DNA from: Planctomycetota bacterium
Lineage (GTDB): Bacteria > Planctomycetota > Planctomycetia > Pirellulales > UBA7805
Assembly (NCBI GenBank): GCA_003389215.1
Contig: QQVP01000134.1
Span: forward strand, 9,850 to 73,849
DNA: 64,000 bases
Direction of reading: 5' to 3'
Shown: one piece after another, positions 1-64,000 of the stretch
Position numbering within the stretch: position 1 is the first letter of the stretch
Layout: each line of letters begins with the position of its first letter
The notes under the pieces: generated by a model
What the model was told of the DNA's origin: nothing
Databases searched by the model: none
Seen by the model: only the letters and a program-made list of their open reading frames with translations
Position numbers and translations under genes: made by a program

Positions 1-1010
1 ACGTCGCGCCCGACTTCGATATCCGACTTGAAACTCCGTAGCGGCTGGGCCAGCTCACACTCGATGTCGTGTCGCTCGACGAGCTGGCGCACCAGATACT
101 CGCTGGCTTCGATGCCGCCGAGCAGCGTCCGCGAGAGCGGGGCGCCGCGGAAGGTGACGCTGTGGTAGCGAATGCAGTTGGACAATTCGTTCGCCAGGCG
201 ATCGACGACCGGCCGAATCGCCTGCGAGACGCCACGGGCCACTTCGGCGTCCTGTTGTTCGGCGCGACGATCCCCGTTGTGGCGACGCAGCATGGCCGCG
301 TCGGCCAGGCTCATGCCCAGGTAACGTGCGGCGGCCTCGTCCATTTGCTGACCGCCGACTTCAAGGTACTTGATGAACAGAATCTCAGTTCCCGCGGCAA
401 TCACGACCGCGGTCTTCGAGGCACCGACGTGCACGAACATCACGCGCTGCGAACGATCCTCATCACGCCGAAACTGCAGCGCGTAGCAACGCATCAGGGC
501 CAGCGGCTCGACGTCCACCGCGACCGGACGCAAGCCGGCCGTCGTGACGGACTCGAGCAGCCGCTCGAGAACCGGCCGGTGGCACGCCAGCAGGATGACT
601 TCTCGCCGCATCGAACCGCCGTGACGAATGTCGGCGGCCTCCAGATAGCGGACGTCTGTCTCGGCAATGCTGTACGGCACCCGGGCGGCGGCCTCCTGGG
701 CCACGACCGCGGAGAGATCCCCGTCGGGCGACTTGGGCACGCGGATGTTCTGTACGAACAACTCGCGGGAACCAAGACTGAGCACCGCGTCGCGTCCCCG
801 GAAGTCGCGGCAGCTGATCGCCTGACGCAGCGCGTCGCCCAGTGCCTCGGCCCGCTTCTGTGGATCTTCATCGCGAGCCTCCTCGGGCAGTTCCCAGCGG
901 ACCGCCTCCTCGATGCGCGTACGATCGCCGCTCAGCTGCAACAGCTTGATCGTCTGGCTGCCCACATCGACACCGATCGGGCCACATCGTTTTCCAGTCA
1001 GGCGAATCAT
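1..1010 (-). CDS. pilM: type IV pilus assembly protein PilM (3' end runs off the left edge of the window)
   Basis: Reverse complement from ATG at 1008-1010 reads MIRLTGKRCGPIGVDVGSQTIKLLQLSGDRTRIEEAV... with no stop for ~336 codons; actin-like ATPase typical of PilM. Absent from the ORF track because no stop lies inside the window; the plus-strand ORF 69-1025 is its antisense artefact. Confidence 0.8.
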   Translation of the reverse strand, partial: MIRLTGKRCGPIGVDVGSQTIKLLQLSGDRTRIEEAVRWELPEEARDEDPQKRAEALGDALRQAISCRDFRGRDAVLSLGSRELFVQNIRVPKSPDGDLSAVVAQEAAARVPYSIAETDVRYLEAADIRHGGSMRREVILLACHRPVLERLLESVTTAGLRPVAVDVEPLALMRCYALQFRRDEDRSQRVMFVHVGASKTAVVIAAGTEILFIKYLEVGGQQMDEAAARYLGMSLADAAMLRRHNGDRRAEQQDAEVARGVSQAIRPVVDRLANELSNCIRYHSVTFRGAPLSRTLLGGIEASEYLVRQLVERHDIECELAQPLRSFKSDIEVGRD

Positions 1011-1021
1011 TGGCTCAGGAG

Positions 1022-1648
1022 TTAGGTGGGGTTTTGCAGCGGATCGACGTCGCCGCCCTCGGTTTCGCTCCCGACCCAGTTGGCGTTCGTCGTCTCGACG
1101 TCGCCGAAATCGACCAGGCCGGTGACCGGGTTGATGGTGAGCGTGACGAAACGGCGGGCATCACCGTCGCCCGCGGTCAGGGTCAGAAACGTCTCCGCGG
1201 AACGGCTCGTTTCGCCGAGGGGGCCGAATTCGACCGTGGTGACCGGCGTTTGATTGACCGAGTCGGCGTACATGGCCACGAACGACGCGGTGAGCGAGAT
1301 GCCCGGCAGCGTGGCAAGTCGCGTGACCCGTTCGTCGGAGGCGTCGCTGGCCGCGCGGAACGGATCTTTGGGCAGCGTGTCGAGGGCCGAGTTGGTGCCG
1401 GTGTGCGTGAGCGTCAGCAACCCGCCGTTGGCGTCGACGGCCAACTGGTAGCGGCTGTTGTTCGAGATGGCGAGATTGCGGGCGTAGTCGATGTCGGCGG
1501 CGACCACGCGGGCCGACGTCATCAATTGCCGGTCGATTGCCGGACTGAACTGCGGCAAGAGCATCGCGGCCGCCAGGCTCAAAAAGACGACCGCGATCAT
1601 CACTTCGATGATCGTGTAGCCGGCGGCGGGGCGGGGCGGGGCGCTCAT
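1022..1648 (-). CDS. prepilin-type N-terminal cleavage/methylation domain protein (pseudopilin)
   Basis: Short leader MSAPPRPAAG followed by YTIIEVMIAVVFLSLAAAML, a class III signal (G|Y-T-I-I-E plus hydrophobic helix). Start moved to the internal Met. Confidence 0.75.
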   Translation of the reverse strand: MSAPPRPAAGYTIIEVMIAVVFLSLAAAMLLPQFSPAIDRQLMTSARVVAADIDYARNLAISNNSRYQLAVDANGGLLTLTHTGTNSALDTLPKDPFRAASDASDERVTRLATLPGISLTASFVAMYADSVNQTPVTTVEFGPLGETSRSAETFLTLTAGDGDARRFVTLTINPVTGLVDFGDVETTNANWVGSETEGGDVDPLQNPT

Positions 1649-1728
1649 CGCAAGGGTTGCCTGTTGGGGTCGATGCGACACCGGCAGGCTGTCCCCTCAC
1701 AACGAGGAGAGAAACGCGCGGCGCGCAG

Positions 1729-1977
1729 TCAGTTCTGGTTGTCTTCGGCGATCGTGACGTTCACTTCGCCGCTCTGCAGCAAGCGATTTTGCTCGGCGAT
1801 CAGACGGTGAATCGCTTTGAGCTCCTCGATAATCTCCTGACGCTGCGCGATGGCGTTGGCAAATTGGCCGGTCGCCTCCCGCGGCGCGGCCTCGCTCCGG
1901 CCGTAAAAACTTAGCACGCAAACGCATACGACATTGGCCGCCAGCAGTAGGGCGAACGGACGCCAGGTGCGAAGCAT
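1729..1977 (-). CDS. small membrane-anchored hypothetical protein in the pilus cluster
   Basis: 82-aa ORF with N-terminal hydrophobic segment LLLAANVVCVCVL and a coiled-coil-like remainder; co-directional and tightly packed with the pseudopilin genes. Confidence 0.4.
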   Translation of the reverse strand: MLRTWRPFALLLAANVVCVCVLSFYGRSEAAPREATGQFANAIAQRQEIIEELKAIHRLIAEQNRLLQSGEVNVTIAEDNQN

Positions 1978-1990
1978 GGTTTTCTCCTGC

Positions 1991-4252
1991 TTAGAGATCG
2001 GGACTGTCGGTCCAACGAATCAGGTCCCAACGAAGACCCCCGTCGTCGGGATGAGGCACAAAAATCGGGTCGTTCCAGTTGTGCCAGTGATACGAGACTG
2101 GACTCGATTCGGGGCGCAGCGTCAAGGCCGAATCGGGCGGGACATTGCCAATCGCGCCGGCGGCCTCGATCATCTCGGGGAAGTACGTGAAGCTCTGGCC
2201 GGGTAGATAGAAAAATACCAGCCAGCTGGCCACGCTGTACATGTCCCAGTCCAGGTCGTCCAGCTTCTGCAGGCGGAACAGGGCCACGGCATCCTGACTC
2301 CCGTGTTCGCCCACCGCCGACCACATGCCGTTCGGTTCGATCTCGAATTGCTCGGCCAACACGCGACCGTTGATCGTCAGGTCACCCTGCGTGAAGTCGG
2401 CCGCCTTCACCAGCCGCGTCCCGACAAAGGTAAACCCATTGATCTCGGCGCCGACGTCGCCTTTGCCCCAAAGTTCCTCTTTGGTGATGACCGCCGGCAA
2501 TTGGATCGGCTCGCTGGTGCCGTAGAGCGGTGGCAGATCGACGGCCGAGAACGTGTTGCCGGTGTTGTAGAGGTAGAGATTCCCGCCGAAGACCGAAAAG
2601 TAGTCCTTCACCAACAACGTCCCCTGGAAGTCGACGTTGCCGTAGAGGTAGACGTCGCCCGTGTTGTCGTAGACGCCCAATGGATTGTTGACCGGGTCAG
2701 GCCCCACGCTCGTCGAAACCAGGGCCGCACTGACCTCCTCGATCGGATATTCGCGACCTCCGGTATAGAGCCGGTACGACTGGGCCTGACTGGGAAAACT
2801 CAGGGGGGCCGTGTAGCTCGGCGTTGTGTCGATGGTCGATACGCCCAGGTTCTCCGTCAATCGTTGCAGCGAGGCGGCGTCGGTATCGGACAGCGGCAGC
2901 GTCACCGGTCCCTCCAGCGGTCGCTTGTCGTCGCTGCCGGCCAGCCGCATCGCGTTCAAATCGCGGAGATACTGTCCTCGTGAGCTGCCCGGCGGGCGAT
3001 CGCCGATGAAGACGGTCCCCAGCGGCTGCTCGGCAATATTTCCGCTGACCGTCGTCTGGCCCACGAGCACGCCGTTCTTATAGAGCCGTAAGTCGTCGTT
3101 GTTCCGCACGATGGCGACAAAGTACCACACGCCCGGCAGCAGGACGGAGTAATCGTACACGCTGTAGGTGCCGTCCTCGGTCTTGATGCGTCCGGTGAGG
3201 TAGGCGCCGCCTCCGACGTCCGTCGTGCCCAGCGACCAGTAGTGGTCGACCTCCGTGTGAGCAATCGCTTTGGAGATGATCGTCGTATCGACGCCGGAAA
3301 ACGAGTCGGCCTTGATCCAGGCAAAGATGGTCATTTTGTCGCCGACGATGTCAATGGTGCCGACGTCGATAAAGTCGTCGATACCGTCGAAGTGGGCGGC
3401 GGTCCCGTCGATTCCCGCAACCCCCGGATCCGCTTCAACGTATTGGCCGTTCGTTCCGCCGGCGGCGTCCGTGGCGACCGTGCTGCCGGCCGCTTCGTCA
3501 AGTCGCCACCAAGCGATGGGATCCCGATCCCCATAACGGTCTTCCATGCTGGGCAGCAGAACGTTCGGAGTGATCCCCGCCAAGAAAATGTTCAGCACGT
3601 CGATGGTCGAATGGTCGTCGTCGTAGACGGCCACTTCGTCGATCGTGCCGTGAAACGGCTTGGCGTCGTAGGGATAACTCTGGGCCAACTGCAGCGGACC
3701 GGCCAGGTGAACCGGCCCTTCGATGCGGCACGGCAACTCGATCTTCGCGGTGTGGTCCCCCCACTGGTAAAGCGTGTAGTTCGTTACCGAGTTCCAGCCT
3801 GACGGCGAATCGGAGAGCTTCCGCGGCACCAGCTCCACGACGGCCTCGATGGTGTGCGTGGCCTGAATCGACGAGTCTTGGGGATGTTGGGCCACGCCGG
3901 TCGCCAGCAACGTGACTCGCCAGGGGTACTTGTCGTAGTCGGCGTCCCCCTGGGCCAAGGAGCTGTCGCCCGTGGTGAAGCTGACGGTATACGACTCGGT
4001 GGCGCTGAGCGTGCCGGCCAGGTTCGTGTCGACGCCGGTCCAATCGGCCTCGTGCATCTTTTTCAGACCAAGATTCATTCCGGCCATGGCGGCCTGGCGG
4101 GCGTCGAGCATCCGGCCGCCGTTGTCCTCGATGACCAGCTGCGTCGTCTGGCTGCGGATCATCGAGTACGACAACGCCAACACGACCGTGATCGTCGCCA
4201 ACACGACGAGCAGCGCCACGCCCCGCTTCGGCTTGTTTCGGTGTCGGCTCAT
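1991..4252 (-). CDS. large pilus-associated protein with N-terminal TM anchor and LamG/concanavalin-like jelly-roll domain
   Basis: Start at internal Met MSRHRNKPKRGVALLVVLATITVVLAL. Its ATG overlaps the TGA of the upstream pseudopilin gene (ATGA). Segment WWRLDEAAGSTVATDAAGG...FDGIDDFIDVG...MTIFAWIKADSF is a typical LamG-like domain. Confidence 0.7.
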   Translation of the reverse strand: MSRHRNKPKRGVALLVVLATITVVLALSYSMIRSQTTQLVIEDNGGRMLDARQAAMAGMNLGLKKMHEADWTGVDTNLAGTLSATESYTVSFTTGDSSLAQGDADYDKYPWRVTLLATGVAQHPQDSSIQATHTIEAVVELVPRKLSDSPSGWNSVTNYTLYQWGDHTAKIELPCRIEGPVHLAGPLQLAQSYPYDAKPFHGTIDEVAVYDDDHSTIDVLNIFLAGITPNVLLPSMEDRYGDRDPIAWWRLDEAAGSTVATDAAGGTNGQYVEADPGVAGIDGTAAHFDGIDDFIDVGTIDIVGDKMTIFAWIKADSFSGVDTTIISKAIAHTEVDHYWSLGTTDVGGGAYLTGRIKTEDGTYSVYDYSVLLPGVWYFVAIVRNNDDLRLYKNGVLVGQTTVSGNIAEQPLGTVFIGDRPPGSSRGQYLRDLNAMRLAGSDDKRPLEGPVTLPLSDTDAASLQRLTENLGVSTIDTTPSYTAPLSFPSQAQSYRLYTGGREYPIEEVSAALVSTSVGPDPVNNPLGVYDNTGDVYLYGNVDFQGTLLVKDYFSVFGGNLYLYNTGNTFSAVDLPPLYGTSEPIQLPAVITKEELWGKGDVGAEINGFTFVGTRLVKAADFTQGDLTINGRVLAEQFEIEPNGMWSAVGEHGSQDAVALFRLQKLDDLDWDMYSVASWLVFFYLPGQSFTYFPEMIEAAGAIGNVPPDSALTLRPESSPVSYHWHNWNDPIFVPHPDDGGLRWDLIRWTDSPDL

Positions 4253-5130
4253 GGATTGAGTTCGTAATAGACGGCGGCGGAACCGAAGAAGGGGATCACC
4301 GTGGCCGTGGTGGCCGTCGCGGTGCGATCGCCCTGCAGCTGAAAATCGAAGGCCACGCGCGACTGCCGCAGCCCGCTTTGCGAGCTGTGGATCCCCTGGA
4401 CCCAGGGCAATTCGGTGAAGGCGGTGTTGCCGAGCTGGTAGTCTTGCCACTCTTGCTCGCTCGGCTGGTGAAACGGCGCGAACTGGAGCACACCCCGCAG
4501 CCCGCCGCCGGTGCCCGACACGTTGGCCGTGTGCAGCAGGTCGCTCAACTGCACGACGACCGCGTTGGGATGCGTCTTCATGGACGCCGTCAATGCCAGC
4601 CAGGCGGCCGTGTCGCCGGTCGACGACGTCGGCACCGCGAGGGTCGGCGTGGTGATCTCCACCAGGCGATTGGGGCTACTCTCGTCGTAGGTGAACAGGA
4701 CCAGCTCGCTCGCCAGCGGCAAGCCGTCCGGACTGGCGGGCTCGCCGTCGGGCAGCCAGACCACGAGGGTATCGTAGAACTGGTACGTGGAGACCGGCCG
4801 GGAGACCACGAGGAAACCGGGAAATTCCTCGCTGGTGTGGGCCGCAGCCACGGCACGCTGAATCCGCGCGATCGCCACCCGGGCATGCTGCATGGCCTCG
4901 CCGCTCTGTTCCACAAAGTCGCTGCTTTGGAAAGCGGCCGTGCTGAGCGTTGCCATCGCCACGCCGATGAGCGCGACGAGGCCGACCGCGACGATCATCT
5001 CCGCCATCGTGAACGCTCCGCGCGCAGCGCGACCACTCCGGACTCGCGGCAGGCGGCGACTCGGTGGTTTGGGGTTACAGGCTGGGCACATAGCCAAACA
5101 CTCGGCGGATCGTGGTAAGTTCCTGTTCAC
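4249..5130 (-). CDS. prepilin-type pseudopilin
   Basis: RG|AFTMAEMIVAVGLVALIGVAMATL N-terminal methylation-type motif. True start may be a non-ATG codon closer to the motif (ORF leader is 38 aa). Confidence 0.65.
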   Translation of the reverse strand: MNRNLPRSAECLAMCPACNPKPPSRRLPRVRSGRAARGAFTMAEMIVAVGLVALIGVAMATLSTAAFQSSDFVEQSGEAMQHARVAIARIQRAVAAAHTSEEFPGFLVVSRPVSTYQFYDTLVVWLPDGEPASPDGLPLASELVLFTYDESSPNRLVEITTPTLAVPTSSTGDTAAWLALTASMKTHPNAVVVQLSDLLHTANVSGTGGGLRGVLQFAPFHQPSEQEWQDYQLGNTAFTELPWVQGIHSSQSGLRQSRVAFDFQLQGDRTATATTATVIPFFGSAAVYYELNP

Positions 5131-5785
5131 TGCCGTCGGAAAGGGTGTCGGACACCCGAACCTCGACGGCCCTCATGCCGCTGACGCTGGCGTCGGGTAG
5201 GCGCACCGACGGGTTGCTCTCGTCGACGTAATAGACGTCGATCGTCACGCGCCACTGGTCGAGGTAGCCTTCCGGAATGTGAAAGTCGTTGTGACGAACG
5301 TTGTCGTCCGGGTCCCGCTGACCGAGAGGCTTGCCGTAGACGTCGCGCGGCGGAGACGCGTCGTAGTCGTCGAAGTCATCGATGTCGTCGAAGTATTCTC
5401 GCGTCATTCCCTGCCACTCGCCCGCTTCGGCCCCGAGCGGCCAGTCGTAGGCGGTCCCGCTCACATCGTGGTAGGGCTGGGCCATCACTTCGTCGACGAT
5501 CTGTTCGGCCACCCCGGCGGCCAGCATCTGGTCGAGCGTGTATTGGGTCGTCTGTACGGCGCTCGTCATCGATATCATCAAGGCCGCCCCGGTCACCGTG
5601 GCCACGGTGATGGCGATTAACGCCTCGGCCAGCGTGAAGCCACGACGGTCCGCGACGCGGCGGCTGTGGCCGCTGCGCTGGACGGTTCGGCGGTGATAAC
5701 GACAGAACGGCGGCACGAATCGGCTTCCCAAGGCCTGCGGGTTCCCTCGGCGCGCAGAGTCCCCCAAACTGAGTGACTCACGCAT
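5075..5785 (-). CDS. prepilin-type pseudopilin
   Basis: Canonical RRG|FTLAEALIAITVATVTGAALM motif. Start uncertain (possibly GTG/TTG nearer the motif). Confidence 0.7.
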   Translation of the reverse strand: MRESLSLGDSARRGNPQALGSRFVPPFCRYHRRTVQRSGHSRRVADRRGFTLAEALIAITVATVTGAALMISMTSAVQTTQYTLDQMLAAGVAEQIVDEVMAQPYHDVSGTAYDWPLGAEAGEWQGMTREYFDDIDDFDDYDASPPRDVYGKPLGQRDPDDNVRHNDFHIPEGYLDQWRVTIDVYYVDESNPSVRLPDASVSGMRAVEVRVSDTLSDGSEQELTTIRRVFGYVPSL

Positions 5786-5947
5786 CAAAAACCTACGTTC
5801 CGCACAGCCGCAGTCAAACGCGCGGAACCGCAGGATTGCCGCAATCGGCGTGATCGCGAGCGAGCCGCTGTGTCGCGAAAAATCAACGTGCCGCCGCGCC
5901 ACGTCTGCGACGGCGTGCCCTTCCCGGGCAGCTGGTTCGGCGGCAGC

Positions 5948-7027
5948 CTAGTCCCGGACCCAGTCGAGGGCCCAGTCGAGAGCGACGTCGAGCGAGGTCG
6001 CTGCGTGGGTCAGGGCTCCCACGCTAATTCGCTCCACGCCTGTGGCGGCCAGCTCGGCGACCGTTGCCAGCGTGACACCGCCGGAGGCCTCGAGCTCCAC
6101 GCCGGGCGCGGTCGCATCGCGCACCGCGACTGCGCTTCGCAGATCGTCCCGTGACATGTTGTCGAGCAGCACGATGTCGGGCCCCGCCGGCAACGCTTCG
6201 GCGAGTTGATCAAGCGTGTCGACTTCGACCTCGACGAGGGACGGAACCTCGACACGGGCAGGGCCGTCCCCGGTCGTCGTTCGACCGGCGTTGGCCTGGA
6301 GCAGCTTGCGGGCCTGGCGCACGGCGGCCGCGACGGCAGCAACGCCCACGTCGTCACCGCGCGGTATGCTGTTGGCGTTCGCGAAGGCGAGGTGGTTGTC
6401 CTTGATCAGCACGGCGTCGAACAACCCCAAGCGGTGGTTGTGCCCCCCTCCGCAGCGCACCGCATACTTTTCCAGCCGTCGCCAAGCTGGCGTCGTCTTG
6501 CGGGTGTCGTAGATTCTGGCCTTGGTGCCGGCCACTGCTTCGACATACCGTCGCGTCAGGGTCGCGATTCCCGAAAGCCGTCCCAGCAAATTCAACAGTG
6601 TCCGTTCGGCGGTGAGAAGGTCACGGACCGCCCCCTCCAGGACGGCAATGGTCTCGCCCGGCTCCAGCGCTTCTCCGTCCGCCAGCTGCGAAGTGAGGGT
6701 CACGTTCGCGTGGAACTCATCGAGCACCAGCTGCAACGCAGGCAATCCCGCCAACACGCCCGAGCCGCGGGCCACAACCTTCGCCGACCCCCTCGCATCC
6801 TGGGGAACCAACGCGACGGTCGTCCAATCGTAACTGCGGTCGAGGTCCTCGCGGATGGCCAGTCGGACGATCTGCCGACAGTCGTCCGCGACGTCGGCGT
6901 CCCATTCGATCTGGCGAAAGTCATCGTTCACGTCGATTGCCAACAAAGCCGAGTAGAAGCTGGAAGGCGGCACGCGGCTTGGACCGCGCGGCTTCAGGTC
7001 GGGCCGCGCGACGAATCGTCGATTCAA
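5948..7027 (-). CDS. nadC: nicotinate-nucleotide pyrophosphorylase [carboxylating] (quinolinate phosphoribosyltransferase)
   Basis: YDTRKTTPAWRRLEKYAVRCGGGHNHRLGLFDAVLIKDNH signature plus C-terminal SVGALTHA. The ORF has ~30 extra N-terminal residues compared with typical NadC; the true start is probably a TTG/GTG near 6930. Confidence 0.85.
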   Translation of the reverse strand: MNRRFVARPDLKPRGPSRVPPSSFYSALLAIDVNDDFRQIEWDADVADDCRQIVRLAIREDLDRSYDWTTVALVPQDARGSAKVVARGSGVLAGLPALQLVLDEFHANVTLTSQLADGEALEPGETIAVLEGAVRDLLTAERTLLNLLGRLSGIATLTRRYVEAVAGTKARIYDTRKTTPAWRRLEKYAVRCGGGHNHRLGLFDAVLIKDNHLAFANANSIPRGDDVGVAAVAAAVRQARKLLQANAGRTTTGDGPARVEVPSLVEVEVDTLDQLAEALPAGPDIVLLDNMSRDDLRSAVAVRDATAPGVELEASGGVTLATVAELAATGVERISVGALTHAATSLDVALDWALDWVRD

Positions 7028-7150
7028 CTAAACGTCGATTCAGTAGTGGCCGGCCGCCGCCATCTTCATAATATCGGATAGCCCCCGAGCCGGTGAGGTT
7101 CCCGGCGCCGCCCTCCGTGCCGCCCGCCTAGACCACGAGAGCAGGTCCCC

Positions 7151-7591
7151 TTGTCCAGCCGTCCGCCTAACGACGCCGAACGAGGTCCCGTCCTTCGCCG
7201 TAGCGACCAGTTGGCCGTGGCGGTGCTGGTTGCGGTCGGCCTGGCGTCCTTGGGCGGGTACTGGGTTCATCGAGCGATCATCGGCTCGCGGCTGATCGAC
7301 ATCGACCGCGCGGCGCCGCTCGAGGCCCGCTTTCAGGTCGACGTCAACGCGGCCGCGTGGCCCGAGCTGGTACAACTGCCCGGGGTGGGCGAGGTGCTGG
7401 CCCGGCGGATCGTCGACGAGCGCAGCCAGGGCGGGGCGTTCGCCGATCATGAGGATCTGGCTCGCCGCGTGCGGGGCATCGGCCCTCGAACTCTGGAGGG
7501 GATGCGACCCTACCTGCTGCCAATGCCTGAGGCCGGCAGCGTCGCGGGCGAGGGCGAAAGTTCGCGACGGCGGGCCACACGGGGTGGCTGA
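7151..7591 (+). CDS. comEA: ComEA-family helix-hairpin-helix DNA-binding protein
   Basis: N-terminal TM segment followed by INAAAWPELVQLPGVGEVLARRIVDERSQGGAFADHEDLARRVRGIGPRTLEGMRPYL (tandem HhH). Confidence 0.75.
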   Translation: MSSRPPNDAERGPVLRRSDQLAVAVLVAVGLASLGGYWVHRAIIGSRLIDIDRAAPLEARFQVDVNAAAWPELVQLPGVGEVLARRIVDERSQGGAFADHEDLARRVRGIGPRTLEGMRPYLLPMPEAGSVAGEGESSRRRATRGG

Positions 7592-7789
7592 CGAGACCGC
7601 CGCACACGCGTTCTGCCTGCCACCGCTCCTTCCCGTACGCGTCAAGACGTGTGGCGTGAAATGCTTGACTTGATCGTGCGCGGGACGATGTGCCAAGATG
7701 CGCGTTTGCCAAGTGCGTGCGGCTGGCCAGAATAGGCAGGCCAGCCGGTGTGGAGCCTGCCGCACGATCACGGCATTCGGAGACGCCCT

Positions 7790-9859
<2,070 letters not shown>

Positions 9860-9970
9860 CGACTTGGCGAGCTTGCGGTGCCCAGTGGCATCCGCCCGTG
9901 CGGCGTCGTCGCTTCGGCCGCGTCGGCTTCGGTGCCTCGCGACAAAATCGGGGCGCCGCGCAAGAAAATC

Positions 9971-10002
9971 GGGAGCACCCCGCAACGTGTCGGGATGCTC
10001 CC
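9971..10002. terminator. GC-rich hairpin between convergent uvrB and the small lipopeptide gene (possible bidirectional terminator)
   Basis: gggagcaccccgcaacgtgtcgggatgctccc: 7-bp outer stem GGGAGCA/TGCTCCC plus inner CCCG/CGGG pairing. On the minus strand it is followed by GATTTTCTTG. Confidence 0.4.
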
Positions 10003-10062
10003 GTGAATTTCCGCTTGTCGCGACCACCGTCGCCGCGAGGCGTCAACACTCGGTGGGCGAGC

Positions 10063-10230
10063 TTATTCGCCGCCTTCGCCTTCGGCATCACCTTCGCCGC
10101 CGGCATCACCCGAGGCGTCGCCAGCGGCATCACCTTCGCCGCCGCCACCGTCACCTTCGCCGCCACCATTGCAGCCGAAGGTGAAGGTCACCAGACTGAG
10201 CAACATCAAAAACATTCCCAGTTTCTTCAT
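10063..10230 (-). CDS. small secreted/lipoprotein-like peptide with Gly/Glu/Asp-rich acidic repeat tail
   Basis: MKKLGMFLMLLSLVTFTFGC|NGGGEGDGGGGEGDAAGDASGDAGGEGDAEGEGGE. Strong SD-like GGGAGGG 6 nt upstream of this ATG. Signal peptide ends at Cys (lipobox-like). Hairpin terminator downstream. Confidence 0.5.
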   Translation of the reverse strand: MKKLGMFLMLLSLVTFTFGCNGGGEGDGGGGEGDAAGDASGDAGGEGDAEGEGGE

Positions 10231-10718
10231 CGAAAGCCCTCCCAAGATAGATGGATTAACTCACCGTTTCGATATCCGATCCGTCCCGGCCAGCCGTCGG
10301 CGCGGCGACGAGATCGACGTCCAAGTCTCGCTCACGACCCGGCGTTGCCGGGCCGAAGACGCATCTGCGTGCCTCGGCCTTGTTCCGGGTAAGGGGTCCA
10401 TAATAGCAGTCGCCCTGGGGGCCTGCCAGGACCGCTAGCGTTCAAAACAAGGCCATTTCTGCGAATCCACCACCGTGGGATCGTCCCCCTCCGTACGTCC
10501 GTTAGGGACCACCTGACCCTCCGTGTCGCAACGTGCGCCGCAAGCCATTGGCGGTTTGGGCACTTTGCGGTCTCTTTGCCTCGTCCCGATGGCCTTGGTC
10601 GAATCCCGCTAATCCGATTGCGGCGCTTCCGCCGATTCCAATCAGAGTGAGTCGTCTTGCCCGACCAAGGTGTCGGCGAACGAATGCCAACGCCAAACTC
10701 AATTTGCGGAACCGCCCC

Positions 10719-11126
10719 ATGAAGACTCTGCTGACCTTCTCCGCCCTCGGGTTCGTGGGGTTCGCCCTCGTGGCCCATGCTCAACCGCCTGAGCACTCGA
10801 CGTACCGGACGGGGGCCGAGACCGCCGACGACCTTTGGCAGCACGATCTGGCCGCGACGCCCGAGATGTGGTTCTATCTGCAAGAGAGAATGCGGAACGA
10901 CGATCCGCAGGTCGTGCTGCGACGCAAGGCGGAGCTGAAGGCCCAACAACGCCGGCAACGAATTGCCGCTCGCAAGGCCCTGGGAGTCTCGACGTCGCGC
11001 CCCAACGTTCGCGATACGGTGTTCGGTGGCTACTACGCGCGATCGTATCCTTACTGGCGGAGCCGCGCGGCCTACGCCTGGTGGAATGATCGAACCGCGC
11101 CGAGCAGCAGCGCGGCGCGCCGCTAG
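10719..11126 (+). CDS. secreted hypothetical protein
   Basis: Internal start MKTLLTFSALGFVGFALVAHA|QPPEH (signal peptide), then Trp/Arg-rich mature region. The longer ORF-track start at 10533 has non-coding-like composition. Confidence 0.55.
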   Translation: MKTLLTFSALGFVGFALVAHAQPPEHSTYRTGAETADDLWQHDLAATPEMWFYLQERMRNDDPQVVLRRKAELKAQQRRQRIAARKALGVSTSRPNVRDTVFGGYYARSYPYWRSRAAYAWWNDRTAPSSSAARR

Positions 11127-11287
11127 AGCGCTTTTCATTTCCCTGTCGCGTCTCGGCGGGCTACGACCGCGTTTGACGTCGTCGACCTGTATCGACGAAT
11201 CTCCTGGATTCGCCTGCTTCGGTCTCCTTGTCCAACTTGCCTCGCGGGCACCGACGACGCGACATCGATCTGAAAAACACTCTAGTC
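11124..11287. repeat. copy A of a conserved ~160-nt intergenic element with terminal inverted repeats (TAGAGCG ... CTCTAG)
   Basis: Shares a near-identical ~90-nt core (GGCGGGCTACGACyGCGTTTGACGTCGTCGACCTGyATCGACGAATCT...TGCTTCGGTCT...CCAAaCTTGCCTCGC...ACGACGCGACA) with 19165-19326. Begins exactly at the TAG stop of the upstream gene. Confidence 0.7.
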
Positions 11288-11366
11288 CTTCGCGTTCGAA
11301 TCGGCAGCGGCGTCTTCGGGGAGCGCCAGATCTTCGGGGATGACCGCGCGATGCCGAGCCGTGGCT

Positions 11367-12002
11367 TCACTCGTCGATCTTATTGCGAACGGCCCACACG
11401 GCGGCCTGCGTGCGGTCGGTCACCCCGATCTTGCGGAAGATGTGCTGCACGTGTTCCTTGACCGTCTCGTAGCTGATGTTCAGAGAGTGGCCGATCTCGC
11501 GATTCGTCAGCCCCTTGGATAGTCCAATCAGAACCTCCGCCTCGCGCTGGGTGAGCGGCACGTTTCCCTTCATGCTCCAGCGGGGCGTCGCCAAGGCGCC
11601 CGTCACGCGGCGCAGCTCGTCGCGAGTCCAAATCATCTCGTGCCGCGCCGCCGCATGAATCGCGGCAATCAGCCGCTGCGAAGGGCAATTCTTCAGGAGA
11701 TAACCCGCCGCCCCCAGAGCCACGCTGCGGGCGATCAAGTTGGGGTTGTCGTGATTCGAGAACATCAACACCGGCAGGTCCGGATGATCGAGCTTGATGC
11801 GGCCGAGGACGGTGAGCCCACACATGTCGGGCATCACCGCGCCCAGCGTCACGACGTCGACTTCGTGTTCCTTGAGCGAATTGAGGACGCCCTCGCCGCA
11901 ACAGGCCTCGGCGATGACCTTGATGTCGGAGTCCGCGACAAATCTGCGGATACCGGCGCGAACGAGCTCGTGCTCTTCCGCAACGAATAGTTTGATGCTC
12001 AT
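11367..12002 (-). CDS. NarL/FixJ-family (LuxR-type HTH) two-component response regulator
   Basis: N-terminal receiver domain (KLFVAEEHELVRAGIRRFV...DVVTLGAVMPDMCG) plus C-terminal LuxR HTH (LTQREAEVLIGLSKGLTNREIGHSLNISYETVKEHVQHIFRKIGV). Confidence 0.85.
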   Translation of the reverse strand: MSIKLFVAEEHELVRAGIRRFVADSDIKVIAEACCGEGVLNSLKEHEVDVVTLGAVMPDMCGLTVLGRIKLDHPDLPVLMFSNHDNPNLIARSVALGAAGYLLKNCPSQRLIAAIHAAARHEMIWTRDELRRVTGALATPRWSMKGNVPLTQREAEVLIGLSKGLTNREIGHSLNISYETVKEHVQHIFRKIGVTDRTQAAVWAVRNKIDE

Positions 12003-13285
12003 AAGGATCCCAACCCGACGGCCCGTGGTCCGCTCCAGACTTGGAAATCGTCTTGCAGGAATCGGCCGTCCAGCGACCGACCTCTAGGCCCTCTCGGCTT
12101 AGTGACGTAACCGTCGGCACCCCCTTTGCGGGCGGTCGACGTCTCTTCTCCACTCGGTACACCTGACGAGGCAACCAGCAAGTACACTACTCGACTGTGC
12201 GACACCCAAAATAAGCAATTCGTCGGGCGCATTCACATTCGGCCGGAAACTCGTTGCCGCCTATCCACCACGAGGCCTGATACCGGTGGATGACCAGCAA
12301 CTCTTCAGAGACAAAAAAGAGGCTAACTCAGCGTCGAGACTTGTGCCTTCGTCCGCTGCGGTCGCGGACAGGACGCCGTCTATGAGCGTAGCGAAGGAAG
12401 CGAATCGCTGTTGACAACTGTTCGACGGCACTTCATTGAGGATCGAGGCCCTCGGCCAGCGGCAAGGGTCCTACCACGAACGAAGATGCTCCTTCGCATC
12501 GCAAGTTGCTCAGCACGTCCGTGTCCTACCCAATTGCGGTGGCGTAGCCCAGGACGACGAGTCTACTTCACCTCAATCACTCCTCCTCGTTCGATCTCCG
12601 TGCCGGGAAGCTTCTCCGCATCGAACTCTTCTTCCTGTCAAACACGACGATGCCCACAACGTTGTTTGACTCACCACACGCGTCGACTGCGGTGTTCCCT
12701 CGCGGCACGCGGACGACGAGCGGAGACGTGCATCTCGCAGCTCATCGTAGGCACTCAGGCCGCGTAGAGCGCCAGTTTGGTAGCGTACTCTACATCTCGC
12801 AGCGGTGATGTCGTATTTTAATGATTTAGAGGGCCGCGTCTAGCACGATCTGTGTGGCGGCGCGAAATTCCGGTGCCTTCCTGTGGCAGCGCGTTCTGGG
12901 TATCAACGTGTCCGAGTGTCCGAGCGCGCAGCGCGCGACGCTCATCCTGACCCACAAGGTGGCACGCCGCTTTGGTCCGACTCGATGCACTCGCCTCGTG
13001 GCTGGTCGTCGGGCGACTCGGCAGTCGCGGCGTGATTTTGCTACGATGCAGCGGTGAAGAGAAGCGGTTAAGGAAGACCATTACCTACAGCAACCATTTT
13101 GTCGTCCGCATCGGCGACCAACACCGTGCGACAGACTCTCTCCATAATCGCAACTCGCTTGCAACTGTAATCGCCACTCAAACCGGCTCGCCGCTGTAGG
13201 CCCGCAGTCGTAGGCCCGTACCCGCAGGTCCACTGTCGACCAGCAGCTCAATCTCCAGCATCATCCTTCAGCAAAGGGTCCCCTC
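12003..13285. other. 1.28-kb stretch without any credible ORF, between the divergent response regulator and cupin genes
   Basis: Only short ORFs with non-protein-like, Arg/Ser/Cys-rich translations. Local GC is lower than in flanking coding DNA. Contains short direct repeats (GTGTCCGA x2, GTAGGCCCG x2). Confidence 0.4.
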
Positions 13286-14536
13286 ATGGCCACCGCGACT
13301 CCGCTCGCCAAAGACAACGTCGCTCGGGTCCTCGATCGCGCGATGGACGCCGCCGCGGGCATCTTGAGACTCACTCCGACCTGGGTGCCCCGCAGTTTTC
13401 TGCACCCTGGAAAGCGCCTGAAGCTCGCCCCCGGCGACTATTACGCCTATGGGGCGCACCGTGGCGGGATCGACGAGCGCTGGTTTGCCAGTACCACGGA
13501 AGCCGCCAATGAAGGCCGTCTCGACGACGAAGGACTCAGCTACGTCACTTTCGAAGGCCAGCGATTCCTGCTGCGCGACGCCGTCGACGAGGCGGGCGAA
13601 CGGCTCATCGGCGCCGCCATCTTCAGCAAGTACAACCGTTGGCCCGTCTATTCGAAGTTTTTCGACAACATGGGCCCGATCCCGCATCACATGCACCAGG
13701 GCTTCGAAGACGCCAAGCTCGTCGGCCAGGAAGGCAAGCCCGAGTCGTATTACTTCCCGCCGCAGTACAACAATTGCGACAACAACTTTTGTTACACCTT
13801 CATGGGGCTCGAGCCGGGTACGACCAAGGATCAGCTCCGCAAGTGTCTCGAGAATTGGAGCCAGGGTGACAACGGCATTTTGGATCTCTCCAAGGCCTAT
13901 CGCCTCAAACGCGGCACCGGCTGGTTGATTCCGCCAGGCGTGTTGCACGCGCCGGGCTCGCTGCTGACCTACGAACCGCAATGGGGCAGCGACGTGTTCG
14001 CCATGTTCCAGTCGCTGGTCGAGGGACGCGAGGTGCCGTGGTCGCTGTTGGTCAAAGACATGCCCGATGACAAACATCAGGATCTCGACTTCATCATCGG
14101 GCAACTCGACTGGGAGAAGAACGTCGATCCGAACTTCAAGGATCACAATTACCTCGAGCCGATCGTCGACGAGAGTTGCTCGGGCGATGGCTACACCGAT
14201 CGCTGGATCGACTACGGAACGGTCAACGGCGAGCAACTCTTCTCGGCCAAGGAGCTGACCGTCGAGCCGGGCGCCAAGTGTGTCTTGCGCGATCCGGGGG
14301 CCAGCGGCTGGATCACGGTGCAGGGGAGCGGTCGCATCGGCGAATTGCCGCTGCAAACGCCTGCCATGATCCACTTCGGCGAGGAGACGGAGGACGAAGT
14401 CTTCATCACGGCCGAGGCGGCGACGGCGGGGGTCGAAATCGAGAACACCGGCAGCGAACCACTCGTCTCGCTCCGCTACTTCGGGCCGGACGTCCACGCC
14501 AGCATGCCCGAGGTGGGCGACTACCGAACTGGTTGA
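13286..14536 (+). CDS. cupin-fold protein resembling the type I phosphomannose-isomerase family (putative sugar/sugar-phosphate isomerase)
   Basis: Two motifs parallel the PMI class I topology: AYGAHRGGIDERW (cf. WMGAHP) and WPVYSKFFDNMGPIPHHMHQ (cf. PFLFKVL..LSIQVHP). Function is inferred only. Confidence 0.45.
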   Translation: MATATPLAKDNVARVLDRAMDAAAGILRLTPTWVPRSFLHPGKRLKLAPGDYYAYGAHRGGIDERWFASTTEAANEGRLDDEGLSYVTFEGQRFLLRDAVDEAGERLIGAAIFSKYNRWPVYSKFFDNMGPIPHHMHQGFEDAKLVGQEGKPESYYFPPQYNNCDNNFCYTFMGLEPGTTKDQLRKCLENWSQGDNGILDLSKAYRLKRGTGWLIPPGVLHAPGSLLTYEPQWGSDVFAMFQSLVEGREVPWSLLVKDMPDDKHQDLDFIIGQLDWEKNVDPNFKDHNYLEPIVDESCSGDGYTDRWIDYGTVNGEQLFSAKELTVEPGAKCVLRDPGASGWITVQGSGRIGELPLQTPAMIHFGEETEDEVFITAEAATAGVEIENTGSEPLVSLRYFGPDVHASMPEVGDYRTG

Positions 14537-14796
14537 TGCGGGTTCTTCTCGCACCGTGTGTCTCGCCGGCGACCGGCGGTGGACCTGGTCAGGCTGCTTT
14601 CAGGGTGCGACGTGGAACTCCCTCGCGTATAATGGACGACGGCTTTGCGGCTTGGTCCCTAGGACGTCCGCGAGCCTCCCGCCCTATTGCGCCGCGAGAG
14701 CAATCCTGCGCCCCGCGGCACGCCCCTGGAGTCTTGTCGCGCCCGCCGGGCACGCAGAGCCCCCACCCCAGCATTCCCGCCCCGATCGAGAACTGC

Positions 14797-17700
14797 ATGA
14801 TGTTCGTCTCTCGTCTTTCGCGTTGTCTCCGTACTTTCCCGATCCTCTGTCGAACCGCTTCGTGCGGTGTCCGCGTCGCGACACTCTCGCTGGCGCTGGC
14901 CCTCTGCCTTGCCGCCCAGCCGAGCCTGGCCGCGGCCCAGTTCGAACTTCAGCCCGGCGACCGAATCTGCATCATCGGCAACGCCCAGGCCGAACGCCTG
15001 CAGCACTTTGGCTATTTCGAAACGGCGCTGCACCGGGCGTTCCCCCAGCATGAACTTGTCGTCCGCAACCTCGGCTGGTCGGCGGACGAATTGACGCTCA
15101 AACCCCGTTCGCAGAACTTCGGCAGCCAGGACGACTACCTGCGGCGCGAGAAGGCGGACGTCATCCTGGCCTTTTTCGGCTTCAACGAGTCGTTCGCCGG
15201 ACCCGCGGGCCTGGCGAAATTCAAGCAAGATCTAACGAAGTTCATTCACCACGCGCGAGGCCAGAAGTACAACGGCGAGAGCGCGCCGCGCCTGGCCCTG
15301 ATCTCACCGCTGGCCCACGAGAACCTGGGCGATCCACATCTTCCCAGTGGCGAGGCCCGCAACGAAGTCCTCAAGCTCTACACCCAGGCGATGGCCGACG
15401 TGGCAGCGGCAGAGAAGGTGCCGTTTGCCAACGTGTTCCAGCCTTCTGAGGCGCTCATGAAGCAGGCGGCCGCGCAGGGCCAGCCGCTGACCATCAACGG
15501 CATTCACCTCAATGACCTCGGCTCGCAGAAGATGGGCCCGGCCCTGATGCAGGCGTTGTTCGGAGACAAGGTGGGCCAGGACGTCGTGGCATCCGATTCG
15601 CCGCTTCGCGCCGCGGTCAACGACAAGAACCTGCACTTCTGGTACCACTACCGCGCGGTCAACGGCTTTTACATCTACGGTGGCCGCTCGCCGCTGTGGG
15701 ACAACGTCAAGGTGATGGAAGTCGAGCGACAAAAGATTGCCGACATGGTCTCGCTCCGCGATCGCGTGGTCTGGGACCTGGCCCAAGGCAAGACACCGCA
15801 GCCGATCGACGATACGCAAACCACGCCACTGATGAAGGTCGAGACCAACTTCCATCGCGAGATCGAGTACCTGACGCCGGAAGATCAGATCAAGACATTC
15901 AACATCCCCGAAGGCTTCGTCGTCGAGCTGTTCGCCTCCGAGCGCGAATTCCCCGAGCTGAAGAACCCGGTGCAAATGGCCTTCGACGCCCACGGACGAC
16001 TCTGGGTCTGCACGATGCCGTCGTATCCGCAGTATCAGCCACCCAGCGAGGTGAACGACAAGCTGCTCATCTTCGAGGATACCGACGGCGACGGGCGGGC
16101 CGACAAGCGAACCGTCTTTGCCGACGGGCTCCATGTACCGACCGGCTTCGAGCTCGGCCATGATGGAGTCTACCTGGCCCAGCAGCCGAACCTGATGTTC
16201 CTCAAGGACACCGACGGCAACGACGTCGCCGACGAGCGGACGATTATCCTGCACGGCTTCGACTCGGCCGACTCGCACCACTCGATCAGCGCCTTTACCT
16301 GGGGGCCGGGCGGAGCCCTCTATTTTCAGGAGGGCACTTTTCACCACTCGCAAATCGAGACGCCCCACGGTCCCGTGCGGGTGAAGAACGCCGGCGTCTT
16401 TCGCTATGAGCCGAAGAGCGAGAAGCTTGATGTCTTCGTCTCCTATCCGTTCGCCAATCCTTGGGGCCACATCTTCGACGCCTGGGGCCAGAACTTTGTG
16501 GCCGATGCCTCGGGCGGTTCGAACTACTTCGCCGCGGCCTTCTCCGGCCACGTCGAGTATCCCCGCAAGCATCGCCGGATGAACGAGTTTTTCCGTCGCG
16601 AATTTCGTCCCACCGCCGGCTGCGAGATTGTCTCGAGCCGCAACTTCCCCGCAGAGATGCAGGGCGACTACTTGCTCAACAACTGCATCGGATTCCGGGG
16701 TATCGGACGCTACAAGTTCAAGGAGGATGGTTCCGGTCTGGCCGCCACCACGCAGGGGCCGCTGCTGCAGTCCGACGATCCGAACTTCCGCCCGGTCGAT
16801 CTCGAGTTCGGGCCCGACGGGGCGCTTTACTTCGTCGATTGGTACAACCCGTTGATCGGCCACATGCAGCACTCGCTTCGCGATCCCAAACGCGATCATC
16901 GCCACGGCCGCATCTGGCGTCTTCGCAATACGAAGCAGCCGCTGACCGAGCCCGCCAAGATTGCCGGGGCGACGATCTGGGAATTGATCGACCTGCTCTC
17001 CGCTCCCGAGCTTCGTACCCGCTATCGGGCCCGACGCGAACTGGCCCAGCGGGACGAGCAAGAGGTTGCCGACGCGCTCGTGCATTGGGCCACCACGCTC
17101 AGCGGCTCGACCCTGAAGAAGGGCGTCTACCAGGATCAGCTCGAAGCGCTTTGGATGCATCAGACCATCGACGTCGTGAACGAGACGCTGCTGCGCGAGG
17201 TACTCCGTTCGCCCGATCCGCGTGCCCGCGCCGCGGCGACGCGCGTGCTGTGCTACTGGCGCGATCGGATCGACTCGGCGATCGAGCTGCTGACGATTCA
17301 GGCCGGCGATCGACACCCACGCGTGCGGCTCGAGGCGGTTCGTGCGGCCAGCTTTTTTAAGGACCCCCGCGCAACGGAGATCGTGCTCGAATCGCTCGTC
17401 CACCCGCAGGACTACTATCTCGAATACACGACGGGCGAAACGCTGACGACGCTCCGCGACTTCGAGTTCGGCTTGGTCGGATTGCTCAAGAGCGGGCGAC
17501 TGCCGACGGAGCGAATACCGTTCGTCATTCGCCTGGCCGCCAAGCGTGGCAACAGCGACGACCTGGGCTACTTGTTCGATCTGGCGGTCGCCGACGACTC
17601 GCTCTCGGTCGAAGCCCGACGGGCCGCACTCGAGGGGCTCCGCGAAGCGGTACGCTACCGCAACGTACGGCCCAACGCCGACTATCGCCCGCTGGCCGAC

Positions 17701-19167
17701 CTGATCCTGCGGTTGCGTGACGACAACCGCAAGCCGGCCCTCATGGCAGCGCTGAAGCTCATCGGCCTGTTACGCGTCAGGGCGGCTGAGCCGCAGCTCA
17801 TCGAACTGGCCCTCGACGATCAACTCGCCGGCGCAATCCGTCGTGCGGCACTCGATGTCCTCGTGGGATTCAACTCCAACCGAGGACGCGCCGCCATCGT
17901 CAAGCTCACGTCGCCCGATCGTCCGCTTGCCGAACGTTACATGGCCATTGGCGTGCTCACGCGGGTCGACGTGGCGGAAGCGGCCCGGCGAGCCGGTCAG
18001 GCGCTGACAGAGGCCGACGGAGCGACCGACCCCGCCAGGCTGATCCAGGCATTCCTGCAGCGGCCCGAGGGAGTCAAACAACTGGCCGCCGCGCTCGAAG
18101 GCGTCGAGCTCGACCAGGATGTCGCGAAACTCGCCCTACGGGCCATGTACGCGGTCGGTCGTAGCGATGCGGAACTGACCAGCATGCTCACCAAGGCCGC
18201 CGGCATTCAGACCCAAGCCGCAGAGCTAAGCGACGAGGAAGTCGCCAAGCTGGAGTCCGCCGTTCGCAACTCGGGCGATCCGGCCCGCGGAGAGCAAGTA
18301 TTTCGCCGCGCCGATTTGAGCTGCATGAACTGTCACGCCCTGGGCGGGGTTGGCGGCGGCGTGGGACCCGAGCTGACCGCCGTCGGCTCGAGTTCGCCGG
18401 TGAAGTACCTGATCAACGCGATTCTGCTGCCGGACAAGGAAGTCAAGGAAGAGTTTCGCATGGCGCACGTCTACACGGCCGACGGCCGCGCGCTCAAGGG
18501 CATCATTCACGAAGACGGCGAAGACCGGCTCGTGCTGAAGGATGCCACCGGACGCCGCACCGCCATCGCGAAGGCCGACATCGACGATCGCGAAGACGGC
18601 GGCTCGCTGATGCCCAAGGGCCTCGTTCAGTTCATGACGCAGCGAGAGCTCGTCGACCTGGTTCGCTTTCTTTCCGAGCTCGGCCGCGACGAGAGCTACA
18701 AGGTTCGCAACACCCCCACGGTGCGGCGCTGGCGGGTGCTGGCCGAAGTCGACTCCGAGCTGACCCGCGAGGTGCCCAACGAGGAAGTCTTTACTGACAA
18801 GGTGCTGGAGCTCGACGGCAGCTCGTGGCGGGCCGCCTATTCGATGACCGGCGGGACGCTGCCGCTCGACGAGTCGGTGGCCCCGGCCGACCAGGACGTG
18901 CTCTACCTGCAGTTCGAAATCGACGTCGACTTCGCCGGCCAGCTCGACATCATCGCCGACTCGCCAGCGGGGCTGACCATGTGGGCCGACGATGTGCAGC
19001 TCGACTTCGCCGAGCGAGAGCCCAAGACGGTGGGCGACTTCGCAGAGGGCCGGCACCGGATTACGATTCGCGTCGATCGCACGCGGCGTGACACCGACAC
19101 GCTGCGCATCGACCTGCGTCGGATCGAGGGCTCGCGAACCCGCGCACGCTTGGTCGCGGGGGTTTAG
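14797..19167 (+). CDS. large secreted multidomain protein: SGNH/GDSL-like hydrolase domain, PVC-type membrane-bound dehydrogenase (beta-propeller) domain, HEAT repeats, C-terminal cytochrome c domain
   Basis: Start at MMFVSRLSRCLRTFPILC... (signal). ICIIGNAQAERL...GWSADE (SGNH-like); FVVELFASEREFPELKNPVQMAFDAHGRLWVCTMPSYPQYQP (Pirellula/Verrucomicrobium dehydrogenase N-terminal domain); many HEAT-like repeats; CMNCHALGG heme-binding CXXCH. The upstream in-frame ORF extension 14176-14796 is non-coding-like. Confidence 0.8.
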   Translation: MMFVSRLSRCLRTFPILCRTASCGVRVATLSLALALCLAAQPSLAAAQFELQPGDRICIIGNAQAERLQHFGYFETALHRAFPQHELVVRNLGWSADELTLKPRSQNFGSQDDYLRREKADVILAFFGFNESFAGPAGLAKFKQDLTKFIHHARGQKYNGESAPRLALISPLAHENLGDPHLPSGEARNEVLKLYTQAMADVAAAEKVPFANVFQPSEALMKQAAAQGQPLTINGIHLNDLGSQKMGPALMQALFGDKVGQDVVASDSPLRAAVNDKNLHFWYHYRAVNGFYIYGGRSPLWDNVKVMEVERQKIADMVSLRDRVVWDLAQGKTPQPIDDTQTTPLMKVETNFHREIEYLTPEDQIKTFNIPEGFVVELFASEREFPELKNPVQMAFDAHGRLWVCTMPSYPQYQPPSEVNDKLLIFEDTDGDGRADKRTVFADGLHVPTGFELGHDGVYLAQQPNLMFLKDTDGNDVADERTIILHGFDSADSHHSISAFTWGPGGALYFQEGTFHHSQIETPHGPVRVKNAGVFRYEPKSEKLDVFVSYPFANPWGHIFDAWGQNFVADASGGSNYFAAAFSGHVEYPRKHRRMNEFFRREFRPTAGCEIVSSRNFPAEMQGDYLLNNCIGFRGIGRYKFKEDGSGLAATTQGPLLQSDDPNFRPVDLEFGPDGALYFVDWYNPLIGHMQHSLRDPKRDHRHGRIWRLRNTKQPLTEPAKIAGATIWELIDLLSAPELRTRYRARRELAQRDEQEVADALVHWATTLSGSTLKKGVYQDQLEALWMHQTIDVVNETLLREVLRSPDPRARAAATRVLCYWRDRIDSAIELLTIQAGDRHPRVRLEAVRAASFFKDPRATEIVLESLVHPQDYYLEYTTGETLTTLRDFEFGLVGLLKSGRLPTERIPFVIRLAAKRGNSDDLGYLFDLAVADDSLSVEARRAALEGLREAVRYRNVRPNADYRPLADLILRLRDDNRKPALMAALKLIGLLRVRAAEPQLIELALDDQLAGAIRRAALDVLVGFNSNRGRAAIVKLTSPDRPLAERYMAIGVLTRVDVAEAARRAGQALTEADGATDPARLIQAFLQRPEGVKQLAAALEGVELDQDVAKLALRAMYAVGRSDAELTSMLTKAAGIQTQAAELSDEEVAKLESAVRNSGDPARGEQVFRRADLSCMNCHALGGVGGGVGPELTAVGSSSPVKYLINAILLPDKEVKEEFRMAHVYTADGRALKGIIHEDGEDRLVLKDATGRRTAIAKADIDDREDGGSLMPKGLVQFMTQRELVDLVRFLSELGRDESYKVRNTPTVRRWRVLAEVDSELTREVPNEEVFTDKVLELDGSSWRAAYSMTGGTLPLDESVAPADQDVLYLQFEIDVDFAGQLDIIADSPAGLTMWADDVQLDFAEREPKTVGDFAEGRHRITIRVDRTRRDTDTLRIDLRRIEGSRTRARLVAGV

Positions 19168-19326
19168 AGCGCGTCTCGTTTATCTCTAGCGTCTTGGCGG
19201 GCTACGACTGCGTTTGACGTCGTCGACCTGCATCGACGAATCTACCAATTCGTCTGCTTCGGTCTGGTGGCCAAACTTGCCTCGCCTACGCCAACGACGC
19301 GACACCTGTCCTAGACACGCTCTAGT
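19165..19326. repeat. copy B of the conserved intergenic element with terminal inverted repeats (TAGAGCGCG ... CGCTCTAG)
   Basis: See copy A. Spans exactly from the TAG stop of the upstream plus-strand gene to the CTA (TAG) stop of the convergent minus-strand gene. Confidence 0.7.
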
Positions 19327-20605
19327 CCCCGTAGATATGATCCCGCTTGGCCTTGTTGTAGGCCAGCTTTTCCGCCTGCGTCATGGCGGCGAAGTTGGGC
19401 GGGTTCTCCGGATCGTAGACCACCGCCTTCGACCCGTCGCCGCAGCCACCCGGGGCCCCGTTGCAGCCGCAGCCGCAATCTTTCTTCTCTTTCTTGCCTA
19501 CCCTCGTGCGCCCAGGCTGCGGGCTACTTTCGCTGGACCCCACCGGCACGCCCGCCGGTACGACGACCTGACCACCACTGGCGTAGCTCATCACGGCCGT
19601 CTGCAACTGCAAGTCATCGGCCAGCGATCGCAGGGGACGGATGCCCAGCTTCTGCAGCACGCCGTGATAGGCCCGCACTGCTTCCTCGGGCTCGATCTCG
19701 CCGTCGGCCAGCATACGCAGGAACTGTACAAAGGCCAGCTGGCACTCCGAGTTGTTGATTTTGCGGCCGAACAGCGCCGCCCGGGCGCCGTACTTCTTGG
19801 CTTCGTAAAGCAGCTTGAAGGCGTCGAGCGTGGTGCCGCTGCTGCCGCCCAAAATGCCGACGACCAGGTGCGGGTCGTAGGCCACCAGGTCTTCCATCGC
19901 CTGGGGACCCTGATACACCATCTTCAGAAAGACCGGCCGTCCCGGCATCGCCACGCCCGCCAGGGTCCGTGCGATGTGGTCGTTCACAAAATCCGGAATC
20001 ATCTCGGGCGAGAGCCCGTCGGGCATGTTCGGATTGAAGATTTCCAGAAAGTGGCGAAACCCCTTTCGCTCCGCCTCGATGCGAAAACAGCGGTACGCCT
20101 CCAGCGTGCGGAGGTCGTCGTCCAGGCGGTTGTTGAACGTGACGCTATAGAGGCCCAGGTTCGCGCCACGAAAACGGTCTTCTGCACTGCAGTCGACGTG
20201 GCCGCACTGGATGTGATCGAGCGTGGCCGTGCGAAACGGCTGAGCGGGCGCTTCGAGATACTTGCCGCCGCGGACGACAAACACATCGCTGGCGTCGTTG
20301 GCCCGTGCGGCCGGCGTGATCGGCGAGTCGTCGAACAGTCGTTCGACGATGGTGAGGACGTCGTTCGTGCTGGCCGACATCAACATGATGTCGACGAGCC
20401 CCTGCCGGACGATCTGCCGGATCTGTTCGCGGTACTCACCCAGCGTCTTGAAACGAACCTCGTCGGCGTGGCTCTCCGGCGATTTGCCAGGCGCCCCGAT
20501 GCCAAAGGCCATGTCGGCGTCCTTGGCGTCGGCCAGGATGAAGTCCTTCGCGCCGTGCGGGTCGGCGTGAATGTTGGCCAGTTTTTGGTCGAGGGTCTTC
20601 TGCAT
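19322..20605 (-). CDS. DhnA/FbaB-type class I aldolase family protein with Cys-rich C-terminal tail
   Basis: LFGRKINNSE and FLKMVYQG motifs parallel E. coli FbaB (ILGRKAFKKS, LVKLNH). The tail KKDCGCGCNGAPGGCGDG is followed by a putative amphipathic helix. It is the last gene of the BMC operon. Confidence 0.6.
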   Translation of the reverse strand: MQKTLDQKLANIHADPHGAKDFILADAKDADMAFGIGAPGKSPESHADEVRFKTLGEYREQIRQIVRQGLVDIMLMSASTNDVLTIVERLFDDSPITPAARANDASDVFVVRGGKYLEAPAQPFRTATLDHIQCGHVDCSAEDRFRGANLGLYSVTFNNRLDDDLRTLEAYRCFRIEAERKGFRHFLEIFNPNMPDGLSPEMIPDFVNDHIARTLAGVAMPGRPVFLKMVYQGPQAMEDLVAYDPHLVVGILGGSSGTTLDAFKLLYEAKKYGARAALFGRKINNSECQLAFVQFLRMLADGEIEPEEAVRAYHGVLQKLGIRPLRSLADDLQLQTAVMSYASGGQVVVPAGVPVGSSESSPQPGRTRVGKKEKKDCGCGCNGAPGGCGDGSKAVVYDPENPPNFAAMTQAEKLAYNKAKRDHIYGD

Positions 20606-20684
20606 CGTGGCGATAGGCGGCGGAAAAGCGTACTTCGTGCGGCAGGGCGAGGTGGACGGGGTCGTGAATCGCACTCGCGAACGA

Positions 20685-21608
20685 CTAGCGGGCGGCTCCG
20701 TTTTGCAGGGCGGCCACCACGCGATCGGTGATCGTCTGAATCAGGGCCTCCTGGTCGGCGGTCGCCGCGGGCGCGGCCGCCACGGGCGAACCGTTTGACC
20801 TTGCGACGCCCGTGCTGCCTTGCGGAGCCATCGAGGCCCCGACTCGCTTCATAGTCGGCGGGGCCTCGAACGCCCGACGCTCCACACCGACGCTCGTCCA
20901 GCTGTCGCGGAACAGATCGTTGGCACACACGTCGCAGTTCTCCATCCGCTTTTCGTTGCGCGGATCGCGGAAGCCCCACTTGGCTTTCGTCTCCAGCAGC
21001 TCGCGCTCTTCCTGCTCGGTAAAGTAGTTGACCTTGCCCAGGTCGCGGGCGAGCATCAGCATGCGGCAATAGGCGTCGAGCACCTCGGTCCACCAGTAGG
21101 CCTGCTCGACCGTTTCTCCCCAGCTGACCGTCCCGTGATTGGCCAGGATCACCACGTTCGAGTCCTTCACGACCGGGATGATCGTGTCGGCGAACTTCTG
21201 CGTGCCGGGCGTTTCGTACTTGGTGATCGGCACGTCGCCCAGGAATATCTCAACCTCGGGCAATACGCACTGCGGAATCGGCTCGCGGGCAATCGCAAAC
21301 GCGGTGGCGTGGGGCGGATGGCAGTGGACGATACTGTTGATGTCGTCGCGTTCTTTGTAGATCTGCAGGTGCAGCAGGGCCTCGCTGCTCCGCTTCTTGC
21401 GCCCGGCCAGCTGGTTGCCCTGCATGTCGATCAGGCAGATGTCGTCAGGTTTGAGGAAACCCTTCGAGTGCATTGTCGGCGTGCAGAGAACCTCGCGGTC
21501 GTTGAGTCGATACGTGATGTTGCCGTCGTTGGCGGCGGCAAATCCCTTGTTGTAGAGTCGGCGACCGATGTCGCAGATTTCCTGTTTGATCCGGTGGGCG
21601 TTCTGCAT
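20685..21608 (-). CDS. class II aldolase (L-fuculose-/L-rhamnulose-1-phosphate aldolase-like) with C-terminal encapsulation peptide
   Basis: Class II aldolase/adducin fold (NDGNITYR...HCHPPHATAFA...ANHGTVSWG). ~90-aa C-terminal extension ends in Ala/Pro linker plus amphipathic helix DQEALIQTITDRVVAALQN. Confidence 0.85.
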   Translation of the reverse strand: MQNAHRIKQEICDIGRRLYNKGFAAANDGNITYRLNDREVLCTPTMHSKGFLKPDDICLIDMQGNQLAGRKKRSSEALLHLQIYKERDDINSIVHCHPPHATAFAIAREPIPQCVLPEVEIFLGDVPITKYETPGTQKFADTIIPVVKDSNVVILANHGTVSWGETVEQAYWWTEVLDAYCRMLMLARDLGKVNYFTEQEERELLETKAKWGFRDPRNEKRMENCDVCANDLFRDSWTSVGVERRAFEAPPTMKRVGASMAPQGSTGVARSNGSPVAAAPAATADQEALIQTITDRVVAALQNGAAR

Positions 21609-21716
21609 GGCAATAGTTCCTGGCGGCTTTTCGTGATTCCTGGTTCGCAGTGCGTTACTTGGACTTATCGGTTTCTGGTTCGTCGTGGTGTCGGGACGTT
21701 GGTTGTGGGCATCGGC

Positions 21717-22007
21717 CTACACATCGTCGCAGACGTGTATCGTGTCGAGGATCGCCGCGTTGTAGGCGTCGATCGGTTTCATCTCGGGGTGAAAAGGCAT
21801 GGCCGCTTCACGACTCTCGCTCAACGCGATGAGCGTGTCGGGGCCCGCCCCCAATTCGTCGTAAACGACCAGGGGATCGGCCGTCGTCGTCGCAGGATCG
21901 CCCAGCTCCGCTTCGCTGAGCGGCACCGCCAGGCGATAGGAACCGCCGGCCAGCGTCGGATGACTGCGGCTGAGCGTGACGGTTCCAATGACCTTGGCAA
22001 TTCGCAT
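21717..22007 (-). CDS. BMC vertex protein (EutN/PduN/CcmL family, BMC-P)
   Basis: MRIAKVIGTVTLSRSHPTLAGGSYRLAVPL...PLVVYDELGAGPDTLIALSESREAAMPF; start at internal Met. Confidence 0.85.
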   Translation of the reverse strand: MRIAKVIGTVTLSRSHPTLAGGSYRLAVPLSEAELGDPATTTADPLVVYDELGAGPDTLIALSESREAAMPFHPEMKPIDAYNAAILDTIHVCDDV

Positions 22008-22026
22008 CGTTCTTACTTCCGGGGCC

Positions 22027-22284
22027 TTAGTCACAAATCCCCATGACACTCCACCGCACGGGCGTCGTGTCGCTGTCTAACAACTCGCGCGTGTACCGCC
22101 CGTCGGTCGTGAGCAGCACGCGTTGTCCCGCGCCGGCGCCCAGGGCATCGACGACGATGACCGGTTCGCCGTCGGCCGAGCGGCCATCGGCCATCAACAG
22201 GCGCACGATGAGCAGCTTCCAGCCCTCCATCGAGGCGTGCTTGACCGTGGCGGTCGCGGTGCCGATAACGCGGGCGAGCTGCAT
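22027..22284 (-). CDS. BMC vertex protein (BMC-P) paralog
   Basis: MQLARVIGTATATVKHASMEGWKLLIVRLL...PVIVVDALGAGAGQRVLLTTDG. Its ATG overlaps the TAA of the upstream ALDH gene (TAATG). Confidence 0.85.
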   Translation of the reverse strand: MQLARVIGTATATVKHASMEGWKLLIVRLLMADGRSADGEPVIVVDALGAGAGQRVLLTTDGRYTRELLDSDTTPVRWSVMGICD

Positions 22285-23783
22285 TACGCTTTCCCCAAAA
22301 TCCGCAAGTCGTCGATCAGCGAGCAACGTCGCTCGCGGGTGAAGGTCAGCGGCGTCGTCACGCCCTCGCCGGTCGGGGTGGCGATGGAGAACGACAGATA
22401 GCCTTCGCCGCCCAGCCCGAGCGACGACATGCACGGTCCGTTCTTGACGAACAGGGTCGTATCCATCACGCGACCCATGGTCGTCATGTTTCGCACGTTG
22501 TTCGAGTGGATGATCGCCGTGTGGCGGAAGCCGTGTTCGTGTTTCTGGGCCAGGGCAATCGCCTCGTCGACGTCGCGGCATCGCACGAAGGGCAAGAAGG
22601 GCATCATCTGCTCGACCGGCACGAAGGGATTTGTCTCGTCGGTCTCGCCAAAAATCATCAGCGTGTCGGCCGCGATCGGACGTCCCGCGCCGCGGGCCAG
22701 CACCGACGCGTCCTTGCCCAGGAACTCCTTGCACGGCACGTCGTGCCGATCGGCCCCTTCGCCCACCGAAGTGATGGCGACGCTGGTCAGTTTGTCAATC
22801 TCGCTACAACTGAGCCGCACGGCGCCGGCCCGTTCCATCGACTGCAGCATGCGGTCGAACACGGAGTCGACGACGAAGACCTCCTTCTCGGCGATACAGA
22901 GCAGATTGTTGTCGTACGAGCCGCCTTGAATGATGGCCCGCGCGGCCCGGTCGAGATCGGCCGTCTCGTCGACGACAACCGGCGGATTGCCGGGCCCCGC
23001 CACGATGGCTCGCTTGCCACTGTTGAGCGCCGCTCGCGCCACGGCCGGTCCGCCGGTCACGCAGATCAACTTGACGCCGCGATGGCTGAAGATGGCGTTG
23101 GCCGAGTCGAGTGTCGGCTCGGCGATGACGCAGATCAGGTTGTCGATTCCCAGGTCTTTGGCAATCGCCTGGTTGAATCGCCGTACGCCCTCGGCCGCCA
23201 CGCGTTTGCCGCTGGGGTGCGGATTCACGACCAGCGTGTTCCCGCCGGCGATCATGCTCACGGCGTTGCCGGTAATGGTGGGCAGGCTGTGGGTGACCGG
23301 GGTAATGGCACCAATGACACCAAAAGGGGCGTGCTCGATCACGGCCAGGCCGTGGTCGCCGCTGTAGACGTCGCTCCGCATGAACTCGACGCCGGGCGTC
23401 TTCAGGCCGAGCGTCTTGAGCTTCTCGATCTTGTGTTCCAGCCGGCCGATCTTGGTCTCGTTCATCTCCATCGTGCCGAGTTCGACCGACTGATCGATCG
23501 AGATGCGGCGGATGTGCTTGATGATTCGCTCGCGGTCTTCCAGCGTGCAAGCACTGAGTTGTTCGAAGGCTTCCGTGGCGGCGGCCACCGCTTCGTCGAC
23601 GTCGTGAAACACGCCGTGGCGTCCGTGATAGGACGGGCTCGTGACGGGGGCGGGTACCGCTGCGGCAGCGGAGGCCGTGGACGCACGCGCCGTCGAGGGC
23701 ACGACCGACGGGCCTGCGGGGCTCCCCATCTCCTGTAGGACTTGGGCAACGACGTCACGGACCAGGGCTTCGTTGACGCTCAT
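22284..23783 (-). CDS. CoA-acylating aldehyde dehydrogenase (PduP/EutE-like) with N-terminal encapsulation peptide
   Basis: N-terminal amphipathic helix VNEALVRDVVAQVLQEM followed by a Pro/Ala/Ser linker. ALDH core with catalytic-Cys motif NLLCIAEKE. Confidence 0.9.
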   Translation of the reverse strand: MSVNEALVRDVVAQVLQEMGSPAGPSVVPSTARASTASAAAAVPAPVTSPSYHGRHGVFHDVDEAVAAATEAFEQLSACTLEDRERIIKHIRRISIDQSVELGTMEMNETKIGRLEHKIEKLKTLGLKTPGVEFMRSDVYSGDHGLAVIEHAPFGVIGAITPVTHSLPTITGNAVSMIAGGNTLVVNPHPSGKRVAAEGVRRFNQAIAKDLGIDNLICVIAEPTLDSANAIFSHRGVKLICVTGGPAVARAALNSGKRAIVAGPGNPPVVVDETADLDRAARAIIQGGSYDNNLLCIAEKEVFVVDSVFDRMLQSMERAGAVRLSCSEIDKLTSVAITSVGEGADRHDVPCKEFLGKDASVLARGAGRPIAADTLMIFGETDETNPFVPVEQMMPFLPFVRCRDVDEAIALAQKHEHGFRHTAIIHSNNVRNMTTMGRVMDTTLFVKNGPCMSSLGLGGEGYLSFSIATPTGEGVTTPLTFTRERRCSLIDDLRILGKA

Positions 23784-23889
23784 GATGGTTGTCTCGCTTG
23801 CTGCTTAATCGTGTGTCTTTGTTCAATCTGGCTCGGCGTTGAGTCGGGTTCGGCGGCAGCGGCGATTGGCCGCGCGGCCGGTCAGGGCG

Positions 23890-24201
23890 TTACTGCTCGC
23901 GCGAGTAAACGCAGTGGTTCTCCACGTGTACCGTGTCGACGATGCCGATAATCACCGCGTCGATCGGCAGGTTCTTCGTCTCGGGCGTCAAGCGGGCGCT
24001 CGACCCCTGCGTGATGAGGACGTACTCGCCCTCGCCGGCGCCGATCGTGTCGATCGCCACGAAGGTACGACCCGTGGTGGTCAGACTCTTCCGCTTCTCG
24101 GCTTCCAGGCGATACGGTTCGACGACCATCAGCTTGTGACCGACGACCTCGCCGACCTTCTGTGTCGCCACTACCGAGCCGGTAACTTTTGCTACGAACA
24201 T
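23890..24201 (-). CDS. BMC vertex protein (BMC-P) paralog
   Basis: MFVAKVTGSVVATQKVGEVVGHKLMVVEP...TFVAIDTIGAGEGEYVLITQGSSARL; start at internal Met. The long ORF-track extension is non-coding-like. Confidence 0.85.
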   Translation of the reverse strand: MFVAKVTGSVVATQKVGEVVGHKLMVVEPYRLEAEKRKSLTTTGRTFVAIDTIGAGEGEYVLITQGSSARLTPETKNLPIDAVIIGIVDTVHVENHCVYSREQ

Positions 24202-24244
24202 GTTCGGGTTTCCCGTAGAAGGACGTGGCCCTCTTTCTGAATTG

Positions 24245-24278
24245 CCAGCGCCTAAGTTTCCAGCGCCTAGTTTTCCAG
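24245..24278. repeat. tandem direct repeat CCAGCGCCTAAGTTT / CCAGCGCCTAGTTTT (+CCAG) spanning the ackA stop codon
   Basis: Two adjacent 15-nt units differing at 2 positions. Shares a CTAG(G)CGC core with the repeat upstream of ackA. Confidence 0.5.
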
Positions 24279-25451
24279 GTGTTCTCTTGCTTGCCGGGCG
24301 ACGATGATCTCCTCGTTCGTCGGCACGACCCAAACTTGCACGCGACTCTCCGCCGCGTTGATTTGCGACTCGCCGCGGGCCGCTTCGTTGGCCGCCTGGT
24401 CGAGCACGATGCCAAGCTCGCTCAGCTCCGCACAGACGGCCGCCCGAATGCGGGTGCCGTTCTCGCCAATGCCGCCGGTGAAGACGATCGCATCGGCCCC
24501 ACCCAGCTCGACCAGGTACGCACCCAGGTAGTGCCGCACGCTGGCGATGAACATGTCGAGGGCCAGCTGCGCCTGGTGGTTGCCAGCCGCGGCGGCCTCT
24601 TCCAAGTCGCGAATGTCGCCACTGACTCCGCTGACGCCCAGCAGGCCTCCTTCGTTGGCCATCGCGGCCAGCACCTCGTCGAGCGTCTTCTCCGTCCGCT
24701 TGATGAGCTGGGGCAGGGCATAGGGATCGAAGTCGCCGACGCGATTGTTGTGCGGCAAGCCCGACTGAGGACTCATGCCCATACTCGTGGCGACGCTCGC
24801 CCCGTCGCGAATCGCGGCCAGGCTGCTCGAACCCCCGAGGTGACAGGAGATGATCCGCAAGTCGCGGCGACCCAACAGTTCGTTCATCCGCGTGGCAATG
24901 TAGCAATGGCTCGCGCCGTGGAAGCCCCACTTCCGCACATGAAACTCTTCGGCCCACGAACGCGGAATCGCATACGTCCGATTGCACTCGGGAATCGAAG
25001 CGTGGAAGCCGGTCTCGAACGCCGCCACCAGCGGAATCTCGGGCAACTGCTCGCGCAACTGCCGTATGGCCGCGATGTAGGGTGGGTTGTGGGCCGGGGC
25101 TACTTCGTTCATCTCTTCCATCGCTGCGAGGACGTCCTCATCAATCCGCTGCACGCCGCTCAGGCGGCCGCCGTGAACCGCCTTGAAACCGATCGCCGAA
25201 ACTTCGCCGGCATCCGTCAGGCATCCGTGTTCGGTGTCGGTCAATTGGGCCAGGCACCGTCGCACCGCCTCGGCATGATCGGGCACTTCGGCCACCAGCT
25301 CGTCGCGATACTCGCCGATCTCGGCCACGCAGCGACTTTCCGCCGAGCCGATCCGATCGATTCCGCCACGGGCCAGCTGCCGCTCGTCCGTCATGTCGAA
25401 CAGACGATACTTGAAGCTCGTCGAGCCCAAGTTGGCGACCAGGACCTTCAT
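24267..25451 (-). CDS. ackA: acetate (propionate) kinase
   Basis: [20 protein letters not shown]... full-length acetate kinase. SD AAGGAG 9 nt upstream of the ATG. Confidence 0.9.
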
Positions 25452-25466
25452 GCCGTGTGCTCCTTG

Positions 25467-25506
25467 CTGGTGACTGGGGGCGCTAGTGACGGGGGGCGCT
25501 AGTGAC
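25467..25506. repeat. tandem direct repeat (GGGGGCGCTAGTGAC x2 plus partial third GCTGGTGAC) immediately upstream of ackA
   Basis: On the coding (minus) strand: GTCACTAGCGCCCCCC GTCACTAGCGCCCCC AGTCACCAGC, then AAGGAG SD, then ATG. Confidence 0.5.
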
Positions 25507-25598
25507 CGAGAGGGCCGCCTGTGTGACGGATGCCGCTCAGGCCCTTGCCGCGCGGGCGCGATTCGCCTGCGACCGCGTCACGTCCTTCAAATAGGCCG

Positions 25599-25868
25599 TT
25601 ACTTCAGGTACGCCTCGACCAGACCTTCGGCCGGACGGGGGATCACGTGACTCGAGACCAGCTCGCCGACCTGGTTGGCCGCGTTGGCACCGGCTTCGAC
25701 CGCCGCGCGCACGCTGCCGACGTCGCCTTTGACGATCGTGGTCAACAGGGCGCCGCCGATCTGCACGCGCTTCACGATTTCGACGTTCGCCGCTTTGGCC
25801 ATCGCGTCGGTCGCCTCGACCAACGGCACCAGGCCGCGGGTTTCAATCATTCCGATTGCATGTTCCAT
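25599..25868 (-). CDS. BMC shell protein, hexamer type (BMC-H, PduA/EutM-like)
   Basis: AIGMIETRGLVPLVEATDAMAKAANVEIV...GDVGSVRAAVEAG. Confidence 0.9.
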   Translation of the reverse strand: MEHAIGMIETRGLVPLVEATDAMAKAANVEIVKRVQIGGALLTTIVKGDVGSVRAAVEAGANAANQVGELVSSHVIPRPAEGLVEAYLK

Positions 25869-25982
25869 TGTGTTGTTCCTCAGAGTGTTTTTGAGTCAAG
25901 TTTGCTGAGTGTTTGTTTGCCGGAGGGTCCGTGACGTACGACCCGCAGTGAGGGCCTCAACGTCGACCCCTCGATCACCGCA

Positions 25983-26276
25983 CTACTTGGCGCCCGCCGC
26001 CGGACCGAGGGCAATGTTCAGATCCTCGTGTGGGCGGGGAATCACTTGCACGCTGATCACTTCGCCGACGCGGCCGGCCGCACTGGCTCCGGCGTCGGTC
26101 GCCGCCTTCACCGCCGCCACGTCGCCGGTCACAAAGGCCGACACCATCCCGCTGCCGACTTTGTCCCAGCCCAGAAACTGGACATTGGCAGCCTTCATCA
26201 TCGCGTCGCTCGCCTCGACCAGGGCAATAAAACCCTTCGTCTCGATCATGCCGAGCGCCTCTTGAACTTTTGCCAT
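25983..26276 (-). CDS. BMC shell protein, hexamer type (BMC-H) paralog
   Basis: [36 protein letters not shown]...[13 protein letters not shown]; start at internal Met. Confidence 0.9.
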
Positions 26277-26402
26277 AGCAAGAATCTCCCAAAGAACCAA
26301 AAACCATTTCCTCGAGTGAGGAGTCTGTCAACCAAAGTTGTCTCGTTCGGTGTCCCTTCGCGGGGCGGCTCGGGTCCTCGTCCAACCCGCCGCCCGTTTC
26401 AT

Positions 26403-27068
26403 TTACTGTTTCAATAACTCGCACTTCGTGGCGTGTTCCAAGTCGGCCGCGTTGCCTTCGTCGGTGTCGAGGTGAACTTCCAACTTGCTGGTGGCGTCGG
26501 CCCGCACCAGCAGATCTTCGAGCACAACGCTGCAGCTCGACTCGATGCGCAGGTTCATGCGATCGCCGTTGGCCACGCCAAATCGCTCCGCGTCGGCAAA
26601 GTTCATGTGGACGTGTCGCTCGGCGCGAATCACGCCTTGCTCGAGCTCCACGACACCTGCCGGACCGACCAAGACACAGCCCGGCGTACCTTCGATCTTG
26701 CCGCTGGCGCGAACCGGCGCGTCGATGCCTAGCGAGATGGCGTCGGTAAAGGCCAGCTCCACCTGGCCGTGCGGTCGCGTGGGACCCAGAATGCGGACGG
26801 TCGGCAGCATCCGCTTCCGCGGGCCGACCAGCATCACGGTCTCTTCGGCCGCGTAGAAGCCGTCCTGATAGAGTTCCTTCATGGGCGTCAGCGTACGGCC
26901 CGGTCCAAATAGCGTCTCAACCTGCTCATCGGTCAGGTGGACGTGACGTGCCGAAATGCTCACAACCAGTTCGCGCTCCGGCGCGGCCGCCGGAGCCGGG
27001 GAACGCAACACAATGTCACGGACGATGCGTTCGACGGTGTCACGATCGATGGGGGCGGCATTAATCAT
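26403..27068 (-). CDS. pduL: PduL-type phosphotransacylase with N-terminal encapsulation peptide
   Basis: N-terminal amphipathic helix [17 protein letters not shown] plus PAPAAAP linker, then PduL-fold repeats (ISARHVHL..., [14 protein letters not shown]). Start could also be the upstream Met at 27089. Confidence 0.85.
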
Positions 27069-27116
27069 AGGTGTTTCTCGGGTTGGCAAGGCTCCGCACT
27101 GGGGAGCCCCGATGGG

Positions 27117-27920
27117 TTACGGCTTCCCGGCCGCTTTCGCTTCGCCGAGCGACGGAGCGACCAGCAACTCGACGCCCGAGTCGCGGAGCTGCTCCTGCCA
27201 CGATGAGCTGATCTGCTCGTCGACCACGAGTCGATCGATTTCGTCGAGGCTGCCGACGTGAGCCAGGCTGCGGTGGCCGAATTTGGTGCTGTCGGCAACG
27301 ACGATCACCTCGTCGGCCATTTGGATCATGGCCCGCTGGGTTTCGACCTGTAAGACGTTGCTGTTGTAGTAGCCCTGTTCGTTGATCGCGGCGACGCTGA
27401 TCACGGCGCGACGGACGTTCAACTCGGCCAGCATCCGCGTGGTGTAGGGCCCCATCGTCACGCCGGTTCGCGGGTGAACGTTCCCGCCCACGAATACGAG
27501 ATCGCTGTCGGCGCTCGACGCGAACAGATTCGCCACCGGCATGGAGTTGGTCACCACCTGCAGCGGCCGACCCGCCAGCAGCCGTCCAACTTCATAGGTC
27601 GTGCTTCCGCCGTCCAGAAGCAATGTGTCGCCATCCTCGATCAGTCCGGCGGCAACCTGGGCGATTGATCGCTTCTTGTCCCACTCCGCCTCCTGACGAT
27701 CCTTGAAGTGGGGAAACTCCGGCGAGCCCCCGGTGTAGAAGGCGCCACCGTGAGTCCGCTTCGCGGCGCCCACCTCTTCGAGATGTTCCAAGTCGCGACG
27801 AACCGTCGACTCCGAGACGGCGAGTTCGCCCGCCAGCTCGGGCAGCGACGCGAATCCGCGCGCGCGAACGAGGTCGAGAAGTTGCGAACGTCGATCTTCG
27901 GCAAGCGGTGGGGAGGGCAT
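27117..27920 (-). CDS. DeoR/GlpR-family transcriptional regulator (first gene of the BMC operon)
   Basis: N-terminal HTH (QLLDLVRARGFASLPELAGELAVSESTVRRDLEHLEE) plus DeoR C-terminal sugar-phosphate-binding domain. Confidence 0.85.
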   Translation of the reverse strand: MPSPPLAEDRRSQLLDLVRARGFASLPELAGELAVSESTVRRDLEHLEEVGAAKRTHGGAFYTGGSPEFPHFKDRQEAEWDKKRSIAQVAAGLIEDGDTLLLDGGSTTYEVGRLLAGRPLQVVTNSMPVANLFASSADSDLVFVGGNVHPRTGVTMGPYTTRMLAELNVRRAVISVAAINEQGYYNSNVLQVETQRAMIQMADEVIVVADSTKFGHRSLAHVGSLDEIDRLVVDEQISSSWQEQLRDSGVELLVAPSLGEAKAAGKP

Positions 27921-27941
27921 AGAACCGACGAGAAGATGCAA

Positions 27942-28268
27942 GTGCCTGACGGTACTTAATCAATTCTGGGCGAAAACATGCTCATTTGCAATCTCCTTCT
28001 GGTATTAATATTTCATCATCGTGACGGATATCTTTCATTTGGCCCTCCCCGCTTCAGCCTGGCCGTCGCTTTCTTGAGACGCAAGTCATTTTCATGCAAT
28101 TGGTTACGTCGTCCTAATCGCGGCCACAGCGGGGCTTTGCGGCCTGCTGCAAAGCGACCGATCCGCACCTCGAACAGGGGGGGTATTCAAGCATCCGGGG
28201 CTGCGGCAGAATCGCGAGCCGCGTTGCCGACTCGGCTCGCTCCAGACACCAAGTGGGACCGAAACGTC
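27942..28268. promoter_or_regulatory. AT-rich divergent promoter/operator region between the DeoR-BMC operon and rhaB
   Basis: Markedly AT-rich block (ttgcaatctccttctggtattaatatttcatcatcgtgacggatatctttcatttgg) in a high-GC genome. An 8-bp-stem hairpin GCGAGCCG..CGGCTCGC sits just upstream of rhaB. Confidence 0.4.
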
Positions 28269-29762
28269 ATGGCGGGAAATGCCTACATCGCGATTGATCT
28301 GGGGGCCGAATCGGGACGCACGATCGTCGGCCTCGTCGACCGAGGTCGCCTACATCTGGCAGAGATTCATCGCTTCCGCCATCTCGCGCGGCAACTGCCC
28401 AGCGGTCTGCACTGGGATCTGATGGGCTTGTGGGGCAACATCCTCGAGGGGGTCGCGTGTGCGGTCGACTGGGCCGACAGCCAGGGCCAAACGCTCACCT
28501 CGCTGGGCGTCGACACCTGGGGCGTCGACTATGCTCTGCTGGGCCAGAGCGGTGAGCTACTCGCGATGCCGCACTGTTATCGCGACGAACGAAACAACGT
28601 GGCCTTCGATCGTGCGGTTGAGGCGGTCGGGGCCGAAACGCTCTACGATGCCACCGGCATCCAGCTGCTGCCGCTCAACACGCTCTTCCAGGTGCTCGCC
28701 CAGCACGCGGCCGAACCAGAGCTACTCTCCAGGGCCCAACAGCTACTCTTCATTCCCGATCTGTTGCACTACTTCTTCACGGGTCGGACCACGTGCGAGG
28801 CGACGATTGCGTCGACGAGCCAAATGACCGACGCCCGCACGGGCACGTGGAATCTCGATCTGCTCGCCAAGCTCGCGCTGCCGACACAGATGCTGCAGGA
28901 CATCGTGCCGCCCGGCACGAATGTCGGCACGATCCTTCCGCACGTCGCCGCCGCCACCGGAGCCAGTGAGCAACTGCAGGTCGTCGCCCCGGCATCACAC
29001 GATACCGCCTCGGCAATTGCCGCCGTGCCCGCGGAAGTCGGCACGAGTTGGGCCTACATTTCCAGCGGCACCTGGTCGCTGATGGGCGCCGAGCTTCCGG
29101 GCCCGTGCGTTACCCCCGCGGCCCGCGCGGCGAACTTCACCAACGAAGGCGGCGTCGACGGTACGATCCGTTTCCTAAAGAACCTGATTGGCTTGTGGCC
29201 GGTGCAAGAGTGCCGCCGCGCCCTGGAGAATTCGGGCCAGACGCTCGACTATGCGGCGCTCACCGCGGCGGCTGCGGACGCCGAGCCGTTCCGGACGTTG
29301 CTCGACTTGAACTACCCACCGCTGATGTCGCCGGGCGAGATGCCTCGGAAGATCGCCGACTTTGCCCGGGCAAGTGGACAACCGGAACCGGAGTCGGCTG
29401 GCCAGCTGGTTCGTTGTTGTCTGGAAAGCCTGGCGCTGCTCTATCGTCGCACGCTCGACGAGCTGGAGGCCGTGCTGGAGCGGAAGTTTGATGTGCTGCA
29501 CGTCGTGGGTGGTGGGGGGCGCAATGAACTGTTGAATCAATTCACGGCCAATGCCGTCGGTCGTCCCGTCGTTGTCGGTCCGGAAGAAGCGACCGCCGCG
29601 GGCAATGTCCTCGTGCAGGCCATGGCCGCGGGACAAATCGCCAATCTGGCCGAGCTGCGAAAGGTGGTGCGGACCTCGTTCGAGCCGAAGCGCTACGAGC
29701 CGGAAGACACCGACGCCTGGTCCGCCGCCGCCGCACGGTTCGCAGAGATCATCGGCGGCTAG
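28269..29762 (+). CDS. rhaB: rhamnulokinase-like FGGY-family sugar kinase
   Basis: Start at MAGNAYIAIDLGAESGRTIVG. FGGY N- and C-domains (HVVGGGGRNELLNQFTANA). The 97-codon ORF-track extension is AT-rich non-coding. Confidence 0.75.
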   Translation: MAGNAYIAIDLGAESGRTIVGLVDRGRLHLAEIHRFRHLARQLPSGLHWDLMGLWGNILEGVACAVDWADSQGQTLTSLGVDTWGVDYALLGQSGELLAMPHCYRDERNNVAFDRAVEAVGAETLYDATGIQLLPLNTLFQVLAQHAAEPELLSRAQQLLFIPDLLHYFFTGRTTCEATIASTSQMTDARTGTWNLDLLAKLALPTQMLQDIVPPGTNVGTILPHVAAATGASEQLQVVAPASHDTASAIAAVPAEVGTSWAYISSGTWSLMGAELPGPCVTPAARAANFTNEGGVDGTIRFLKNLIGLWPVQECRRALENSGQTLDYAALTAAAADAEPFRTLLDLNYPPLMSPGEMPRKIADFARASGQPEPESAGQLVRCCLESLALLYRRTLDELEAVLERKFDVLHVVGGGGRNELLNQFTANAVGRPVVVGPEEATAAGNVLVQAMAAGQIANLAELRKVVRTSFEPKRYEPEDTDAWSAAAARFAEIIGG

Positions 29763-29819
29763 GACCGCGATTCGACACCGCGGGCAGCCGATGCTGAGCA
29801 ACGCCAATCTTCGCGCGGC

Positions 29820-30170
29820 CTACGGCCAGCGGGCGCCACAATCTCGCAGGTCCGCGGCATCGAGCTGGTAGAGGTACGTCTCGGCGTCGGTGACGTCTGG
29901 GGGCTCGGCGAGCGCGACCGGTTGCCGGCGAAAGAGCCGCGGCACGTCTTCAATCTGGTCGAGCCGAGCGAGGCACCCGTCGTCGACCTCCCAGAGCTCG
30001 CCCTCGACGGCCACTCCTGGCACGGCATCAACCAGGGCCGGATAAGCTCCGGTGTCGAAAAGTCGATAGTATGCTAACGTTCTTGCAGGCGAAACGAATT
30101 GCTGATCGTCCAGCGCGGCAGAACGCGAGTACCCGCGTTTGAGCGTTCCGTAGATGAACAGCTTGGTCAT
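29820..30170 (-). CDS. gamma-glutamyl cyclotransferase (AIG2/GGCT-like) family protein
   Basis: MTKLFIYGTLKRGYSRS...ELWEVDD matches the YGTLKRG GGCT-like fold signature. Confidence 0.7.
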   Translation of the reverse strand: MTKLFIYGTLKRGYSRSAALDDQQFVSPARTLAYYRLFDTGAYPALVDAVPGVAVEGELWEVDDGCLARLDQIEDVPRLFRRQPVALAEPPDVTDAETYLYQLDAADLRDCGARWP

Positions 30171-30389
30171 ACGGATCGGGGTCGGGAAGCGGGCGGGCAG
30201 GGCTGCCAGTTTGGCAGATCTTCAGGGCGGTCGCGGTCCGAGATCTCGACCGCGCGCGGTCGAAACTGTCGCATTTTGCAACGGTTTACGGCGGGTCCCT
30301 TCCCGCAGGCCGGTCAGCGGTGTTGCGCTAACCCAACTATAGATAAATACTTACAAAAATAACACTTTTGCGTGGTTTGCCCTTCGGAC

Positions 30390-30425
30390 GGCTTTGCTTA
30401 GAATGCATTGGAGCCGGAGAGGTCT
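30390..30425 (+). promoter_or_regulatory. putative sigma70-like promoter (TTTGCC -17- TAGAAT) driving a ~250-nt structured leader
   Basis: AT-rich island ctatagataaatacttacaaaaataacacttttgcgtggTTTGCCcttcggacggctttgctTAGAATgc. Downstream leader has a 9-bp hairpin CGAACTTCA(tcccc)TGAAGTTCG and others. Confidence 0.3.
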
Positions 30426-30685
30426 GGCAGCCTTCACGAATCCTACCTATTGATCTTGCCAGTTCTCTGCCTGTCACGCAAATCGGAACCGCGAGCCCGT
30501 CTGGGATCCCCTCCCGCGGACGGCTCTCGTGAGGATAGCGATGACAGCCGCGAACTTCATCCCCTGAAGTTCGGACCAATGCCGGGACGACCGATCAAGT
30601 CGTTCTAACTGCTGAGGTAGCTTCCATTTCGAGCGAGCGGTTCGTCTGCATGGACGTCCCGCCTTGTGTCATTCATTGGAGTTGA

Positions 30686-31042
30686 TTGATGATTCAGCGT
30701 CGTAAACCAAGCCGGTCCAAAGAAAAGCCGAAGCAAGCGCTGACCAAGAGTCAGTTGCCGCGTCGAGCTCCGGCGGTGATCGCGCTGATGGAGATGGGCG
30801 TCAACGACTACGGCGAAATCGCCTATGCCACGGGTCTGACCGTGGCCGACGTCAAGGAAATTGATGCCGCCGAAGATCGCAAGATCCGCCGCCTGGCGAC
30901 GCAGGGCACTCCGGCCGGAACCTATTTGCCGCTGAACAAGCCGGTTCGCTGCCCGACCTGCAACGGCATGGTCACCATGGCCCCCTGTGTGGCCTGCGAC
31001 CGCCGCTGGGACGAGACTTCCGTGGAAGCCCCCGTCAATTAG
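30686..31042 (+). CDS. small protein with sigma70-region-4-like HTH and C-terminal CxxC...CxxC zinc ribbon
   Basis: LPRRAPAVIALMEMGVNDYGEIAYATGLTVADVKEI resembles the sigma region 4 HTH; C-terminus is CPTCNG...CVACD. Confidence 0.5.
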   Translation: MMIQRRKPSRSKEKPKQALTKSQLPRRAPAVIALMEMGVNDYGEIAYATGLTVADVKEIDAAEDRKIRRLATQGTPAGTYLPLNKPVRCPTCNGMVTMAPCVACDRRWDETSVEAPVN

Positions 31043-31093
31043 GCAAGCCCGCCGATCAGACAGGTCCTTCAACTGGGCAAGCCCGCCGATCAG
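31042..31093. repeat. 18-nt direct repeat GGCAAGCCCGCCGATCAG x2 (34-nt period, with a degenerate third unit) between convergent genes
   Basis: Exact copies at 31042-31059 and 31076-31093. Confidence 0.5.
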
Positions 31094-31133
31094 GCATGCC
31101 CGTCCGTGAACTGGCCTGGGGACCACCGGGGCA

Positions 31134-32867
31134 TTACCGCGGCTTCTCGCTCTTCGCGTCGCCTGGCTTGTCGTCGCCCTGGCCACCCGTGGGACTTTCT
31201 CCCGGCACCCGAGTCGGCGTCGTCGCCGTGGCGGCCTGGCCGTCGGCGGCATGTGAGTTGCCACCGCTCGGCGCCTCCTGATCGCCGTAGTTGATCACCG
31301 ACTCCGGCAACTCGATACCCCCGATGTCCTTGAGCACCTGGAACATCGGAGGCAGCGTGCGGGTCATGCCGTGCAGGAAGTCGGCGGTTGCGGTGCGTCC
31401 ATTGCTGCCACCGTTCTCCCACACCACGACCTTGTCGAACTTGATGTTCGAGATCGCCTCGGCCGACGCCTCGGCCAGGTTGTCGAGATGTTCAAGCATC
31501 AACAGCTGGAACGCTTCCTTCGAACCGCCGCAGGCTTCGACGATCGAGCGCAGGCCTTCACCCTTCTTGGCGAGGATTTCGTACTGGCCGCGGGCTTCGG
31601 CGTCGAGCCGGGCAAAGATCGCCGCGGCGTCCGCCTCCGCTTCGATCCGCACCTTGGCCGCTGCCGCCTGGGCGTCGACCTCGACGCGGGCCTTGTCGGC
31701 CTTCGCCGGAGCTTCCAACGCGGCGCGGCGTTCCTGCTCGACACGCTCCGCCTCGGCGATGGCCGCCTTGGCCATGGCCAGGTTTTGCACTTCGAGCACC
31801 TTGGCCTCGGCCTCGCGTTTGCGGGTCTCGCCGAGCTCGTAGGCCTGGGCCCGCTCGACAACCAGTTTGGCGTTCGAGGCCGCCACGGCCGCCTGGGCCG
31901 TGTTTTCGCCGTCGATGGCACGGGCATCGGCATCGGCCACCGAGACACGCATTGCCTGCTCGGCGTTCTTGATTTCCGTGTCGCGGAGGAAGGCGGCCTC
32001 CTGCTCGCCGACCGCCTGTTCCTTGGCCAGGTCGGCGACGCGGACCGCCTGTTCCTTTTCGGCCAGCCGCGTTCCGATCGACCGCGTGCGATTGGCGTTG
32101 GCCACCTCGATGTCCTTTTCGCGGTTGGCTTCGGCGACGCGGATCTCGCCCATCTTTTCGTTGTCGGCCACGTCCCCGCGGGCCTTCTGGATCGCCTCGG
32201 AGGCCGCCTTCTGGCCGATCGCGTCGATGTAGCCCGACTCGTCCGTGATGTCGGTGATATTGACGTTGATCAGCACCATGCCGACCTTGGCGAGCTCCGG
32301 TTCGAGCGACTCCTGAATGTGCGAGAGGAACTTGTCGCGATCGCGGTTGATGTCTTCGATCCGCATCGAGGCGATCACCTGCCGCAACTGACCGAAGATG
32401 ATTTCCTCGGCCTGCTGGCGGATGTCGTGCGTCGAGAGGCCCAGCAGACGAATCGCCGCCTGTTGCATGATCTCGGGCGCCGTGCCGATGGCCACGGTGA
32501 ACACGCTCGGCACGTTCACACGAATGTTCTCGATCGAAAGGGCACCCCGTAGGGGAATTTCGATCTGGATCGGCTCCAGGCTCAGATAGGCATAGTCCTG
32601 AATCAGTGGCACCACCAGCTTCGCCCCACCGTGAATGGCGCGGGCCGGCGTGCCGCGACCGGTCTTACCGTAGATGACCAAGACGCGGTTACTGGGGCAG
32701 CGCTTGTACTGGCGCTTGATGAGAATGACGGTGCTGAACAGCACGACCGGAATCAGCAGCACCAGGGCGACGATGGCGATCGTCGTGCTGTCGAGGTTGG
32801 CTAGACCTTCGACCTGTCCCAGCGACAGAAGGGAGAGTTGCTGACTCGTCAGAGCGGAAATGTCCAT
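31134..32867 (-). CDS. flotillin-like SPFH/band-7 protein (YqiK/FloT-like)
   Basis: N-terminal TM segment, SPFH domain, then a long Ala/Glu-rich coiled coil (EAEAKVLEVQNLAMAKAAIAEAERVEQERRAALEAPAKADKARVE). Confidence 0.85.
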   Translation of the reverse strand: MDISALTSQQLSLLSLGQVEGLANLDSTTIAIVALVLLIPVVLFSTVILIKRQYKRCPSNRVLVIYGKTGRGTPARAIHGGAKLVVPLIQDYAYLSLEPIQIEIPLRGALSIENIRVNVPSVFTVAIGTAPEIMQQAAIRLLGLSTHDIRQQAEEIIFGQLRQVIASMRIEDINRDRDKFLSHIQESLEPELAKVGMVLINVNITDITDESGYIDAIGQKAASEAIQKARGDVADNEKMGEIRVAEANREKDIEVANANRTRSIGTRLAEKEQAVRVADLAKEQAVGEQEAAFLRDTEIKNAEQAMRVSVADADARAIDGENTAQAAVAASNAKLVVERAQAYELGETRKREAEAKVLEVQNLAMAKAAIAEAERVEQERRAALEAPAKADKARVEVDAQAAAAKVRIEAEADAAAIFARLDAEARGQYEILAKKGEGLRSIVEACGGSKEAFQLLMLEHLDNLAEASAEAISNIKFDKVVVWENGGSNGRTATADFLHGMTRTLPPMFQVLKDIGGIELPESVINYGDQEAPSGGNSHAADGQAATATTPTRVPGESPTGGQGDDKPGDAKSEKPR

Positions 32868-32945
32868 ACCTTGATACCCCCCCGTATAAGTTGAGCCGCA
32901 AACCGGGCGGCCTGTTGATCGATCCGCACGCGAAACGGAAACGCG

Positions 32946-33611
32946 TTAAGACGTCTGCTCACCGACCGAAGTCGATTCAGCCAGCGAATCGCTCGACGGC
33001 GATCCTTGCCCTTCGACGACCGGCGCCACCAGCACCGTGCGAGGGCCGATCACCTCGACCACCTCGATGTGGGTGCCGGTCGGCAGCCTCTCATCGTAGT
33101 CGGAAAGGGCCGTGATTTCCTCCAGGCGACCCTGCAGGACCAGCGAGACCTTGCCGGTGCCGCCGCTCTTGGCCGGGATCGGGACGAGCACGTTGCCGCG
33201 CGTTCCGGCCGCCTGGGCGATTCGCACCGTCCCGTCATCCTGAAGGCGGTGCAGGCCGCGCATCAGAAAGAACATGCCGTAGATGCCGGCCAGGCCCGCC
33301 ACGCTGGCGAGCGCGATCGACACCAGGGGCGTCTGCTCGGAAGTGTCGGCGATGTAGCCGACCAGGCCGAAGACGGTGATTCCGGTGACCAGGGTCTGCA
33401 GCGAGAGCACCTCGAACAGGTGGCTGGCGTGGCTCGAAGTTTCCACGTCGACATCGACGTCCAGGTCACCGCCGCCGACGTCCACGTCTCCGCCAAGATC
33501 GCCGTCGAAGGCACCGCCGTCGTCGCCCATGCCCATCAGGGTCAGGGCGAATTGCGAGATCATGACAATCCCGCCAATGACCGCGCAGAACAGAAAGACG
33601 CTCGTGAGCAT
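32946..33611 (-). CDS. NfeD-like membrane protein (YqiJ-type partner of flotillin)
   Basis: Multi-TM N-terminal region with acidic Gly/Asp loop, plus a C-terminal beta-barrel-like soluble domain. Lies directly downstream of the flotillin gene. Confidence 0.7.
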   Translation of the reverse strand: MLTSVFLFCAVIGGIVMISQFALTLMGMGDDGGAFDGDLGGDVDVGGGDLDVDVDVETSSHASHLFEVLSLQTLVTGITVFGLVGYIADTSEQTPLVSIALASVAGLAGIYGMFFLMRGLHRLQDDGTVRIAQAAGTRGNVLVPIPAKSGGTGKVSLVLQGRLEEITALSDYDERLPTGTHIEVVEVIGPRTVLVAPVVEGQGSPSSDSLAESTSVGEQTS

Positions 33612-34012
33612 CGTGCACCCCCAATTCTTGTCAGCGTGACCGTCGCTCGAAGCGAGCGCGCCTGCCCGCGGTCCGACGAACGCGGACCCGGGGGCAAGCC
33701 GAGAGGACGACGGCCAGATAGCTATTCGCCGGCGCTTGGCAAATATTGGCCCAAAAATCTTCGTCCCTGCCGGCCAAACCGACCTTCATGATCGGGCATG
33801 CGACGGCAAGTGTCAAATTGGCCCTGGGGGTGGCGCCGCACAAGCGTGCTGGCAAATGCTTCACAGCACATCGCTTCGGCGTCACAGGGCCGGACGACCG
33901 ACCGCGTCCCGCGGTTTCCCCAGCGGTGGCTCGTCCGCGGGCAACCCCTTGTGGCAGGTGATCAGGCTGGGCCCGGCCACGCGGCGAGCGACAGGTGATC
34001 GATTGGCCGTGA

Positions 34013-35692
34013 TCATTCCGCACAGAGCGGGTAGACCAGGCTCGGGTGCCGCATGGAACGCAGACCCGTCAAGAGTCGCTCCACCTGCGGCTGCATTCCC
34101 GGCTTGGCCTGGACGACCAGCACGCGGAGATGTCCGGTGACGAGCGAGTCGAGTCGCGAGCTGCCGCCGGCTTGTTCCCAGGCATCCCGCTCCAACGTCA
34201 CCAGGATGACATCGATGAGCGGTTCGTAGTCGATCGCCAGGACGCCGTTCGCGAACTGACACGTGGCTCCCAGATTGACGACGTCATAGAGGTGGGTGAC
34301 GAGATGCTCCGTCGCTTCCGTCGTCTCTCTCGTCGTGATTGTGATGACCCCGTTGTGAAACATCCATCCCAGCTCGGGGTCCGTCTCGCGGAGGACGTGA
34401 TAGATTACGGCCGCGGCCGACATTTCACCGCGGAAGTGAGTCGGTACAGGCGACTCGGGTGCCAGTCCCAGTTCCTCGGTGAGGGACCCGTCGATTAGCA
34501 CGGAAAAGCCCAGGAGTTTCGTCATCGCCTTCGCGAAACCCGCGAGCGTTTCCTCGTCGTCGAAATGCTCGTCACGGATACGGCGTTGGAGACGGCGTCG
34601 CAGCACTGCGTCGAGGGAGTCTTCGCCCAGGACGGCTTTCGGCTTCGCCGAGAGCGGGGACGGCGGTGCGCTCCGTCGTGCTGCTGGATCGGCCCGGTTC
34701 GCGACGTCGGCATCTGGCGAAGGCCCCGCACTTTGGTCATCTGCGTCTGCCGCTTCGACCTCCGCTGGTCGCAGACTTGGCGCTCCGTCCTGGTTATCGC
34801 TCGTCACACAGCGCGCCAGGGGAATGTTCCGGTGCTGCATCTGTCGCAACTGCGCAAGCAGGGCCGCGATTCGTTCGTGGTTGGTCGGCGTCGTCGCGAT
34901 CACGAAACTGCGGATGCCGCTGAATTCCACGGCGGTTATCCTGGCAGGTCCGCCTGCGACCTCCCAGGAGACGGGTTCGATGAGCGTCATGATCGTCTCG
35001 GCCAGAACGTCAAGCTCGAAGTGATAAGCTCCGTCCGGCCGCAGGCAAGTTGCCGCCAGATCGACAACGTCGTAGATCTTCACCACCCTCGCGCGACGCA
35101 CGAAGTCGGAGATGCCGGTCGTGATCACGATCGCCTCATGGTCAATCGTCCAGGCCATATCGTCGTCGATCTGGTTGACCAGACGGGTCAGCACCTGTTG
35201 TCCGGTCAGTTTGGCGTGCTCGCCCGTCGGCAACCCGATCGGAGTATCCGTACGGACTTCCAGTTCTTTGAGGTCGTCGTACGCGAGAAAGATCGGGATG
35301 TCGAGTCGTGATGCGATCTGGTCGATGCCCTCGCCGAGCGTTGTCTCGGCGTCCAGGTCGCTTAAGTCGAGCGGCTGGCCCAAGGCTTTGAGTAGGTCCG
35401 CATGACTCTCGTCATTGGCGGACCAGATCGTCACCGTGGGCTTCGGTTCTGGTAACGCCGGTGCGGCGACGGTTGCCCCTGCGGGTGTCCCAGCACCGCC
35501 TTGCCTCTCCGCAGTGCCCGTCGCTTCGTGCTCCTCCGCCGACACCGACAAAAGACATGCCCCAACGACCACAACTGTGCCAATAGCGAAAACCCCAAAG
35601 CGATGTCTCACAGTTTGCCTCCCATCCACGATCGAAACGGCTCGTCGCGAAGATATCCTAGTCCACCCGTCGTGAGAACGCACGCGCGCCAT
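34013..35692 (-). CDS. secreted hypothetical protein with tandem copies of a ~130-aa conserved domain
   Basis: Repeats of IYDVVDLAATC...WE.AGG...HERIAALLAQLRQMQH-like units; paralogous to the adjacent 35743-36732 product. Start MARVRSHDGW... or the GTG giving MRHRFGVFAIGTVVVVGACLL. Confidence 0.5.
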   Translation of the reverse strand: MARVRSHDGWTRISSRRAVSIVDGRQTVRHRFGVFAIGTVVVVGACLLSVSAEEHEATGTAERQGGAGTPAGATVAAPALPEPKPTVTIWSANDESHADLLKALGQPLDLSDLDAETTLGEGIDQIASRLDIPIFLAYDDLKELEVRTDTPIGLPTGEHAKLTGQQVLTRLVNQIDDDMAWTIDHEAIVITTGISDFVRRARVVKIYDVVDLAATCLRPDGAYHFELDVLAETIMTLIEPVSWEVAGGPARITAVEFSGIRSFVIATTPTNHERIAALLAQLRQMQHRNIPLARCVTSDNQDGAPSLRPAEVEAADADDQSAGPSPDADVANRADPAARRSAPPSPLSAKPKAVLGEDSLDAVLRRRLQRRIRDEHFDDEETLAGFAKAMTKLLGFSVLIDGSLTEELGLAPESPVPTHFRGEMSAAAVIYHVLRETDPELGWMFHNGVITITTRETTEATEHLVTHLYDVVNLGATCQFANGVLAIDYEPLIDVILVTLERDAWEQAGGSSRLDSLVTGHLRVLVVQAKPGMQPQVERLLTGLRSMRHPSLVYPLCAE

Positions 35693-35742
35693 CGTCAGAA
35701 ACCAAGCACCCCGTCGGGAAAGTTGCCGAACGTGCTTCGCGG

Positions 35743-36732
35743 TTAGGCAGCGGCCCCATCGTAGCTCGCCGAACCGGAAAAGTACGGGGCATATCCGCAC
35801 GCATGGCCGCAGCCGGGAATCCCCGATTTCTTGTGCCGCATCGCCCGCAGGCCGGCCAGCAGGCCCGCGATCCGCTCGTGCGTCTGCCAGGTGTTGCCCA
35901 CCACCAGCGCCCGGGTGCCCGACAGCTCGAGCTCGCTCACCCGTCCGGAGCCACCTGTATCTTCCCACGAGTCGGGCTGAATCGTGTGGGTGATCAGATC
36001 GATGAGTGTGTCGACGTCGGTGTCGACGGTACCGTCTTCGCGAACACAAAATGCGGCCAGGTCGACCACGTCATACACCTTGATCACCTGGTTATCCAAA
36101 TCTTCCGCGACTTCCCGGGTAGTGACCCACAGCACTTCGTGGCGGACCATCCAGGTCAGTTCTGGATCCAACGTCTTCAGCACGATCTCCAGGAACGACC
36201 GGGCGGACACGCCCTGGGGAAGAGCCTCGAGTTCGACCGGCACCTCGGGTTCGATGCCGAGCTCTTCCAAGGCCCCGAGATCCAGGCGCAAGGGGGCGGT
36301 CGTTTGTTCGGCCAGCAGGTTCACCAGGCCCTCGAGCGTCAGCCCCGCGTTCGCGTCTTCCCCCTCCTCCTCGTCGCTCACTCGCTCAGAAGTTTCCGCC
36401 GTGTTGATCTCCCCGGTGTCGATCTCCGCCGTCTTGATCTCCCCGGTGTCGATCTTAGCATCGAGCAGGGCCACGACATCCTCAATCGTCGTTAGCGCGC
36501 GCGGCCAGACGGTGGCCGTGTCGTGGGGCTCCGGAAGATCAACGGACTGTCGTTCGGCGGCGTCGGCAGCCGTCGCCTCCGAGTCTTGCGCATCGGTCGC
36601 GGGAGCCTCGGCGGATTGCTCGTCGTCGGCCATCGCAGCCGCCAGGCCGATCAGTGCCAGAGAGCCCGTGGTCAACAGCACGAAGAGCTGGGTGCGGCCA
36701 TGCATACGGTACCTCTTTGCCAGAAAAGCCAA
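35743..36732 (-). CDS. secreted hypothetical protein, single-domain paralog of 34013-35692
   Basis: Signal peptide QLFVLLTTGSLALIGLAAAMA, acidic linker, then VYDVVDLAAFCVREDG...SWEDTGGSGRV...HERIAGLLAGLRAMRH and a Cys/Gly-rich tail. Confidence 0.5.
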   Translation of the reverse strand: MAFLAKRYRMHGRTQLFVLLTTGSLALIGLAAAMADDEQSAEAPATDAQDSEATAADAAERQSVDLPEPHDTATVWPRALTTIEDVVALLDAKIDTGEIKTAEIDTGEINTAETSERVSDEEEGEDANAGLTLEGLVNLLAEQTTAPLRLDLGALEELGIEPEVPVELEALPQGVSARSFLEIVLKTLDPELTWMVRHEVLWVTTREVAEDLDNQVIKVYDVVDLAAFCVREDGTVDTDVDTLIDLITHTIQPDSWEDTGGSGRVSELELSGTRALVVGNTWQTHERIAGLLAGLRAMRHKKSGIPGCGHACGYAPYFSGSASYDGAAA

Positions 36733-36782
36733 CGTGGAGAGCCAAGCCTACGGAGTTTCAGAATATCACGACCAGCACTTCG

Positions 36783-39700
36783 TCACGAAGGTTGCGGATT
36801 ATTCCGCGGCGCCGGCAACACCGTCGCCACGAGTATCGCCCCGCCGAAGCAGACGACCGCGCCGATGCCCGCATACGTCAGTCCGGCCAGCGGCGTGGCG
36901 AACTTCACATACGTCAACGTTGCCAGGCTGGCCACGATGCCGCACCAGGCATGGGTCGCCGTGGGCCGCTTTGTAAACACGCCGAGCAGGAACAGGCCGG
37001 CTAGCGTGCCGCCCAAGAGACCCACCAACGCCAAGAACAGATCCCATAGATACAGGACCTCGAGCGTCGCCATCATCATGGCGGTGGCCGTGCCCAGCAG
37101 GCCGAGAATGAGGGTCAGACCCCGAGCAATGCGAAGTCGCGCGGTGTCGCTTCGCGACGGGCCAAGGCGGACGACGAAATCGGTCGTCACCGCCGTGGCA
37201 ATCGAGTGCATGCTCGAATCGAGACTCGACATGGCCGCTGCGAACACACCGGCAATGACCAGGCCCGCCAGCCCGACCGGCATTTCGCTGGCGATGAACC
37301 AAGGGAAGATCTGATCGGCCTGGGCCAGCGTCGCCAGTTCCGCCGGCCGCTGCTGATAGAACACGAATAGCGCGGTGCCAACCAGGAAGAACAACGCCGC
37401 CGCCGGCACCGAGAGTAAGGCATTCGTCCACACCGCCCGCGCGGCCCGACGTTCGTCGCGGGTGGAGAGGTAACGCTGCACGACCGCCTGGTCGGTGGTG
37501 TACTGCACCAGGTTCGTGAACAGGGCCCCGACGATCAACACGCCGATCGCGTCGCCGGTCCAGTCCCACTGCCAATCGGCCAGGCGAAACTTGTCCTGTT
37601 CGGCGGCCGCCGAGATCACGCGGCCCAGCCCCCCGTCGGTGTCGAAGGCCACAATGGCCAGCGCCGCCAGGGCACCGCCTAGCAGCACGAACACCTGTAG
37701 CACGTCGGTCCAAATCACCGCCTCGATGCCGCCAAGCACCGTGTAGAGCGTGCTCAGCAGGCCCATCACGGCGATGCACAGGAACACGTTCAGGCCTGTC
37801 ACTGCGGAGAGGGCCAGGGCCGGCAGCAACACCACGATGCCCATGCGACCGAGTTGAAAGGCGATGAACGACGCGCTGCCGAACAGCCGCACGCTGAGGC
37901 CGAATCGCCGCTCCAGCACTTCATAGGCGGACGTGACCTCGCGGGCGCGAAACCAGGGCAGGTAGACATAAACGACCAGCGGGGCCACCGCCAGGATGCC
38001 GAGCGAGATGAGAAAGTACTGCCAGTTCGTGCCGAAGCTGCGGGCGGGAATCGCCAGATAGGTGATGGCGCTGAGCTGCGTGGCAAACACCGACAGGCCG
38101 GCGGCCCACCACGGCACGCGTCGCCCGCCGAGAAAGAAGTCGTCCGTCGTCTTCTCGCGCATTGCAAAGTAGCCGCCAATGCCGACCAGCACCAGCAGGT
38201 ACGCGGCGAGGACAAGCCAGTTCGTCGCACCGAAGGCTTCCGCCATGGGAGCGTGGAACTTGGCCACCCACACTTGTGGCGAGCGGACGCCGGGCCGCGC
38301 CTCGCCGCTGACGACGGCGGTTGCCCCCTCGAGCGAAACTGTCGGCGCGGTAACCCGCGAAGCCCCTGTGGGCACCTCGCCCCGCCTGCTCCACCGATCG
38401 GTGGTGGGATGGTAGGCCAGTAACTCCCGCGTAAAGCCGGGGTGGGTGGCGAGCTGGTCGGGTTCCGCGGGCTCGGTTGCCCCGCCGGCAATCACAAGGT
38501 GCGCGTGCCCCAGTGCAAAGGCCGGGGACGGTGCCGCAGCAGCCGGGCGAGGCAGGTCGGCAAGCGGCCGCCACGCGCCGGTCTGGTCTTCTGGGACAGG
38601 CGTATAGCAGTAGGCATCGCGCAGGTAGGGCACGACCCGCTGGGGCTTGCCGTCCGCACCGGTCTTCAATTGCACACCGCTGAACAAGTAGAAGCGGCCC
38701 TCGTGCGCCGCCGCCACCGCCTGCATCCGCGCGGGTCCCGGCCAGGTCGGCAGCACTTGCCAACTTTGCTCGGCCGCCGGTGCAGACAGGTTGAGGGCCC
38801 AGAACGAATTGGCGGCTTCGGTGCCCGCCGGGTCCACCAGGCCGCCCGCCAGGTAGACGACGTCACCCACCAGGGCTCCGCACATCTGCGTCCGCGCCTC
38901 CGGCAGCGGCGGAAGCTCCGACCGCTCGAGTCGGCTCCCGTTCCACGTCAGGGCAAACACCTCTGTCCTGGCCCGCTGGCCGTCCTCTCCGCCAACACAG
39001 ATGACGCGGCCGCGGTGCGTGACGCTTACACCATAGGCCAACGGGTGCGGCAGCCGCGCGTCGGCCAGCTGCCAACTCTCGCGGCGTTGGTCGAACACGA
39101 AGATCGTGTCGTACCACCGCTTCTCACCGCCATCCCAGGGACGTGCCGCGGGGAAGTTGGCCCCGCCCGCGGCAATCACGGCGTCACCACTGACACCGGC
39201 AAACATGCCGGCGAACCCCTCGTCGTCCGGCAACGGAGGCAGCTCCCGCCAGGCGAGCGAATTGCCGGACCCGCGTGGCGTCTTCGTCGCCTGTGCTTGT
39301 TCCGGCTGTGCCTGCTGCGTGAGCCGCTTGAGACGCAACTCGCGAAACTCGACGACCGTGTCCTTCTCGTGCAGCTGCAGTCCGATTGCCCCTTCGCGAA
39401 ACCACCTGGGCATCCGGTCGACGAACTCGGACGAGAGCTTGTCGTTGATCAGCAGCTGCAGGTGATTGCCGCGCGCCACCACGTGAACCTGATTCCAGTC
39501 CCGCGGGCGAATATCGGCCTTGGTCACCGCCTCGGCGATCTCGTCTCGCTCCAGCGTGCCATCGGCCTCGATCACCAGCCGCGTGCCCCGCAGACAGGCC
39601 GGCTCCTCACGCTCGGCGAAGTGAAAGTCCCAGGCCCCCAAGATGTGCGGCCCGATGCCCACGTGCCCCAAGTCGGCGTGATAGCCCTCGAACGCCCGTT

Positions 39701-40073
39701 TGCCGCTTTCGTCGGGGCGGGCTCGTAGCTCGACACCCGTGTTGCCCTCGGTGCGCAGCCGGTACTCGAACTTCAGCTCGAAGTCGGCGAGATTCTCGTC
39801 GTCGTAGACCAGATAGGCCTGGCGGTGCTGGCTGCCGCAACCCACGATCGCGCCGTCCGCGACCGACCAATCGCCGGCGGTCTCCGCAGGCACGGCGTGC
39901 CAGCCGTCGAGGGTGCGGCCATTGAAGATCGCCTCGAATTGTCCGGCATTCGCGTCCGGTGAATCGGCGGCTGCCGCCGCGGCGACGAAGAAGCCGACGA
40001 CAGCGCCGCTCAGCAGCAAGGAGCCCAGCAGCAAAGAGCGGCGCCGTTGCCAGCGAAGAAGAGCGACACCCAT
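36783..40073 (-). CDS. tri-domain fusion: DUF1080 (3-keto-disaccharide hydrolase-like), Kelch/NanM-like mutarotase beta-propeller, sodium:solute symporter (SSS family)
   Basis: Start at MGVALLRWQRRRSLLLGSLLL. FNGRTLDGWHAVPAE...DFELKFEYRL (DUF1080); repeated Kelch-like blades; about 13 C-terminal TM helices with SSS-family character. Confidence 0.75.
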   Translation of the reverse strand: MGVALLRWQRRRSLLLGSLLLSGAVVGFFVAAAAAADSPDANAGQFEAIFNGRTLDGWHAVPAETAGDWSVADGAIVGCGSQHRQAYLVYDDENLADFELKFEYRLRTEGNTGVELRARPDESGKRAFEGYHADLGHVGIGPHILGAWDFHFAEREEPACLRGTRLVIEADGTLERDEIAEAVTKADIRPRDWNQVHVVARGNHLQLLINDKLSSEFVDRMPRWFREGAIGLQLHEKDTVVEFRELRLKRLTQQAQPEQAQATKTPRGSGNSLAWRELPPLPDDEGFAGMFAGVSGDAVIAAGGANFPAARPWDGGEKRWYDTIFVFDQRRESWQLADARLPHPLAYGVSVTHRGRVICVGGEDGQRARTEVFALTWNGSRLERSELPPLPEARTQMCGALVGDVVYLAGGLVDPAGTEAANSFWALNLSAPAAEQSWQVLPTWPGPARMQAVAAAHEGRFYLFSGVQLKTGADGKPQRVVPYLRDAYCYTPVPEDQTGAWRPLADLPRPAAAAPSPAFALGHAHLVIAGGATEPAEPDQLATHPGFTRELLAYHPTTDRWSRRGEVPTGASRVTAPTVSLEGATAVVSGEARPGVRSPQVWVAKFHAPMAEAFGATNWLVLAAYLLVLVGIGGYFAMREKTTDDFFLGGRRVPWWAAGLSVFATQLSAITYLAIPARSFGTNWQYFLISLGILAVAPLVVYVYLPWFRAREVTSAYEVLERRFGLSVRLFGSASFIAFQLGRMGIVVLLPALALSAVTGLNVFLCIAVMGLLSTLYTVLGGIEAVIWTDVLQVFVLLGGALAALAIVAFDTDGGLGRVISAAAEQDKFRLADWQWDWTGDAIGVLIVGALFTNLVQYTTDQAVVQRYLSTRDERRAARAVWTNALLSVPAAALFFLVGTALFVFYQQRPAELATLAQADQIFPWFIASEMPVGLAGLVIAGVFAAAMSSLDSSMHSIATAVTTDFVVRLGPSRSDTARLRIARGLTLILGLLGTATAMMMATLEVLYLWDLFLALVGLLGGTLAGLFLLGVFTKRPTATHAWCGIVASLATLTYVKFATPLAGLTYAGIGAVVCFGGAILVATVLPAPRNNPQPS

Positions 40074-40189
40074 CGAAGCAGGCTCGTCAGTTGCGATTCC
40101 AGAGGGCCGAGTATGGCCCCATGGTACGCCATCGAGCCGAGCGATCCCACGTGCGTCGAAGATCGGCTCTCCCGCAGTGAGAACCGCGT

Positions 40190-41452
40190 CTAAAACTTCT
40201 TCGCCCAGCTGGCGGCCAGCGACCAGTCCGTCTCCAGCTGTACTCCGCGGAGGTTCTGATAAACCCGGTGGGCGGCCTCGACGCTCAGTCGCCCCAGCTT
40301 CGGGTTGCGATACATCACGCCGTAGCCGAAGTTGACGAACTCGCCGCCCCGCATATCCGGATCGTTGGTGCTGATGGTCGCGGAATTCAGATTCGGATCG
40401 GCCCCGACGAAGTTGCTGCGAAACAGCCCTTCGACGCGAAACGAAACCGCCCAGCGCTTCTCGCAGTCGAGCACTCGGGCAATCCAGGCGTTGGCCCGAT
40501 ACTCGTTGCCCATGCGATAGTTCTCCGTGTTGCGATCCAGCGGCAAGTCGAACTGGGCCTGCAGGCCCATGCTCCAATATTCCCAGAATCGCTTGTAGGT
40601 CACGCCCGGCCGGAAGTCGAAGGTGCCGCTACCCAACCGCATCGGGTAAGGGAACTCCTGGGCGACGAGGCCCGTCGGCACGGTCGTGGTGCGGTCGATG
40701 TCGCCCGTCGGCACGCTGAAGCCCAGGTTGACGATCCACTCGTCGTATTCCGTCTCGTAGATCTTCCACAGCCCGCCGAACACCAGGTCGCCAAAGCCCG
40801 AGTTGTGCGTGGTGAAGGGCGTGCCGGCCAGCGGCGGATTCGGTCCGAACGGTGTGGCGCGAAGGTGGTCCATCGTGTTCGACCACCACATCGGCATGAC
40901 GTAGAGCGTGACCTCGTCGGTCATGCCGTACATGATGTGGAGCATGTGCATCTCCATCGTCATGTTGGTCGGCGTGGCGGCGTTGTTCGTACCCAAGGCC
41001 TGGCCGACGGTAAACGCCTCGGGCACGGTCAGCGAGTCGGTTCCGCTGCGATTGCCGTCCATATACATGTTCATGTACAGGTACTCCACCATCCACTCGC
41101 AGCGCTTGTGGACGTGGTCGCCAAAGATGTGGGCCGGACCGCGTGCATCGGCGCGGTTGTGCTTCAGCCCGTGACCGCCGTGGCTGCCACATCCACCGCC
41201 GACGTCGCCGCACGGGTCGCAGGGTCCGCACGGACCGCAATCGGCACAGGGATCGCAGCATCGTTTGCAACCGAGGCCGAATTCGTCAAAGGCGACCAGG
41301 TCGGTCGCAGCGCCGTCCGCCGGGAACGGACCCTCGGAGCGTACAGCGGAGACGACGTCGCCAACCGTTTGCGCGGCGGCCGTCGTTGCGGCGAGACAGC
41401 AAGCAGCGAGCAGAAGAAGGCGACTCGTGGCAGTCCATTGCCGTTGGCTCAT
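40190..41452 (-). CDS. outer-membrane beta-barrel-like protein (MetA-pathway/transporter-like family) with Cys/Pro-rich N-terminal motif
   Basis: Signal MSQRQWTATSRLLLLAACCLAATTAAA; CKRCCDPCADCGPCGPCDPCGDVGGGCGSHGGHG cluster; alternating beta-strand-like C-terminal region ending in aromatic KKF. Confidence 0.5.
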   Translation of the reverse strand: MSQRQWTATSRLLLLAACCLAATTAAAQTVGDVVSAVRSEGPFPADGAATDLVAFDEFGLGCKRCCDPCADCGPCGPCDPCGDVGGGCGSHGGHGLKHNRADARGPAHIFGDHVHKRCEWMVEYLYMNMYMDGNRSGTDSLTVPEAFTVGQALGTNNAATPTNMTMEMHMLHIMYGMTDEVTLYVMPMWWSNTMDHLRATPFGPNPPLAGTPFTTHNSGFGDLVFGGLWKIYETEYDEWIVNLGFSVPTGDIDRTTTVPTGLVAQEFPYPMRLGSGTFDFRPGVTYKRFWEYWSMGLQAQFDLPLDRNTENYRMGNEYRANAWIARVLDCEKRWAVSFRVEGLFRSNFVGADPNLNSATISTNDPDMRGGEFVNFGYGVMYRNPKLGRLSVEAAHRVYQNLRGVQLETDWSLAASWAKKF

Positions 41453-41641
41453 AACGAACTCTCGCTGGGAAAGACGGGGCGATTGAGAAGACGCAGCCCC
41501 CAGGCGCAGAACGACCAGAGGGGTATCTCTTATATCGCCAGCTGACGGCTGTGACGCGACGGCAATGCTCGCGGCCGGCAAGGTCTCTCTAGGCTGACGC
41601 ATGCCAGCTGCTGGCATCCGCCCCGCCGAGCCGCCACACGA

Positions 41642-43282
41642 CTACCACCGGTCGGTCCGAAACGGGCTGGCAGGCAGACCCGCGCGGTTGTAGAGATTCG
41701 CCCCCTCGGGGTTCGCCGAATGGGCATAGCGGACGGCCAGCGGGCGGTCGACCTGCGGACTGCTCACCACGACGGTGTCGCCGTCGATCTTGGCATCGGC
41801 CCACACCCAACGACGTTCGGCGCCCGCGATGGCAAAGCGAGCCAGCTGGCCTTGCGGCACCTCAACCGTCGGTTCGTAGCCCGACTTCTTGCCGACCATC
41901 AAGCCTTCGCCGACGTGGTCGAAGTGGATGCGGATCGAGTCGCCGTCGATCTCGTGGCTGCGATAGAGCGGGCCGCTGGGAACGATCGCCCGACCATAGT
42001 CGCGGGCCAGCGCCCACTGGGCCAGGCGATGGCCGACGTCCTGCTTGTTCTTGGGATGAATGTCGTCCGCCTCGCCGATGTCGATAATCACCGCCATGCC
42101 CGAGTTCGGCAGATCGAGCGCCCGTCGCTGGGCGTCGCGGGTGCGGGCGTAGCCGTCGTCACCGGCGGGCTCTTTGGTGTCTTTGGTGAAGTTGGCCAGC
42201 TGCACCCAGTAGAAGGGAAAGTCGCCCTGGCCCCAGGCCTCGCGCCAACCCTGCACCAGGGCGTGCTTCTTTTCGTAGTACGTGGCGTCCTCGGTACCGT
42301 TCGACTCGCCCTGATACCAGATCGCCCCGCGAATGGCATACGGCACCAGCGGATGAACCATGCCGCGATAGAGCCGGGCGGGATCCTGGTTCGAGCTGCC
42401 CAGGTTCGGCCGGGCAGGGTAGGGCGGGGGATAACGCCCCGCCGCCACCGCGGTTTGGGCGTCTTCCGTCCAGCGACGCATCTCCGCAATCAAACGACCG
42501 TAGGCCTGCTTGCCCAACTGCGTGGAGGGATCGGCCGTCTCGATGCGGCGAACGATATCGGGGGCGAACGCGGCGTGACCGATCGAGCGGAAACCGCCCA
42601 CGGTGATCCAGGGCTCGATCCGTGTGCCGCCCCACGAGGTGTTGATCAGCCCGATCGGCACGTTCAGGTCGAGGTGCAACCGCCGGGCAAAGTAGTAGCC
42701 GACCGCCGTATAGTTGCTCACCGTGTCGGGCGAACAGACGGTCCACGCCGCCCCAAAATTCTCCTGCGGCACGTCGGCCGGACGACGTGGAACCTTGATG
42801 TGGCGGATCAACGGATAGTTGGCCGCGCGACGCTCTTCCTCGGGCTTGCCCGAGATGCGGACCGTCCACTCCATATTCGATTGCCCGCTGCAGACCCATA
42901 CCTCGCCGACCAGGACATTGCTAATGGTCAGGGTGTTGTTGCCGTTGACGGTCAAAACCCGCGACTGATCGCTGGCCGGCATGGCCTCCAGATCGACCCG
43001 CCAACGGCCGTCGTCGCCGGCGGTCGTCTTCACGTTTTGATCGGCGAAGGTCACGGTGATCGCCTCGCCCGGTTCGGCCCAACCCCACACCGGCACCGCC
43101 TGTTCGCGCTGTAGCACCAGGTTGTCGGTAAAGATGCTCGGCAGCCGCACGTCGGCCGAAGCCGCCGGCACGAGCCCGCCGAGAAGCAGGGCCAGCAAGC
43201 CTCCGAGAACAAGACCTCGTCCGATACGTGAAGCCGTCGTCATGCGCTGCCGTTCCTTTCGCTGCGTCGTGGATGTCGTCAT
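41642..43282 (-). CDS. sialate O-acetylesterase (SASA / carbohydrate esterase DUF303 family)
   Basis: VWVCSGQSNMEW (GQSNM motif) and overall SASA architecture. Signal peptide present. Confidence 0.8.
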   Translation of the reverse strand: MTTSTTQRKERQRMTTASRIGRGLVLGGLLALLLGGLVPAASADVRLPSIFTDNLVLQREQAVPVWGWAEPGEAITVTFADQNVKTTAGDDGRWRVDLEAMPASDQSRVLTVNGNNTLTISNVLVGEVWVCSGQSNMEWTVRISGKPEEERRAANYPLIRHIKVPRRPADVPQENFGAAWTVCSPDTVSNYTAVGYYFARRLHLDLNVPIGLINTSWGGTRIEPWITVGGFRSIGHAAFAPDIVRRIETADPSTQLGKQAYGRLIAEMRRWTEDAQTAVAAGRYPPPYPARPNLGSSNQDPARLYRGMVHPLVPYAIRGAIWYQGESNGTEDATYYEKKHALVQGWREAWGQGDFPFYWVQLANFTKDTKEPAGDDGYARTRDAQRRALDLPNSGMAVIIDIGEADDIHPKNKQDVGHRLAQWALARDYGRAIVPSGPLYRSHEIDGDSIRIHFDHVGEGLMVGKKSGYEPTVEVPQGQLARFAIAGAERRWVWADAKIDGDTVVVSSPQVDRPLAVRYAHSANPEGANLYNRAGLPASPFRTDRW

Positions 43283-43635
43283 GGTGGGGATATGGTGGGG
43301 ATGTCGTCGTGGTGGGGAGCGGGCAGACTTCCCTCGGCCTCTTCAATCAGCCGGACCGGGCCAGACAGGATGGCCGAGCAGCCCGATCCAGCGACGGGCA
43401 CGAGAGCTTCGGTCCAGCGGAAGCTCCGCAAGCCCTGAGTATAGGCACGCCCCCGGGGCATTCCAAATTGCCGCTCATCTCGGCACACCCCCGCGCGCGA
43501 CGGCCGACCCGCTCGCTTTACAGCGGTCGTCGGGTGGTCGAAAATATGGCTCGACTCTCGGACCATTCTGGCGGTGGCGCGAAGAACGTCGCCCCGCACC
43601 GGGTCCGGCCGCGCGATTCCCCTTGGAGAGATACC

Positions 43636-46011
43636 ATGTCCCGCGTCGACCGCCGCGAATTCCTGAGAACCTCGACCGCTGCGGGTGCCGCAGCCGCCAC
43701 GCTGACCACCTGGCCCTGGTCGGCCCGCGCCGAGGCCGCCGCCCGCGTCGCCCCCTGCAACGCGAGCGCGATTCCCCCCCACCGCGTGCAGATTCTCTAC
43801 GGCATGCACGCCTACGCCGACAAGCTGAGCGTCGAGCCGGGCGAAGAAATCCAGTTCCACTCCAGCAGCAGCGTGCCGTACAAGTTCTCGGTCGCCCGAC
43901 TGGGAAGCGGCATCGACGATCCAGCGACGGATCAGGTCTTCGAGACGGTCGCCGACAATCCGGCCCGGCTGCAGCCGATTCACCCCGGCTCGTACGTTCA
44001 CGTCGAAAAGGGCCTCGCCGCGGACGCGGAGCTCGGCGCGTTCACGGTCGAATGTTGGGTGCGGCCCCACCTGGCTGACGAGCCCGGCGGCCTGATCACG
44101 CAATTCGACATGCCGCATCAATGCGGCTTTGCCCTGTTCTTGAACCCCGGCTACGTGGTCTCGTTCTATCTCGGCGATGGCAGTACCTTCGAGCAACAGC
44201 AGCTCCACCACACGCCGTCCGGTACGCTTAAGAAATCGATGTGGCATCACGTCGTCGGTCGCTGGGATGGCCGCGAAAAGTCGATCTGGGTCGATGGCCG
44301 ACAGGTTGCCGCCTGGCCCTTTGCGGGTCCGCTACGTCCGGGCAAGTCGGCCCTGCGTCTGGGGGCGCGCGGCGACTATGGCGAGGCCTTTCGTTTTCTC
44401 GATGGCGACCTGGCCATGCCGGCAATCTACGGCCGGGCCCTCTCGGAAGAAGAGATCAAACGCCGCCGCGCCGAACAGGGCTTCCAACCGGCCTCGGGCG
44501 AAGAGGTGCTCGCCTGCTGGCCGCTCGACGAGGAGCGTGGCTGCCTGGTGGCCGACGCCAGCGGCAACGACCACGCCGGGCGAATCGTCAACAACGCCAC
44601 CTGGATGATCGGCGGCCCGGCCTTCGATCCGGCCAGTGTCCCCCGCTGGGCCGACTACGATCCGCAGCAGGACAAAACCCGCGGGCATGGCCTGCGGCTG
44701 GCCAGCGACGACCTCTACGATTGCCGCTGGGAGCCGAGCCACAAGGTCCGCATCCCCGACGACGCGCGCAGCGGTTTCTATGTCGGCCGCTACGAATACA
44801 CGCTCAACGGCAGCGAGCGGATGTATCACACGCTGTTCTTCGTGCGGCCGAAACGTGGGGCGAAGAAGCCGCCCGTCTGTCTGCTGGCGGCCACGAACAC
44901 CTATCGGGCGTATACCTATCGCCCCTTTGCCGAGGTGCCACCGACGCTTACCTGGAACGACTACAGCACGTCCAACGCGCCCGGCAACCCGCCTCACTAC
45001 AGCTTCTACAACGGCCACAAGGCGGGCCACGTCTGCTACCGGCTCGGGCTGCGGATGCCTTCGCCGAACAGCAGCCCCTACTCCACCTCGATGTCGCACG
45101 GCACCGAGCACAACTACAGCCACCTCACCAAGGCCGATCGCTTTACCGAACTGTGGTTGGCCGAGAGCGGCTACGACTACGACGTGATTACCGACCTCGA
45201 CCTGCATCAGAACCCCGATATCCTCGACGGCTATCAGGTCTTCATCGTCAACGGCCACAGCGAGTATTGGTCGGTCGAGATGCGCGACCACGTCGACAAG
45301 TATCTCGAGCAGGGCGGCAACGCCATCGTCATGTCGGGCAACACGATGTTCTGGCGGGTCACCTACGATCCGAATTACGAGACCATCGAGTGTCGCAAGA
45401 TCGACGCGCCGGGCAACCCCATCGCGCCGTCGAAGCGGGGCGAGTCGTATCACAGCGACGACTGGCAGCAGGGCGGGCTAATGCGCGACTGCGGCTATCC
45501 GGCCTGGCCGGTCTTGGGTCTGGAATGCCTCGGCTGGGACGGCGAGGTCGAGGCGATGGGGCCCTTCGTGGCGGAGAACGTCGACCACTTCCTCTACAAC
45601 GAGCCGGAGGCGACGGGACTCAAGGAGGGCGAGCGGTTCGGACAGAATCCGGCAGGCGGCTATCCGATGGCCGGCGGCCACGAGTTCGACGTGCGGCCCA
45701 GCGTCATTATGCGGCTGCAACAGGGCCCCAAGCCGGAGCACGCCCCCGACATCGAGCAGCCCGAGGGCATGGACTACCTGGGCTACAGCATCCACGATTG
45801 GGGCACGGCCTACATCATCGATTACTATGCCCGGCAAATCCAGGACAAGGGCACGCTGGGCGGCGAGATGGTGCTCTGGAACCGGCCGCAGGGGGGCAAG
45901 GTGTTTCACGCGGGCGTGATCGCCGGCGGCTGGGTCCTTTCGGTCGACCCGAAGTTTCAGACGATGATGCGGAACGTGATGCATCACTTTGGGGTCGAGC
46001 GAAACGCCTAG
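43636..46011 (+). CDS. Tat-secreted LamG-domain protein resembling the N,N-dimethylformamidase large-subunit family
   Basis: Twin-arginine signal MSRVDRREFLRTSTAAGAAAATL; LamG-like FTVECWVRP...SIWVDGRQVA; C-terminal VFIVNGHSEYWSVEMRDHVDKYLEQGGNAIVMSGNTMFWRV block. Function inferred only. Confidence 0.55.
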   Translation: MSRVDRREFLRTSTAAGAAAATLTTWPWSARAEAAARVAPCNASAIPPHRVQILYGMHAYADKLSVEPGEEIQFHSSSSVPYKFSVARLGSGIDDPATDQVFETVADNPARLQPIHPGSYVHVEKGLAADAELGAFTVECWVRPHLADEPGGLITQFDMPHQCGFALFLNPGYVVSFYLGDGSTFEQQQLHHTPSGTLKKSMWHHVVGRWDGREKSIWVDGRQVAAWPFAGPLRPGKSALRLGARGDYGEAFRFLDGDLAMPAIYGRALSEEEIKRRRAEQGFQPASGEEVLACWPLDEERGCLVADASGNDHAGRIVNNATWMIGGPAFDPASVPRWADYDPQQDKTRGHGLRLASDDLYDCRWEPSHKVRIPDDARSGFYVGRYEYTLNGSERMYHTLFFVRPKRGAKKPPVCLLAATNTYRAYTYRPFAEVPPTLTWNDYSTSNAPGNPPHYSFYNGHKAGHVCYRLGLRMPSPNSSPYSTSMSHGTEHNYSHLTKADRFTELWLAESGYDYDVITDLDLHQNPDILDGYQVFIVNGHSEYWSVEMRDHVDKYLEQGGNAIVMSGNTMFWRVTYDPNYETIECRKIDAPGNPIAPSKRGESYHSDDWQQGGLMRDCGYPAWPVLGLECLGWDGEVEAMGPFVAENVDHFLYNEPEATGLKEGERFGQNPAGGYPMAGGHEFDVRPSVIMRLQQGPKPEHAPDIEQPEGMDYLGYSIHDWGTAYIIDYYARQIQDKGTLGGEMVLWNRPQGGKVFHAGVIAGGWVLSVDPKFQTMMRNVMHHFGVERNA

Positions 46012-46178
46012 CGGGTGGCACGGGCGCGTGCGGATGGCACTTCCGCCAGTGCGAACTGTCTGTCGGGCTTTGCTGGGCACGACAACGGGAGGGCGAGGCT
46101 CCTGCCGAGCCGAATGCTACTGACCCTGCCAGTGCCTGCGGTAGAGTAGCCCGACGCGTGAGCGAGGGACGTGGCGGC

Positions 46179-46254
46179 GTGCCACTTCTGACTGCTTGTC
46201 AGCCAGTGCCAAGGTGGTGCGGCGTGTGCCACTGGCTGCTTGCCAGCCAGTGCC
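46179..46254. repeat. two adjacent REP-like palindromic units (GTGCCACTTCTGACTGCTTGTCAGCCAGTGCC and GTGCCACTGGCTGCTTGCCAGCCAGTGCC)
   Basis: Second unit is a perfect 9-bp-stem hairpin CACTGGCTG(cttgc)CAGCCAGTG. Weaker GGCACT/AGTGCC motifs occur at 46041-46062 and 46127-46137. Confidence 0.55.
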
Positions 46255-46263
46255 TCGACAATG

Positions 46264-46287
46264 CATGGTCACGCTCGCGTGACCATG
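46264..46287. promoter_or_regulatory. 24-bp perfect palindrome CATGGTCACGC tc GCGTGACCATG ~40 bp upstream of the lipoprotein gene
   Basis: 11-bp arms; candidate dimeric-regulator operator or structural element. Confidence 0.3.
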
Positions 46288-46327
46288 GCACCCGCGAGGG
46301 CAAGGCGTAGCGGAGGAGAATCCAATC

Positions 46328-46777
46328 ATGCTGGGGGCAATATCGGCGCGCCGAAACGTTGGCACACTGGGTAGTCACTGCATGCTGATGGCGGCGACCA
46401 TGCTGCCGGCAATCTCCGGCTGCTTCGGCTCACCACCCGCTGCCTTGAAGCCGGTCGCATCGCCCGACGGCACGTGGGTCGTGACCCCGTCGGTCAACCG
46501 CTCGAAGGCCGACCGCACGACCTACCTCTGCATCGCCTTCGAAGTGACGGACGCCGCGGGCAATCCGCTGCACCAGGTCCAGTCGAACGCAAATGACCGA
46601 ATGAAATGGGCGCTCGGCTGGTACGACAACGACACGATCGTGTTGGCCAGTAGCGACGTGGGCACCTCGGCCTGGCAGCTCACGGCGAATGGGTCGATCT
46701 CGCAGCTGCCCGACTCGTTACCGGCGGAGATCACGGCACACGCACAGCGACTCACGGACGCGAAGTATGGACCGTGA
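46328..46777 (+). CDS. hypothetical lipoprotein
   Basis: MLMAATMLPAISGC lipobox, followed by a beta-rich domain. Confidence 0.5.
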   Translation: MLGAISARRNVGTLGSHCMLMAATMLPAISGCFGSPPAALKPVASPDGTWVVTPSVNRSKADRTTYLCIAFEVTDAAGNPLHQVQSNANDRMKWALGWYDNDTIVLASSDVGTSAWQLTANGSISQLPDSLPAEITAHAQRLTDAKYGP

Positions 46778-46880
46778 CGTGACGTAGCAATGCCTTGTCA
46801 CATTCTCGCTTGAAGAACTCAGGGCGGCCGGTACGTTGAAGGGGACGGCCACGCTTGCGCCGTTGTCCGCGGCCACGGGC

Positions 46881-46911
46881 GTGCCACTTCTGGCTGCTAG
46901 TCAGCCAGTGC
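46881..46911. repeat. third copy of the REP-like unit (GTGCCACTTCTGGCTGCTAGTCAGCCAGTGC)
   Basis: Same family as 46179-46254; lies in the next intergenic region. Confidence 0.5.
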
Positions 46912-47151
46912 TAAGCACAGGCATGCCGTCGCACGCGCACCCGCTCTTTGACAATTCATTCCAGAGTTCGCGCCTCGCCCGCGCGCAGAGTCGGCTCCAA
47001 GTTGCCGTCTGAGGCCTGCGTTTGGGCCGTGAGTTTTTTGCCGTCGGGTGCCGAAGCCCTGGCAAATTGCTTAAGTCAAGAGCGTCCCGCACGTTGCGGC
47101 GAGAAGTGGGCGCTTCGCCCTTGCTCGCAAGTAACACCCGGCCAACGACTT

Positions 47152-47202
47152 CGAGTTTTTGTGCGGTCAGCCCGTTTTTCGCGGCTACGCGAAAAAAACT
47201 CG
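47152..47202. terminator. A/T-flanked palindrome (cgagTTTTT...TTTTTCGCGgctaCGCGAAAAAAActcg) after the convergent sulfatase gene
   Basis: Nested inverted repeats (CGCG/CGCG core; TTTTT/AAAAA arms; outer CGAGTTTTT/AAAAACTCG). The U-run is not 3' of the stem in either direction, so intrinsic-terminator function is uncertain. Confidence 0.3.
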
Positions 47203-47212
47203 CACCCGCCGC

Positions 47213-48766
47213 TTACTCGTCGAGCCCCGCTCGGTTCGGCCCGTCGCGATATGCCTCTTGGCCCATCAGCAGGCCGCCCTTGTAGCCGCCGCCGTTCCAC
47301 AGGTCCCACTTCGGATCGGCGTGCTTGTCGAAGAAGGCGAACAGGGCCTTCCGCAGCCGCATCGTCGTGTTGTATTGCTGCGACTTGTCGAACAGGTTGG
47401 TCGCCTCTGCGGGATCCTCCGTCAAGTCGTACAACTCGTTCTTCATGTGGTAGAGCGAGTTCGGCTGCGGACGAATCCGTTCGACGTACTTCCACTCGGG
47501 CGTGCGGATGACGCGGATCGTTTCGAAGTCGTAGAAGACGGTATTGTCCCAGTCGGCGATTTCCTCGCCCCGCAGCAGCGGTGAAAAGTCGCGGCCCGGC
47601 AGCGGCGGCTCGGCAGGGATTCGCTCCTCCAGACCCAGATAGTTGAGCAGCGTGGGATAAAAGTCGTAGTTGGCGACGTGCTCGTCGACCTTCCTGCCGG
47701 CCGGGATGTGTCCGGGGTAGCGGATGATCAGCGGGATTTGCATACACTGGTCGCGGGCCGTGAGCGGTCGGGTGTGGTCGCCCATGCCCCAGAAGCCGCC
47801 GTGCCCGCCCGCGGTTCCCTGATCTGCGGTGAAGACGACGATGGTGTCGTTCTCCAGGCCCAGCTCGGCGAGCTTGGCGAGCACCTCGCCGACACTTTCG
47901 TCGACCATGCTGATCTGCGAGGCCATGTTCCGCATCGACGTCACGTTGTTCACGTGCTGCCGCTGATGCGGGCTGGCCATCCAGGGGTGCATCGGCGCGC
48001 GGGGAAACGACGACATCGGCAAATCGGCATAGAGCTCCGCGAACTTGTTCTTCGGCTCCGGCTGGATTGCCGAACCGAGCGAGTAGGGGCCGTTGTAGCT
48101 CAAGAAGAGAAAGAACGGCTTGGCCTGTTGCTGGCTCTCGTCGAGAAACCGCTTGGCGTGTTCGGTCCAGAAGGGCGTGATGTGTTCCGGGTGGCGGCGC
48201 ACCTTGCCGTCTTCGATGATCTCGTCATTGTAGAAACTGGCGGTGTGCCCGCGGGTCTTGGTGACCCAGTACTTGAATCCTTCCTGCGGGGTCATGTGCC
48301 CACCGAGGTGCCACTTGCCCACCAGGCCACAGTGATAGCCGGCGTCGGCCAAGACCTCGGGCAGCGACTTGAATTCTTCGAGCGTGCTGTAGGCCTTCGG
48401 GCCCATCATCACGTCAAGCGTGAGAAATCGATGAACCCCATGTTGCGACGGCATCAGGCCGCTGAGCCACGAGGCCCGCGTCGGCGAACAGACGGCGTTG
48501 TTGCTCCAGGCATGTTCGAAGAGCATTCCGCCCGCGGCAAGCCGGTCGATGTGCGGCGTTTGAATTTCGGGATTGCCGTAGCAGCCGAGCGTCCACTGCC
48601 CGTGGTTGTCAGTCATCATCAGGATGACATTGGGCAACTTCGGGTCGGACTTGGCGTCGGCGCGATCGTCGTCGGCAAGGAGCGGTCGAGCAAACGACGT
48701 AACAACCGAGAGGACGAGAGCGTGCGAAAGGAGCCGACCGATGCCGAGCGAGGATAGGCGTTTCAT
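47213..48766 (-). CDS. sulfatase (arylsulfatase family)
   Basis: Signal peptide; CSPTRASWLSG formylglycine motif; conserved sulfatase core. Confidence 0.9.
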   Translation of the reverse strand: MKRLSSLGIGRLLSHALVLSVVTSFARPLLADDDRADAKSDPKLPNVILMMTDNHGQWTLGCYGNPEIQTPHIDRLAAGGMLFEHAWSNNAVCSPTRASWLSGLMPSQHGVHRFLTLDVMMGPKAYSTLEEFKSLPEVLADAGYHCGLVGKWHLGGHMTPQEGFKYWVTKTRGHTASFYNDEIIEDGKVRRHPEHITPFWTEHAKRFLDESQQQAKPFFLFLSYNGPYSLGSAIQPEPKNKFAELYADLPMSSFPRAPMHPWMASPHQRQHVNNVTSMRNMASQISMVDESVGEVLAKLAELGLENDTIVVFTADQGTAGGHGGFWGMGDHTRPLTARDQCMQIPLIIRYPGHIPAGRKVDEHVANYDFYPTLLNYLGLEERIPAEPPLPGRDFSPLLRGEEIADWDNTVFYDFETIRVIRTPEWKYVERIRPQPNSLYHMKNELYDLTEDPAEATNLFDKSQQYNTTMRLRKALFAFFDKHADPKWDLWNGGGYKGGLLMGQEAYRDGPNRAGLDE

Positions 48767-48827
48767 CGCAGGTCGTTCTTCATGGGTGCGAAAGATGGCA
48801 GGCGCACGGCTGGGCGGGAGGCGCGAG

Positions 48828-49670
48828 CTAGTCTTTGGGCATGCCGTTCATGACCGTGCCGCCCTTGTAGCCCTTGAAATCGAGGTAAATCTTATAGCCT
48901 TCGGGGTGATTCAATTGCAGGTCGACTTCATCAATGGCCTGATAGACGAGGCGCATCGGTCGGCCCTCCTCGTCGCGTCGATAGATGCGGACGTCGATGC
49001 CCGCTTCGTCAATCCGCATCGTGATCTTGCGCCCGATGCCTTGATGGACGACGACCGTTTGCACCCCGTCCTCGAGGCTGCTCTGAACGATTTGACTGCG
49101 ACCCCCGATCCGCACTGTGCCGCCGGTGATCGTGATGCCGCCCCCACCGCCGAGCTCGACGTTGCGGAGACCGCCAAAGATGACCGCCTGGCCACCAAGC
49201 CCGTCGACTTCGTCGACCACAGGCGGAAACAGGCTCTCGCGGGCACGACCGGCGATGGTCGTGTCGTCGCTCTTGGTCAGCTGCTTCAGGGCGGAGAGGG
49301 CCGCCGAGCGCGTGGCATCGTCCTCCGAATCGCGGAGTTCGGCCAATACGCCGATGATGCGATAGTTGATCTCGGGCTGGTCCGGTTGAAGATGGTTTCG
49401 CAGATGTCCGACGACGGCCGCATTCCCACGAACGAGCTGCTCGCTGGCGGCCTCGCGAACGGCATACTTCTCATCGCCCAGTTGGGTCACCAGCGAAGCA
49501 ACCTCGGCACGCGAGAGGGCGACGACCGACGTCGCCGGAGCGGCTGGCTCCTCGGTGGCCGGTTCCTCGGCCAGGGCGAGCGGACCGGGCACTCCAATGC
49601 CCGCAGCCACGGCGACCAGAGCGTTGATCGTGCAGCGGAAGTAGCCCATGGACCTCGCGAGCGGCGTCAC
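48828..49670 (-). CDS. secreted hypothetical protein with HEAT-like N-terminal region
   Basis: Signal-like MGYFRCTINALVAVAAGIG; helical repeats EKYAVREAASEQLV...ATRSAALSALKQL; Gly-rich beta region. Confidence 0.45.
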   Translation of the reverse strand: MTPLARSMGYFRCTINALVAVAAGIGVPGPLALAEEPATEEPAAPATSVVALSRAEVASLVTQLGDEKYAVREAASEQLVRGNAAVVGHLRNHLQPDQPEINYRIIGVLAELRDSEDDATRSAALSALKQLTKSDDTTIAGRARESLFPPVVDEVDGLGGQAVIFGGLRNVELGGGGGITITGGTVRIGGRSQIVQSSLEDGVQTVVVHQGIGRKITMRIDEAGIDVRIYRRDEEGRPMRLVYQAIDEVDLQLNHPEGYKIYLDFKGYKGGTVMNGMPKD

Positions 49671-49720
49671 GTCGCGCTTGGTAGACCGGAGAAACGTAGA
49701 CCCTCGAACACTTCGATCTT

Positions 49721-49740
49721 AACACCCGCGCGCGGGTGTT
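49721..49740. promoter_or_regulatory. 20-bp perfect palindrome AACACCCGCGCGCGGGTGTT in a divergent promoter region
   Basis: Perfect dyad ~45 bp upstream of the predicted -35 of the plus-strand gene. Confidence 0.4.
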
Positions 49741-49782
49741 GGCCAGCGGTTTGGGCGAAAACGCGGCAATCGCCAGCTGAAT

Positions 49783-49812
49783 TGACATGGTTTCACGAAA
49801 GTGCGGTACAAT
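49783..49812 (+). promoter_or_regulatory. sigma70-like promoter TTGACA -18- TACAAT
   Basis: TTGACA at 49783-49788 and TACAAT at 49807-49812, ~70 nt upstream of the ATG at 49884. Confidence 0.45.
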
Positions 49813-49883
49813 CACGGGCGCGGCTGGATGGTGGCAGGGCAACGATACGCCCTGAATGGGCATTTTGAAGAGGGGAACCAGTC

Positions 49884-51407
49884 ATGCGAAGATCACGTCT
49901 TGTGGCTTTCTTGTTGATTGTGGCGGCCTTCTGTTTTGGGTCGAACTTCTCGGACTCGTACGCAGACGACTCTGCTCCAGCGAAAGGGGAGCGCGTGGAC
50001 GAAGCGTCGGCCGACGGTGCGAATGGACCAGAATGCGATGAGGAGGCGTGCCAGGCAGAGCCCGGTGAACACGATCGCCAGCACGGCACGGCGATTCCAT
50101 TTGCAGAAAGCCCGCGCAAGGCAGCCTCACGGGCCAAGAACGAGAAGAAGCTCGTTATGGTGCTTCATCTTTCCGGAAACTTCGCCTTGCCGGAGTTTAC
50201 GTGAAACAACGCCGCCCGCTTCAGGGCAGGTGCCCTGCGGAACGAGCGGGTCGCGGCGTTTGCGCGTCGCTACTTTGTCGCCGCGTTCGAACAGAAGGGG
50301 AACTTTCAGGTTCGTCGCGACGGCTCGGGAGTCGACAAGGATGGCGGAGATCTGGTGACGTATTTCTGCACGCCCGAGGGACAGGTCGTCCACTTCGTCG
50401 CCGGCGCGGTCAATGCCCCGGAGTTGCTGCACGGAATGCAATGGGCGGTGCGGGCACAGCAGACGGCCTTCGGTCGTGGCCGAACGGACAAACAGACTGC
50501 CCGCAGGCTAATGCGATTGCATCTGCAAGTGACCGGGGACGATCTCGAGACGTTCATCAACAACTTGACCAGCGGCAATCGCCAACGCTATGGCGAACCG
50601 GGGCACGACCGCTGGCTGACGAATCGCTCGCCGGTCGAGGTCCACCGTTACCTGGCGGCACGACCGCTGGTTCCGCTTCGCGAGATCGAGACCGAAGTGT
50701 TCAGCACATTTGCTGACTACGACGTGCGCGACGAGGAGGACGATGCCCGCTTGGACGCGGTCGCAGCCGTATTCGAAAGATGCCGCGAGGCCCGCCGCCC
50801 CGTCGTGCTGGTCATGACCGCGGAGGGCGGCGCCGCGCTGTCCGATTCGGCGGCCCAACGGCAAATCGACAAGATCCGCGCGGAATTCGTGACGCTCGTT
50901 CTCAGCATCGACGAATTGCCGGCGCTCTCGACACGCATTGAGATCCGCGCGACTAACGGTCAGGAACGAACGGGGAGCGGTACGAAGGTCGACGGATCCC
51001 GCCGGTCGGAAGGCCAGCTCTACGTTTTCGGCCACACGGGTGATCAGGTAGACGTCGTCTCCATCTCGGATGCTGAGGGAACCTTGGGAGCGATGCGGCA
51101 CGCGCTGCAACTGCGCTACCTGGAAGACGCGCAGGCCGCGGTCGCGCAAAATGAGTGGCCCGCGGCAGTGCGCATCGCGAAACGCCTTCGCGCCTGGCCG
51201 GCTCACCCATCGATTGATGAACAAGTGTCGGAGTTGGCTACACGGATCCTGGATCGCTCGCGTGCCCGTCGCGCCCTGGCGGTGGCCGAGAAACGACTGG
51301 AGCAGAGCTTGGAACGTGGTCGGGCTAGTCTACAGAAGGTTGCCGCGGATTATCCCGAAACGCCCGAGGCCCGCACGGCGAGAATTATCCTTGCAGCGAT
51401 CGAGTGA
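49884..51407 (+). CDS. secreted thioredoxin-fold protein with in-frame TGA at 50202-50204 (candidate selenoprotein; otherwise a split gene/pseudogene)
   Basis: ORFs 49884-50204 and 50355-51407 share one frame, separated only by this TGA. Read through, the translation is a continuous thioredoxin-fold N-domain ...AKNEKKLVMVLHLSGNFALPEFT-U-NNAARFRAGALRNERVAAFARRYFVAAFEQ... In an alignment to YyaL/DUF255 (...[40 protein letters not shown]...) the TGA occupies the first Cys of CxxC. SECIS-like hairpin at 50211-50257. Confidence 0.45.
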
Positions 51408-51470
51408 ATGTTCTGACTTCAAGACCACCCGTTCGTGAGCAAGCGTGGTGATACGACTGCGGAGTGACGT

Positions 51471-52880
51471 ATGATCTTTACTCGATTGCGGTTGCTACTT
51501 GTGTTGGCAGCCGTGCTGGGAAGCGCTCAAGCGGTCGGCGCCACGCTGCCCAACATCGTCTTCTTTCTCTCCGACGATCACCGGTCCGACATGCTCGGCT
51601 GCGCGGGCCACGAGATTGTCAAAACGCCGCACATCGATCGCCTGGCCGCCGAGGGCGTGCGGTTCGAGAACGCCTTCGTCACCACTTCGATCTGCGCCGC
51701 GAGCCGGGCCACGATTCTTACCGGGCTGTGGGAGCGGACGCACCGCTTTACCTTTGGCACGCCGCCGCTGGCCGAGCGCTGGATCGACGACAGCTATCCC
51801 GTTCGCCTGCGGGCCGCTGGTTATCGAACTGGCTTCGTGGGCAAGTTTGGCATGAACGTGAGCCGCCACGATTGGAAGCGATTGTGGGACTGGTCGGCCG
51901 CACAGAATCGGACGCCTTACTTGAAAAAGCAGCCGGACGGCAGCCTCCGCCATCTGACCGATCTGAACGGCGATCGGGCTATCGAGTTTCTCAATACCTG
52001 TCGGGCAGAGGAGCCCTTCTGCTTGTCGGTCAGCTTCAGTGCGGCGCATGCCGAAGACGGCGATCGCGAGAACCATTTTCCCTGGCCTTCCAGCGAAGAG
52101 GGGCTGTACGAAGATGTGGTCATTCCACCGCCGCGCGTGCGGACCGATTTCTGGAAGGAACTGCCCGGGTTCTTTCACAAGTCGATGAATCGCAACCGCT
52201 ACTTCTGGCGCTGGGATACGCCGGAGAAGTACCAGCGAAACGCGAAGGCCTATTACCGCATGATCACGGGGCTCGATCGCAACGTCGGTCGCGTGCTGGC
52301 CGAGCTGGAGCGACGCGGCTGGCTCGACAACACGATCGTGATTTTCACGGGCGACAACGGCTACTACAAAGGCTCGCGCGGCTTCGCCGGCAAGTGGACC
52401 CATTACGAGGAATCGCTGCGGGTGCCGCTGGTCGTGTTCGATCCACGATTGCCGAAGGCGAAGCGGGGCCAGGTTGTCGAGTCGCTGGCCCTCAACGTCG
52501 ACCTGGCGCCCACGATGCTGGCGGCGGCGAACGTCGAGGTCCCCGCGAGCCATCAGGGTCGCGATCTGGGGCCGCTGGTACGGGGCGAATCGGCGGACGA
52601 CTGGCGCGACGACTTCTTCTGCGAGCACCTCTTCGATTACGCAACGGTGCTGAAGTGGGAAGGCGTCCGCGGGCAGCGCTACGTCTATGCTCGCTACTTC
52701 GAGCATTTGCCCGAGGGCGAGTTTCTGCACGATCTTGAGGCGGATCCCCTGGAGTTGACGAATCTGGTCGGCAGCGCCGAACACTCGGAGGTGCTCGAAC
52801 GCATGCGGGCACGCTGCGACGAATTGCGCGACCGTTACGGAGGCGAGTTTCGGCGGCCCCGGTCGCCCACAGATGAGTGA
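51471..52880 (+). CDS. sulfatase
   Basis: Signal peptide; SICAASRATILTG formylglycine-type motif; conserved sulfatase fold. Confidence 0.9.
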   Translation: MIFTRLRLLLVLAAVLGSAQAVGATLPNIVFFLSDDHRSDMLGCAGHEIVKTPHIDRLAAEGVRFENAFVTTSICAASRATILTGLWERTHRFTFGTPPLAERWIDDSYPVRLRAAGYRTGFVGKFGMNVSRHDWKRLWDWSAAQNRTPYLKKQPDGSLRHLTDLNGDRAIEFLNTCRAEEPFCLSVSFSAAHAEDGDRENHFPWPSSEEGLYEDVVIPPPRVRTDFWKELPGFFHKSMNRNRYFWRWDTPEKYQRNAKAYYRMITGLDRNVGRVLAELERRGWLDNTIVIFTGDNGYYKGSRGFAGKWTHYEESLRVPLVVFDPRLPKAKRGQVVESLALNVDLAPTMLAAANVEVPASHQGRDLGPLVRGESADDWRDDFFCEHLFDYATVLKWEGVRGQRYVYARYFEHLPEGEFLHDLEADPLELTNLVGSAEHSEVLERMRARCDELRDRYGGEFRRPRSPTDE

Positions 52881-52954
52881 CGCAGACGGCGGGAAAGGCC
52901 ACGCGACGCGTTGTTCGGGATGACACGAGACACTTTTAAGACGGAGCGAGGCAC

Positions 52955-53698
52955 ATGAGCGGCATTCGCTACACAATCCGCGACCTGATGGTGCTCATGG
53001 TCCTGGTGGCGCTGGGGCTCACGGCACTGATGAATGCCGGCCCGATTTGGGCCTCGCTGTTCACTGGCATCGTGGTCGTGTTTCTCATGTTTGCCACGTT
53101 GGCGGCCCTCGTGCGTCGCGGACGTGTGCGGGCGGGTTGGACCGGTTTCGCGGTATTCGGCTGGACCTACTTTCTGCTGACGAGCCAGATCTTCACTTAC
53201 AACATCAATCTGCCGACGAAGTTTCTGATCGATCAGTTCTACAACGTCGTTGAACCGAACGGATATCTGACCTGGGGGCCCAGCATGCCGTGGTACCGTG
53301 GGCCTGCCCCGATGTACGTTCAGCCGGCTCTTCCGATCGCCCCGCCCCCGCCGACAGCGACCGTTCCTCTCGCCCCGCCGATCATCGACGACGAGAATCC
53401 TGACGCCCCTTTCGAGACGCCGAGCGACGACGACGACACGAGCACCGAGGGCGCCGCAGTTGACCCTGTCGCGGACGCGGACTCGTCGAGGCCGGCGGTC
53501 CTACAACCGGCCTCACCATTGATGGCACCGGTCGCGACCGCTGCCGTCACTACCTTTCCCCGCGACTACCCGTCGTTCTCGACGATCGGCCACGGCCTGT
53601 TTACGCTGCTGTTGGCGATGATCGGCATCTTCGTGGGCCGCTTGCTGCTGGCGCGCGAAGATCGCGCCGCCGCAAACCAAGTCAGCGAAGCCGCGTAG
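52955..53698 (+). CDS. hypothetical membrane protein with Pro-rich acidic linker
   Basis: Three N-terminal TM helices, PPPPTATVPLAPP low-complexity region, C-terminal TM helix. Confidence 0.5.
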   Translation: MSGIRYTIRDLMVLMVLVALGLTALMNAGPIWASLFTGIVVVFLMFATLAALVRRGRVRAGWTGFAVFGWTYFLLTSQIFTYNINLPTKFLIDQFYNVVEPNGYLTWGPSMPWYRGPAPMYVQPALPIAPPPPTATVPLAPPIIDDENPDAPFETPSDDDDTSTEGAAVDPVADADSSRPAVLQPASPLMAPVATAAVTTFPRDYPSFSTIGHGLFTLLLAMIGIFVGRLLLAREDRAAANQVSEAA

Positions 53699-53702
53699 CG
53701 AT

Positions 53703-56700
53703 CTAGCGACCGAAGAGTTCGTCGAGGCCCTTTTCCAGACCGCGATTGATCGCATCGTCGATCAGGCCACCGGCGGCCGAGCCCAGCATCTGTTGCGTCA
53801 GATCGTCGAGGGCCCGGCGGTCGAGCTGCGGCTGGCTAAGCGTGCCTCGCAGGGGAACGCGAATCGACTGCCCGGCGAGCGAGCGCAGATGTCGGTCGCG
53901 GGCCACCCAATCTTCTTGAATGGGAATCTCGGCCACGACCTGAAGCGTCGAATCGAGGCCGACCGAACCGGTGGTGCGCAACTGGACGTCGCCGATGGCG
54001 AGCGCCAGGTTCCGATGATGAACACGACCCTGCCGAACTTCGAAGTCGACTTCCTGCGCCGGCACATTGAGCGCCACCTGCGAACGTCCGGTCAGGGACG
54101 CCAGCGGCCGCTTCTTCACAATCGCTTCGATCTGTTGGGTCACCAAGATGAGTTGCTCGGCCACCGGGCCGGGACGAACCTGGGCCGACTGGATCGACAA
54201 CTTGCCCGCCACATCGGCGCGGTGCGTTTCGCCGAGGGGAACCTGACAACGTGCCAGGTCGAGCGAGAAGATGCCGTCGGCGCGGGTTGCCTCGGCCAAC
54301 AGGGGCGCCACGTACTTCAGCCACGACTGGCAGATCTCGGGCGAAAGGCGCACCTGATCGATCACACGGCCCGGCTGTACTTGCAACTGCGAAGGCTGCG
54401 GGCGGAGGTCGATCCGCGGGGCGACACGCAAACGCCCCTGTCCCAGCGAGAGGTCCAAAGGATCGACGTTCAGCATCCGCTGGGCCAGCTGGGCCCGCAG
54501 TTCGCCCTCGCCGACCGGCATTCCATAGACGCTGGCCCGCGACCAACCGATGCCCGCCTGGGCGGTCAGGTCGCGGAACATGCCGAGGCCCTCGTCCGCG
54601 CCGCTTCCTGTCGAACCCTCAGTCGATGCGAGGTAGATTGGCCCGCGAATGGTAAACGGTCGCGTACCGGAACCGACGAGTTGAATTTCCGAACCCAGGT
54701 AAGGCCGCAGCAGGGCCGTGATCTTCTCGAGTTCGTAGATAACGTTGCCGGCGATGTCGACCATGACGGGCTCCTCGGCGAGCGCGATCCTGCCACGCGT
54801 TTCCGCGAGCTTGAGCGTGTCGCTGGAAAGCTCGAGCCGGTCGAGTTCAATGCTCGCGGGCTGAGCCACGTGGCGACCACGACCGGAGAGAAAGACCTCG
54901 CGCTCGCTCCAGACGGTCTGCCACGGGTTGCTCTGACGCTGGCCGCCGCCGCGGACCGGCAGCAACTGGGTCGAGGCGGGCTGAGCGACAACCAGATCGT
55001 TCATGTTCGCTTCCCACAGGGCGGTCGTCGCACCGCGCTGGTGCGAGAGTTCGGCGCGGGCGGTGGCCGAGCCTGCCCACTGGGTGGTCAGTGGCTGGTC
55101 GGGAGCGACGAACCAGCGCTGCAGGCGGGCCAAGTCGGCCGCCAACGTGATCTTGCCGTCTGCCTTGGCGGGCGCATTCTCGCCCGACTGCACGTCGAGC
55201 TGATCGATGCGCAACGAAACGGCACTCGTTTGCAGCGTCGTCGAATCGGAACGGACGTGCGAGGTCGCCGCCTCCCAGGTCGCATCGCCAAACAGAACGA
55301 CGCGGGGCTCGCGAATGTAGTAGCCACTGCCGGCAAAGTCGAGCTGCGTCAACTCGACGTCGGCCCGCTGAACCGCCACGCGGTTGACGGCAAACTGGCC
55401 GCGCAGGCTGCCGCGAACGCCGCCCCGAACGTGCTCGACCTCCAGCGGCAGCTCCACCGCCATTCTTTGCAGCCGCGGATACCAGCTGGCCAGGTCGCCA
55501 CGGACTTCCAATTCGAGCGGCCAACGCGTCTCCGCAGCGACGGCCGTGACCGGCTCGCTAAGCGTGGCCCGCAGGTGATCGCCCGGGGTGTTCAGTTGGA
55601 AGATCGCCTGTTCGACCGAAGCAACGCGGGTCGTATCGGCCCGCCCCGTGGCATCGACCGTGATCTCCATATTCGGTTCGACCCAACGTCCGCCGGTGGC
55701 GGTCTGCAGACTGAAGTCCGCGAACGTGAGCCGGCCATTGGCGTGGACCTTGGCCAGTTCCGTGGCGCTGGCGGCTTCGGTCTCTTGAATCCGCAGCTCG
55801 GCCGCCACGCGGCCGCCCATCTGCACGCTGTCCAAGTCGAGGAACTGGGCAAGCGCCTCTCGCAAGCGACCGAGATCGCACTGTCCCTGCAGCGTGGCAT
55901 CGACGGGCGTTCCCTGCGCTTCCATCTCGAGAAAGTCGGAGCGACACTCGGCCCGCGCTTGCAGATCGCCATTTTCATTGCGGGTAACCTGCCAATTGGC
56001 GACGACCGGTTGTCGCCAGGCGACGGCACGTCCCTGAGCGAGGCCCTGCAAGTTCGTCGTCTCCACGCCTCCTTGCCAGCGGCGGGCCGTGCCCACACGC
56101 ATGCTGGCCGCGCGCACCGTAAGCTCCCCCGAAGTGAACTCCGTGCCAGGACGAACCTTCAGGAGGGAGGGAATCATGTTGGCCAGCTTCGCCAGATCGA
56201 TCTGCCCCGTTGCTTCGTATTCTTCGTCTTCGAGCAATCCGCCCAGATCACCTTCGGACAGGCGGCCCAAATCGAAACTGCCGGTGGCCGTGAGTCGGCC
56301 GACATCGGAATCGATCGTGCATTGCTGCAAGGTGAGCGTGTCCTCACGGAGCTCGCTCTCGACGTCGAGTGCCAGGCGTTCGAGCCGGACGACGTCGCCG
56401 GCGAGCAGCGATTCGGAAGCAATCTGCATTTCGGCTCCGGTCAGCTTCCCTTTGACGAACAGCCCGGGCTCTTGGTCGTCCGACGCCGTGCGGTTTTGAA
56501 GTTCGACATCGATGGCCAGCATCCCGTCGGCATGGGTACCCGCGGCGAATCGCGTCAGCAGGGGCTCGAGCGCCGCCAGGGCGACGGCTTCCGACTTGAG
56601 GGTCGCCTGTGCGGCGCCGGTTTCCGGGTCGACGTCGCCGCTGGCCGACCACAGTGCCGGACGGGCGTCGGCCGACGACAATTCGCCGCTCGCCTGGAAG

Positions 56701-57275
56701 CTCAGCGGACGCGTTGCTTCCGTGCCTTCCGACTTGCGGGCGAGCGAGAGGTCGACATTGCTGAACGTGGTGGTGGCGCCGGCCTCGTTCTTGAGGACGA
56801 TCGTCGCCTCGGTGACTTCGATGGCGAAGGGACGTCGCGGCGAAGGCGACTCGTCGGGCGCCGCGGGGTCGTCTTCGCGCAGTTCCGCCAGCAAGTCCTC
56901 GAGGTTACTGCCACCTTCGCGGAGCTTGATCTCGATGACCGGTTCACGGACGAAGAAAGTCCCCGGCGTGGATCCTTGGAGCAACAATGTGGCCAGGCTC
57001 TTCTCGCTGCGTGCCTGTTTCAGGGTGAGCAATCTCTTGCCGTCTTGGTCGTCGACGCGCAGTCCTCGCACCTCGACGGGCGAGAGCCAGGCAGCCGAGA
57101 TGTCATCGACGACGACCTGACCGGAGAAGTCGGACAGAACACGATCGAGCACGATGCCACGTATCGGCTGCCGCGTGACAATCCACGGCAGGAACCAAAC
57201 GCCCACCGCGAGCAGCAACACGAACAGGAACAAACGCAGACGCCACCGCGACTTCTTTTGACCTTGCCTGGCCAT
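53703..57275 (-). CDS. AsmA/TamB-like large envelope protein (N-terminal membrane anchor, long beta-rich periplasmic domain)
   Basis: 1190 aa. N-terminal anchor RWRLRLFLFVLLLAVGVWFLPWIV; repetitive beta-strand-rich composition typical of the AsmA-like family. Family assignment from architecture only. Confidence 0.5.
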   Translation of the reverse strand: MARQGQKKSRWRLRLFLFVLLLAVGVWFLPWIVTRQPIRGIVLDRVLSDFSGQVVVDDISAAWLSPVEVRGLRVDDQDGKRLLTLKQARSEKSLATLLLQGSTPGTFFVREPVIEIKLREGGSNLEDLLAELREDDPAAPDESPSPRRPFAIEVTEATIVLKNEAGATTTFSNVDLSLARKSEGTEATRPLSFQASGELSSADARPALWSASGDVDPETGAAQATLKSEAVALAALEPLLTRFAAGTHADGMLAIDVELQNRTASDDQEPGLFVKGKLTGAEMQIASESLLAGDVVRLERLALDVESELREDTLTLQQCTIDSDVGRLTATGSFDLGRLSEGDLGGLLEDEEYEATGQIDLAKLANMIPSLLKVRPGTEFTSGELTVRAASMRVGTARRWQGGVETTNLQGLAQGRAVAWRQPVVANWQVTRNENGDLQARAECRSDFLEMEAQGTPVDATLQGQCDLGRLREALAQFLDLDSVQMGGRVAAELRIQETEAASATELAKVHANGRLTFADFSLQTATGGRWVEPNMEITVDATGRADTTRVASVEQAIFQLNTPGDHLRATLSEPVTAVAAETRWPLELEVRGDLASWYPRLQRMAVELPLEVEHVRGGVRGSLRGQFAVNRVAVQRADVELTQLDFAGSGYYIREPRVVLFGDATWEAATSHVRSDSTTLQTSAVSLRIDQLDVQSGENAPAKADGKITLAADLARLQRWFVAPDQPLTTQWAGSATARAELSHQRGATTALWEANMNDLVVAQPASTQLLPVRGGGQRQSNPWQTVWSEREVFLSGRGRHVAQPASIELDRLELSSDTLKLAETRGRIALAEEPVMVDIAGNVIYELEKITALLRPYLGSEIQLVGSGTRPFTIRGPIYLASTEGSTGSGADEGLGMFRDLTAQAGIGWSRASVYGMPVGEGELRAQLAQRMLNVDPLDLSLGQGRLRVAPRIDLRPQPSQLQVQPGRVIDQVRLSPEICQSWLKYVAPLLAEATRADGIFSLDLARCQVPLGETHRADVAGKLSIQSAQVRPGPVAEQLILVTQQIEAIVKKRPLASLTGRSQVALNVPAQEVDFEVRQGRVHHRNLALAIGDVQLRTTGSVGLDSTLQVVAEIPIQEDWVARDRHLRSLAGQSIRVPLRGTLSQPQLDRRALDDLTQQMLGSAAGGLIDDAINRGLEKGLDELFGR

Positions 57276-57692
57276 AGCACGATCCTTCAGGGTGAACGCA
57301 TTTCGTCAGTCTTCCTCGCCCAATGTCGAACGGGATCGCGAGGGGCGATCCGTTCGCGCACCAAGGCTAGCAGTCACTGCAAAATACGGCAACACGAATG
57401 CATGCAAGCGGAGGTCCCGCGCGCCCGGGTGTCCCTGTGAAACGCGCGGCAGGCTTGCTCCGAAATCGCGACCAAAGCGGCCCCGCGCTCGCCGGTTACG
57501 GCGACTTTGCCGGCGATGCGGATCGCGGCGGCGGCGGCGGCCGGCAAACTCGCTCACACCTTGTTCGCGGGACACGCCGGTGAGTTGAAAGTCTGCATAG
57601 CCGTTGGTAAGGTGGCTTTAGTCGATCGGAGTGCGTCGAGCGGGGCATTGGCAGGGGTGATCTAAGCGTTTCCGGACTGCGCAGGAGGCAGC

Positions 57693-58814
57693 TTGAGGAT
57701 GTTCCTACGGCAGAGATATTGGTCGCTGGCCGTTTGGGCTGGCCTTTTCTCGGCAACGTCGCTGACTTCCGCAGCCGACGACACGGCCGCACCCGGCGGC
57801 GCCTCACAACAAGAAGCCTCCCAAGAAGAAGCCATTGCCGAGTGGATTCGGGACCTCGGACACCCTTCAGCGCGACGCCGCGACAAGGCGACGCGCAATC
57901 TCATCCACGTGGGTCCCGCCGCGGCCTCACGATTGGCGGAGTCGGCGACCAGCACCGATTTCGAGGTCGCGTTTCGCTCCTTTCGCATCCTCTCGGCACA
58001 GCTCGCCTCGTCCGATCCCGTGACGAGCGAGGCGGCCGAAGCGACGCTGAAACAACTGTCGGCCATCGACGACGACTCGGTCGCCCGTCGCGCGGTCAAT
58101 ACGATGCGCGGTCTGCTGAAGCGCCGTCAAACCGTCGTGATCACCGCCCTCCAGCGCCGAGGTGCCATGGTCAACGTCACCGGCGACCTCGGCGATCCCA
58201 GCGCCACGATCTCCATCGTCCTGGGCGACAACTGGGACGGCAGCGGCGAAGACCTGCGGATGCTACGCCGACTGGAAAACGTGACCTCCCTGCAGGTCAA
58301 TCTCTATCACGGCGGGGAGAGCGTCTTCACCGTTCTGGCCGAACTGACCGACCTGGAATCCCTGTCGCTCACGAACCTCAACGTGCCGGACGAGCAATTC
58401 GCCGACTTGGCCGCGCTCAAGAAGCTGCGGCGGCTGGAACTGGCGGGATGCATGATCGGGGATCGCTCGATCCGACATCTCGCATCGCTTACGAAACTTG
58501 AGCACGTCAACCTCAACAACACACTCATCACGGGAGAGGCGCTGGCCCATTTGCAAAAGCTCCCGCGGCTGACCACCCTTTCGCTCGCTTCGACCCGCCT
58601 GTCCGCCGACGAGTTCCGACAGCTCGCCGCCTTCAAACAGCTGGAACAGATCGAAGTCTCCGGAACCCAGTTCAGCGGCGACTCGCTGATGAGCCTGGCG
58701 GGCTTGGAAAAGTTGCGCATCGTTACGGCCCAAGCGGCGCGCGTGACCCCCTACGACGTCGAGGACTTCGCGGATGAGCGAGCCGACGTCGCCATCGAGT
58801 TGGCGGGCCGCTAG
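57693..58814 (+). CDS. secreted leucine-rich-repeat protein
   Basis: Signal peptide; LxxLxLxxN repeats (LENVTSLQVNL, LTDLESLSLTNLNV, LKKLRRLELAGCMI, LTKLEHVNLNNTLIT, LPRLTTLSLAST). AGGAGG SD 10 nt upstream. Confidence 0.65.
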   Translation: MRMFLRQRYWSLAVWAGLFSATSLTSAADDTAAPGGASQQEASQEEAIAEWIRDLGHPSARRRDKATRNLIHVGPAAASRLAESATSTDFEVAFRSFRILSAQLASSDPVTSEAAEATLKQLSAIDDDSVARRAVNTMRGLLKRRQTVVITALQRRGAMVNVTGDLGDPSATISIVLGDNWDGSGEDLRMLRRLENVTSLQVNLYHGGESVFTVLAELTDLESLSLTNLNVPDEQFADLAALKKLRRLELAGCMIGDRSIRHLASLTKLEHVNLNNTLITGEALAHLQKLPRLTTLSLASTRLSADEFRQLAAFKQLEQIEVSGTQFSGDSLMSLAGLEKLRIVTAQAARVTPYDVEDFADERADVAIELAGR

Positions 58815-58883
58815 TCGTAGCAGCCGTCTCTCGAGAGACGGGCGGGATGAGTCGCGGCAAAGGCAAACCCGAAAACAAAGAGG

Positions 58884-61409
58884 TTGATCGGCGTGACATT
58901 CTTTAGCGACTTCACCGCAGCGAGATCCAAGCGTCGCAGTGCGATGGTGCGCGCCGTCGTCTGCCTGATTGCCTGGTCTGGTCTCGCTTTGCCGGCGGCC
59001 CGGTCGAATCCCACCGTCGTAGGCGAAGCGGAACAGGCCTTCGTCCCCAAGCCCGACACGATCGACACCACGTATTTCAAGGCGGTGACGCTCGACGACC
59101 TCGACCTGAACTCGCGCTCGGCCATGCTCGTCGAGAGCATGATCGCAGGGCCCGGCCTGCAATGCGGCATGCGGCAGGGAGATCGCGTGCTGGCCATCAA
59201 CGGACAGCGGATCTACAGTCGCTGGGAGTTCGACTTCCATCGCAACCAGCTCGATCGCGCGAACGATCTGCAGATGACGTTGATCGTCAATCGCAACGGC
59301 CATCTGCTGCCGTTGACGATCAAGCCGTTGATGCCGGGACGACGCCTCGGCTTCTACGAAGGGGAACAGCAACTCTATCTCGACCAGTACGTGGCAGGAT
59401 TGGGGCTGGGCCTGCCCGATGGGGTGGCCGCCAGCCTCCGGCGAATTCCGGTGCGGGCCACTTACGCACTCATGGACTGGATCGAGGAAACCGAGGGCCA
59501 GCAACGCGATCTCGGTTGGTTGCAGCAGTTCATTCAGCTTCGCCTGGCCTTGGCCAATCAGCAGTGGGACAAGGCTCAGGCCCCCTCCCAGGAAATTCCG
59601 GTTCCCTATTTCCGCACGCTGACCGACTTCTACCTGAGCGTCGCCAAACGCCACGCCGGGGGCGAGCAGATTCCGGATCCTGCCGCGCACAATGTCTCGC
59701 TGGCCTACTACTGTGCCCACTACCCGTTTCCCAAGTTTGCCCCTCCGCTTGGCGAGTTGACCTCGACCGACGCGTACCTTCTGGCCTGGATCAAGCACCG
59801 GCACGCCGATCCAGCCAGTCAGCAGCAACCAACGCTGCCGGACGGGAACAACGACTTCCATCGTCCACGCAGTCCGCTTGACTTCTATCTTCGTGAAGTG
59901 AAGCTGGCCTTGCTGTGGCCAACGGAATTCGGCAATCGTCCATTGATGCAGAATTTTCGGGATCGCAACAATGGCAACACTCGCAACGTCTTCAATAATG
60001 ACCAGTTTCGACAGGAGACCTTGCAGCAGATCCAAAGCAAGGCGGACCAGGGAGACGAGGACGAGGCCTTTTACAGCTACGCCACGGTGGCTCTGTACGC
60101 CCTCGGTGGCGACGCCGAGAGTATCATCGCCGCCGTCCGCAGTCTCCGCGCGCTTTCGCCCTATATGGCCTATCGGGCGGCGGCCCGCGCCCAGCGCGTC
60201 TGGATGATGAAGCACGGCGACTCTCGCAACGAGGAGTTGGCGAAGCTGCTGACGTACCTCGAAGAGAACCCGCTACAGGTCACGCCGCGGCCGTCGGTGT
60301 TCTACCGCTACGTGATTCCGCGAAGCCGCTACCTGCAGCGGCATCCGGATGCCTTCGTGGGCAATCCGACGCAGTCGAACCTGATCTACAATCCGATCTA
60401 CTTCAGCTACGCCCTGGGCAGAAAGGATACGATTGCGGAGGAAGCGACAGCTCTCGACGCTGCGATTGCCGCGGACGACATTGCCACATCTCGTACCGAG
60501 CTACTAGAGCGACTCGAACGATTGGCCATTCCCTTCGCCGTGCCCGCGGACATGCGCCGGCTCGCCGACCTGGGCCGGGACGGCATGGCTCGAGGACAAG
60601 TTCTCGATACGTTCAACCGCATCGTCTACGGCAGCTTTCTTTCGAATCAGGTCGACTACCCCCTTGCCAAGGCGATCGCCGAACAGATCCTGGAGCGAGC
60701 TCTCTGGACGACGCCCCAGCAGACCGGCGTGGGAGACGCCTACGTCCGCGATCTGATCGCCTCGCTCGGCGACGAAAATCCCGAAGTGGTTCGCGAGAGC
60801 TTGCTGGCGGCGCACGCCGATCACGGCGACCTGGTGGCGACGTGCCGCATCGCCGCCACGCTCCAGCGGTTCGGCTTTACCGAGGAAGCGGCCGCCATGC
60901 GCGATAAAGTGGACCGTTTTGTGTACGCGCTGCTGTCGCGAACGCAACCGAATCCCGAGCAGCGGCTCTCTTTCAACGTAGCGAGTCTCGCCCATCACAA
61001 TGTGAATCTCGCCGCTCTCTGCGGCTGGGACGACCAGCTCGCCTCGCACCGCGATTTGTACCACGCACTGCGAGAGTACTTCACGCATCCGAACCTGGAG
61101 CATGAGGTTCCGGCCTATTTGCTCGTCGCCCGCCACGAACTCGCCCGCGGCAAGCTCAAGCGGGCCATCGCCTTCTTGTCCGATTCGTTCTCAGCCCAGC
61201 CCGGCAAGGCTTGTCGGTCGCTCTACGTTACCAGTGAGGGCGTCACCGACTCGGACGACGGCTTCCGCGAGTACTTGGTGCGAGGAATTGTGCGCCACGA
61301 AGCCTTTACGGACGACCTGCGGGCGGTGCTCATCAAGTCGAACATCGTCACCGCCATGCCCGAACTGGCCGCGGAACTGGGGCTGTCGCGAGAGTCCGCG
61401 GGCGAATAG
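58884..61409 (+). CDS. secreted PDZ-domain protein, otherwise uncharacterised
   Basis: Signal-like MVRAVVCLIAWSGLALPAARS; PDZ-like GPGLQCGMRQGDRVLAINGQRIYS; long alpha-helical remainder. Confidence 0.55.
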   Translation: MIGVTFFSDFTAARSKRRSAMVRAVVCLIAWSGLALPAARSNPTVVGEAEQAFVPKPDTIDTTYFKAVTLDDLDLNSRSAMLVESMIAGPGLQCGMRQGDRVLAINGQRIYSRWEFDFHRNQLDRANDLQMTLIVNRNGHLLPLTIKPLMPGRRLGFYEGEQQLYLDQYVAGLGLGLPDGVAASLRRIPVRATYALMDWIEETEGQQRDLGWLQQFIQLRLALANQQWDKAQAPSQEIPVPYFRTLTDFYLSVAKRHAGGEQIPDPAAHNVSLAYYCAHYPFPKFAPPLGELTSTDAYLLAWIKHRHADPASQQQPTLPDGNNDFHRPRSPLDFYLREVKLALLWPTEFGNRPLMQNFRDRNNGNTRNVFNNDQFRQETLQQIQSKADQGDEDEAFYSYATVALYALGGDAESIIAAVRSLRALSPYMAYRAAARAQRVWMMKHGDSRNEELAKLLTYLEENPLQVTPRPSVFYRYVIPRSRYLQRHPDAFVGNPTQSNLIYNPIYFSYALGRKDTIAEEATALDAAIAADDIATSRTELLERLERLAIPFAVPADMRRLADLGRDGMARGQVLDTFNRIVYGSFLSNQVDYPLAKAIAEQILERALWTTPQQTGVGDAYVRDLIASLGDENPEVVRESLLAAHADHGDLVATCRIAATLQRFGFTEEAAAMRDKVDRFVYALLSRTQPNPEQRLSFNVASLAHHNVNLAALCGWDDQLASHRDLYHALREYFTHPNLEHEVPAYLLVARHELARGKLKRAIAFLSDSFSAQPGKACRSLYVTSEGVTDSDDGFREYLVRGIVRHEAFTDDLRAVLIKSNIVTAMPELAAELGLSRESAGE

Positions 61410-61457
61410 GGCTTGGTCCGGAGTAGTCGCCCCGCTCTTGCGGCAACCCCGCAGCCG

Positions 61458-62693
61458 CTAGGCCAACACCCCACCGCTCGAGTGAATCGGGCTTCGATCC
61501 GCCGCGAAGTAGCCGACGTCGACCTCCGGATCGTCGGGCAGAGCCTGATCCGTCATCCGGCGCGCGATCATGGCGCCCATCGAAGGGCCCAGCTTGAAGC
61601 CGTGTCCCGAAAAACCGTTGGCGACGAAGTAGCCCTCGGGACCCACCGCGTCGACAATCGGATGCCAGTCATCCGTATTCACCGTGTAGAGAGCCGCGTA
61701 ACCGTGCACGCGGCCGCGGCTTTGCATGACAAAACGGTGATGCAGCTTGTGCATCATCCGTTCGCGGAATTCGGGCGAGCCGTTGGTGTCGAAGTCGTCG
61801 GGGTCTTCCACCCGCTCGCTCTCGTCCTCGGCCGCGACGGAGCCGATCAGCAACTGGCTGCCGCGCGCCTCGGGTCGTCCATACACCTGGTCGCCGGCAC
61901 TAATGAACACAGGAATGTCACCGCTCACGTCCTGCGGTCGGTTGCGAACCGCCATCTGCACCCGGGTGGGCTGCATGTTCATCGGCAGTTGCACATCGAG
62001 CAGGGCGTTGACGCGATTGCACCACGGCCCCGCGGCATTGAGCAGTCGCCCCGCACTGAATCGCTGCCCGTCGGCACAGCTCACTTCGAAGGTGCCGCCC
62101 TTGGAAGACACGATCGATGTCACCTCATGCCGCGCGTGCAATTCGACGCCCAGAGCCTGACCCGCGCGCAGAAGGTCTTCGGTCGTGCCTTGGGGATCGG
62201 CGTAGCCGCTCTCCGCTTCCCAGAACAGCGCGGCGGGGGCACCGCAGTCGTGCGTCTTGCCTGCAAGGTCGATGGGATGGCGGCACAGATTCAGTGCCGG
62301 GTAGCGACGCTGCAGTTCGGCCGTGGGCGCCATTTCACCGGCGGCGCCAATCTCGGCAAAGTTCGCCAGCACTCGCGACGGGTCGTCGTCCTCGTCGCCC
62401 GGGATCCAGACGACGCCCACCGGCGAGAATCCGGAACGATTCTCCACGAGCTCGAGCCGCTCGGTCCACTGCTGGAACATCTGCAGGCTCCAGTGGGCGA
62501 GGCGGGTGACCTCGAGATTGGCATAGCGAAGCCGGACCACGGCCGACGATTGTCCCGTGGAACCGGAGGCGACGTGCGGGCCCTTCTCGAGAATGGCCAC
62601 CTGCTTCAGGCCCCGACGCGCGAGCTGAAAGGCCGTCGAGACGCCCATGATCCCGCCGCCGATGATCACCGCATCGCAGGTCTTCGTGCTCAT
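61458..62693 (-). CDS. FAD-dependent oxidoreductase (DAO/glycine-sarcosine oxidase-like)
   Basis: Rossmann motif CDAVIIGGGIMGVSTAFQLARRG near the N-terminus; C-terminal DAO-family region. Confidence 0.75.
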   Translation of the reverse strand: MSTKTCDAVIIGGGIMGVSTAFQLARRGLKQVAILEKGPHVASGSTGQSSAVVRLRYANLEVTRLAHWSLQMFQQWTERLELVENRSGFSPVGVVWIPGDEDDDPSRVLANFAEIGAAGEMAPTAELQRRYPALNLCRHPIDLAGKTHDCGAPAALFWEAESGYADPQGTTEDLLRAGQALGVELHARHEVTSIVSSKGGTFEVSCADGQRFSAGRLLNAAGPWCNRVNALLDVQLPMNMQPTRVQMAVRNRPQDVSGDIPVFISAGDQVYGRPEARGSQLLIGSVAAEDESERVEDPDDFDTNGSPEFRERMMHKLHHRFVMQSRGRVHGYAALYTVNTDDWHPIVDAVGPEGYFVANGFSGHGFKLGPSMGAMIARRMTDQALPDDPEVDVGYFAADRSPIHSSGGVLA

Positions 62694-62757
62694 ACGATTC
62701 GATTCCGTCCCCACCTAGGCAACTTCGTCCGACGCTCGGGGCCGCCGCTGGCGGGCT

Positions 62758-64000
62758 TTAGCTCGTCGATGAACGCAGGGCACCGCTCAAAGCAGACAAG
62801 TCCTGTTGAATGACACGGTACAAGGCGAACGCGAGACCAAAGCCGACCACGCCGGCGATGCTCAACACCAATTGGGCCATCACGCTTTGCGATTGCGTGA
62901 ACAGGCTTGTTAGCACCAGGGCCAGGATACCCAGGGCCGGCAAAGCACCGGCCAGCACGACGGCGACGCCAGCTCTTCGCGCTAGCGCGTCGAAGTCGGA
63001 CCGCTCTTGTTCGCTGATGGTAAGCCCGTCGAGCAGGCCGGGGAAGAACACCCGTAAGCTCAGCGCGGTTACCAATAGCAAAGGGTACACGGCCGCCACC
63101 AGTCCGCAGTAGACCAACGACGCCAGAAAATGGAGGTACCTGGTCGCGTCCATGTCGACTCCGCCGTAGTGGAGCGCCACGGGGTAGGCGAGTCCCGCCA
63201 CGGCCCAGAGTCCGACAATTGTCGCGGCGGCGAACCGACCGAGGTGGAACGTGTCGCGTCGCTGCTCGCTCAGTTCCTGTCGGTCGGCATTATCGCCATT
63301 GGAAAGCATGTCGGTCCTCGCCCGCAGGCAACGAGCCAGCGGCCACATCCACCACACGATCATCCCGATTCCGAGCGGAAAGGCAATCAGGTTGATCGCC
63401 GTCTGCACGCCGAAGAACAGGTCACGCGCCTCCGGCAGAGGACGAATGATCTCCTGCCAGTTGTAGATCAGGTTGAAGATTCCGGCCGCCAGATTGGGAA
63501 CCAACACGGCCAGCACGACCGCCAGGATCGCATGGCGTGCATACCAGCGTCGCGTCCCGCGAAAGGGTCGTTCGAGGATGCCTGCGGCCCGCTCCTGGGG
63601 GCACAGGGCAAGCGCCTCGGCGAGTTCGCCGGCTGAAGCAAAGCGATCTTCGCGCCGCGGCGACAGACAGCGAGCCAGAACGCGAGCGACCCTGCGTACG
63701 ATCGCCTCGGCCGACCCGATCGACTCGGCCGCGACACCCTGTTGGCGAGCCAATCGCAGCCGTTCGATCGTCTTCGACCAATCGTCGACCACCACCTCGT
63801 TTGCGAAAGGTCGCTCGCCGTCGAGCAGCTCCCACAGCAACACTGCCAGCGAGTAGACGTCGGCCCGACCATCGAGCTCCTCGGGCTGGGTGCGATGACC
63901 GGGATCGAACGCGTCGAGATGCTCGGGCGACATATAGGCCAAACTGCCGCCAAAGAACGCGTCGGCCGAGTCGCCGGCCACACCGGCAGAAAAACTGACG
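62758..64000 (-). CDS. Ser/Thr protein kinase with C-terminal multi-TM domain (5' end off the right edge of the window)
   Basis: C-terminal kinase lobe motifs (GSLAYMSPEHL, DVYSLAVLLWELLDGERPF) followed by >=6 TM helices. No start within the window. Confidence 0.7.
   Translation of the reverse strand, partial: VSFSAGVAGDSADAFFGGSLAYMSPEHLDAFDPGHRTQPEELDGRADVYSLAVLLWELLDGERPFANEVVVDDWSKTIERLRLARQQGVAAESIGSAEAIVRRVARVLARCLSPRREDRFASAGELAEALALCPQERAAGILERPFRGTRRWYARHAILAVVLAVLVPNLAAGIFNLIYNWQEIIRPLPEARDLFFGVQTAINLIAFPLGIGMIVWWMWPLARCLRARTDMLSNGDNADRQELSEQRRDTFHLGRFAAATIVGLWAVAGLAYPVALHYGGVDMDATRYLHFLASLVYCGLVAAVYPLLLVTALSLRVFFPGLLDGLTISEQERSDFDALARRAGVAVVLAGALPALGILALVLTSLFTQSQSVMAQLVLSIAGVVGFGLAFALYRVIQQDLSALSGALRSSTS

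What the first reader, a model, noticed from the sequence alone, without database searches (positions are those of the whole stretch)
11124..11287. Conserved ~160-nt intergenic element with terminal inverted repeats, two copies (second at 19165-19326)
Both copies begin exactly at the TAG stop of the upstream plus-strand gene with TAGAGCGC and end with (CG)CTCTAGTCC, giving terminal inverted repeats TAGAGCG/CGCTCTA. They share a ~90-nt core at >90% identity: GGCGGGCTACGACyGCGTTTGACGTCGTCGACCTGyATCGACGAATCT, TGCTTCGGTCT, CCAAaCTTGCCTCGC, ACGACGCGACA. The core contains a 7-bp hairpin TCGTCGA(cctgya)TCGACGA and a C(UUCG)G tetraloop-like motif. Flanking segments differ, with possibly compensatory changes (CCTGGA...TCC vs ACCA...TGGT). 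Both copies lie between convergent genes. This fits either a MITE-like mobile element or a conserved structured RNA such as an sRNA or terminator module. It is not a recognisable family from sequence alone.
Basis: seen in the sequence. Interest (0 to 1): 0.7.

Follow-up and report, generated by a model that had tools for sequence, protein, structure and literature searches.

The report
Small mobile repeat landing on stop codons
The two 160-base look-alike segments are copies of a small non-coding jumping-DNA element (a MITE) found at two dozen or more places in an uncultured planctomycete; it inserts at TA, usually within CTAG, so it often lands on gene stop codons and rebuilds them, which makes it an ordinary kind of element with a neat twist.

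Summary
Window 11124-11284 and 19165-19324 are two copies, about 80-85% identical, of a 160-162 bp element with sharp ends. A metagenome scan found 21 more copies (20 full-length, one truncated) on 19 contigs of one population, all with unrelated flanks. The copies fall into an older A subfamily (mean 90% identity) and a young B subfamily (94-100%). Every copy has the form (C/T)TA|GAGCG...CGCTC|TA(G), with about 35-bp terminal inverted repeats and a TA on each side. The whole unit folds into one long imperfect hairpin. The closest available relatives (84-87% protein identity) keep the same gene order but have short unrelated spacers at both window sites. Their orthologous proteins end at the same residues. 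One orthologue keeps an intact CGC-TAG-G empty site and another GTT-TAG-G. The element is therefore a MITE, moved in trans by a transposase that duplicates TA in a YTAR/CTAG target. That transposase is IS630/Tc1-mariner-like, or less likely IS5/IS427-like. Because the element starts and ends with G/C, insertion into a stop-codon TA rebuilds TAG on both strands. This explains why 12 of 23 copies abut stop codons. There is no Rfam match, no terminator signature and no covariation in the inner core. The autonomous partner was not found. Verdict: a new member of a known kind, of modest interest.

The parts
11124..11284 (+). MITE copy A (A-type subfamily), 161 bp including a flanking TA at each end (11124-11125 and 11283-11284)
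   Evidence: nhmmer E=2.6e-53 against the family profile
19165..19324 (+). MITE copy B (B-type subfamily), 160 bp including a flanking TA at each end (19165-19166 and 19323-19324)
   Evidence: E=1.4e-49; 94-97% identical to six B-type copies at unrelated loci
11125..11158 (+). Left terminal inverted repeat (arm) of copy A. As given, the span covers alignment columns 2-35, so its first base (11125) is the A of the flanking TA.
   Evidence: pairs with 11249-11283; helices 1-2, 95% of cells paired, 8 pairs with changes on both sides
11249..11283 (+). Right terminal inverted repeat (arm) of copy A. As given, the span covers alignment columns 130-164, so its last base (11283) is the T of the flanking TA.
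19166..19199 (+). Left terminal inverted repeat (arm) of copy B. Its first base (19166) is the A of the flanking TA.
19289..19323 (+). Right terminal inverted repeat (arm) of copy B. Its last base (19323) is the T of the flanking TA.
11124..11126 (+). TAG stop codon of the 135-aa gene (10719-11126), made of the target TA plus the first base (G) of the element
   Evidence: The orthologue in L042 ends ...VRR* with CGC TAG G at the equivalent position and has no element.
19165..19167 (+). TAG stop codon of the DUF7133/HEAT/GDSL gene (14797-19167), made of the target TA plus the first base of the element
   Evidence: Orthologues in L041 and L036 also end ...GV*. L036 has GTT TAG G with no element.
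19322..19324 (-). TAG stop codon (CTA on the + strand) of the 427-aa gene (19322-20605, minus strand), made of the last base of the element plus the target TA
   Evidence: Orthologues end YGT* (L036) or YGEIS* (L041).
11196..11212 (.). Apical hairpin of the rod-like fold, CGAATC-TCCTG-GATTCG, which is the centre of the imperfect palindrome in copy A
11179..11198 (+). It is present, but it is invariant in the family partly by ascertainment, so it has no covariation support.

Best explanation
The element is a miniature inverted-repeat transposable element (MITE): a 158-bp non-coding, non-autonomous DNA transposon. It has imperfect terminal inverted repeats of about 35 bp (5'-GAGCGY...RCGCTC-3'). 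A DDE transposase encoded elsewhere in the genome moves it in trans. It inserts at a TA dinucleotide, preferentially inside YTAR and especially CTAG, and duplicates the TA. This is the signature of IS630/Tc1-mariner elements, so that family is the most likely mobiliser. Because the element begins with G and ends with C, the junctions read TA|G on the top strand at the left end and TA|G on the bottom strand at the right end. An insertion into the TA of a TAA or TAG stop codon therefore rebuilds a TAG stop for a gene reading in from either side. CTAG is about six-fold depleted in this 64% G+C window, and many of the CTAG sites left are stop codons. Insertions therefore pile up harmlessly at gene 3' ends, often between convergent genes. 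Shown here: the multicopy family, sharp boundaries, inverted repeats, flanking TA and YTAR context, absence from orthologous sites, conserved protein C-termini and a young subfamily. Inferred: the identity of the transposase, the cut-and-paste mechanism, and any effect of the long hairpin on transcripts. The confidence given is for the MITE reading as a whole; within it, I put IS630/Tc1-mariner-type mobilisation at roughly 0.5 and IS5-family-type at roughly 0.2-0.3.
For: Copy number and dispersal. A scan of metagenome contigs for a 23-base core pattern returned 19 contigs, all from one assembly (ERZ869936) at 30-37x coverage. nhmmer found 20 full-length copies and one truncated copy on them, in both orientations, with similarity ending exactly at the element ends.

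Ends. In 22 full copies the base before the element is C (17) or T (5). The left dinucleotide is TA in 16. The right dinucleotide is TA in 21. The base after is G in 19.

Inverted repeats. The outer helices (columns 2-35 with 130-164) are about 95% paired. Eight pairs changed on both sides, including private double changes in L020.

Empty sites. Relatives with 84-87% identical flanking proteins keep synteny. They have unrelated spacers of 65 bp (copy B site, L040/L041) and 55-73 bp (copy A site, L042/L044/L045). There is no family hit anywhere in those loci.

Stop codons. Orthologous proteins end at the same residues..GV*..YGx*..RR*. L042 keeps CGC TAG G and L036 keeps GTT TAG G where the window has CGC TA|GAGCG and GTT TA|GAGCG. 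In 12 of 23 copies the terminal TA(G/A) is the stop of a high-GC3 ORF.

Target availability. The window has 33 CTAG against 212 expected. Five of these belong to the two copies and many of the rest sit at stop codons.

Subfamilies. B-type copies at unrelated loci are 94-100% identical, A-type 81-98%, and A against B 80%.

Literature. Bacterial MITEs are defined by size under 200 bp, TIRs, TA at the termini, TSD and long stem-loop transcripts (PMC2229807). IS630/Tc1 elements insert only at TA and duplicate it. IS630 prefers TA within CTAG (PMC2170065 and its reference to Tenzen & Ohtsubo 1991).
Against: No autonomous element with matching inverted repeats was found in about 0.3 Mb examined, and no transposase was found in the window. 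The transposase family therefore rests on the target signature alone. The flanking TA is imperfect in 7 of 22 copies. Six of those are at the left end, an asymmetry I cannot explain. A 4-bp CTAG duplication (IS5-like) is not rigorously excluded: it conflicts in 10 of 22 copies. The empty sites come from relatives that are only 84-87% identical in protein, not from near-isogenic strains. The one 99.6% identical strain (L012) has both copies, so no recent movement was seen directly. Copy B requires that the two convergent stop codons overlapped on one TA before insertion, and this cannot be verified. All but four copies (the two window copies, L024a and L024c) were ascertained by an exact core pattern. 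This inflates apparent core conservation and undercounts divergent copies.
Confidence: 0.85

Rival explanations
1. It is the same kind of element (a MITE) but derived from and moved by an IS5-family transposase. Candidates are the IS427/IS1031/IS5 groups, which as I recall have GAG/GG-type ends and YTAR targets. The duplication could then be the 4-bp CTAG rather than TA.
For: The element starts with GAG, and the target context is YTAR/CTAG. An IS5-derived bacterial MITE with a 4-nt CTAG/YTAA duplication is documented (MITEPsy1, PMC3189936). When the target is CTAG, the 2-bp and 4-bp models predict identical empty sites.
Against: Under a 4-bp duplication the two flanking tetranucleotides should match, but they differ in 10 of 22 copies. 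For example, five copies have TTAG on the left and CTAG on the right. The inner bases (G at position 3, C at position -3) are 20/22 and 22/22 conserved like the element body. The outer bases vary: 17/22 C on the left and 19/22 G on the right. No IS5-like gene was seen in the sequence examined.
Confidence: 0.2
2. It is a REPIN- or PATE-like palindromic element. A HUH (RAYT or IS200/IS605-type) transposase moves it as a single-stranded DNA hairpin, so the long hairpin itself would be the substrate.
For: The whole unit is a rod-like imperfect palindrome: -63 to -78 kcal/mol, z -4 to -6, and 51 pairs on the minus strand. Arm complementarity is kept through double changes. Locations are extragenic and often between convergent genes. 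REP-type repeats have been reported in Planctomycetes (PMC3733652).
Against: REPs are 20-40 bp units tagged by GTAG or CGTC at one end, and they lack target duplications (PMC3733652). This element is 160 bp, symmetric, ends in GAG/CTC and has TA on both sides in a palindromic YTAR context. That fits staggered cleavage by a DDE enzyme. It does not fit insertion 3' of an asymmetric tetranucleotide.
Confidence: 0.05
3. It is primarily a functional structured RNA or a bidirectional terminator/3'-UTR module, conserved for its function rather than spread by transposition.
For: The predicted hairpins are strong and significant on both strands. The minus-strand RNA is about 13 kcal/mol more stable in 22 of 22 copies. 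The element sits at the 3' ends of convergent genes. The core diverges less between subfamilies than the arms do.
Against: There is no Rfam family at gathering or at a permissive threshold. There is no hairpin-plus-T-run and no promoter excess. The inner helices show only invariant or one-sided changes. The element is absent from both orthologous intergenic regions in relatives, whose genes are otherwise conserved. It is inserted in both orientations next to unrelated genes. The strand asymmetry rests on a few G.U pairs inherited from the consensus, so it is not 22 independent observations.
Confidence: 0.05

Closest known systems
Correia / NEMIS elements (CREE) of Neisseria
   Same: Both are about 105-155 bp non-coding repeats with roughly 24-26 bp terminal inverted repeats and TA at both termini (target duplication). 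Both have many dispersed copies, mostly intergenic. Transcripts fold end-to-end into a long stem-loop. No cognate transposase is known (PMC2229807).
   Different: There is no sequence similarity. Host phylum and G+C content differ. Correia elements carry an IHF site and promoter-like ends, and their RNA is an RNase III substrate; none of this was tested or seen here. Frequent stop-codon abutment is a feature documented here.
RUP of Streptococcus pneumoniae (IS630-Spn1-derived MITE) and other IS630-derived bacterial MITEs such as Nezha
   Same: It is a small MITE inserted at TA, with inverted repeats and about 100 intergenic copies. It is the standard example of trans-mobilisation by an IS630-family transposase (PMC2229807).
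   Different: For RUP the parent IS is identified by TIR similarity. Here no parent IS was found. RUP is 107 bp with 9-bp TIRs, whereas this element is 160 bp with about 35-bp arms and a palindromic interior.
IS630 of Shigella sonnei (target preference)
   Same: It inserts at TA, preferentially within 5'-CTAG-3', and duplicates TA (Tenzen & Ohtsubo 1991, as cited in PMC2170065). Here the context is C/T-TA-G in most copies.
   Different: IS630 is an autonomous element of about 1.15 kb (size from my own recollection) with a transposase gene. This element has no coding capacity, and its TIRs were not compared with any IS630-family member.
MITEPsy1 of Pseudomonas syringae (IS5-family-derived)
   Same: It is a 100-nt MITE with 18-nt TIRs that inserts at CTAG or YTAA (PMC3189936).
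   Different: MITEPsy1 duplicates 4 nt. Here a 4-nt duplication conflicts in 10 of 22 copies, and 2-nt TA fits better.
REP / REPIN elements (RAYT-associated)
   Same: They are extragenic palindromic repeats that form hairpins, often at 3' ends of genes, with compensatory maintenance of the stems.
   Different: REP units are 20-40 bp, tagged by GTAG or CGTC, and lack target duplications (PMC3733652). This element fails those features.

Membership tests
Bacterial MITE (as defined in Delihas 2008, PMC2229807) | Small (under ~200-300 bp) and without coding capacity | tested here: met
   Length is 160-162 bp. Four of six frames of the A-type and all six frames of the B-type carry stops. A six-frame peptide query found no protein among 5.8e9.
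Bacterial MITE (as defined in Delihas 2008, PMC2229807) | Terminal inverted repeats | tested here: met
   The arms are about 35 bp (columns 2-35 with 130-164), 95% paired, against 29-41% when the partner is slid by 1-3 columns.
Bacterial MITE (as defined in Delihas 2008, PMC2229807) | Target-site duplication / TA at both termini | tested here: met
   TA is on the left in 16/22 copies and on the right in 21/22. The flanking context is Y (22/22) and G (19/22). The orthologous empty sites CGC TAG G and GTT TAG G carry one TA.
Bacterial MITE (as defined in Delihas 2008, PMC2229807) | Many dispersed copies with unrelated flanks, in both orientations | tested here: met
   23 copies at 23 distinct sites on 20 stretches of DNA (the window plus 19 contigs). 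Loci match the window only across the element.
Bacterial MITE (as defined in Delihas 2008, PMC2229807) | Filled versus empty sites between genomes | tested here: met
   Both window sites are empty in syntenic loci of the nearest relatives. Caveat: the relatives are only 84-87% identical in protein, and the 99.6% identical strain L012 is filled at both sites.
Bacterial MITE (as defined in Delihas 2008, PMC2229807) | Transcript or strand folds into a long end-to-end stem-loop | tested here: met
IS630/Tc1-mariner-derived MITE | Exclusive TA target with 2-bp TA duplication | tested here: inconclusive
   TA fits better than a 4-bp duplication (7 against 10 conflicting copies of 22). The two cannot be separated at CTAG sites without isogenic empty sites.
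IS630/Tc1-mariner-derived MITE | TIRs matching those of an autonomous IS630-family element in the same or a related genome | tested here: inconclusive
   No solo TIR or IS was found in about 0.3 Mb (the one 14-mer match lies inside a 1220-aa ORF). No transposase domain was found in window genes. The whole genome could not be scanned.
REP / REPIN (RAYT-mobilised) | 20-40 bp palindromic unit tagged by GTAG or CGTC at one end; no target duplication | tested here: not met
   The unit is 160 bp, its ends are GAG/CTC, and TA sits on both sides. The definition is from PMC3733652.
REP / REPIN (RAYT-mobilised) | Associated RAYT gene flanked by the repeats | not tested
None was seen in the window.
Any Rfam RNA family | Covariance-model score at or above the gathering threshold | tested here: not met
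   There were 0 hits in the window at gathering. At E<=10 the only hit was a chance ar9 match outside the element, 15.6 bits against a gathering score of 45.
Intrinsic (Rho-independent) terminator | G+C-rich hairpin followed directly by a T/U run | tested here: not met
   No terminator-like site overlaps either copy.

The most novel reading that the evidence does not exclude
The family may be more than a passive parasite. Its G...C termini make insertion into a stop-codon TA self-repairing on both strands, which gives it a 'safe harbour' at gene 3' ends. Once there, the 75-bp rod-like hairpin, more stable in the minus-strand RNA in every copy, could be co-opted as a U-tract-independent bidirectional 3'-end module. 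It might act as a terminator, an RNase III site or an mRNA stabiliser that insulates convergent genes in a phylum whose termination signals are poorly known.
Probability: 0.15. Interest if true: 0.5.

Novelty: new member of a known kind. Interest (0 to 1): 0.3.

Why it matters
The result explains a striking pattern, identical 160-nt blocks that start exactly at stop codons, by ordinary transposon biology rather than by a new RNA class. It has practical value for annotating planctomycete MAGs. The element breaks short-read assemblies: two Logan contigs end inside copies. It defines gene 3' ends, and it could be mistaken for a conserved sRNA. The stop-codon-regenerating geometry (TA target plus a terminal G) is a neat, testable example of how a MITE can be nearly neutral in a compact, high-G+C genome where TA and CTAG are rare. 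The young B subfamily (up to 100% identical copies) suggests an active transposase in this lineage. That transposase could be sought as a genetic tool for Planctomycetes.

Tried and rejected
1. The genome-contig scan (185,579 species representatives) with the 20-mer CGTTTGACGTCGTCGACCTG gave 11 hits in unrelated phyla. All matched only the 20-mer itself, so they are chance. The source species is apparently not in that set.

2. A six-frame translation of both subfamily consensuses was used as a protein query against 5.8e9 proteins, hoping to catch ORFs called across other copies or a parent IS. Nothing scored at E<=1e-3.

3. A search for solo TIRs or a parent IS in all fetched DNA gave one 14-nt exact match (L033:9900). 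It lies inside a 1220-aa ORF and was rejected as chance.

4. Pfam scans of 26 window ORFs found no transposase.

5. The viral-contig scan with the core pattern gave 0 hits.

6. A paper search for the assembly and run accessions found nothing.

7. The weak nhmmer hit at window 32337-32371 (E about 0.002) is a 35-nt match inside the Band_7 gene and was rejected as chance.

9. The strand asymmetry of folding is consistent across all copies. It traces to a few consensus G.U pairs, so I do not count it as evidence for an RNA function.

Full report
**Observation**

Window 11124-11284 and 19165-19324 hold two + strand copies of one element. BLASTN gives 82% identity over 141 nt. A 35-nt core pattern with up to 3 mismatches hits only these two places, with 0 expected in shuffles. 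Each copy starts with the TAG that ends the upstream + strand gene. For copy A this is a 135-aa gene with no Pfam domain. For copy B it is a 1456-aa DUF7133/HEAT/GDSL protein. Each copy lies between convergent genes. In copy B the right-end CTA (19322-19324) is also the stop codon of the minus-strand 427-aa gene. The intergenic space there is therefore the element and nothing else.

**Source**

The window is 100% identical to NCBI MAG GCA_003388515.1 (QQVK01000119.1) and to ENA ERZ869942 NODE_42. It is 99.6% identical to GCA_003390835.1, which carries both copies. Source names and nearest homologues place it in Planctomycetota, close to Pirellulales. G+C content is 64%.

**It is a multicopy dispersed family**

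A 20-mer scan of 185,579 species-representative genomes gave only chance hits. A metagenome scan with GACGTCGTCGACNNNNNTCGACGAATCT returned 19 contigs. All come from one assembly (ERZ869936) and all have 30-37x coverage, so they represent one population. A profile search of those loci found 20 full-length copies and one left-half copy, on both strands. Three copies lie within 12.9 kb in L024. The loci resemble the window only across the element. In the alignment with flanks, similarity stops abruptly at ...(C/T)TA|GAGCG on the left and CGCTC|TA(G)... on the right.

There are two main subfamilies. A-type includes copy A, with mean pairwise identity of 90%. B-type includes copy B, with 94-100% identity; L023 and L032 are identical at different loci. 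A against B is about 80%. This is the pattern of successive amplification bursts. Ascertainment caveat: 19 copies were selected by an exact core match. Core invariance is therefore overstated and divergent copies are undercounted. Among copies found without regard to the pattern, 3 of 5 match it. A few dozen copies per genome is thus a reasonable floor, but that figure is my inference.

**Anatomy**

The outer ~35 nt at each end are inverted repeats (alignment columns 2-35 with 130-164). About 95% of cells are paired there, against 29-41% when the partner is slid by 1-3 columns. Eight pairs changed on both sides. Most of these separate A-type from B-type, but L020 carries private double changes (G-C to C-G at 5/161, C-G to U-A at 18/148).

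The proposed ACCA/TGGT compensation fails because most B-type copies have ACCA without TGGT.

As a whole the element is an imperfect palindrome. Single copies fold at -57 to -74 kcal/mol on the + strand and -67 to -83 on the - strand. For the two window copies, z is -4 to -6 against shuffles. The minus strand forms one rod of 51 pairs, capped by CGAATC(n5)GATTCG. The minus strand is better in 22/22 copies, but this rests on a few consensus G.U pairs that all copies inherited. I do not treat it as independent evidence.

There is no Rfam family at the gathering threshold. At E<=10 the only match is a chance hit outside the element. No hairpin-plus-T-run or promoter consensus overlaps the copies, apart from one weak promoter-like match that spans the right end of copy B.

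**Target site**

Across 22 full copies the base before the left TA is always a pyrimidine (C 17, T 5). The left dinucleotide is TA in 16. The right dinucleotide is TA in 21. The next base is G in 19.

A 4-bp (CTAG) duplication would require the two flanking tetranucleotides to match, and they differ in 10 of 22 copies. The 2-bp TA model has 7 imperfect copies, a rate close to the family's overall ~10% divergence. The inner G and C are conserved like the element body, while the outer bases vary. TA duplication within a YTAR/CTAG target is therefore the better reading, but the 4-bp model is not excluded.

IS630/Tc1-mariner elements insert only at TA and duplicate it. IS630 itself prefers TA within CTAG (PMC2170065, citing Tenzen & Ohtsubo 1991). 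IS5-family MITEs that duplicate CTAG/YTAA also exist (PMC3189936).

**Empty sites and stop codons**

Homologues of the 427-aa protein and of UvrB led to syntenic loci in the nearest available relatives, at 83-87% protein identity.

- Copy B site. L040/L041 have a 65-bp unrelated spacer between the same convergent genes. L036 has an OLD-family nuclease gene there.
- Copy A site. L042, L044 and L045 have 55-73 bp between the 136/138-aa gene and the response regulator. The window has 240 bp, which is the element plus 82 bp.
- The family profile hits nothing in the roughly 45 kb of distinct sequence fetched from these relatives.

The orthologous proteins end at the same residues with or without the element. 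DUF7133 ends ..GV* in all three lineages. The 427-aa protein ends YGD* against YGT*. The 135-aa protein ends ..RR* in both. L042 reads CGC TAG G where the window reads CGC TA|GAGCG. L036 reads GTT TAG G where the window reads GTT TA|GAGCG. The element therefore sits exactly on native stop codons and does not truncate the proteins.

In the wider family, 12 of 23 copies (13 of 46 ends) have their terminal TA(G/A) as the stop of a long high-GC3 ORF. This rests on a crude gene call, so the count is approximate.

**Mechanism proposed**

A trans-acting DDE transposase binds the GAGCGY... inverted repeats and inserts the element at TA with a 2-bp stagger. This is inferred from the signature.

The element begins with G and ends with C, so both junctions read TAG towards the element. 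An insertion into a TAA or TAG stop leaves a TAG stop for genes entering from either side. This follows directly from the sequence.

In this window TA occurs 943 times against 2066 expected, and CTAG 33 times against 212 expected. Five of the 33 CTAG belong to the two copies, and many of the others are stop codons. Target availability plus purifying selection therefore explains the concentration at 3' ends and between convergent genes.

For copy B the model implies that the two stops overlapped on one TA (GTT-TA-G on top, GAC-TA-A on the bottom strand) before insertion. This is consistent with both conserved C-termini but is not directly verifiable.

**What it is not**

It is not a conserved locus-specific RNA, because it is absent at orthologous sites. 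It is not a canonical terminator. It is not a REP/REPIN: the size is wrong, there is no GTAG/CGTC tag, and it has symmetric TA flanks (PMC3733652). It is not an assembly artefact, because it is present in independent NCBI, ENA and Logan assemblies. Two Logan contigs break inside copies.

**Unresolved**

The autonomous partner was not found. There was no solo TIR in about 0.3 Mb, one rejected 14-mer, and no transposase in 26 window ORFs. A six-frame peptide search and a viral-contig scan were empty. No filled/empty pair between near-identical strains was available. Whether the hairpin affects transcripts is untested.

**Comparison and verdict**

The element meets every sequence-level criterion of bacterial MITEs as reviewed by Delihas (PMC2229807): size, TIRs, TA termini, TSD and a long stem-loop. 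It most resembles Correia/NEMIS in architecture and RUP/IS630 in target signature, with no sequence similarity to either. It is a new member of a known kind in a phylum where I found no paper describing a MITE family in the one library search run. Interest is modest. The stop-codon-regenerating geometry and the apparently active young subfamily are the points worth following up.

Noticed in passing
L031:11166-11254: A truncated copy. The left half (model positions 1-89) is intact and abuts the TAG stop of a 477-codon ORF, then the sequence diverges abruptly. The locus ends 72 nt later, so a deletion and an insertion of another element into the MITE cannot be told apart.
   Followed up: partly
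L024:438-599, 5321-5482, 12615-12775: Three copies lie within 12.9 kb of one contig: two A-type and a divergent B-like copy only 69-75% identical to A-type copies (83-86% to B-type). This may be a local hotspot. L024c may represent a third, older lineage.
   Followed up: partly
L015 and L016 (Logan contigs; ends correspond to window 11219 and 19193): Short-read Logan contigs end inside the two window copies, so the repeat breaks k-mer assemblies. MAGs of this lineage are probably fragmented at these elements, and copies are probably undercounted.
   Followed up: no
L036:11684-13642 (the same gene reappears cut at L042:22062-22073): In the 83%-identical relative, the convergent intergenic site that holds copy B in the window instead holds a 652-aa OLD-family nuclease gene (AAA_15/AAA_21 plus OLD-like TOPRIM). 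This is a defence-type gene insertion at the same spot.
   Followed up: no
window 46176-46213, 46222-46255 and 46878-46915: This is a second, unrelated short palindromic repeat (GCCACTkCTGrCTGCTwGyCAGCCAGTGCC), present two to three times on either side of a small gene (46283-46777). The 38-nt copies are 92% identical. It was not found in any other fetched locus.
   Followed up: partly
window 31032-31099: A tandem duplication of a 34-nt unit (CCGTCAATTAGGCAAGCCCGCCGATCAGACAGGT, 82% identity) lies just downstream of the Band_7/SPFH gene.
   Followed up: no
window, whole: There is strong avoidance of TA (943 against 2066 expected) and especially of the palindromes CTAG (33 against 212), TTAA (15 against 67) and TTAG/CTAA. 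Many of the remaining CTAG sites coincide with stop codons.
   Followed up: partly
window ~20685-27959: This is a bacterial-microcompartment gene cluster: class II aldolase, EutN/CcmL, aldehyde dehydrogenase, acetate kinase, and, by synteny with relatives, BMC shell proteins, PTAC and a DeoR regulator. It starts about 1.4 kb from copy B, just past the 427-aa gene. Relatives carry an extra Ldh-like gene between the aldolase and the 436-aa gene.
   Followed up: no
all 22 full copies (alignments A2/A3): The minus-strand RNA is predicted to be about 13 kcal/mol more stable than the plus-strand RNA in every copy. The flanking TA is degraded far more often at the left end (6 copies) than at the right end (1 copy). 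Neither asymmetry is explained.
   Followed up: partly

Follow-up and report, generated by a model that had tools for sequence, protein, structure and literature searches.

Gene content and layout of the locus

The locus lies on the minus strand at 19322-27920 of the window, that is, of the whole 64-kb stretch of DNA that we analysed, and it consists of eleven genes with a sugar kinase gene divergent from their head. A preliminary description of this DNA had listed the same eleven minus-strand genes, and we recovered all of them as open reading frames at these positions. The profile searches that it had proposed support its eleven family calls by Pfam, NCBIfam or fold. The features are listed below, with the equivalent pvm genes of Planctopirus limnophila.

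28269..29762, plus strand: FGGY sugar kinase, rhamnulokinase-like, divergent (PF00370 and PF02782; TIGR02627)
27921..28268, no strand: divergent intergenic region between the DeoR and kinase genes, 348 bp, presumed regulatory from its position only
27117..27920, minus strand: DeoR-family regulator, first gene of the cluster, PvmA equivalent (PF08220 HTH_DeoR and PF00455 DeoRC)
26403..27068, minus strand: PduL-type phosphotransacylase (PTAC), PvmB equivalent (PF06130, 240 bits, domain from residue 36; NF011652, 243 bits)
25983..26276, minus strand: BMC-H shell protein, PvmD equivalent (PF00936, 92.6 bits)
25599..25868, minus strand: BMC-H shell protein, PvmE equivalent (PF00936, 97.6 bits)
24267..25451, minus strand: acetate/propionate-family kinase, PvmG equivalent (PF00871, 364 bits; TIGR00016, 360 bits, over its cutoff)
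23890..24201, minus strand: BMC-P shell vertex protein, PvmH position (PF03319, 101 bits)
22284..23783, minus strand: CoA-acylating aldehyde dehydrogenase (ALDH), PvmJ orthologue (NF011927, 627 bits; PF00171 from residue 59)
22027..22284, minus strand: BMC-P shell vertex protein, PvmK position (PF03319, 85.5 bits)
21717..22007, minus strand: BMC-P shell vertex protein, PvmM position (PF03319, 58.4 bits)
20685..21608, minus strand: class II aldolase of 307 residues, signature enzyme, PvmN equivalent (PF00596, 175 bits, residues 9-184)
19322..20605, minus strand: gene 11, an unnamed class I aldolase-fold (DhnA/LsrF-like) protein (no Pfam match)

The predicted starts of these open reading frames coincide with the gene calls of the public record GCA_003390835.1 (contig QQVC01000070.1). 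The phylum of the host is indicated by the gene 11 protein, which is 100% identical to a protein encoded on that contig by a Planctomycetota bacterium MAG.

In gene order, the intergenic gaps measure 48, 126, 114, 147, 65 and 106 bp, followed by the overlap of the ALDH gene with the BMC-P gene at the PvmK position, and then 19, 108 and 79 bp. The overlap takes the form TAATG at base 22284, where the stop of the ALDH gene meets the next start, as had been proposed. Since five gaps exceed 100 bp, the tight spacing described earlier is true of some junctions only, such as this overlap and the 19-bp gap.

Transcription

Scans for promoters, terminators and repeats, run over the cluster and the divergent spacer, returned nothing above chance. 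With a scan not tuned to Planctomycetes, the gaps of the cluster yielded no sigma-70-like site and the cluster itself no convincing minus-strand terminator, and the spacer at 27921..28268 contained neither a sigma-70-like site nor a notable repeat. In P. limnophila, where the cluster is pvmABDEGHIJKLMNO and the DeoR gene pvmA stands at its head, 46 bp from pvmB, the pvmA-pvmB spacer was predicted to contain a promoter, and two transcripts, one of them for pvmA alone, were proposed (PMC11958385). By analogy with that system, and considering the five long gaps, more than one transcript could be made here, either a monocistronic DeoR message with a ten-gene operon or messages from internal promoters in the gaps of 106-147 bp. 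The empty scans argue against such an arrangement, although they carry the limit just given, and we consider it not far short of an even chance. Co-transcription of the eleven genes would otherwise be expected.

Shell proteins and assignment to the PVM type

The Planctomycetes-Verrucomicrobia (PVM) locus type is that of Axen 2014 and Sutter 2021, and Erbilgin et al. 2014 is said to be the primary paper, on the P. limnophila locus; our pvm gene assignments are drawn from later papers and supplements than the latter. Planctomycetes degrade fucose and rhamnose with this protein-shelled organelle, and a total of 285 loci of this type have been catalogued.

The shell set comprises two PF00936 (BMC-H) and three PF03319 (BMC-P) genes. 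The two BMC-H proteins are 52% identical to each other, and the BMC-P paralogues share at most 34% identity in any pair. Neither BMC-T nor additional shell genes were found within the 64-kb window, so the earlier statement of three BMC-P genes, BMC-H only and no BMC-T is borne out across its whole length; a satellite locus could lie elsewhere in the genome. Two BMC-H proteins with a BMC-P triplet and no BMC-T are, however, already on record as the PVM shell set (PMC8217296 supplement), and not one of the unreported features that the preliminary description had seen in the locus.

The comparison with P. limnophila confirmed the PVM-type identification. Over 440 residues, the ALDH shares 63% identity with P. 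limnophilus PvmJ, and the P. limnophila locus contains, in the same order as here, genes for DeoR, PduL, two BMC-H, acetate kinase, BMC-P, AldDH, two BMC-P and class II aldolase, with encapsulation peptides on the same termini and likewise without BMC-T. The present locus differs in having no PvmO (Ldh_1_N/Ldh_1_C), PvmL-type or PvmI-type genes, and, compared with the published pvm table, in having gene 11, which is class I aldolase-like, as its last gene and a rhamnulokinase-like gene divergently adjacent. The order DeoR-PTAC-H-H-Ack-P-ALDH-P-P-AldII-gene 11 was seen in Pirellulales, Gemmatales, Isosphaeraceae, Planctomycetaceae and Phycisphaerae, and in more than 50 Planctomycetota genomes overall; the cultured Kolteria novifilia Pan216 (locus L053) shares this layout. 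Planctomycetota that carry PVM loci are ecologically important polysaccharide degraders.

Judged by its gene families, synteny, orthology and protein folds, the locus is a PVM-type bacterial microcompartment operon. Another aldolase-containing metabolosome, either PVM-like (GRM5-related) or MIC4, that processes a different sugar-derived aldehyde would share several of its traits: AldDH, PTAC, acetate kinase and a class II aldolase also occur together in MIC4, PF00596 aldolases that bear an encapsulation peptide at the C-terminus are common to MIC4, ACI, MUF2 and PVM-like loci, several of which have a BMC-P triplet, and the aldolase and kinase found here both score under their equivalog cutoffs. 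Against this, the ALDH identity to the P. limnophilus enzyme is high and the gene order matches PVM exactly; MIC4 has BMC-T and PduS/PduT, none of which occur here, and PVM-like loci come mostly from Firmicutes with a different gene order, whereas the host here is a Planctomycetota MAG. We therefore regard a different metabolosome type as very improbable.

Terminal helices of the putatively encapsulated enzymes

Three terminal helices resembling encapsulation peptides had been quoted from this DNA, and all three lie outside the Pfam domain boundaries, with low-complexity linkers between helix and domain. Hydrophobic moments were computed over 15 residues. The ALDH helix is N-terminal (residues 3-19, 23727-23777; moment 0.42), with about 35 linker residues after it; the PduL helix is also N-terminal (residues 8-23, 27000-27047; moment 0.55). 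In the class II aldolase, the helix is C-terminal (residues 285-303, 20700-20756; moment 0.49) and comes after a linker of about 70 residues, and a homologue of this enzyme outside any BMC setting (locus L088) has 215 aa only. Encapsulation peptides at the C-terminus of the class II aldolase, the N-terminus of PTAC and the termini of AldDH have been published already (PMC4594438), and a cluster headed by a DeoR gene, pvmA, has been described for P. limnophila (PMC11958385), so neither is new. The locus is a real but ordinary PVM example whose last gene is the one point worth pursuing; by itself it adds little, as PVM organelles have been characterised experimentally and hundreds of loci are catalogued.

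Predicted lactaldehyde pathway and the absence of PvmO

The divergent gene at 28269-29762 is a rhamnulokinase-like FGGY kinase as previously described, with the TIGR02627 rhamnulokinase model as its best match (455 bits against a cutoff of 528; fuculokinase model 134 bits). The class II aldolase scores higher with FucA models (120 and 108 bits) than with the RhaD model (58 bits) and is under every equivalog cutoff. As both proteins fall under the NCBIfam cutoffs, their substrates are predictions.

As inferred from the orthologous, characterised system of P. limnophila, the kinase would phosphorylate L-rhamnulose (or L-fuculose) to give the ketose-1-phosphate substrate, and the class II aldolase, with its C-terminal encapsulation peptide, would act after this step. 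The encapsulated CoA-acylating ALDH would then convert lactaldehyde to lactyl-CoA, PduL would form lactyl-phosphate and recycle CoA, and the acetate-kinase homologue would yield lactate and ATP, with the DeoR protein as the likely regulator of the cluster. The substrates, the encapsulation and the transcription of the genes as a unit are all carried over from that system. No fucose/rhamnose-specific isomerase, FucO or transporter was seen in the 64-kb window.

Although the locus had been called complete, two genes are missing from it. PvmO, a protein of the lactate/malate-dehydrogenase family, gave no match in the operon or the 64-kb window in tblastn searches with three PvmO representatives, and no PvmL-like gene was found in the window either. 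In 45 of 55 related loci, PvmO is encoded between the aldolase and gene 11. The locus is thus a minority PVM variant without PvmO and the PvmL-like gene. The operon had been said to contain no alcohol dehydrogenase, which is right, and our search of the window also returned none. Published accounts assign NAD+ recycling to PvmO as a surrogate, and with it and the PvmL-like gene absent, NAD+ regeneration must come from elsewhere. About one in five related operons do without the dehydrogenase proposed for NAD+ recycling inside the shell, which bears on cofactor regeneration in PVM organelles.

Fold and family of gene 11

Gene 11 had been described as DhnA-type class I aldolase-like. It has no Pfam match at E <= 0.01, PF01791 included, its NCBIfam matches to LsrF and ADH synthase are weak (E 0.003-0.008, far under the cutoffs), and its profile found no match among PDB sequences. 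Nevertheless, the fold search and a profile alignment with LsrF both agree with that guess. The fold search returned a (beta/alpha)8 barrel nearest to members of the DhnA/DeoC-LacD class I aldolase family, and hhalign of a 28-sequence gene 11 family alignment with LsrF gave a probability of 84% (E 8e-6). In this alignment, K228 of gene 11 corresponds to K203 of LsrF, ILGG to IAGG and GRKI to GRNI, which matches the Schiff-base lysine on strand beta-6 and the phosphate-binding loops on beta-7/beta-8. The candidate Schiff-base lysine K228 (19922-19924) is invariant in 53 sequences. Significance was reached only with the broader family alignment; with the narrow 53-sequence alignment, LsrF was insignificant (E 0.015), and a DeoC-family aldolase from locus L056 was unsuccessful.

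The DhnA/DeoC-LacD family (PF01791), with Methanocaldococcus jannaschii ADH synthase, E. coli LsrF, archaeal FBP aldolase, LacD and the sulfofructose-phosphate aldolase YihT, shares 12-18% identity with gene 11 and has a core of 250-290 residues, compared with about 340 in gene 11. Unlike that family, the Planctomycetota members of gene 11 extend past the core with a linker that varies, in many cases a CxC...CxC motif, and a C-terminal helix that is conserved. Sequence and fold together suggest that gene 11 is a Schiff-base class I (DhnA/LsrF-like) aldolase-fold enzyme, predicted to bind a phosphorylated ketose, and most likely a second ketose-1-phosphate aldolase linked to DHAP. An identity with PvmO was considered and rejected, because PvmO has the Ldh_1_N/Ldh_1_C domains and, in most loci, is encoded between the aldolase gene and gene 11. 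Taken as a whole, the locus is very probably a PVM-type BMC operon in a Planctomycetota MAG, serving the lactaldehyde pathway as a PvmO-less variant and including gene 11 as an aldolase-fold enzyme.

Gene 11 and the organelle

Gene 11 is strongly conserved, has no Pfam family and ends most Planctomycetota PVM operons, and it is missing from the published PVM pathway models in the papers and supplements later than Erbilgin et al. 2014. It could be an overlooked PVM component, a class I ketose-1-phosphate aldolase serving as a second signature enzyme, with its linker, cysteines and C-terminal helix to target or tether it. For example, it might cleave L-rhamnulose-1-phosphate, the predicted product of the kinase, while the FucA-like class II aldolase takes L-fuculose-1-phosphate. 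This full reading we hold to be rather unlikely. Should gene 11 truly be a second aldolase, or be encapsulated, the scheme now accepted for fucose/rhamnose breakdown in these polysaccharide degraders is incomplete.

Alternatively, gene 11 may lie outside the organelle pathway, its product being a cytosolic enzyme for sugar phosphates and the gene a hitch-hiker at the operon's 3' end, with a role in, for instance, DHAP salvage or the conversion of another ketose phosphate. Homologues that keep the C-terminal helix stand alone in Schlesneria paludicola and in nine loci that have no BMC gene in at least 5 kb upstream, and no such protein is named in the published pvm nomenclature table. Core-only homologues, without linker and helix, occur in non-BMC sugar operons; the distant homologues, whose settings also speak for the aldolase reading above, are found in a Lyx_isomer-PfkB-homologue-AraC operon, beside FGGY kinases, beside PfkB and a DeoC aldolase, or fused to PfkB. 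As some Planctomycetota have gene 11 away from BMC genes, it is perhaps not dedicated to the organelle. On the other side, it is the terminal gene on the same strand, directly past the aldolase, and this position is kept in at least five orders; its conservation (55-75% identity) is as strong as that of the core enzymes, and an extra CxC...CxC motif is present in about half of the BMC-linked copies and in none of nine BMC-free copies. On balance, a hitch-hiking enzyme appears plausible but clearly less than even in probability. The P. limnophila genome was not among the 80 loci returned, so where its gene 11 homologue lies is extrapolated from Schlesneria.

The tail of gene 11 comprises a disordered linker, a four-cysteine motif (19442-19477) and a conserved terminal helix (19328-19399; hydrophobic moment 0.42) that sits behind the poorly conserved linker. 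Planctomycetota copies without nearby BMC genes retain both linker and helix. For this reason we did not adopt the helix as a classical encapsulation peptide, a label that its conservation in copies not adjacent to BMC genes leaves unproven. Cargo of other metabolosomes (MUF2, MIC6 and a further locus type, Sutter 2021 supplement) carries C-terminal extensions that are rich in cysteine and bear encapsulation peptides, and the gene 11 tail resembles both the six-Cys domain with its terminal encapsulation peptide and the 4xCys extensions described there. In contrast to these, the helix of gene 11 shows conservation of sequence as well as of pattern, and persists away from BMC genes.

Gene content and identity of the microcompartment locus

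The region contains eleven ORFs, all on the minus strand (19322-27920), and one divergent ORF. All ORFs of the preliminary description were recovered, and their coordinates agree without differences with the public gene calls on contig QQVC01000070.1 of GCA_003390835.1 (Planctomycetota MAG). Clear Pfam family matches were obtained for 10 of the 11 minus-strand genes, and the HMM search bore out the shell-protein calls.

Genes of the locus in operon order, with family matches.
Minus strand, DeoR regulator: HTH_DeoR and DeoRC (Pfam)
Minus strand, PduL phosphotransacylase (PTAC): Pfam, 240 bits
Minus strand, BMC-H shell protein, two genes: PF00936
Minus strand, acetate kinase: Pfam, 364 bits
Minus strand, BMC-P shell protein, three genes (one before and two after the aldehyde dehydrogenase gene): PF03319
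Minus strand, CoA-acylating aldehyde dehydrogenase (ALDH): Pfam; NCBIfam CoA-acylating BMC subfamily NF011927, 627 bits
Minus strand, class II aldolase: Pfam, 175 bits
19322-20605, minus strand, last gene of the operon (gene 11), 427 residues
28269-29762, divergent, FGGY kinase: NCBIfam top score rhamnulokinase (455 bits) vs fuculokinase (134 bits), under the curated cutoff

The assignment to the Planctomycetes-Verrucomicrobia (PVM) type is supported. The ALDH shares 63% identity over 440 residues with PvmJ of Planctomyces (Planctopirus) limnophilus, the PvmJ sequence being that in the Axen et al. 2014 supplement, and the gene order matches the published PVM organisation, in which the class II aldolase is the signature enzyme and the DeoR regulator and acetate kinase are ancillary (PMC4207490). 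The 2021 BMC catalogue lists 285 such loci. Using gene 11 as query against one genome per GTDB species, we obtained at least 592 relatives, and the order DeoR-PTAC-H-H-Ack-P-ALDH-P-P-aldolase-gene 11 is repeated, within the 80 best loci, in Pirellulales, Gemmatales, Isosphaeraceae, Planctomycetaceae and Phycisphaerae.

The spacing had been described as tight. The cluster is indeed compact, and the ALDH stop codon overlaps the start of the next BMC-P gene (TAATG), but the remaining intergenic gaps of 19 to 147 bp are not uniformly short. The DeoR-PduL gap is 48 bp, compared with 46 bp separating pvmA from pvmB in the P. limnophila cluster pvmABDEGHIJKLMNO, which likewise begins with its DeoR gene, pvmA; for that cluster, pvmA has been suggested to have its own transcript (PMC11958385). 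A functional linkage of the eleven genes is supported by their common strand, the short gaps and the deep synteny. A consensus scan found no promoter in any gap, terminators were not above chance (11 found vs 8.5 ± 2.5 expected), and a repeat search returned nothing notable.

No additional shell gene or BMC-T was found within the whole 64 kb. In some PVM operons there are three BMC-H genes, the extra one lying beside the other two or following the gene for acetate kinase (related loci L039, L046, L052, L061 and L081 of Isosphaeraceae and Planctomycetales; L063, L067, L069, L071, L072, L076 and L078 of Planctomycetales and Phycisphaerae), so the shell set is variable within the PVM type.

Published features and missing genes

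Several features had been thought unreported. The three helices noted on ALDH, PduL and the class II aldolase lie outside the catalytic domains, beyond low-complexity linkers, with moderate amphipathicity; since encapsulation peptides have been published for the class II aldolase C-terminus, the PTAC N-terminus and one AldDH terminus (PMC4594438), and the DeoR head and shell set are likewise published for PVM loci, these features are already in the literature. Two differences from the P. limnophila reference exist here, namely the lack of PvmO and a last gene that falls outside the pvm naming.

In the reference PVM model, PvmO, a member of the lactate/malate-dehydrogenase family, is the NAD+-recycling partner. 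After clustering the ORFs of related loci, we scored 45 of 55 loci as having a PvmO-type gene (Ldh_1_N and Ldh_1_C confirmed) between aldolase and gene 11; the present locus is among the 10 that miss it and thus represents a minority PVM architecture. A gene at the PvmL position was scored in 25 of 53 loci. Because no homologue of either gene occurs in the 64-kb window, calling the locus complete was too strong, while the suggestion that NAD+ recycling is encoded elsewhere stands. The PvmL-position gene, where present, is flanked by the second and third BMC-P genes (e.g. L010:6836-7693, L044:6980-7684), shows only a weak RpiB/LacAB match (E 2e-4), and has an N-terminus resembling an encapsulation peptide (e.g. 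VDVDAVVREVLRRL, EELVNQVVANVLSAL).

Gene 11 encodes a class I aldolase-like protein

Of wider interest here is a single lead, an unnamed class I aldolase-like enzyme encoded at the end of most Planctomycetota PVM operons. The 2021 catalogue's HMM table does not list gene 11 among its named pvm genes, and the PVM/BMC literature searched (without Erbilgin et al. 2014) yielded no description of it. Neither Pfam nor a sequence search of the PDB gave a match; its close relatives, numbering thousands, are labelled hypothetical, and a relative from Schlesneria paludicola carries the name "beta/alpha barrel domain-containing protein".

An AlphaFold model built with 53 homologues (pLDDT 76) forms an eight-stranded beta/alpha barrel. 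Beyond the barrel, residues 339-376 are disordered and residues 410-425 form a terminal helix modelled with confidence. A 28-sequence family alignment matched LsrF (84% probability, E 8e-6), placing K228 on the Schiff-base lysine K203 of LsrF and pairing the GG and GR(K/N)I phosphate loops. K228 is invariant in the 53-sequence alignment and kept in nearly all of the broader 28-sequence set. The earlier label "DhnA-type class I aldolase-like", which no HMM search could have borne out, is therefore right.

Family context and proposed reaction

Searching 1.84 billion representatives with a profile returned 1421 relatives of gene 11, 383 of them at E <= 1e-30, including core-only proteins without linker and helix (about 330-340 residues). 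Core-only homologues sit in ordinary sugar operons.

Sugar operons containing gene 11 homologues (1-4, core-only).
1: D-lyxose-isomerase-family gene, PfkB kinase, homologue, AraC regulator
2: ABC sugar transporter, FGGY kinase, Zn-dehydrogenase, GlpD-like oxidase, homologue, DeoR regulator
3: short class II aldolase, 2-hydroxyacid dehydrogenase, homologue, FGGY kinase, permeases
4: epimerase/isomerase fusion gene whose end overlaps the homologue start
5: PfkB kinase, DeoC-family aldolase, gene 11 (L056, Acidobacteriota MAG)

A sugar kinase is the partner that recurs. From this, and from the conservation of the lysine and the phosphate loops, we infer that the family acts on a phosphorylated ketose, most simply as a DHAP-releasing aldolase. 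The class II aldolase of the locus scores higher with FucA models than with the RhaD model, while the adjoining kinase is rhamnulokinase-like; an attractive idea is that gene 11 could provide a second stereospecificity. A natural 727-residue fusion of the gene 11 core with a PfkB carbohydrate kinase was also recovered (profile-search relative P0244; L085:4165-6348, a metagenome contig), next to FAA hydrolase, aminotransferase and PIG-L genes.

The C-terminal tail of gene 11

In Planctomycetota, members of the family have a Pro/Ala/Ser linker that varies and a helix that is conserved (PDFxxMTxxEKLAYxxxxRxRIFG). Of 29 copies directly downstream of the aldolase, 18 contain a CxC...CxC motif, as against 0 of the 9 copies whose upstream sequence is BMC-free for at least 5 kb. 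The tail is similar to cysteine-rich extensions with encapsulation peptides described for cargo of other metabolosome types. Stand-alone copies, however, keep the helix too; S. paludicola, a named species with a Mb-scale assembled contig, has one of them, and we therefore neither adopt nor dismiss encapsulation of gene 11. Schlesneria is a relative of Planctopirus, and such a stand-alone gene may explain why the pvm naming ends at pvmO, as judged from Schlesneria, the P. limnophila locus not being among those retrieved. Outside Planctomycetota, full-length homologues in L051 (Candidatus Sumerlaeota MAG) and L056 keep the helix, with no BMC genes within 10 kb.

Genomic neighbourhood

A very large protein (1456 aa per the public record; GDSL lipase, DUF7133, HEAT repeats) is encoded at 14176-19167 (+), convergent with gene 11 and ending 155 bp from its stop. 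In a large ORF at 36783-40577 (-), a 3-keto-disaccharide hydrolase domain occurs together with NANM/Kelch repeats and a domain of the sodium:solute symporter type; this putative fusion may be over-extended at its start, and it adjoins a SASA-type sialate O-acetylesterase gene at 41642-43282 (-). Two sulfatase genes (PF00884 and SGSH_C) lie at 47213-48766 (-) and 51471-52880 (+), about 20-25 kb from the BMC operon, a pair consistent with a lifestyle based on breaking down sulfated polysaccharides that contain fucose or rhamnose.

What the first reader, a model, noticed from the sequence alone, without database searches (positions are those of the whole stretch)
19322..20605. DhnA-type class I aldolase-like gene as terminal member of the BMC operon, with an unusual Cys-rich C-terminal tail
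The product resembles the DhnA/FbaB class I aldolase family (LFGRKINNSE, FLKMVYQG). It ends with a low-complexity linker, then KKDCGCGCNGAPGGCGDG (five Cys in 12 residues), then a short helix AAMTQAEKLAYNKAKRDHIY. This could be a metal-binding module and/or a divergent C-terminal encapsulation peptide, which would make it a cargo enzyme. Alternatively it could generate or recycle triose phosphate (DHAP) released by the class II aldolase. Placing a class I aldolase-like enzyme directly after the signature class II aldolase is notable.
Basis: partly seen in the sequence, partly recalled or inferred. Interest (0 to 1): 0.55.

Follow-up and report, generated by a model that had tools for sequence, protein, structure and literature searches.

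The report
Uncatalogued aldolase-like gene ending BMC operon
The last gene of this planctomycete microcompartment operon encodes a member of a large, uncurated protein family that looks like a Schiff-base (class I) sugar-phosphate aldolase, and it carries a flexible tail ending in a conserved helix that may tether it to the organelle.

Summary

- The patch has four Cys, not five.
- It is absent from 45 of 78 species-level orthologues.
- The C-terminal peptide (PDFxxM[TS]xxE[RK]LAY[HN]xxR) is the conserved part.

Linkage is asymmetric. 51 of 63 orthologues follow PVM genes, but only 5 of 37 PVM loci found through their aldolase carry the gene.

Tail-less relatives sit beside sugar kinases or are fused to PfkB kinases. 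The best reading is an accessory ketose-phosphate aldolase, possibly a second lactaldehyde source. Its tail has encapsulation-peptide architecture but atypical, basic composition. Substrate, metal binding and encapsulation are all untested.

The parts
19322..20605 (-). CDS of the 427-aa class I aldolase-like protein (stop codon 19322-19324 included)
   Evidence: ORF list and translation; 100% identical NCBI hypothetical protein P0001
19583..20605 (-). Core (beta/alpha)8 TIM-barrel domain, residues 1-341 (ends ...TAVMSY)
19922..19924 (-). Codon of K228, the predicted Schiff-base lysine on strand beta6 (motif FLKMVY)
   Evidence: Invariant in 25 of 25 diverse members; aligned by hhalign with LsrF K203, which is the catalytic lysine (PMC2728841); coordinates checked
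19400..19582 (-). Poorly conserved G/S/A/P-rich linker, residues 342-402 (pLDDT <50 over 339-376)
   Evidence: AF2 confidence; length and sequence vary among homologues
19442..19477 (-). Four-Cys patch CGCGCNGAPGGC (C377, C379, C381, C388) inside the linker
   Evidence: Translation; four Cys in 100 of 112 close homologues; absent from 45 of 78 species-level orthologues
19325..19399 (-). Conserved C-terminal peptide PNFAAMTQAEKLAYNKAKRDHIYGD (residues 403-427; predicted helix 410-425)
   Evidence: Translation; family consensus PDFxxM[TS]xxE[RK]LAY[HN]xxR in at least 66 of 78 orthologues; helix in the AF2 model
20685..21608 (-). PvmN-type class II aldolase with C-terminal encapsulation peptide (DQEALIQTITDRVVAALQ), immediately upstream
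   Evidence: PF00596 E 1.7e-51; EP consensus DxExLVxxITDQVMAAL across loci; FucA-like by NCBIfam, below cut-offs
21717..24201 (-). BMC-P (21717-22007), BMC-P (22027-22284), CoA-acylating AldDH (22284-23783), BMC-P (23890-24201)
   Evidence: PF03319 and PF00171 hits; NF011927 627 bits for the AldDH
24267..27941 (-). Acetate kinase (24267-25451), BMC-H (25599-25868), BMC-H (25983-26300), PduL-type PTAC (26403-27089), DeoR regulator (27117-27941)
   Evidence: Pfam hits
27978..29762 (+). Divergent FGGY sugar kinase, rhamnulokinase-like
   Evidence: PF00370/PF02782; TIGR02627 rhamnulokinase 454 bits, best hit but below its 528-bit cut-off

Best explanation
The gene encodes an enzyme of a large, uncurated family that is a distant branch of the DhnA/FbaB-type class I (Schiff-base) aldolases. 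Inferred mechanism: K228 on strand beta6 forms an imine with the C2 carbonyl of a phosphorylated ketose. The phosphate is held by G253-G254 (beta7) and G280-R281 (beta8). Invariant acidic residues D26/D29 (beta1) and E188 (beta5) carry out proton transfer, and the C3-C4 bond is cleaved to DHAP plus an aldehyde. In one clade, centred on Planctomycetota, the barrel acquired a C-terminal extension once: a disordered linker, in some lineages a four-Cys (C-x-C...C-x-C) patch, and a conserved basic amphipathic helix. In that clade the gene was appended to the 3' end of the PVM microcompartment operon. My committed reading is that it is an accessory, second aldehyde-generating aldolase for 6-deoxy-ketohexose-1-phosphates (L-rhamnulose-1-P or L-fuculose-1-P type). 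It would supplement the FucA-like class II aldolase PvmN, and the tail would tether it to the cargo core or shell. SHOWN: gene, operon position, fold, alignment of lysine and phosphate site, tail anatomy and its distribution, kinase linkage of relatives. INFERRED: catalysis, substrate, any role of the tail. Rough probabilities: Schiff-base aldolase-type enzyme acting on a phospho-ketose about 0.75; deoxyketose-1-P to lactaldehyde specifically about 0.35; tail mediates BMC association about 0.35.
Against: No curated profile reaches threshold: Pfam none (0 of 25 members hit PF01791) and NCBIfam scores of 14-17 bits for the window protein against cut-offs of 241-299. The N-terminal half, including the presumed general-base Asp, was not aligned by hhalign. 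The model is only moderately confident (mean pLDDT 68.5, with three low-confidence loops in the core). Most PVM operons do without the gene: it is present in 5 of 37 loci anchored on PvmN, and nothing replaces it in the others. It therefore cannot be essential for the organelle. 12 of 63 orthologues are not next to BMC genes yet keep the C-terminal peptide. The helix is net basic and poorly hydrophobic (23% ILVMFWY, mean hydrophobicity -0.4), unlike the EPs in the same operon. The peptide occurs on no other ORF in about 2 Mb of related loci. The association of tail with BMC-bearing taxa rests on one evolutionary event. There is no direct evidence on substrate.
Confidence: 0.6

Rival explanations
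1. It is a cytosolic, gluconeogenic or triose-phosphate-handling aldolase of the FBP or tagatose-bisphosphate type. It condenses the DHAP released by PvmN with glyceraldehyde-3-P so that carbon from deoxy-sugars enters central metabolism. The tail serves oligomerisation or regulation, not encapsulation.
Against: Most kinase-linked relatives have a single adjacent kinase, and one is in an isomerase-kinase-aldolase module, which fits a ketose monophosphate better. The 81% co-directional linkage to the BMC operon, and a tail found only in the PVM-associated clade, are not needed for a housekeeping role.
Confidence: 0.22
2. It is an LsrF-like acyl-transferring enzyme (thiolase type). A Schiff-base intermediate of a phosphorylated diketo or keto sugar is resolved by CoA, giving DHAP plus an acyl-CoA that feeds the PTAC and acetate-kinase arm of the organelle directly.
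Against: LsrF D251, proposed as its special catalytic residue, aligns with L278 in the target. ADH synthase and FBP aldolases score as well as or better than LsrF. No LsrG-like or diketone-forming partner is present in the operon, and the kinase-plus-isomerase contexts of relatives suggest ordinary aldol cleavage.
Confidence: 0.07
3. It is mainly a structural or assembly factor. A catalytically relaxed barrel carries a disordered tail with metal- or disulfide-cross-linking cysteines, and this nucleates or organises the cargo, comparable to the Cys-bearing, EP-bearing proteins of unknown function noted in ACI and MUF2 compartments.
For: There is precedent in the BMC catalogue: a MUF2 protein with an aldolase-related N-terminal domain, a roughly 60-aa middle region with six conserved Cys and a C-terminal EP, and an ACI protein with an EP and three conserved Cys (PMC8217296 supplement). 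The four-Cys patch was found only in BMC-linked copies (0 of 12 unlinked) and can be expanded to 7-9 Cys.
Against: The full set of catalytic and phosphate-binding residues is invariant in the tail-bearing clade, which argues for a working enzyme. The Cys patch is missing from 58% of orthologues, and most PVM loci lack the gene.
Confidence: 0.06

Closest known systems
DhnA/FbaB-type class I aldolase family (Pfam PF01791 DeoC/LacD): M. jannaschii ADH synthase MJ0400, archaeal FBP aldolase IA, E. coli LsrF, YihT sulfofructose-phosphate aldolase, LacD
   Different: Only 11-18% identity. No member reaches any Pfam or NCBIfam threshold. The core is longer (about 340 aa against 250-295) with extra loops (residues 32-52, 104-117, 192-225). 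It has its own invariant ADAKD motif at beta1 and E188 on beta5. In L049 a bona fide PF01791 aldolase sits beside a homologue, so the two are not simply interchangeable.
PvmN, the class II (metal-dependent) aldolase with a C-terminal encapsulation peptide, signature enzyme of the PVM BMC
   Same: Same operon, adjacent and co-oriented. Same layout of catalytic domain, unconserved linker containing Cys, then a conserved C-terminal helix. Both are predicted to yield DHAP plus an aldehyde.
   Different: Unrelated fold and mechanism. The PvmN helix is a classical acidic/hydrophobic EP (DxExLVxxITDQVMAAL), whereas the target's helix is basic and less hydrophobic. PvmN defines the locus type, whereas the target is present in only about 14% of PvmN-anchored loci.
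MUF2-locus uncharacterised protein (Sutter et al. 2021, Supplementary Data 2): aldolase-related N-terminal domain, Cys-rich middle region, C-terminal EP
   Same: Three-part architecture of an aldolase-related domain, conserved cysteines and a terminal helix, in a metabolosome whose AldDH is the closest relative of the PVM one.
   Different: The MUF2 N-terminal domain is shared with a PF00701 (DHDPS-type) aldolase, and the protein has six conserved Cys in a roughly 60-aa domain. I had no sequence to compare, so the resemblance is descriptive only.
Kinase-aldolase gene fusions (from my own knowledge: IolC-type PfkB kinase fused to a DUF2090 aldolase domain); a DUF2090 sulfohexulose-1-P aldolase is PDB 8tnf
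   Different: The domain order here is aldolase-like at the N-terminus and kinase at the C-terminus. No DUF2090 profile hit was obtained.

Membership tests
DhnA/FbaB-type class I aldolases (PF01791 DeoC/LacD group) | (beta/alpha)8 barrel whose nearest structural neighbours are members of this group | tested here: met
DhnA/FbaB-type class I aldolases (PF01791 DeoC/LacD group) | Schiff-base lysine at the C-terminal end of strand beta6 | tested here: met
   K228 lies in strand 227-229, is invariant in 25 of 25 members, and is aligned with LsrF K203, the structurally conserved catalytic lysine (PMC2728841). This is position only; chemistry was not tested.
DhnA/FbaB-type class I aldolases (PF01791 DeoC/LacD group) | Phosphate-binding site from a Gly-Gly on beta7 and Gly-Arg on beta8 | tested here: met
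   G253/G254 align with LsrF G226/G227 and G280/R281 with G253/R254. These are the LsrF phosphate ligands. All four are invariant.
DhnA/FbaB-type class I aldolases (PF01791 DeoC/LacD group) | General acid/base aspartate after beta1 (LsrF D57, T. tenax FBPA equivalent) | tested here: inconclusive
DhnA/FbaB-type class I aldolases (PF01791 DeoC/LacD group) | Match to the family profile at the curated threshold | tested here: not met
   Pfam: no hit at E<=1 for the window protein and 0 of 25 members hit PF01791. NCBIfam: 14-17 bits for the window protein against cut-offs of 241-299. So it is a superfamily relative and not a member of the curated family.
DhnA/FbaB-type class I aldolases (PF01791 DeoC/LacD group) | Aldol cleavage or condensation through a borohydride-trappable imine | not testable with these tools
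   Requires enzymology.
BMC cargo carrying an encapsulation peptide (EP) | Terminal amphipathic alpha-helix of about 15-20 residues | tested here: met
   Helix 410-425 at the C-terminus. Hydrophobic moment 0.45 (window) and 0.40 (family consensus), against 0.44, 0.50 and 0.59 for the AldDH, PvmN and PTAC EP regions of the same operon.
BMC cargo carrying an encapsulation peptide (EP) | Helix separated from the catalytic domain by a poorly conserved linker rich in small and hydrophilic residues | tested here: met
   Residues 342-402 are variable in length and sequence with pLDDT <50 over 339-376. This matches the EP definition in PMC4594438.
BMC cargo carrying an encapsulation peptide (EP) | Extension absent from homologues that are not BMC-associated | tested here: inconclusive
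   All tail-less relatives are in kinase operons without BMC genes, and the tail-bearing proteins form one clade. However, this is a single evolutionary event, and 12 of 63 tail-bearing genes are not adjacent to BMC genes. Whole genomes could not be checked.
BMC cargo carrying an encapsulation peptide (EP) | EP-like composition (about one third aliphatic residues, hydrophobic face, acidic to neutral) | tested here: not met
   23% ILVMFWY, mean hydrophobicity -0.40, net charge +1 (window) and +3 (consensus), against net charge -2 to 0 and higher hydrophobicity for the operon's EPs. The motif is found on no other ORF in about 2 Mb of loci.
BMC cargo carrying an encapsulation peptide (EP) | Physical recruitment into the shell | not testable with these tools
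   Needs compartment proteomics or reporter-fusion experiments.
Core gene set of the PVM microcompartment locus (pvmA-pvmO) | Listed among the named genes of the characterised cluster | tested here: not met
   The cluster is pvmABDEGHIJKLMNO (PMC11958385). The PVM homologue table of the 2021 catalogue has no such entry, and PvmO is the LDH/MDH-like dehydrogenase. The original 2014 paper could not be read.
Core gene set of the PVM microcompartment locus (pvmA-pvmO) | Present in most loci of the type | tested here: not met
   Among metagenomic loci found through PvmN with at least 2.6 kb downstream, 5 of 37 carry it. In the others the operon ends and unrelated genes follow.
Cys4 metal-binding knuckle | Four cysteines in two close pairs, conserved in number | tested here: met
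   24 of 26 four-Cys tails are C-x-C-(x)n-C-x-C with n = 2-18. The window and its close relatives have C-x-C-x-C-x6-C.
Cys4 metal-binding knuckle | Conserved across orthologues; binds a metal | tested here: not met
   45 of 78 orthologues have no Cys in the tail. Metal binding itself is not testable here.

The most novel reading that the evidence does not exclude
The C-terminal extension is a new kind of microcompartment-targeting module: a sequence-conserved, basic amphipathic helix (PDFxxM[TS]xxE[RK]LAY[HN]xxR) on a long disordered tether, reinforced in some lineages by a C-x-C...C-x-C metal or disulfide clasp. It would bring a second, mechanistically unrelated (Schiff-base) aldolase into the PVM organelle, perhaps by pairing with the acidic EPs of PvmN and the AldDH. 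The compartment would then have two aldehyde-generating signature enzymes with complementary stereospecificity (fuculose-1-P versus rhamnulose-1-P). It would also show that Pfam-based BMC catalogues have missed a conserved cargo.
Probability: 0.2. Interest if true: 0.72.

Novelty: new variant of a known kind. Interest (0 to 1): 0.5.

Why it matters
Three reasons.

1. The family is large: at least 8000 proteins in one search, 1422 clusters at 50% identity, and at least 587 species genomes. Every member I saw is called 'hypothetical' or left unnamed, apart from one UniRef title beginning 'Fructose-bisphosphate' (P0351). No Pfam or NCBIfam model covers it. Recognising it as a class I aldolase-type enzyme paired with sugar kinases would annotate thousands of genes and point to unassigned sugar pathways.

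2. The PVM compartment is an ecologically important organelle for fucose and rhamnose degradation. Locus classification based on Pfam could not see this gene, so a frequent operon member, possibly a second aldehyde source or cargo, has gone undescribed.

3. If the basic C-terminal helix with its optional Cys clasp does mediate encapsulation, it would broaden the rules used to predict and engineer BMC cargo targeting.

Tried and rejected
1. LDH/MDH relationship. The best single-sequence PDB hit was L-lactate dehydrogenase (residues 24-96, E 0.079), which was tempting because PVM loci normally carry an LDH/MDH-like PvmO. I rejected it: the profile searches gave no LDH hit, the fold is a TIM barrel and not a Rossmann fold, and the true PvmO orthologue is a separate gene in 49 of the 80 loci.

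2. Cys patch as the defining feature. Rejected, because it is absent from 58% of orthologues.

3. Core PVM gene. Rejected by the reverse synteny test.

4. Non-orthologous replacement in PVM loci that lack the gene. None was found.

5. C-terminal peptide as a shared, modular tag on other cargo. There were no other occurrences in about 2 Mb of related loci.

6. Promoter and terminator scan around the gene. Nothing above the shuffled expectation.

7. Context of the PfkB fusion proteins. It gave no information on substrate.

8. hhalign against E. coli FbaB. Only a marginal match at the GG and GRK motifs, probability 0.7%.

9. Not obtainable: the Erbilgin 2014 paper, the AFDB Foldseek library, and model coordinates or PAE to see whether the helix docks on the barrel.
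Full report
**1. What is there**

The coordinates 19322-20605 hold a 427-codon ORF on the minus strand, with ATG at 20605 and a TAG stop at 19322-19324. The plus-strand translation of the same range is unrelated.

One detail is wrong: the patch CGCGCNGAPGGC (19442-19477) holds four cysteines, not five.

An identical protein exists in NCBI as 'hypothetical protein DWQ35_08035 [Planctomycetota bacterium]'.

Upstream on the same strand lies a canonical PVM-type microcompartment operon: DeoR regulator, PduL-type PTAC, two BMC-H, acetate kinase, BMC-P, CoA-acylating aldehyde dehydrogenase, two more BMC-P, and a class II aldolase with a C-terminal encapsulation peptide. A rhamnulokinase-like FGGY kinase is divergent from the operon.

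The target starts 79 nt after the aldolase stop and is the last co-oriented gene. A 1455-aa DUF7133/HEAT protein converges on it.

**2. What the protein is**

No Pfam model matches it. NCBIfam gives only weak hits over residues 227-314, to LsrF thiolase and ADH synthase.

An AlphaFold2 model built from 45 homologues has mean pLDDT 68.5. The low values fall in the tail and three loops. The model shows eight alternating strands and helices, that is, a TIM barrel.

- class I FBP aldolases 4moz (19.2) and 1ojx (19.0)
- E. coli LsrF, 18.6
- Cgl0159, 18.0
- YihT sulfofructose-phosphate aldolase, 17.4
- a sulfohexulose-1-phosphate aldolase, 17.1
- LacD, 16.8

Sequence evidence agrees independently.
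- A profile of 25 diverse family members finds LsrF and MJ0400 as its best, though weak, PDB hits.
- Scanned one by one, 22 of the 25 hit the ADH-synthase NCBIfam model (best E 2.7e-6), 18 hit LsrF and 10 hit archaeal class I FBP aldolase. All are far below the curated cut-offs.
- None of the 25 hits Pfam PF01791.

**3. Active site**

hhalign of the family profile against E. coli LsrF (sequence fetched) pairs these residues:
- K228 with K203
- G253/G254 with G226/G227
- G280/R281 with G253/R254

The LsrF structure paper identifies K203 as the structurally conserved Schiff-base lysine. It identifies G226, G227, G253 and R254 as phosphate ligands (PMC2728841).

K228 lies on predicted strand beta6.

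The following residues are invariant in 25 sequences that go down to 44% identity: D26, D29, D72, R101, N103, E188, K228, G253, G254, G280 and R281. This includes proteins that lack the tail.

The general-base aspartate could not be aligned. D26 and D29 at the end of beta1 are candidates by position only.

I therefore place the protein in the class I aldolase superfamily next to the DhnA group. It is not a member of any curated family.

**4. Size and context of the family**

Every listed hit that carried a source name was called 'hypothetical'.

A scan of 1.84 billion cluster representatives found 1422 clusters at E<=1e-3. At least 587 species-level genomes encode a relative.

Relatives of 327-348 aa end at the barrel and have no tail. 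Their contexts are consistent.
- In Dongia and Shinella (both Alphaproteobacteria) the gene abuts or overlaps a PfkB kinase gene.
- In the Acidisoma-type relative P0275 (read from a Logan metagenome contig) it overlaps an ADP-PFK/GK kinase gene.
- These genes lie in or next to sugar-transporter operons with ROK or DeoR regulators.
- One contig has lyxose-type isomerase, PfkB kinase and homologue with overlapping stop and start codons, followed by an AraC regulator.
- Another has an FGGY kinase next to the gene.
- Two relatives are natural fusions to a PfkB kinase.

Kinase-aldolase pairing and fusion is the classical signature of a phospho-ketose aldolase. The modules with a single kinase and with an isomerase favour a ketose monophosphate that yields DHAP plus a free aldehyde.

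**5. Linkage to the microcompartment**

*Starting from the target.* 51 of 63 species-level orthologues with at least 3.5 kb of upstream flank lie directly downstream of PVM genes, in the same order as in the window. In 49 of the 80 loci an LDH/MDH-like gene (PvmO) is also present. Where the aldolase is in view, as in L001, it lies between the aldolase and the target. The window lacks that gene altogether.

*Starting from the signature aldolase.* In metagenomic contigs only 5 of 37 PVM loci with enough downstream sequence carry the gene. In the others the operon simply ends.

So the gene is strongly attracted to PVM operons but is an accessory, not a core component.

It is not among the named genes pvmA-pvmO, nor in the homologue table of the 2021 catalogue. 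This is understandable, because those classifications rest on Pfam domains and this protein has none. The original 2014 paper could not be read.

**6. The tail**

Across 78 complete species-level orthologues the tail has three parts.

*Linker.* It is unconserved and rich in G, S, A and P.

*Cys patch.* It is optional.
- 45 tails have no Cys and 26 have exactly four.
- 24 of those 26 are arranged C-x-C-(x)n-C-x-C with n = 2-18.
- The window's clade uses C-x-C-x-C-x6-C.
- A few tails carry 7-9 Cys.

*C-terminal peptide.* It is nearly universal, with consensus PDFxxM[TS]xxE[RK]LAY[HN]xxR[LW]xR.

The conserved element is the terminal peptide.

None of the 12 orthologues that are not next to BMC genes has the Cys patch. 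This is suggestive but confounded by phylogeny.

A neighbour-joining tree of the core domain puts all tail-bearing proteins in one clade. The tail-less, kinase-linked proteins fall outside it. The tail was therefore gained once.

**7. Is the terminal helix an encapsulation peptide?**

*For:*
- The anatomy of domain, unconserved linker and a roughly 16-residue amphipathic terminal helix matches the published definition (PMC4594438).
- Its hydrophobic moment (0.40-0.45) is in the range of the EPs in this operon (0.44-0.59).
- Its sequence conservation (0.48) is similar to that of the genuine PvmN EP in the same loci (0.57), so conservation is no argument against.
- The 2021 catalogue describes EP-bearing proteins with conserved cysteines in related aldolase-type compartments. 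One, in MUF2 loci, has an aldolase-related N-terminal domain.

*Against:*
- The helix is net basic and much less hydrophobic than the EPs of PvmN and the AldDH.
- It occurs on no other ORF in about 2 Mb of related loci.
- Orthologues away from BMC genes keep it.

I rate a tethering role at about one in three. Other possibilities are an oligomerisation or regulatory element.

**8. Most likely function**

*Shown:* gene, position, fold, alignment of the lysine and phosphate site, kinase association, and tail distribution.

*Inferred:* the protein is a working Schiff-base aldolase for a phosphorylated ketose (about 0.75).

My committed, more specific proposal (about 0.35) is cleavage of a 6-deoxy-ketohexose-1-phosphate to DHAP and lactaldehyde, supplementing PvmN. 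Three observations point that way.
- The organelle handles both L-fucose and L-rhamnose (PMC4207490).
- In this window PvmN is FucA-like while the kinase is rhamnulokinase-like.
- Several of the nearest structural relatives act on 6-deoxy-ketohexose-1-phosphates.

The rivals are a cytosolic FBP or TBP-type aldolase that handles the DHAP output (0.22), an LsrF-like CoA-dependent acyl transfer (0.07), and a mainly structural role (0.06).

**9. Verdict**

This is a new, uncurated branch of a known enzyme superfamily with an unusual extension associated with a microcompartment. It is of moderate interest, and it can be tested directly by enzymology, compartment proteomics and reporter fusions.

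Noticed in passing
window 20606-20684 and 22008-22026: The window's PVM operon is a reduced version. There is no LDH/MDH-like pvmO between the aldolase and the target, and none anywhere in the 64 kb by tblastn, although 49 of the 80 related loci have one. There is also no gene between the second and third BMC-P genes, where L002 has a 235-aa ORF (7100-7807) with a weak RpiB/LacAB hit (PF02502, E 2e-6).
   Followed up: partly
window 20685-21608 (-), residues about 222-235; same position in L001-L080: The class II aldolase PvmN carries a conserved C-x-x-C (ENCDxCxN) immediately after its catalytic domain in nearly all loci. Both aldolase-type proteins of the operon therefore have cysteine motifs in their linkers.
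   Followed up: no
window 13286-14536 (+): A 416-aa ORF with no Pfam or NCBIfam match, two genes downstream of the operon end. It is not conserved next to the target in the 80 related loci.
   Followed up: partly
window 14800-19167 (+): A very large (1455-aa) protein with GDSL-lipase-like, DUF7133 and HEAT-repeat regions converges on the target gene. A homologue is seen downstream of the target only in L003.
   Followed up: no
L049 7868-11263; L068 9294-11227; L080 9252-11257: Tail-bearing homologues that are not next to BMC genes also sit beside kinases. L049 has a PfkB kinase plus a bona fide PF01791 DeoC/LacD aldolase directly upstream. L068 and L080 have a phosphoribulokinase/uridine-kinase family gene directly upstream.
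   Followed up: partly
L011 (tail of the orthologue, 10001-11404); protein P0083: The Cys patch can be expanded. The L011 tail has 9 Cys and P0083 has 7, in repeated CGC-type units, which suggests the patch evolves by duplication of short C-x-C modules.
   Followed up: no
proteins P0171, P0172, P0174 and P0150 (relatives from the 50%-identity library): A few divergent relatives have lost the beta6 lysine (for example FLK becomes FTL or FVE). P0171 has done so while keeping the C-terminal peptide, so it may be a catalytically dead paralogue.
   Followed up: no
window 19325-20605 (-), residues 24-96: There is a local resemblance to the substrate-loop region of L-lactate dehydrogenases (PDB 1ez4, E 0.079). 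I judged it to be chance, since profile searches and the fold do not support it.
   Followed up: yes
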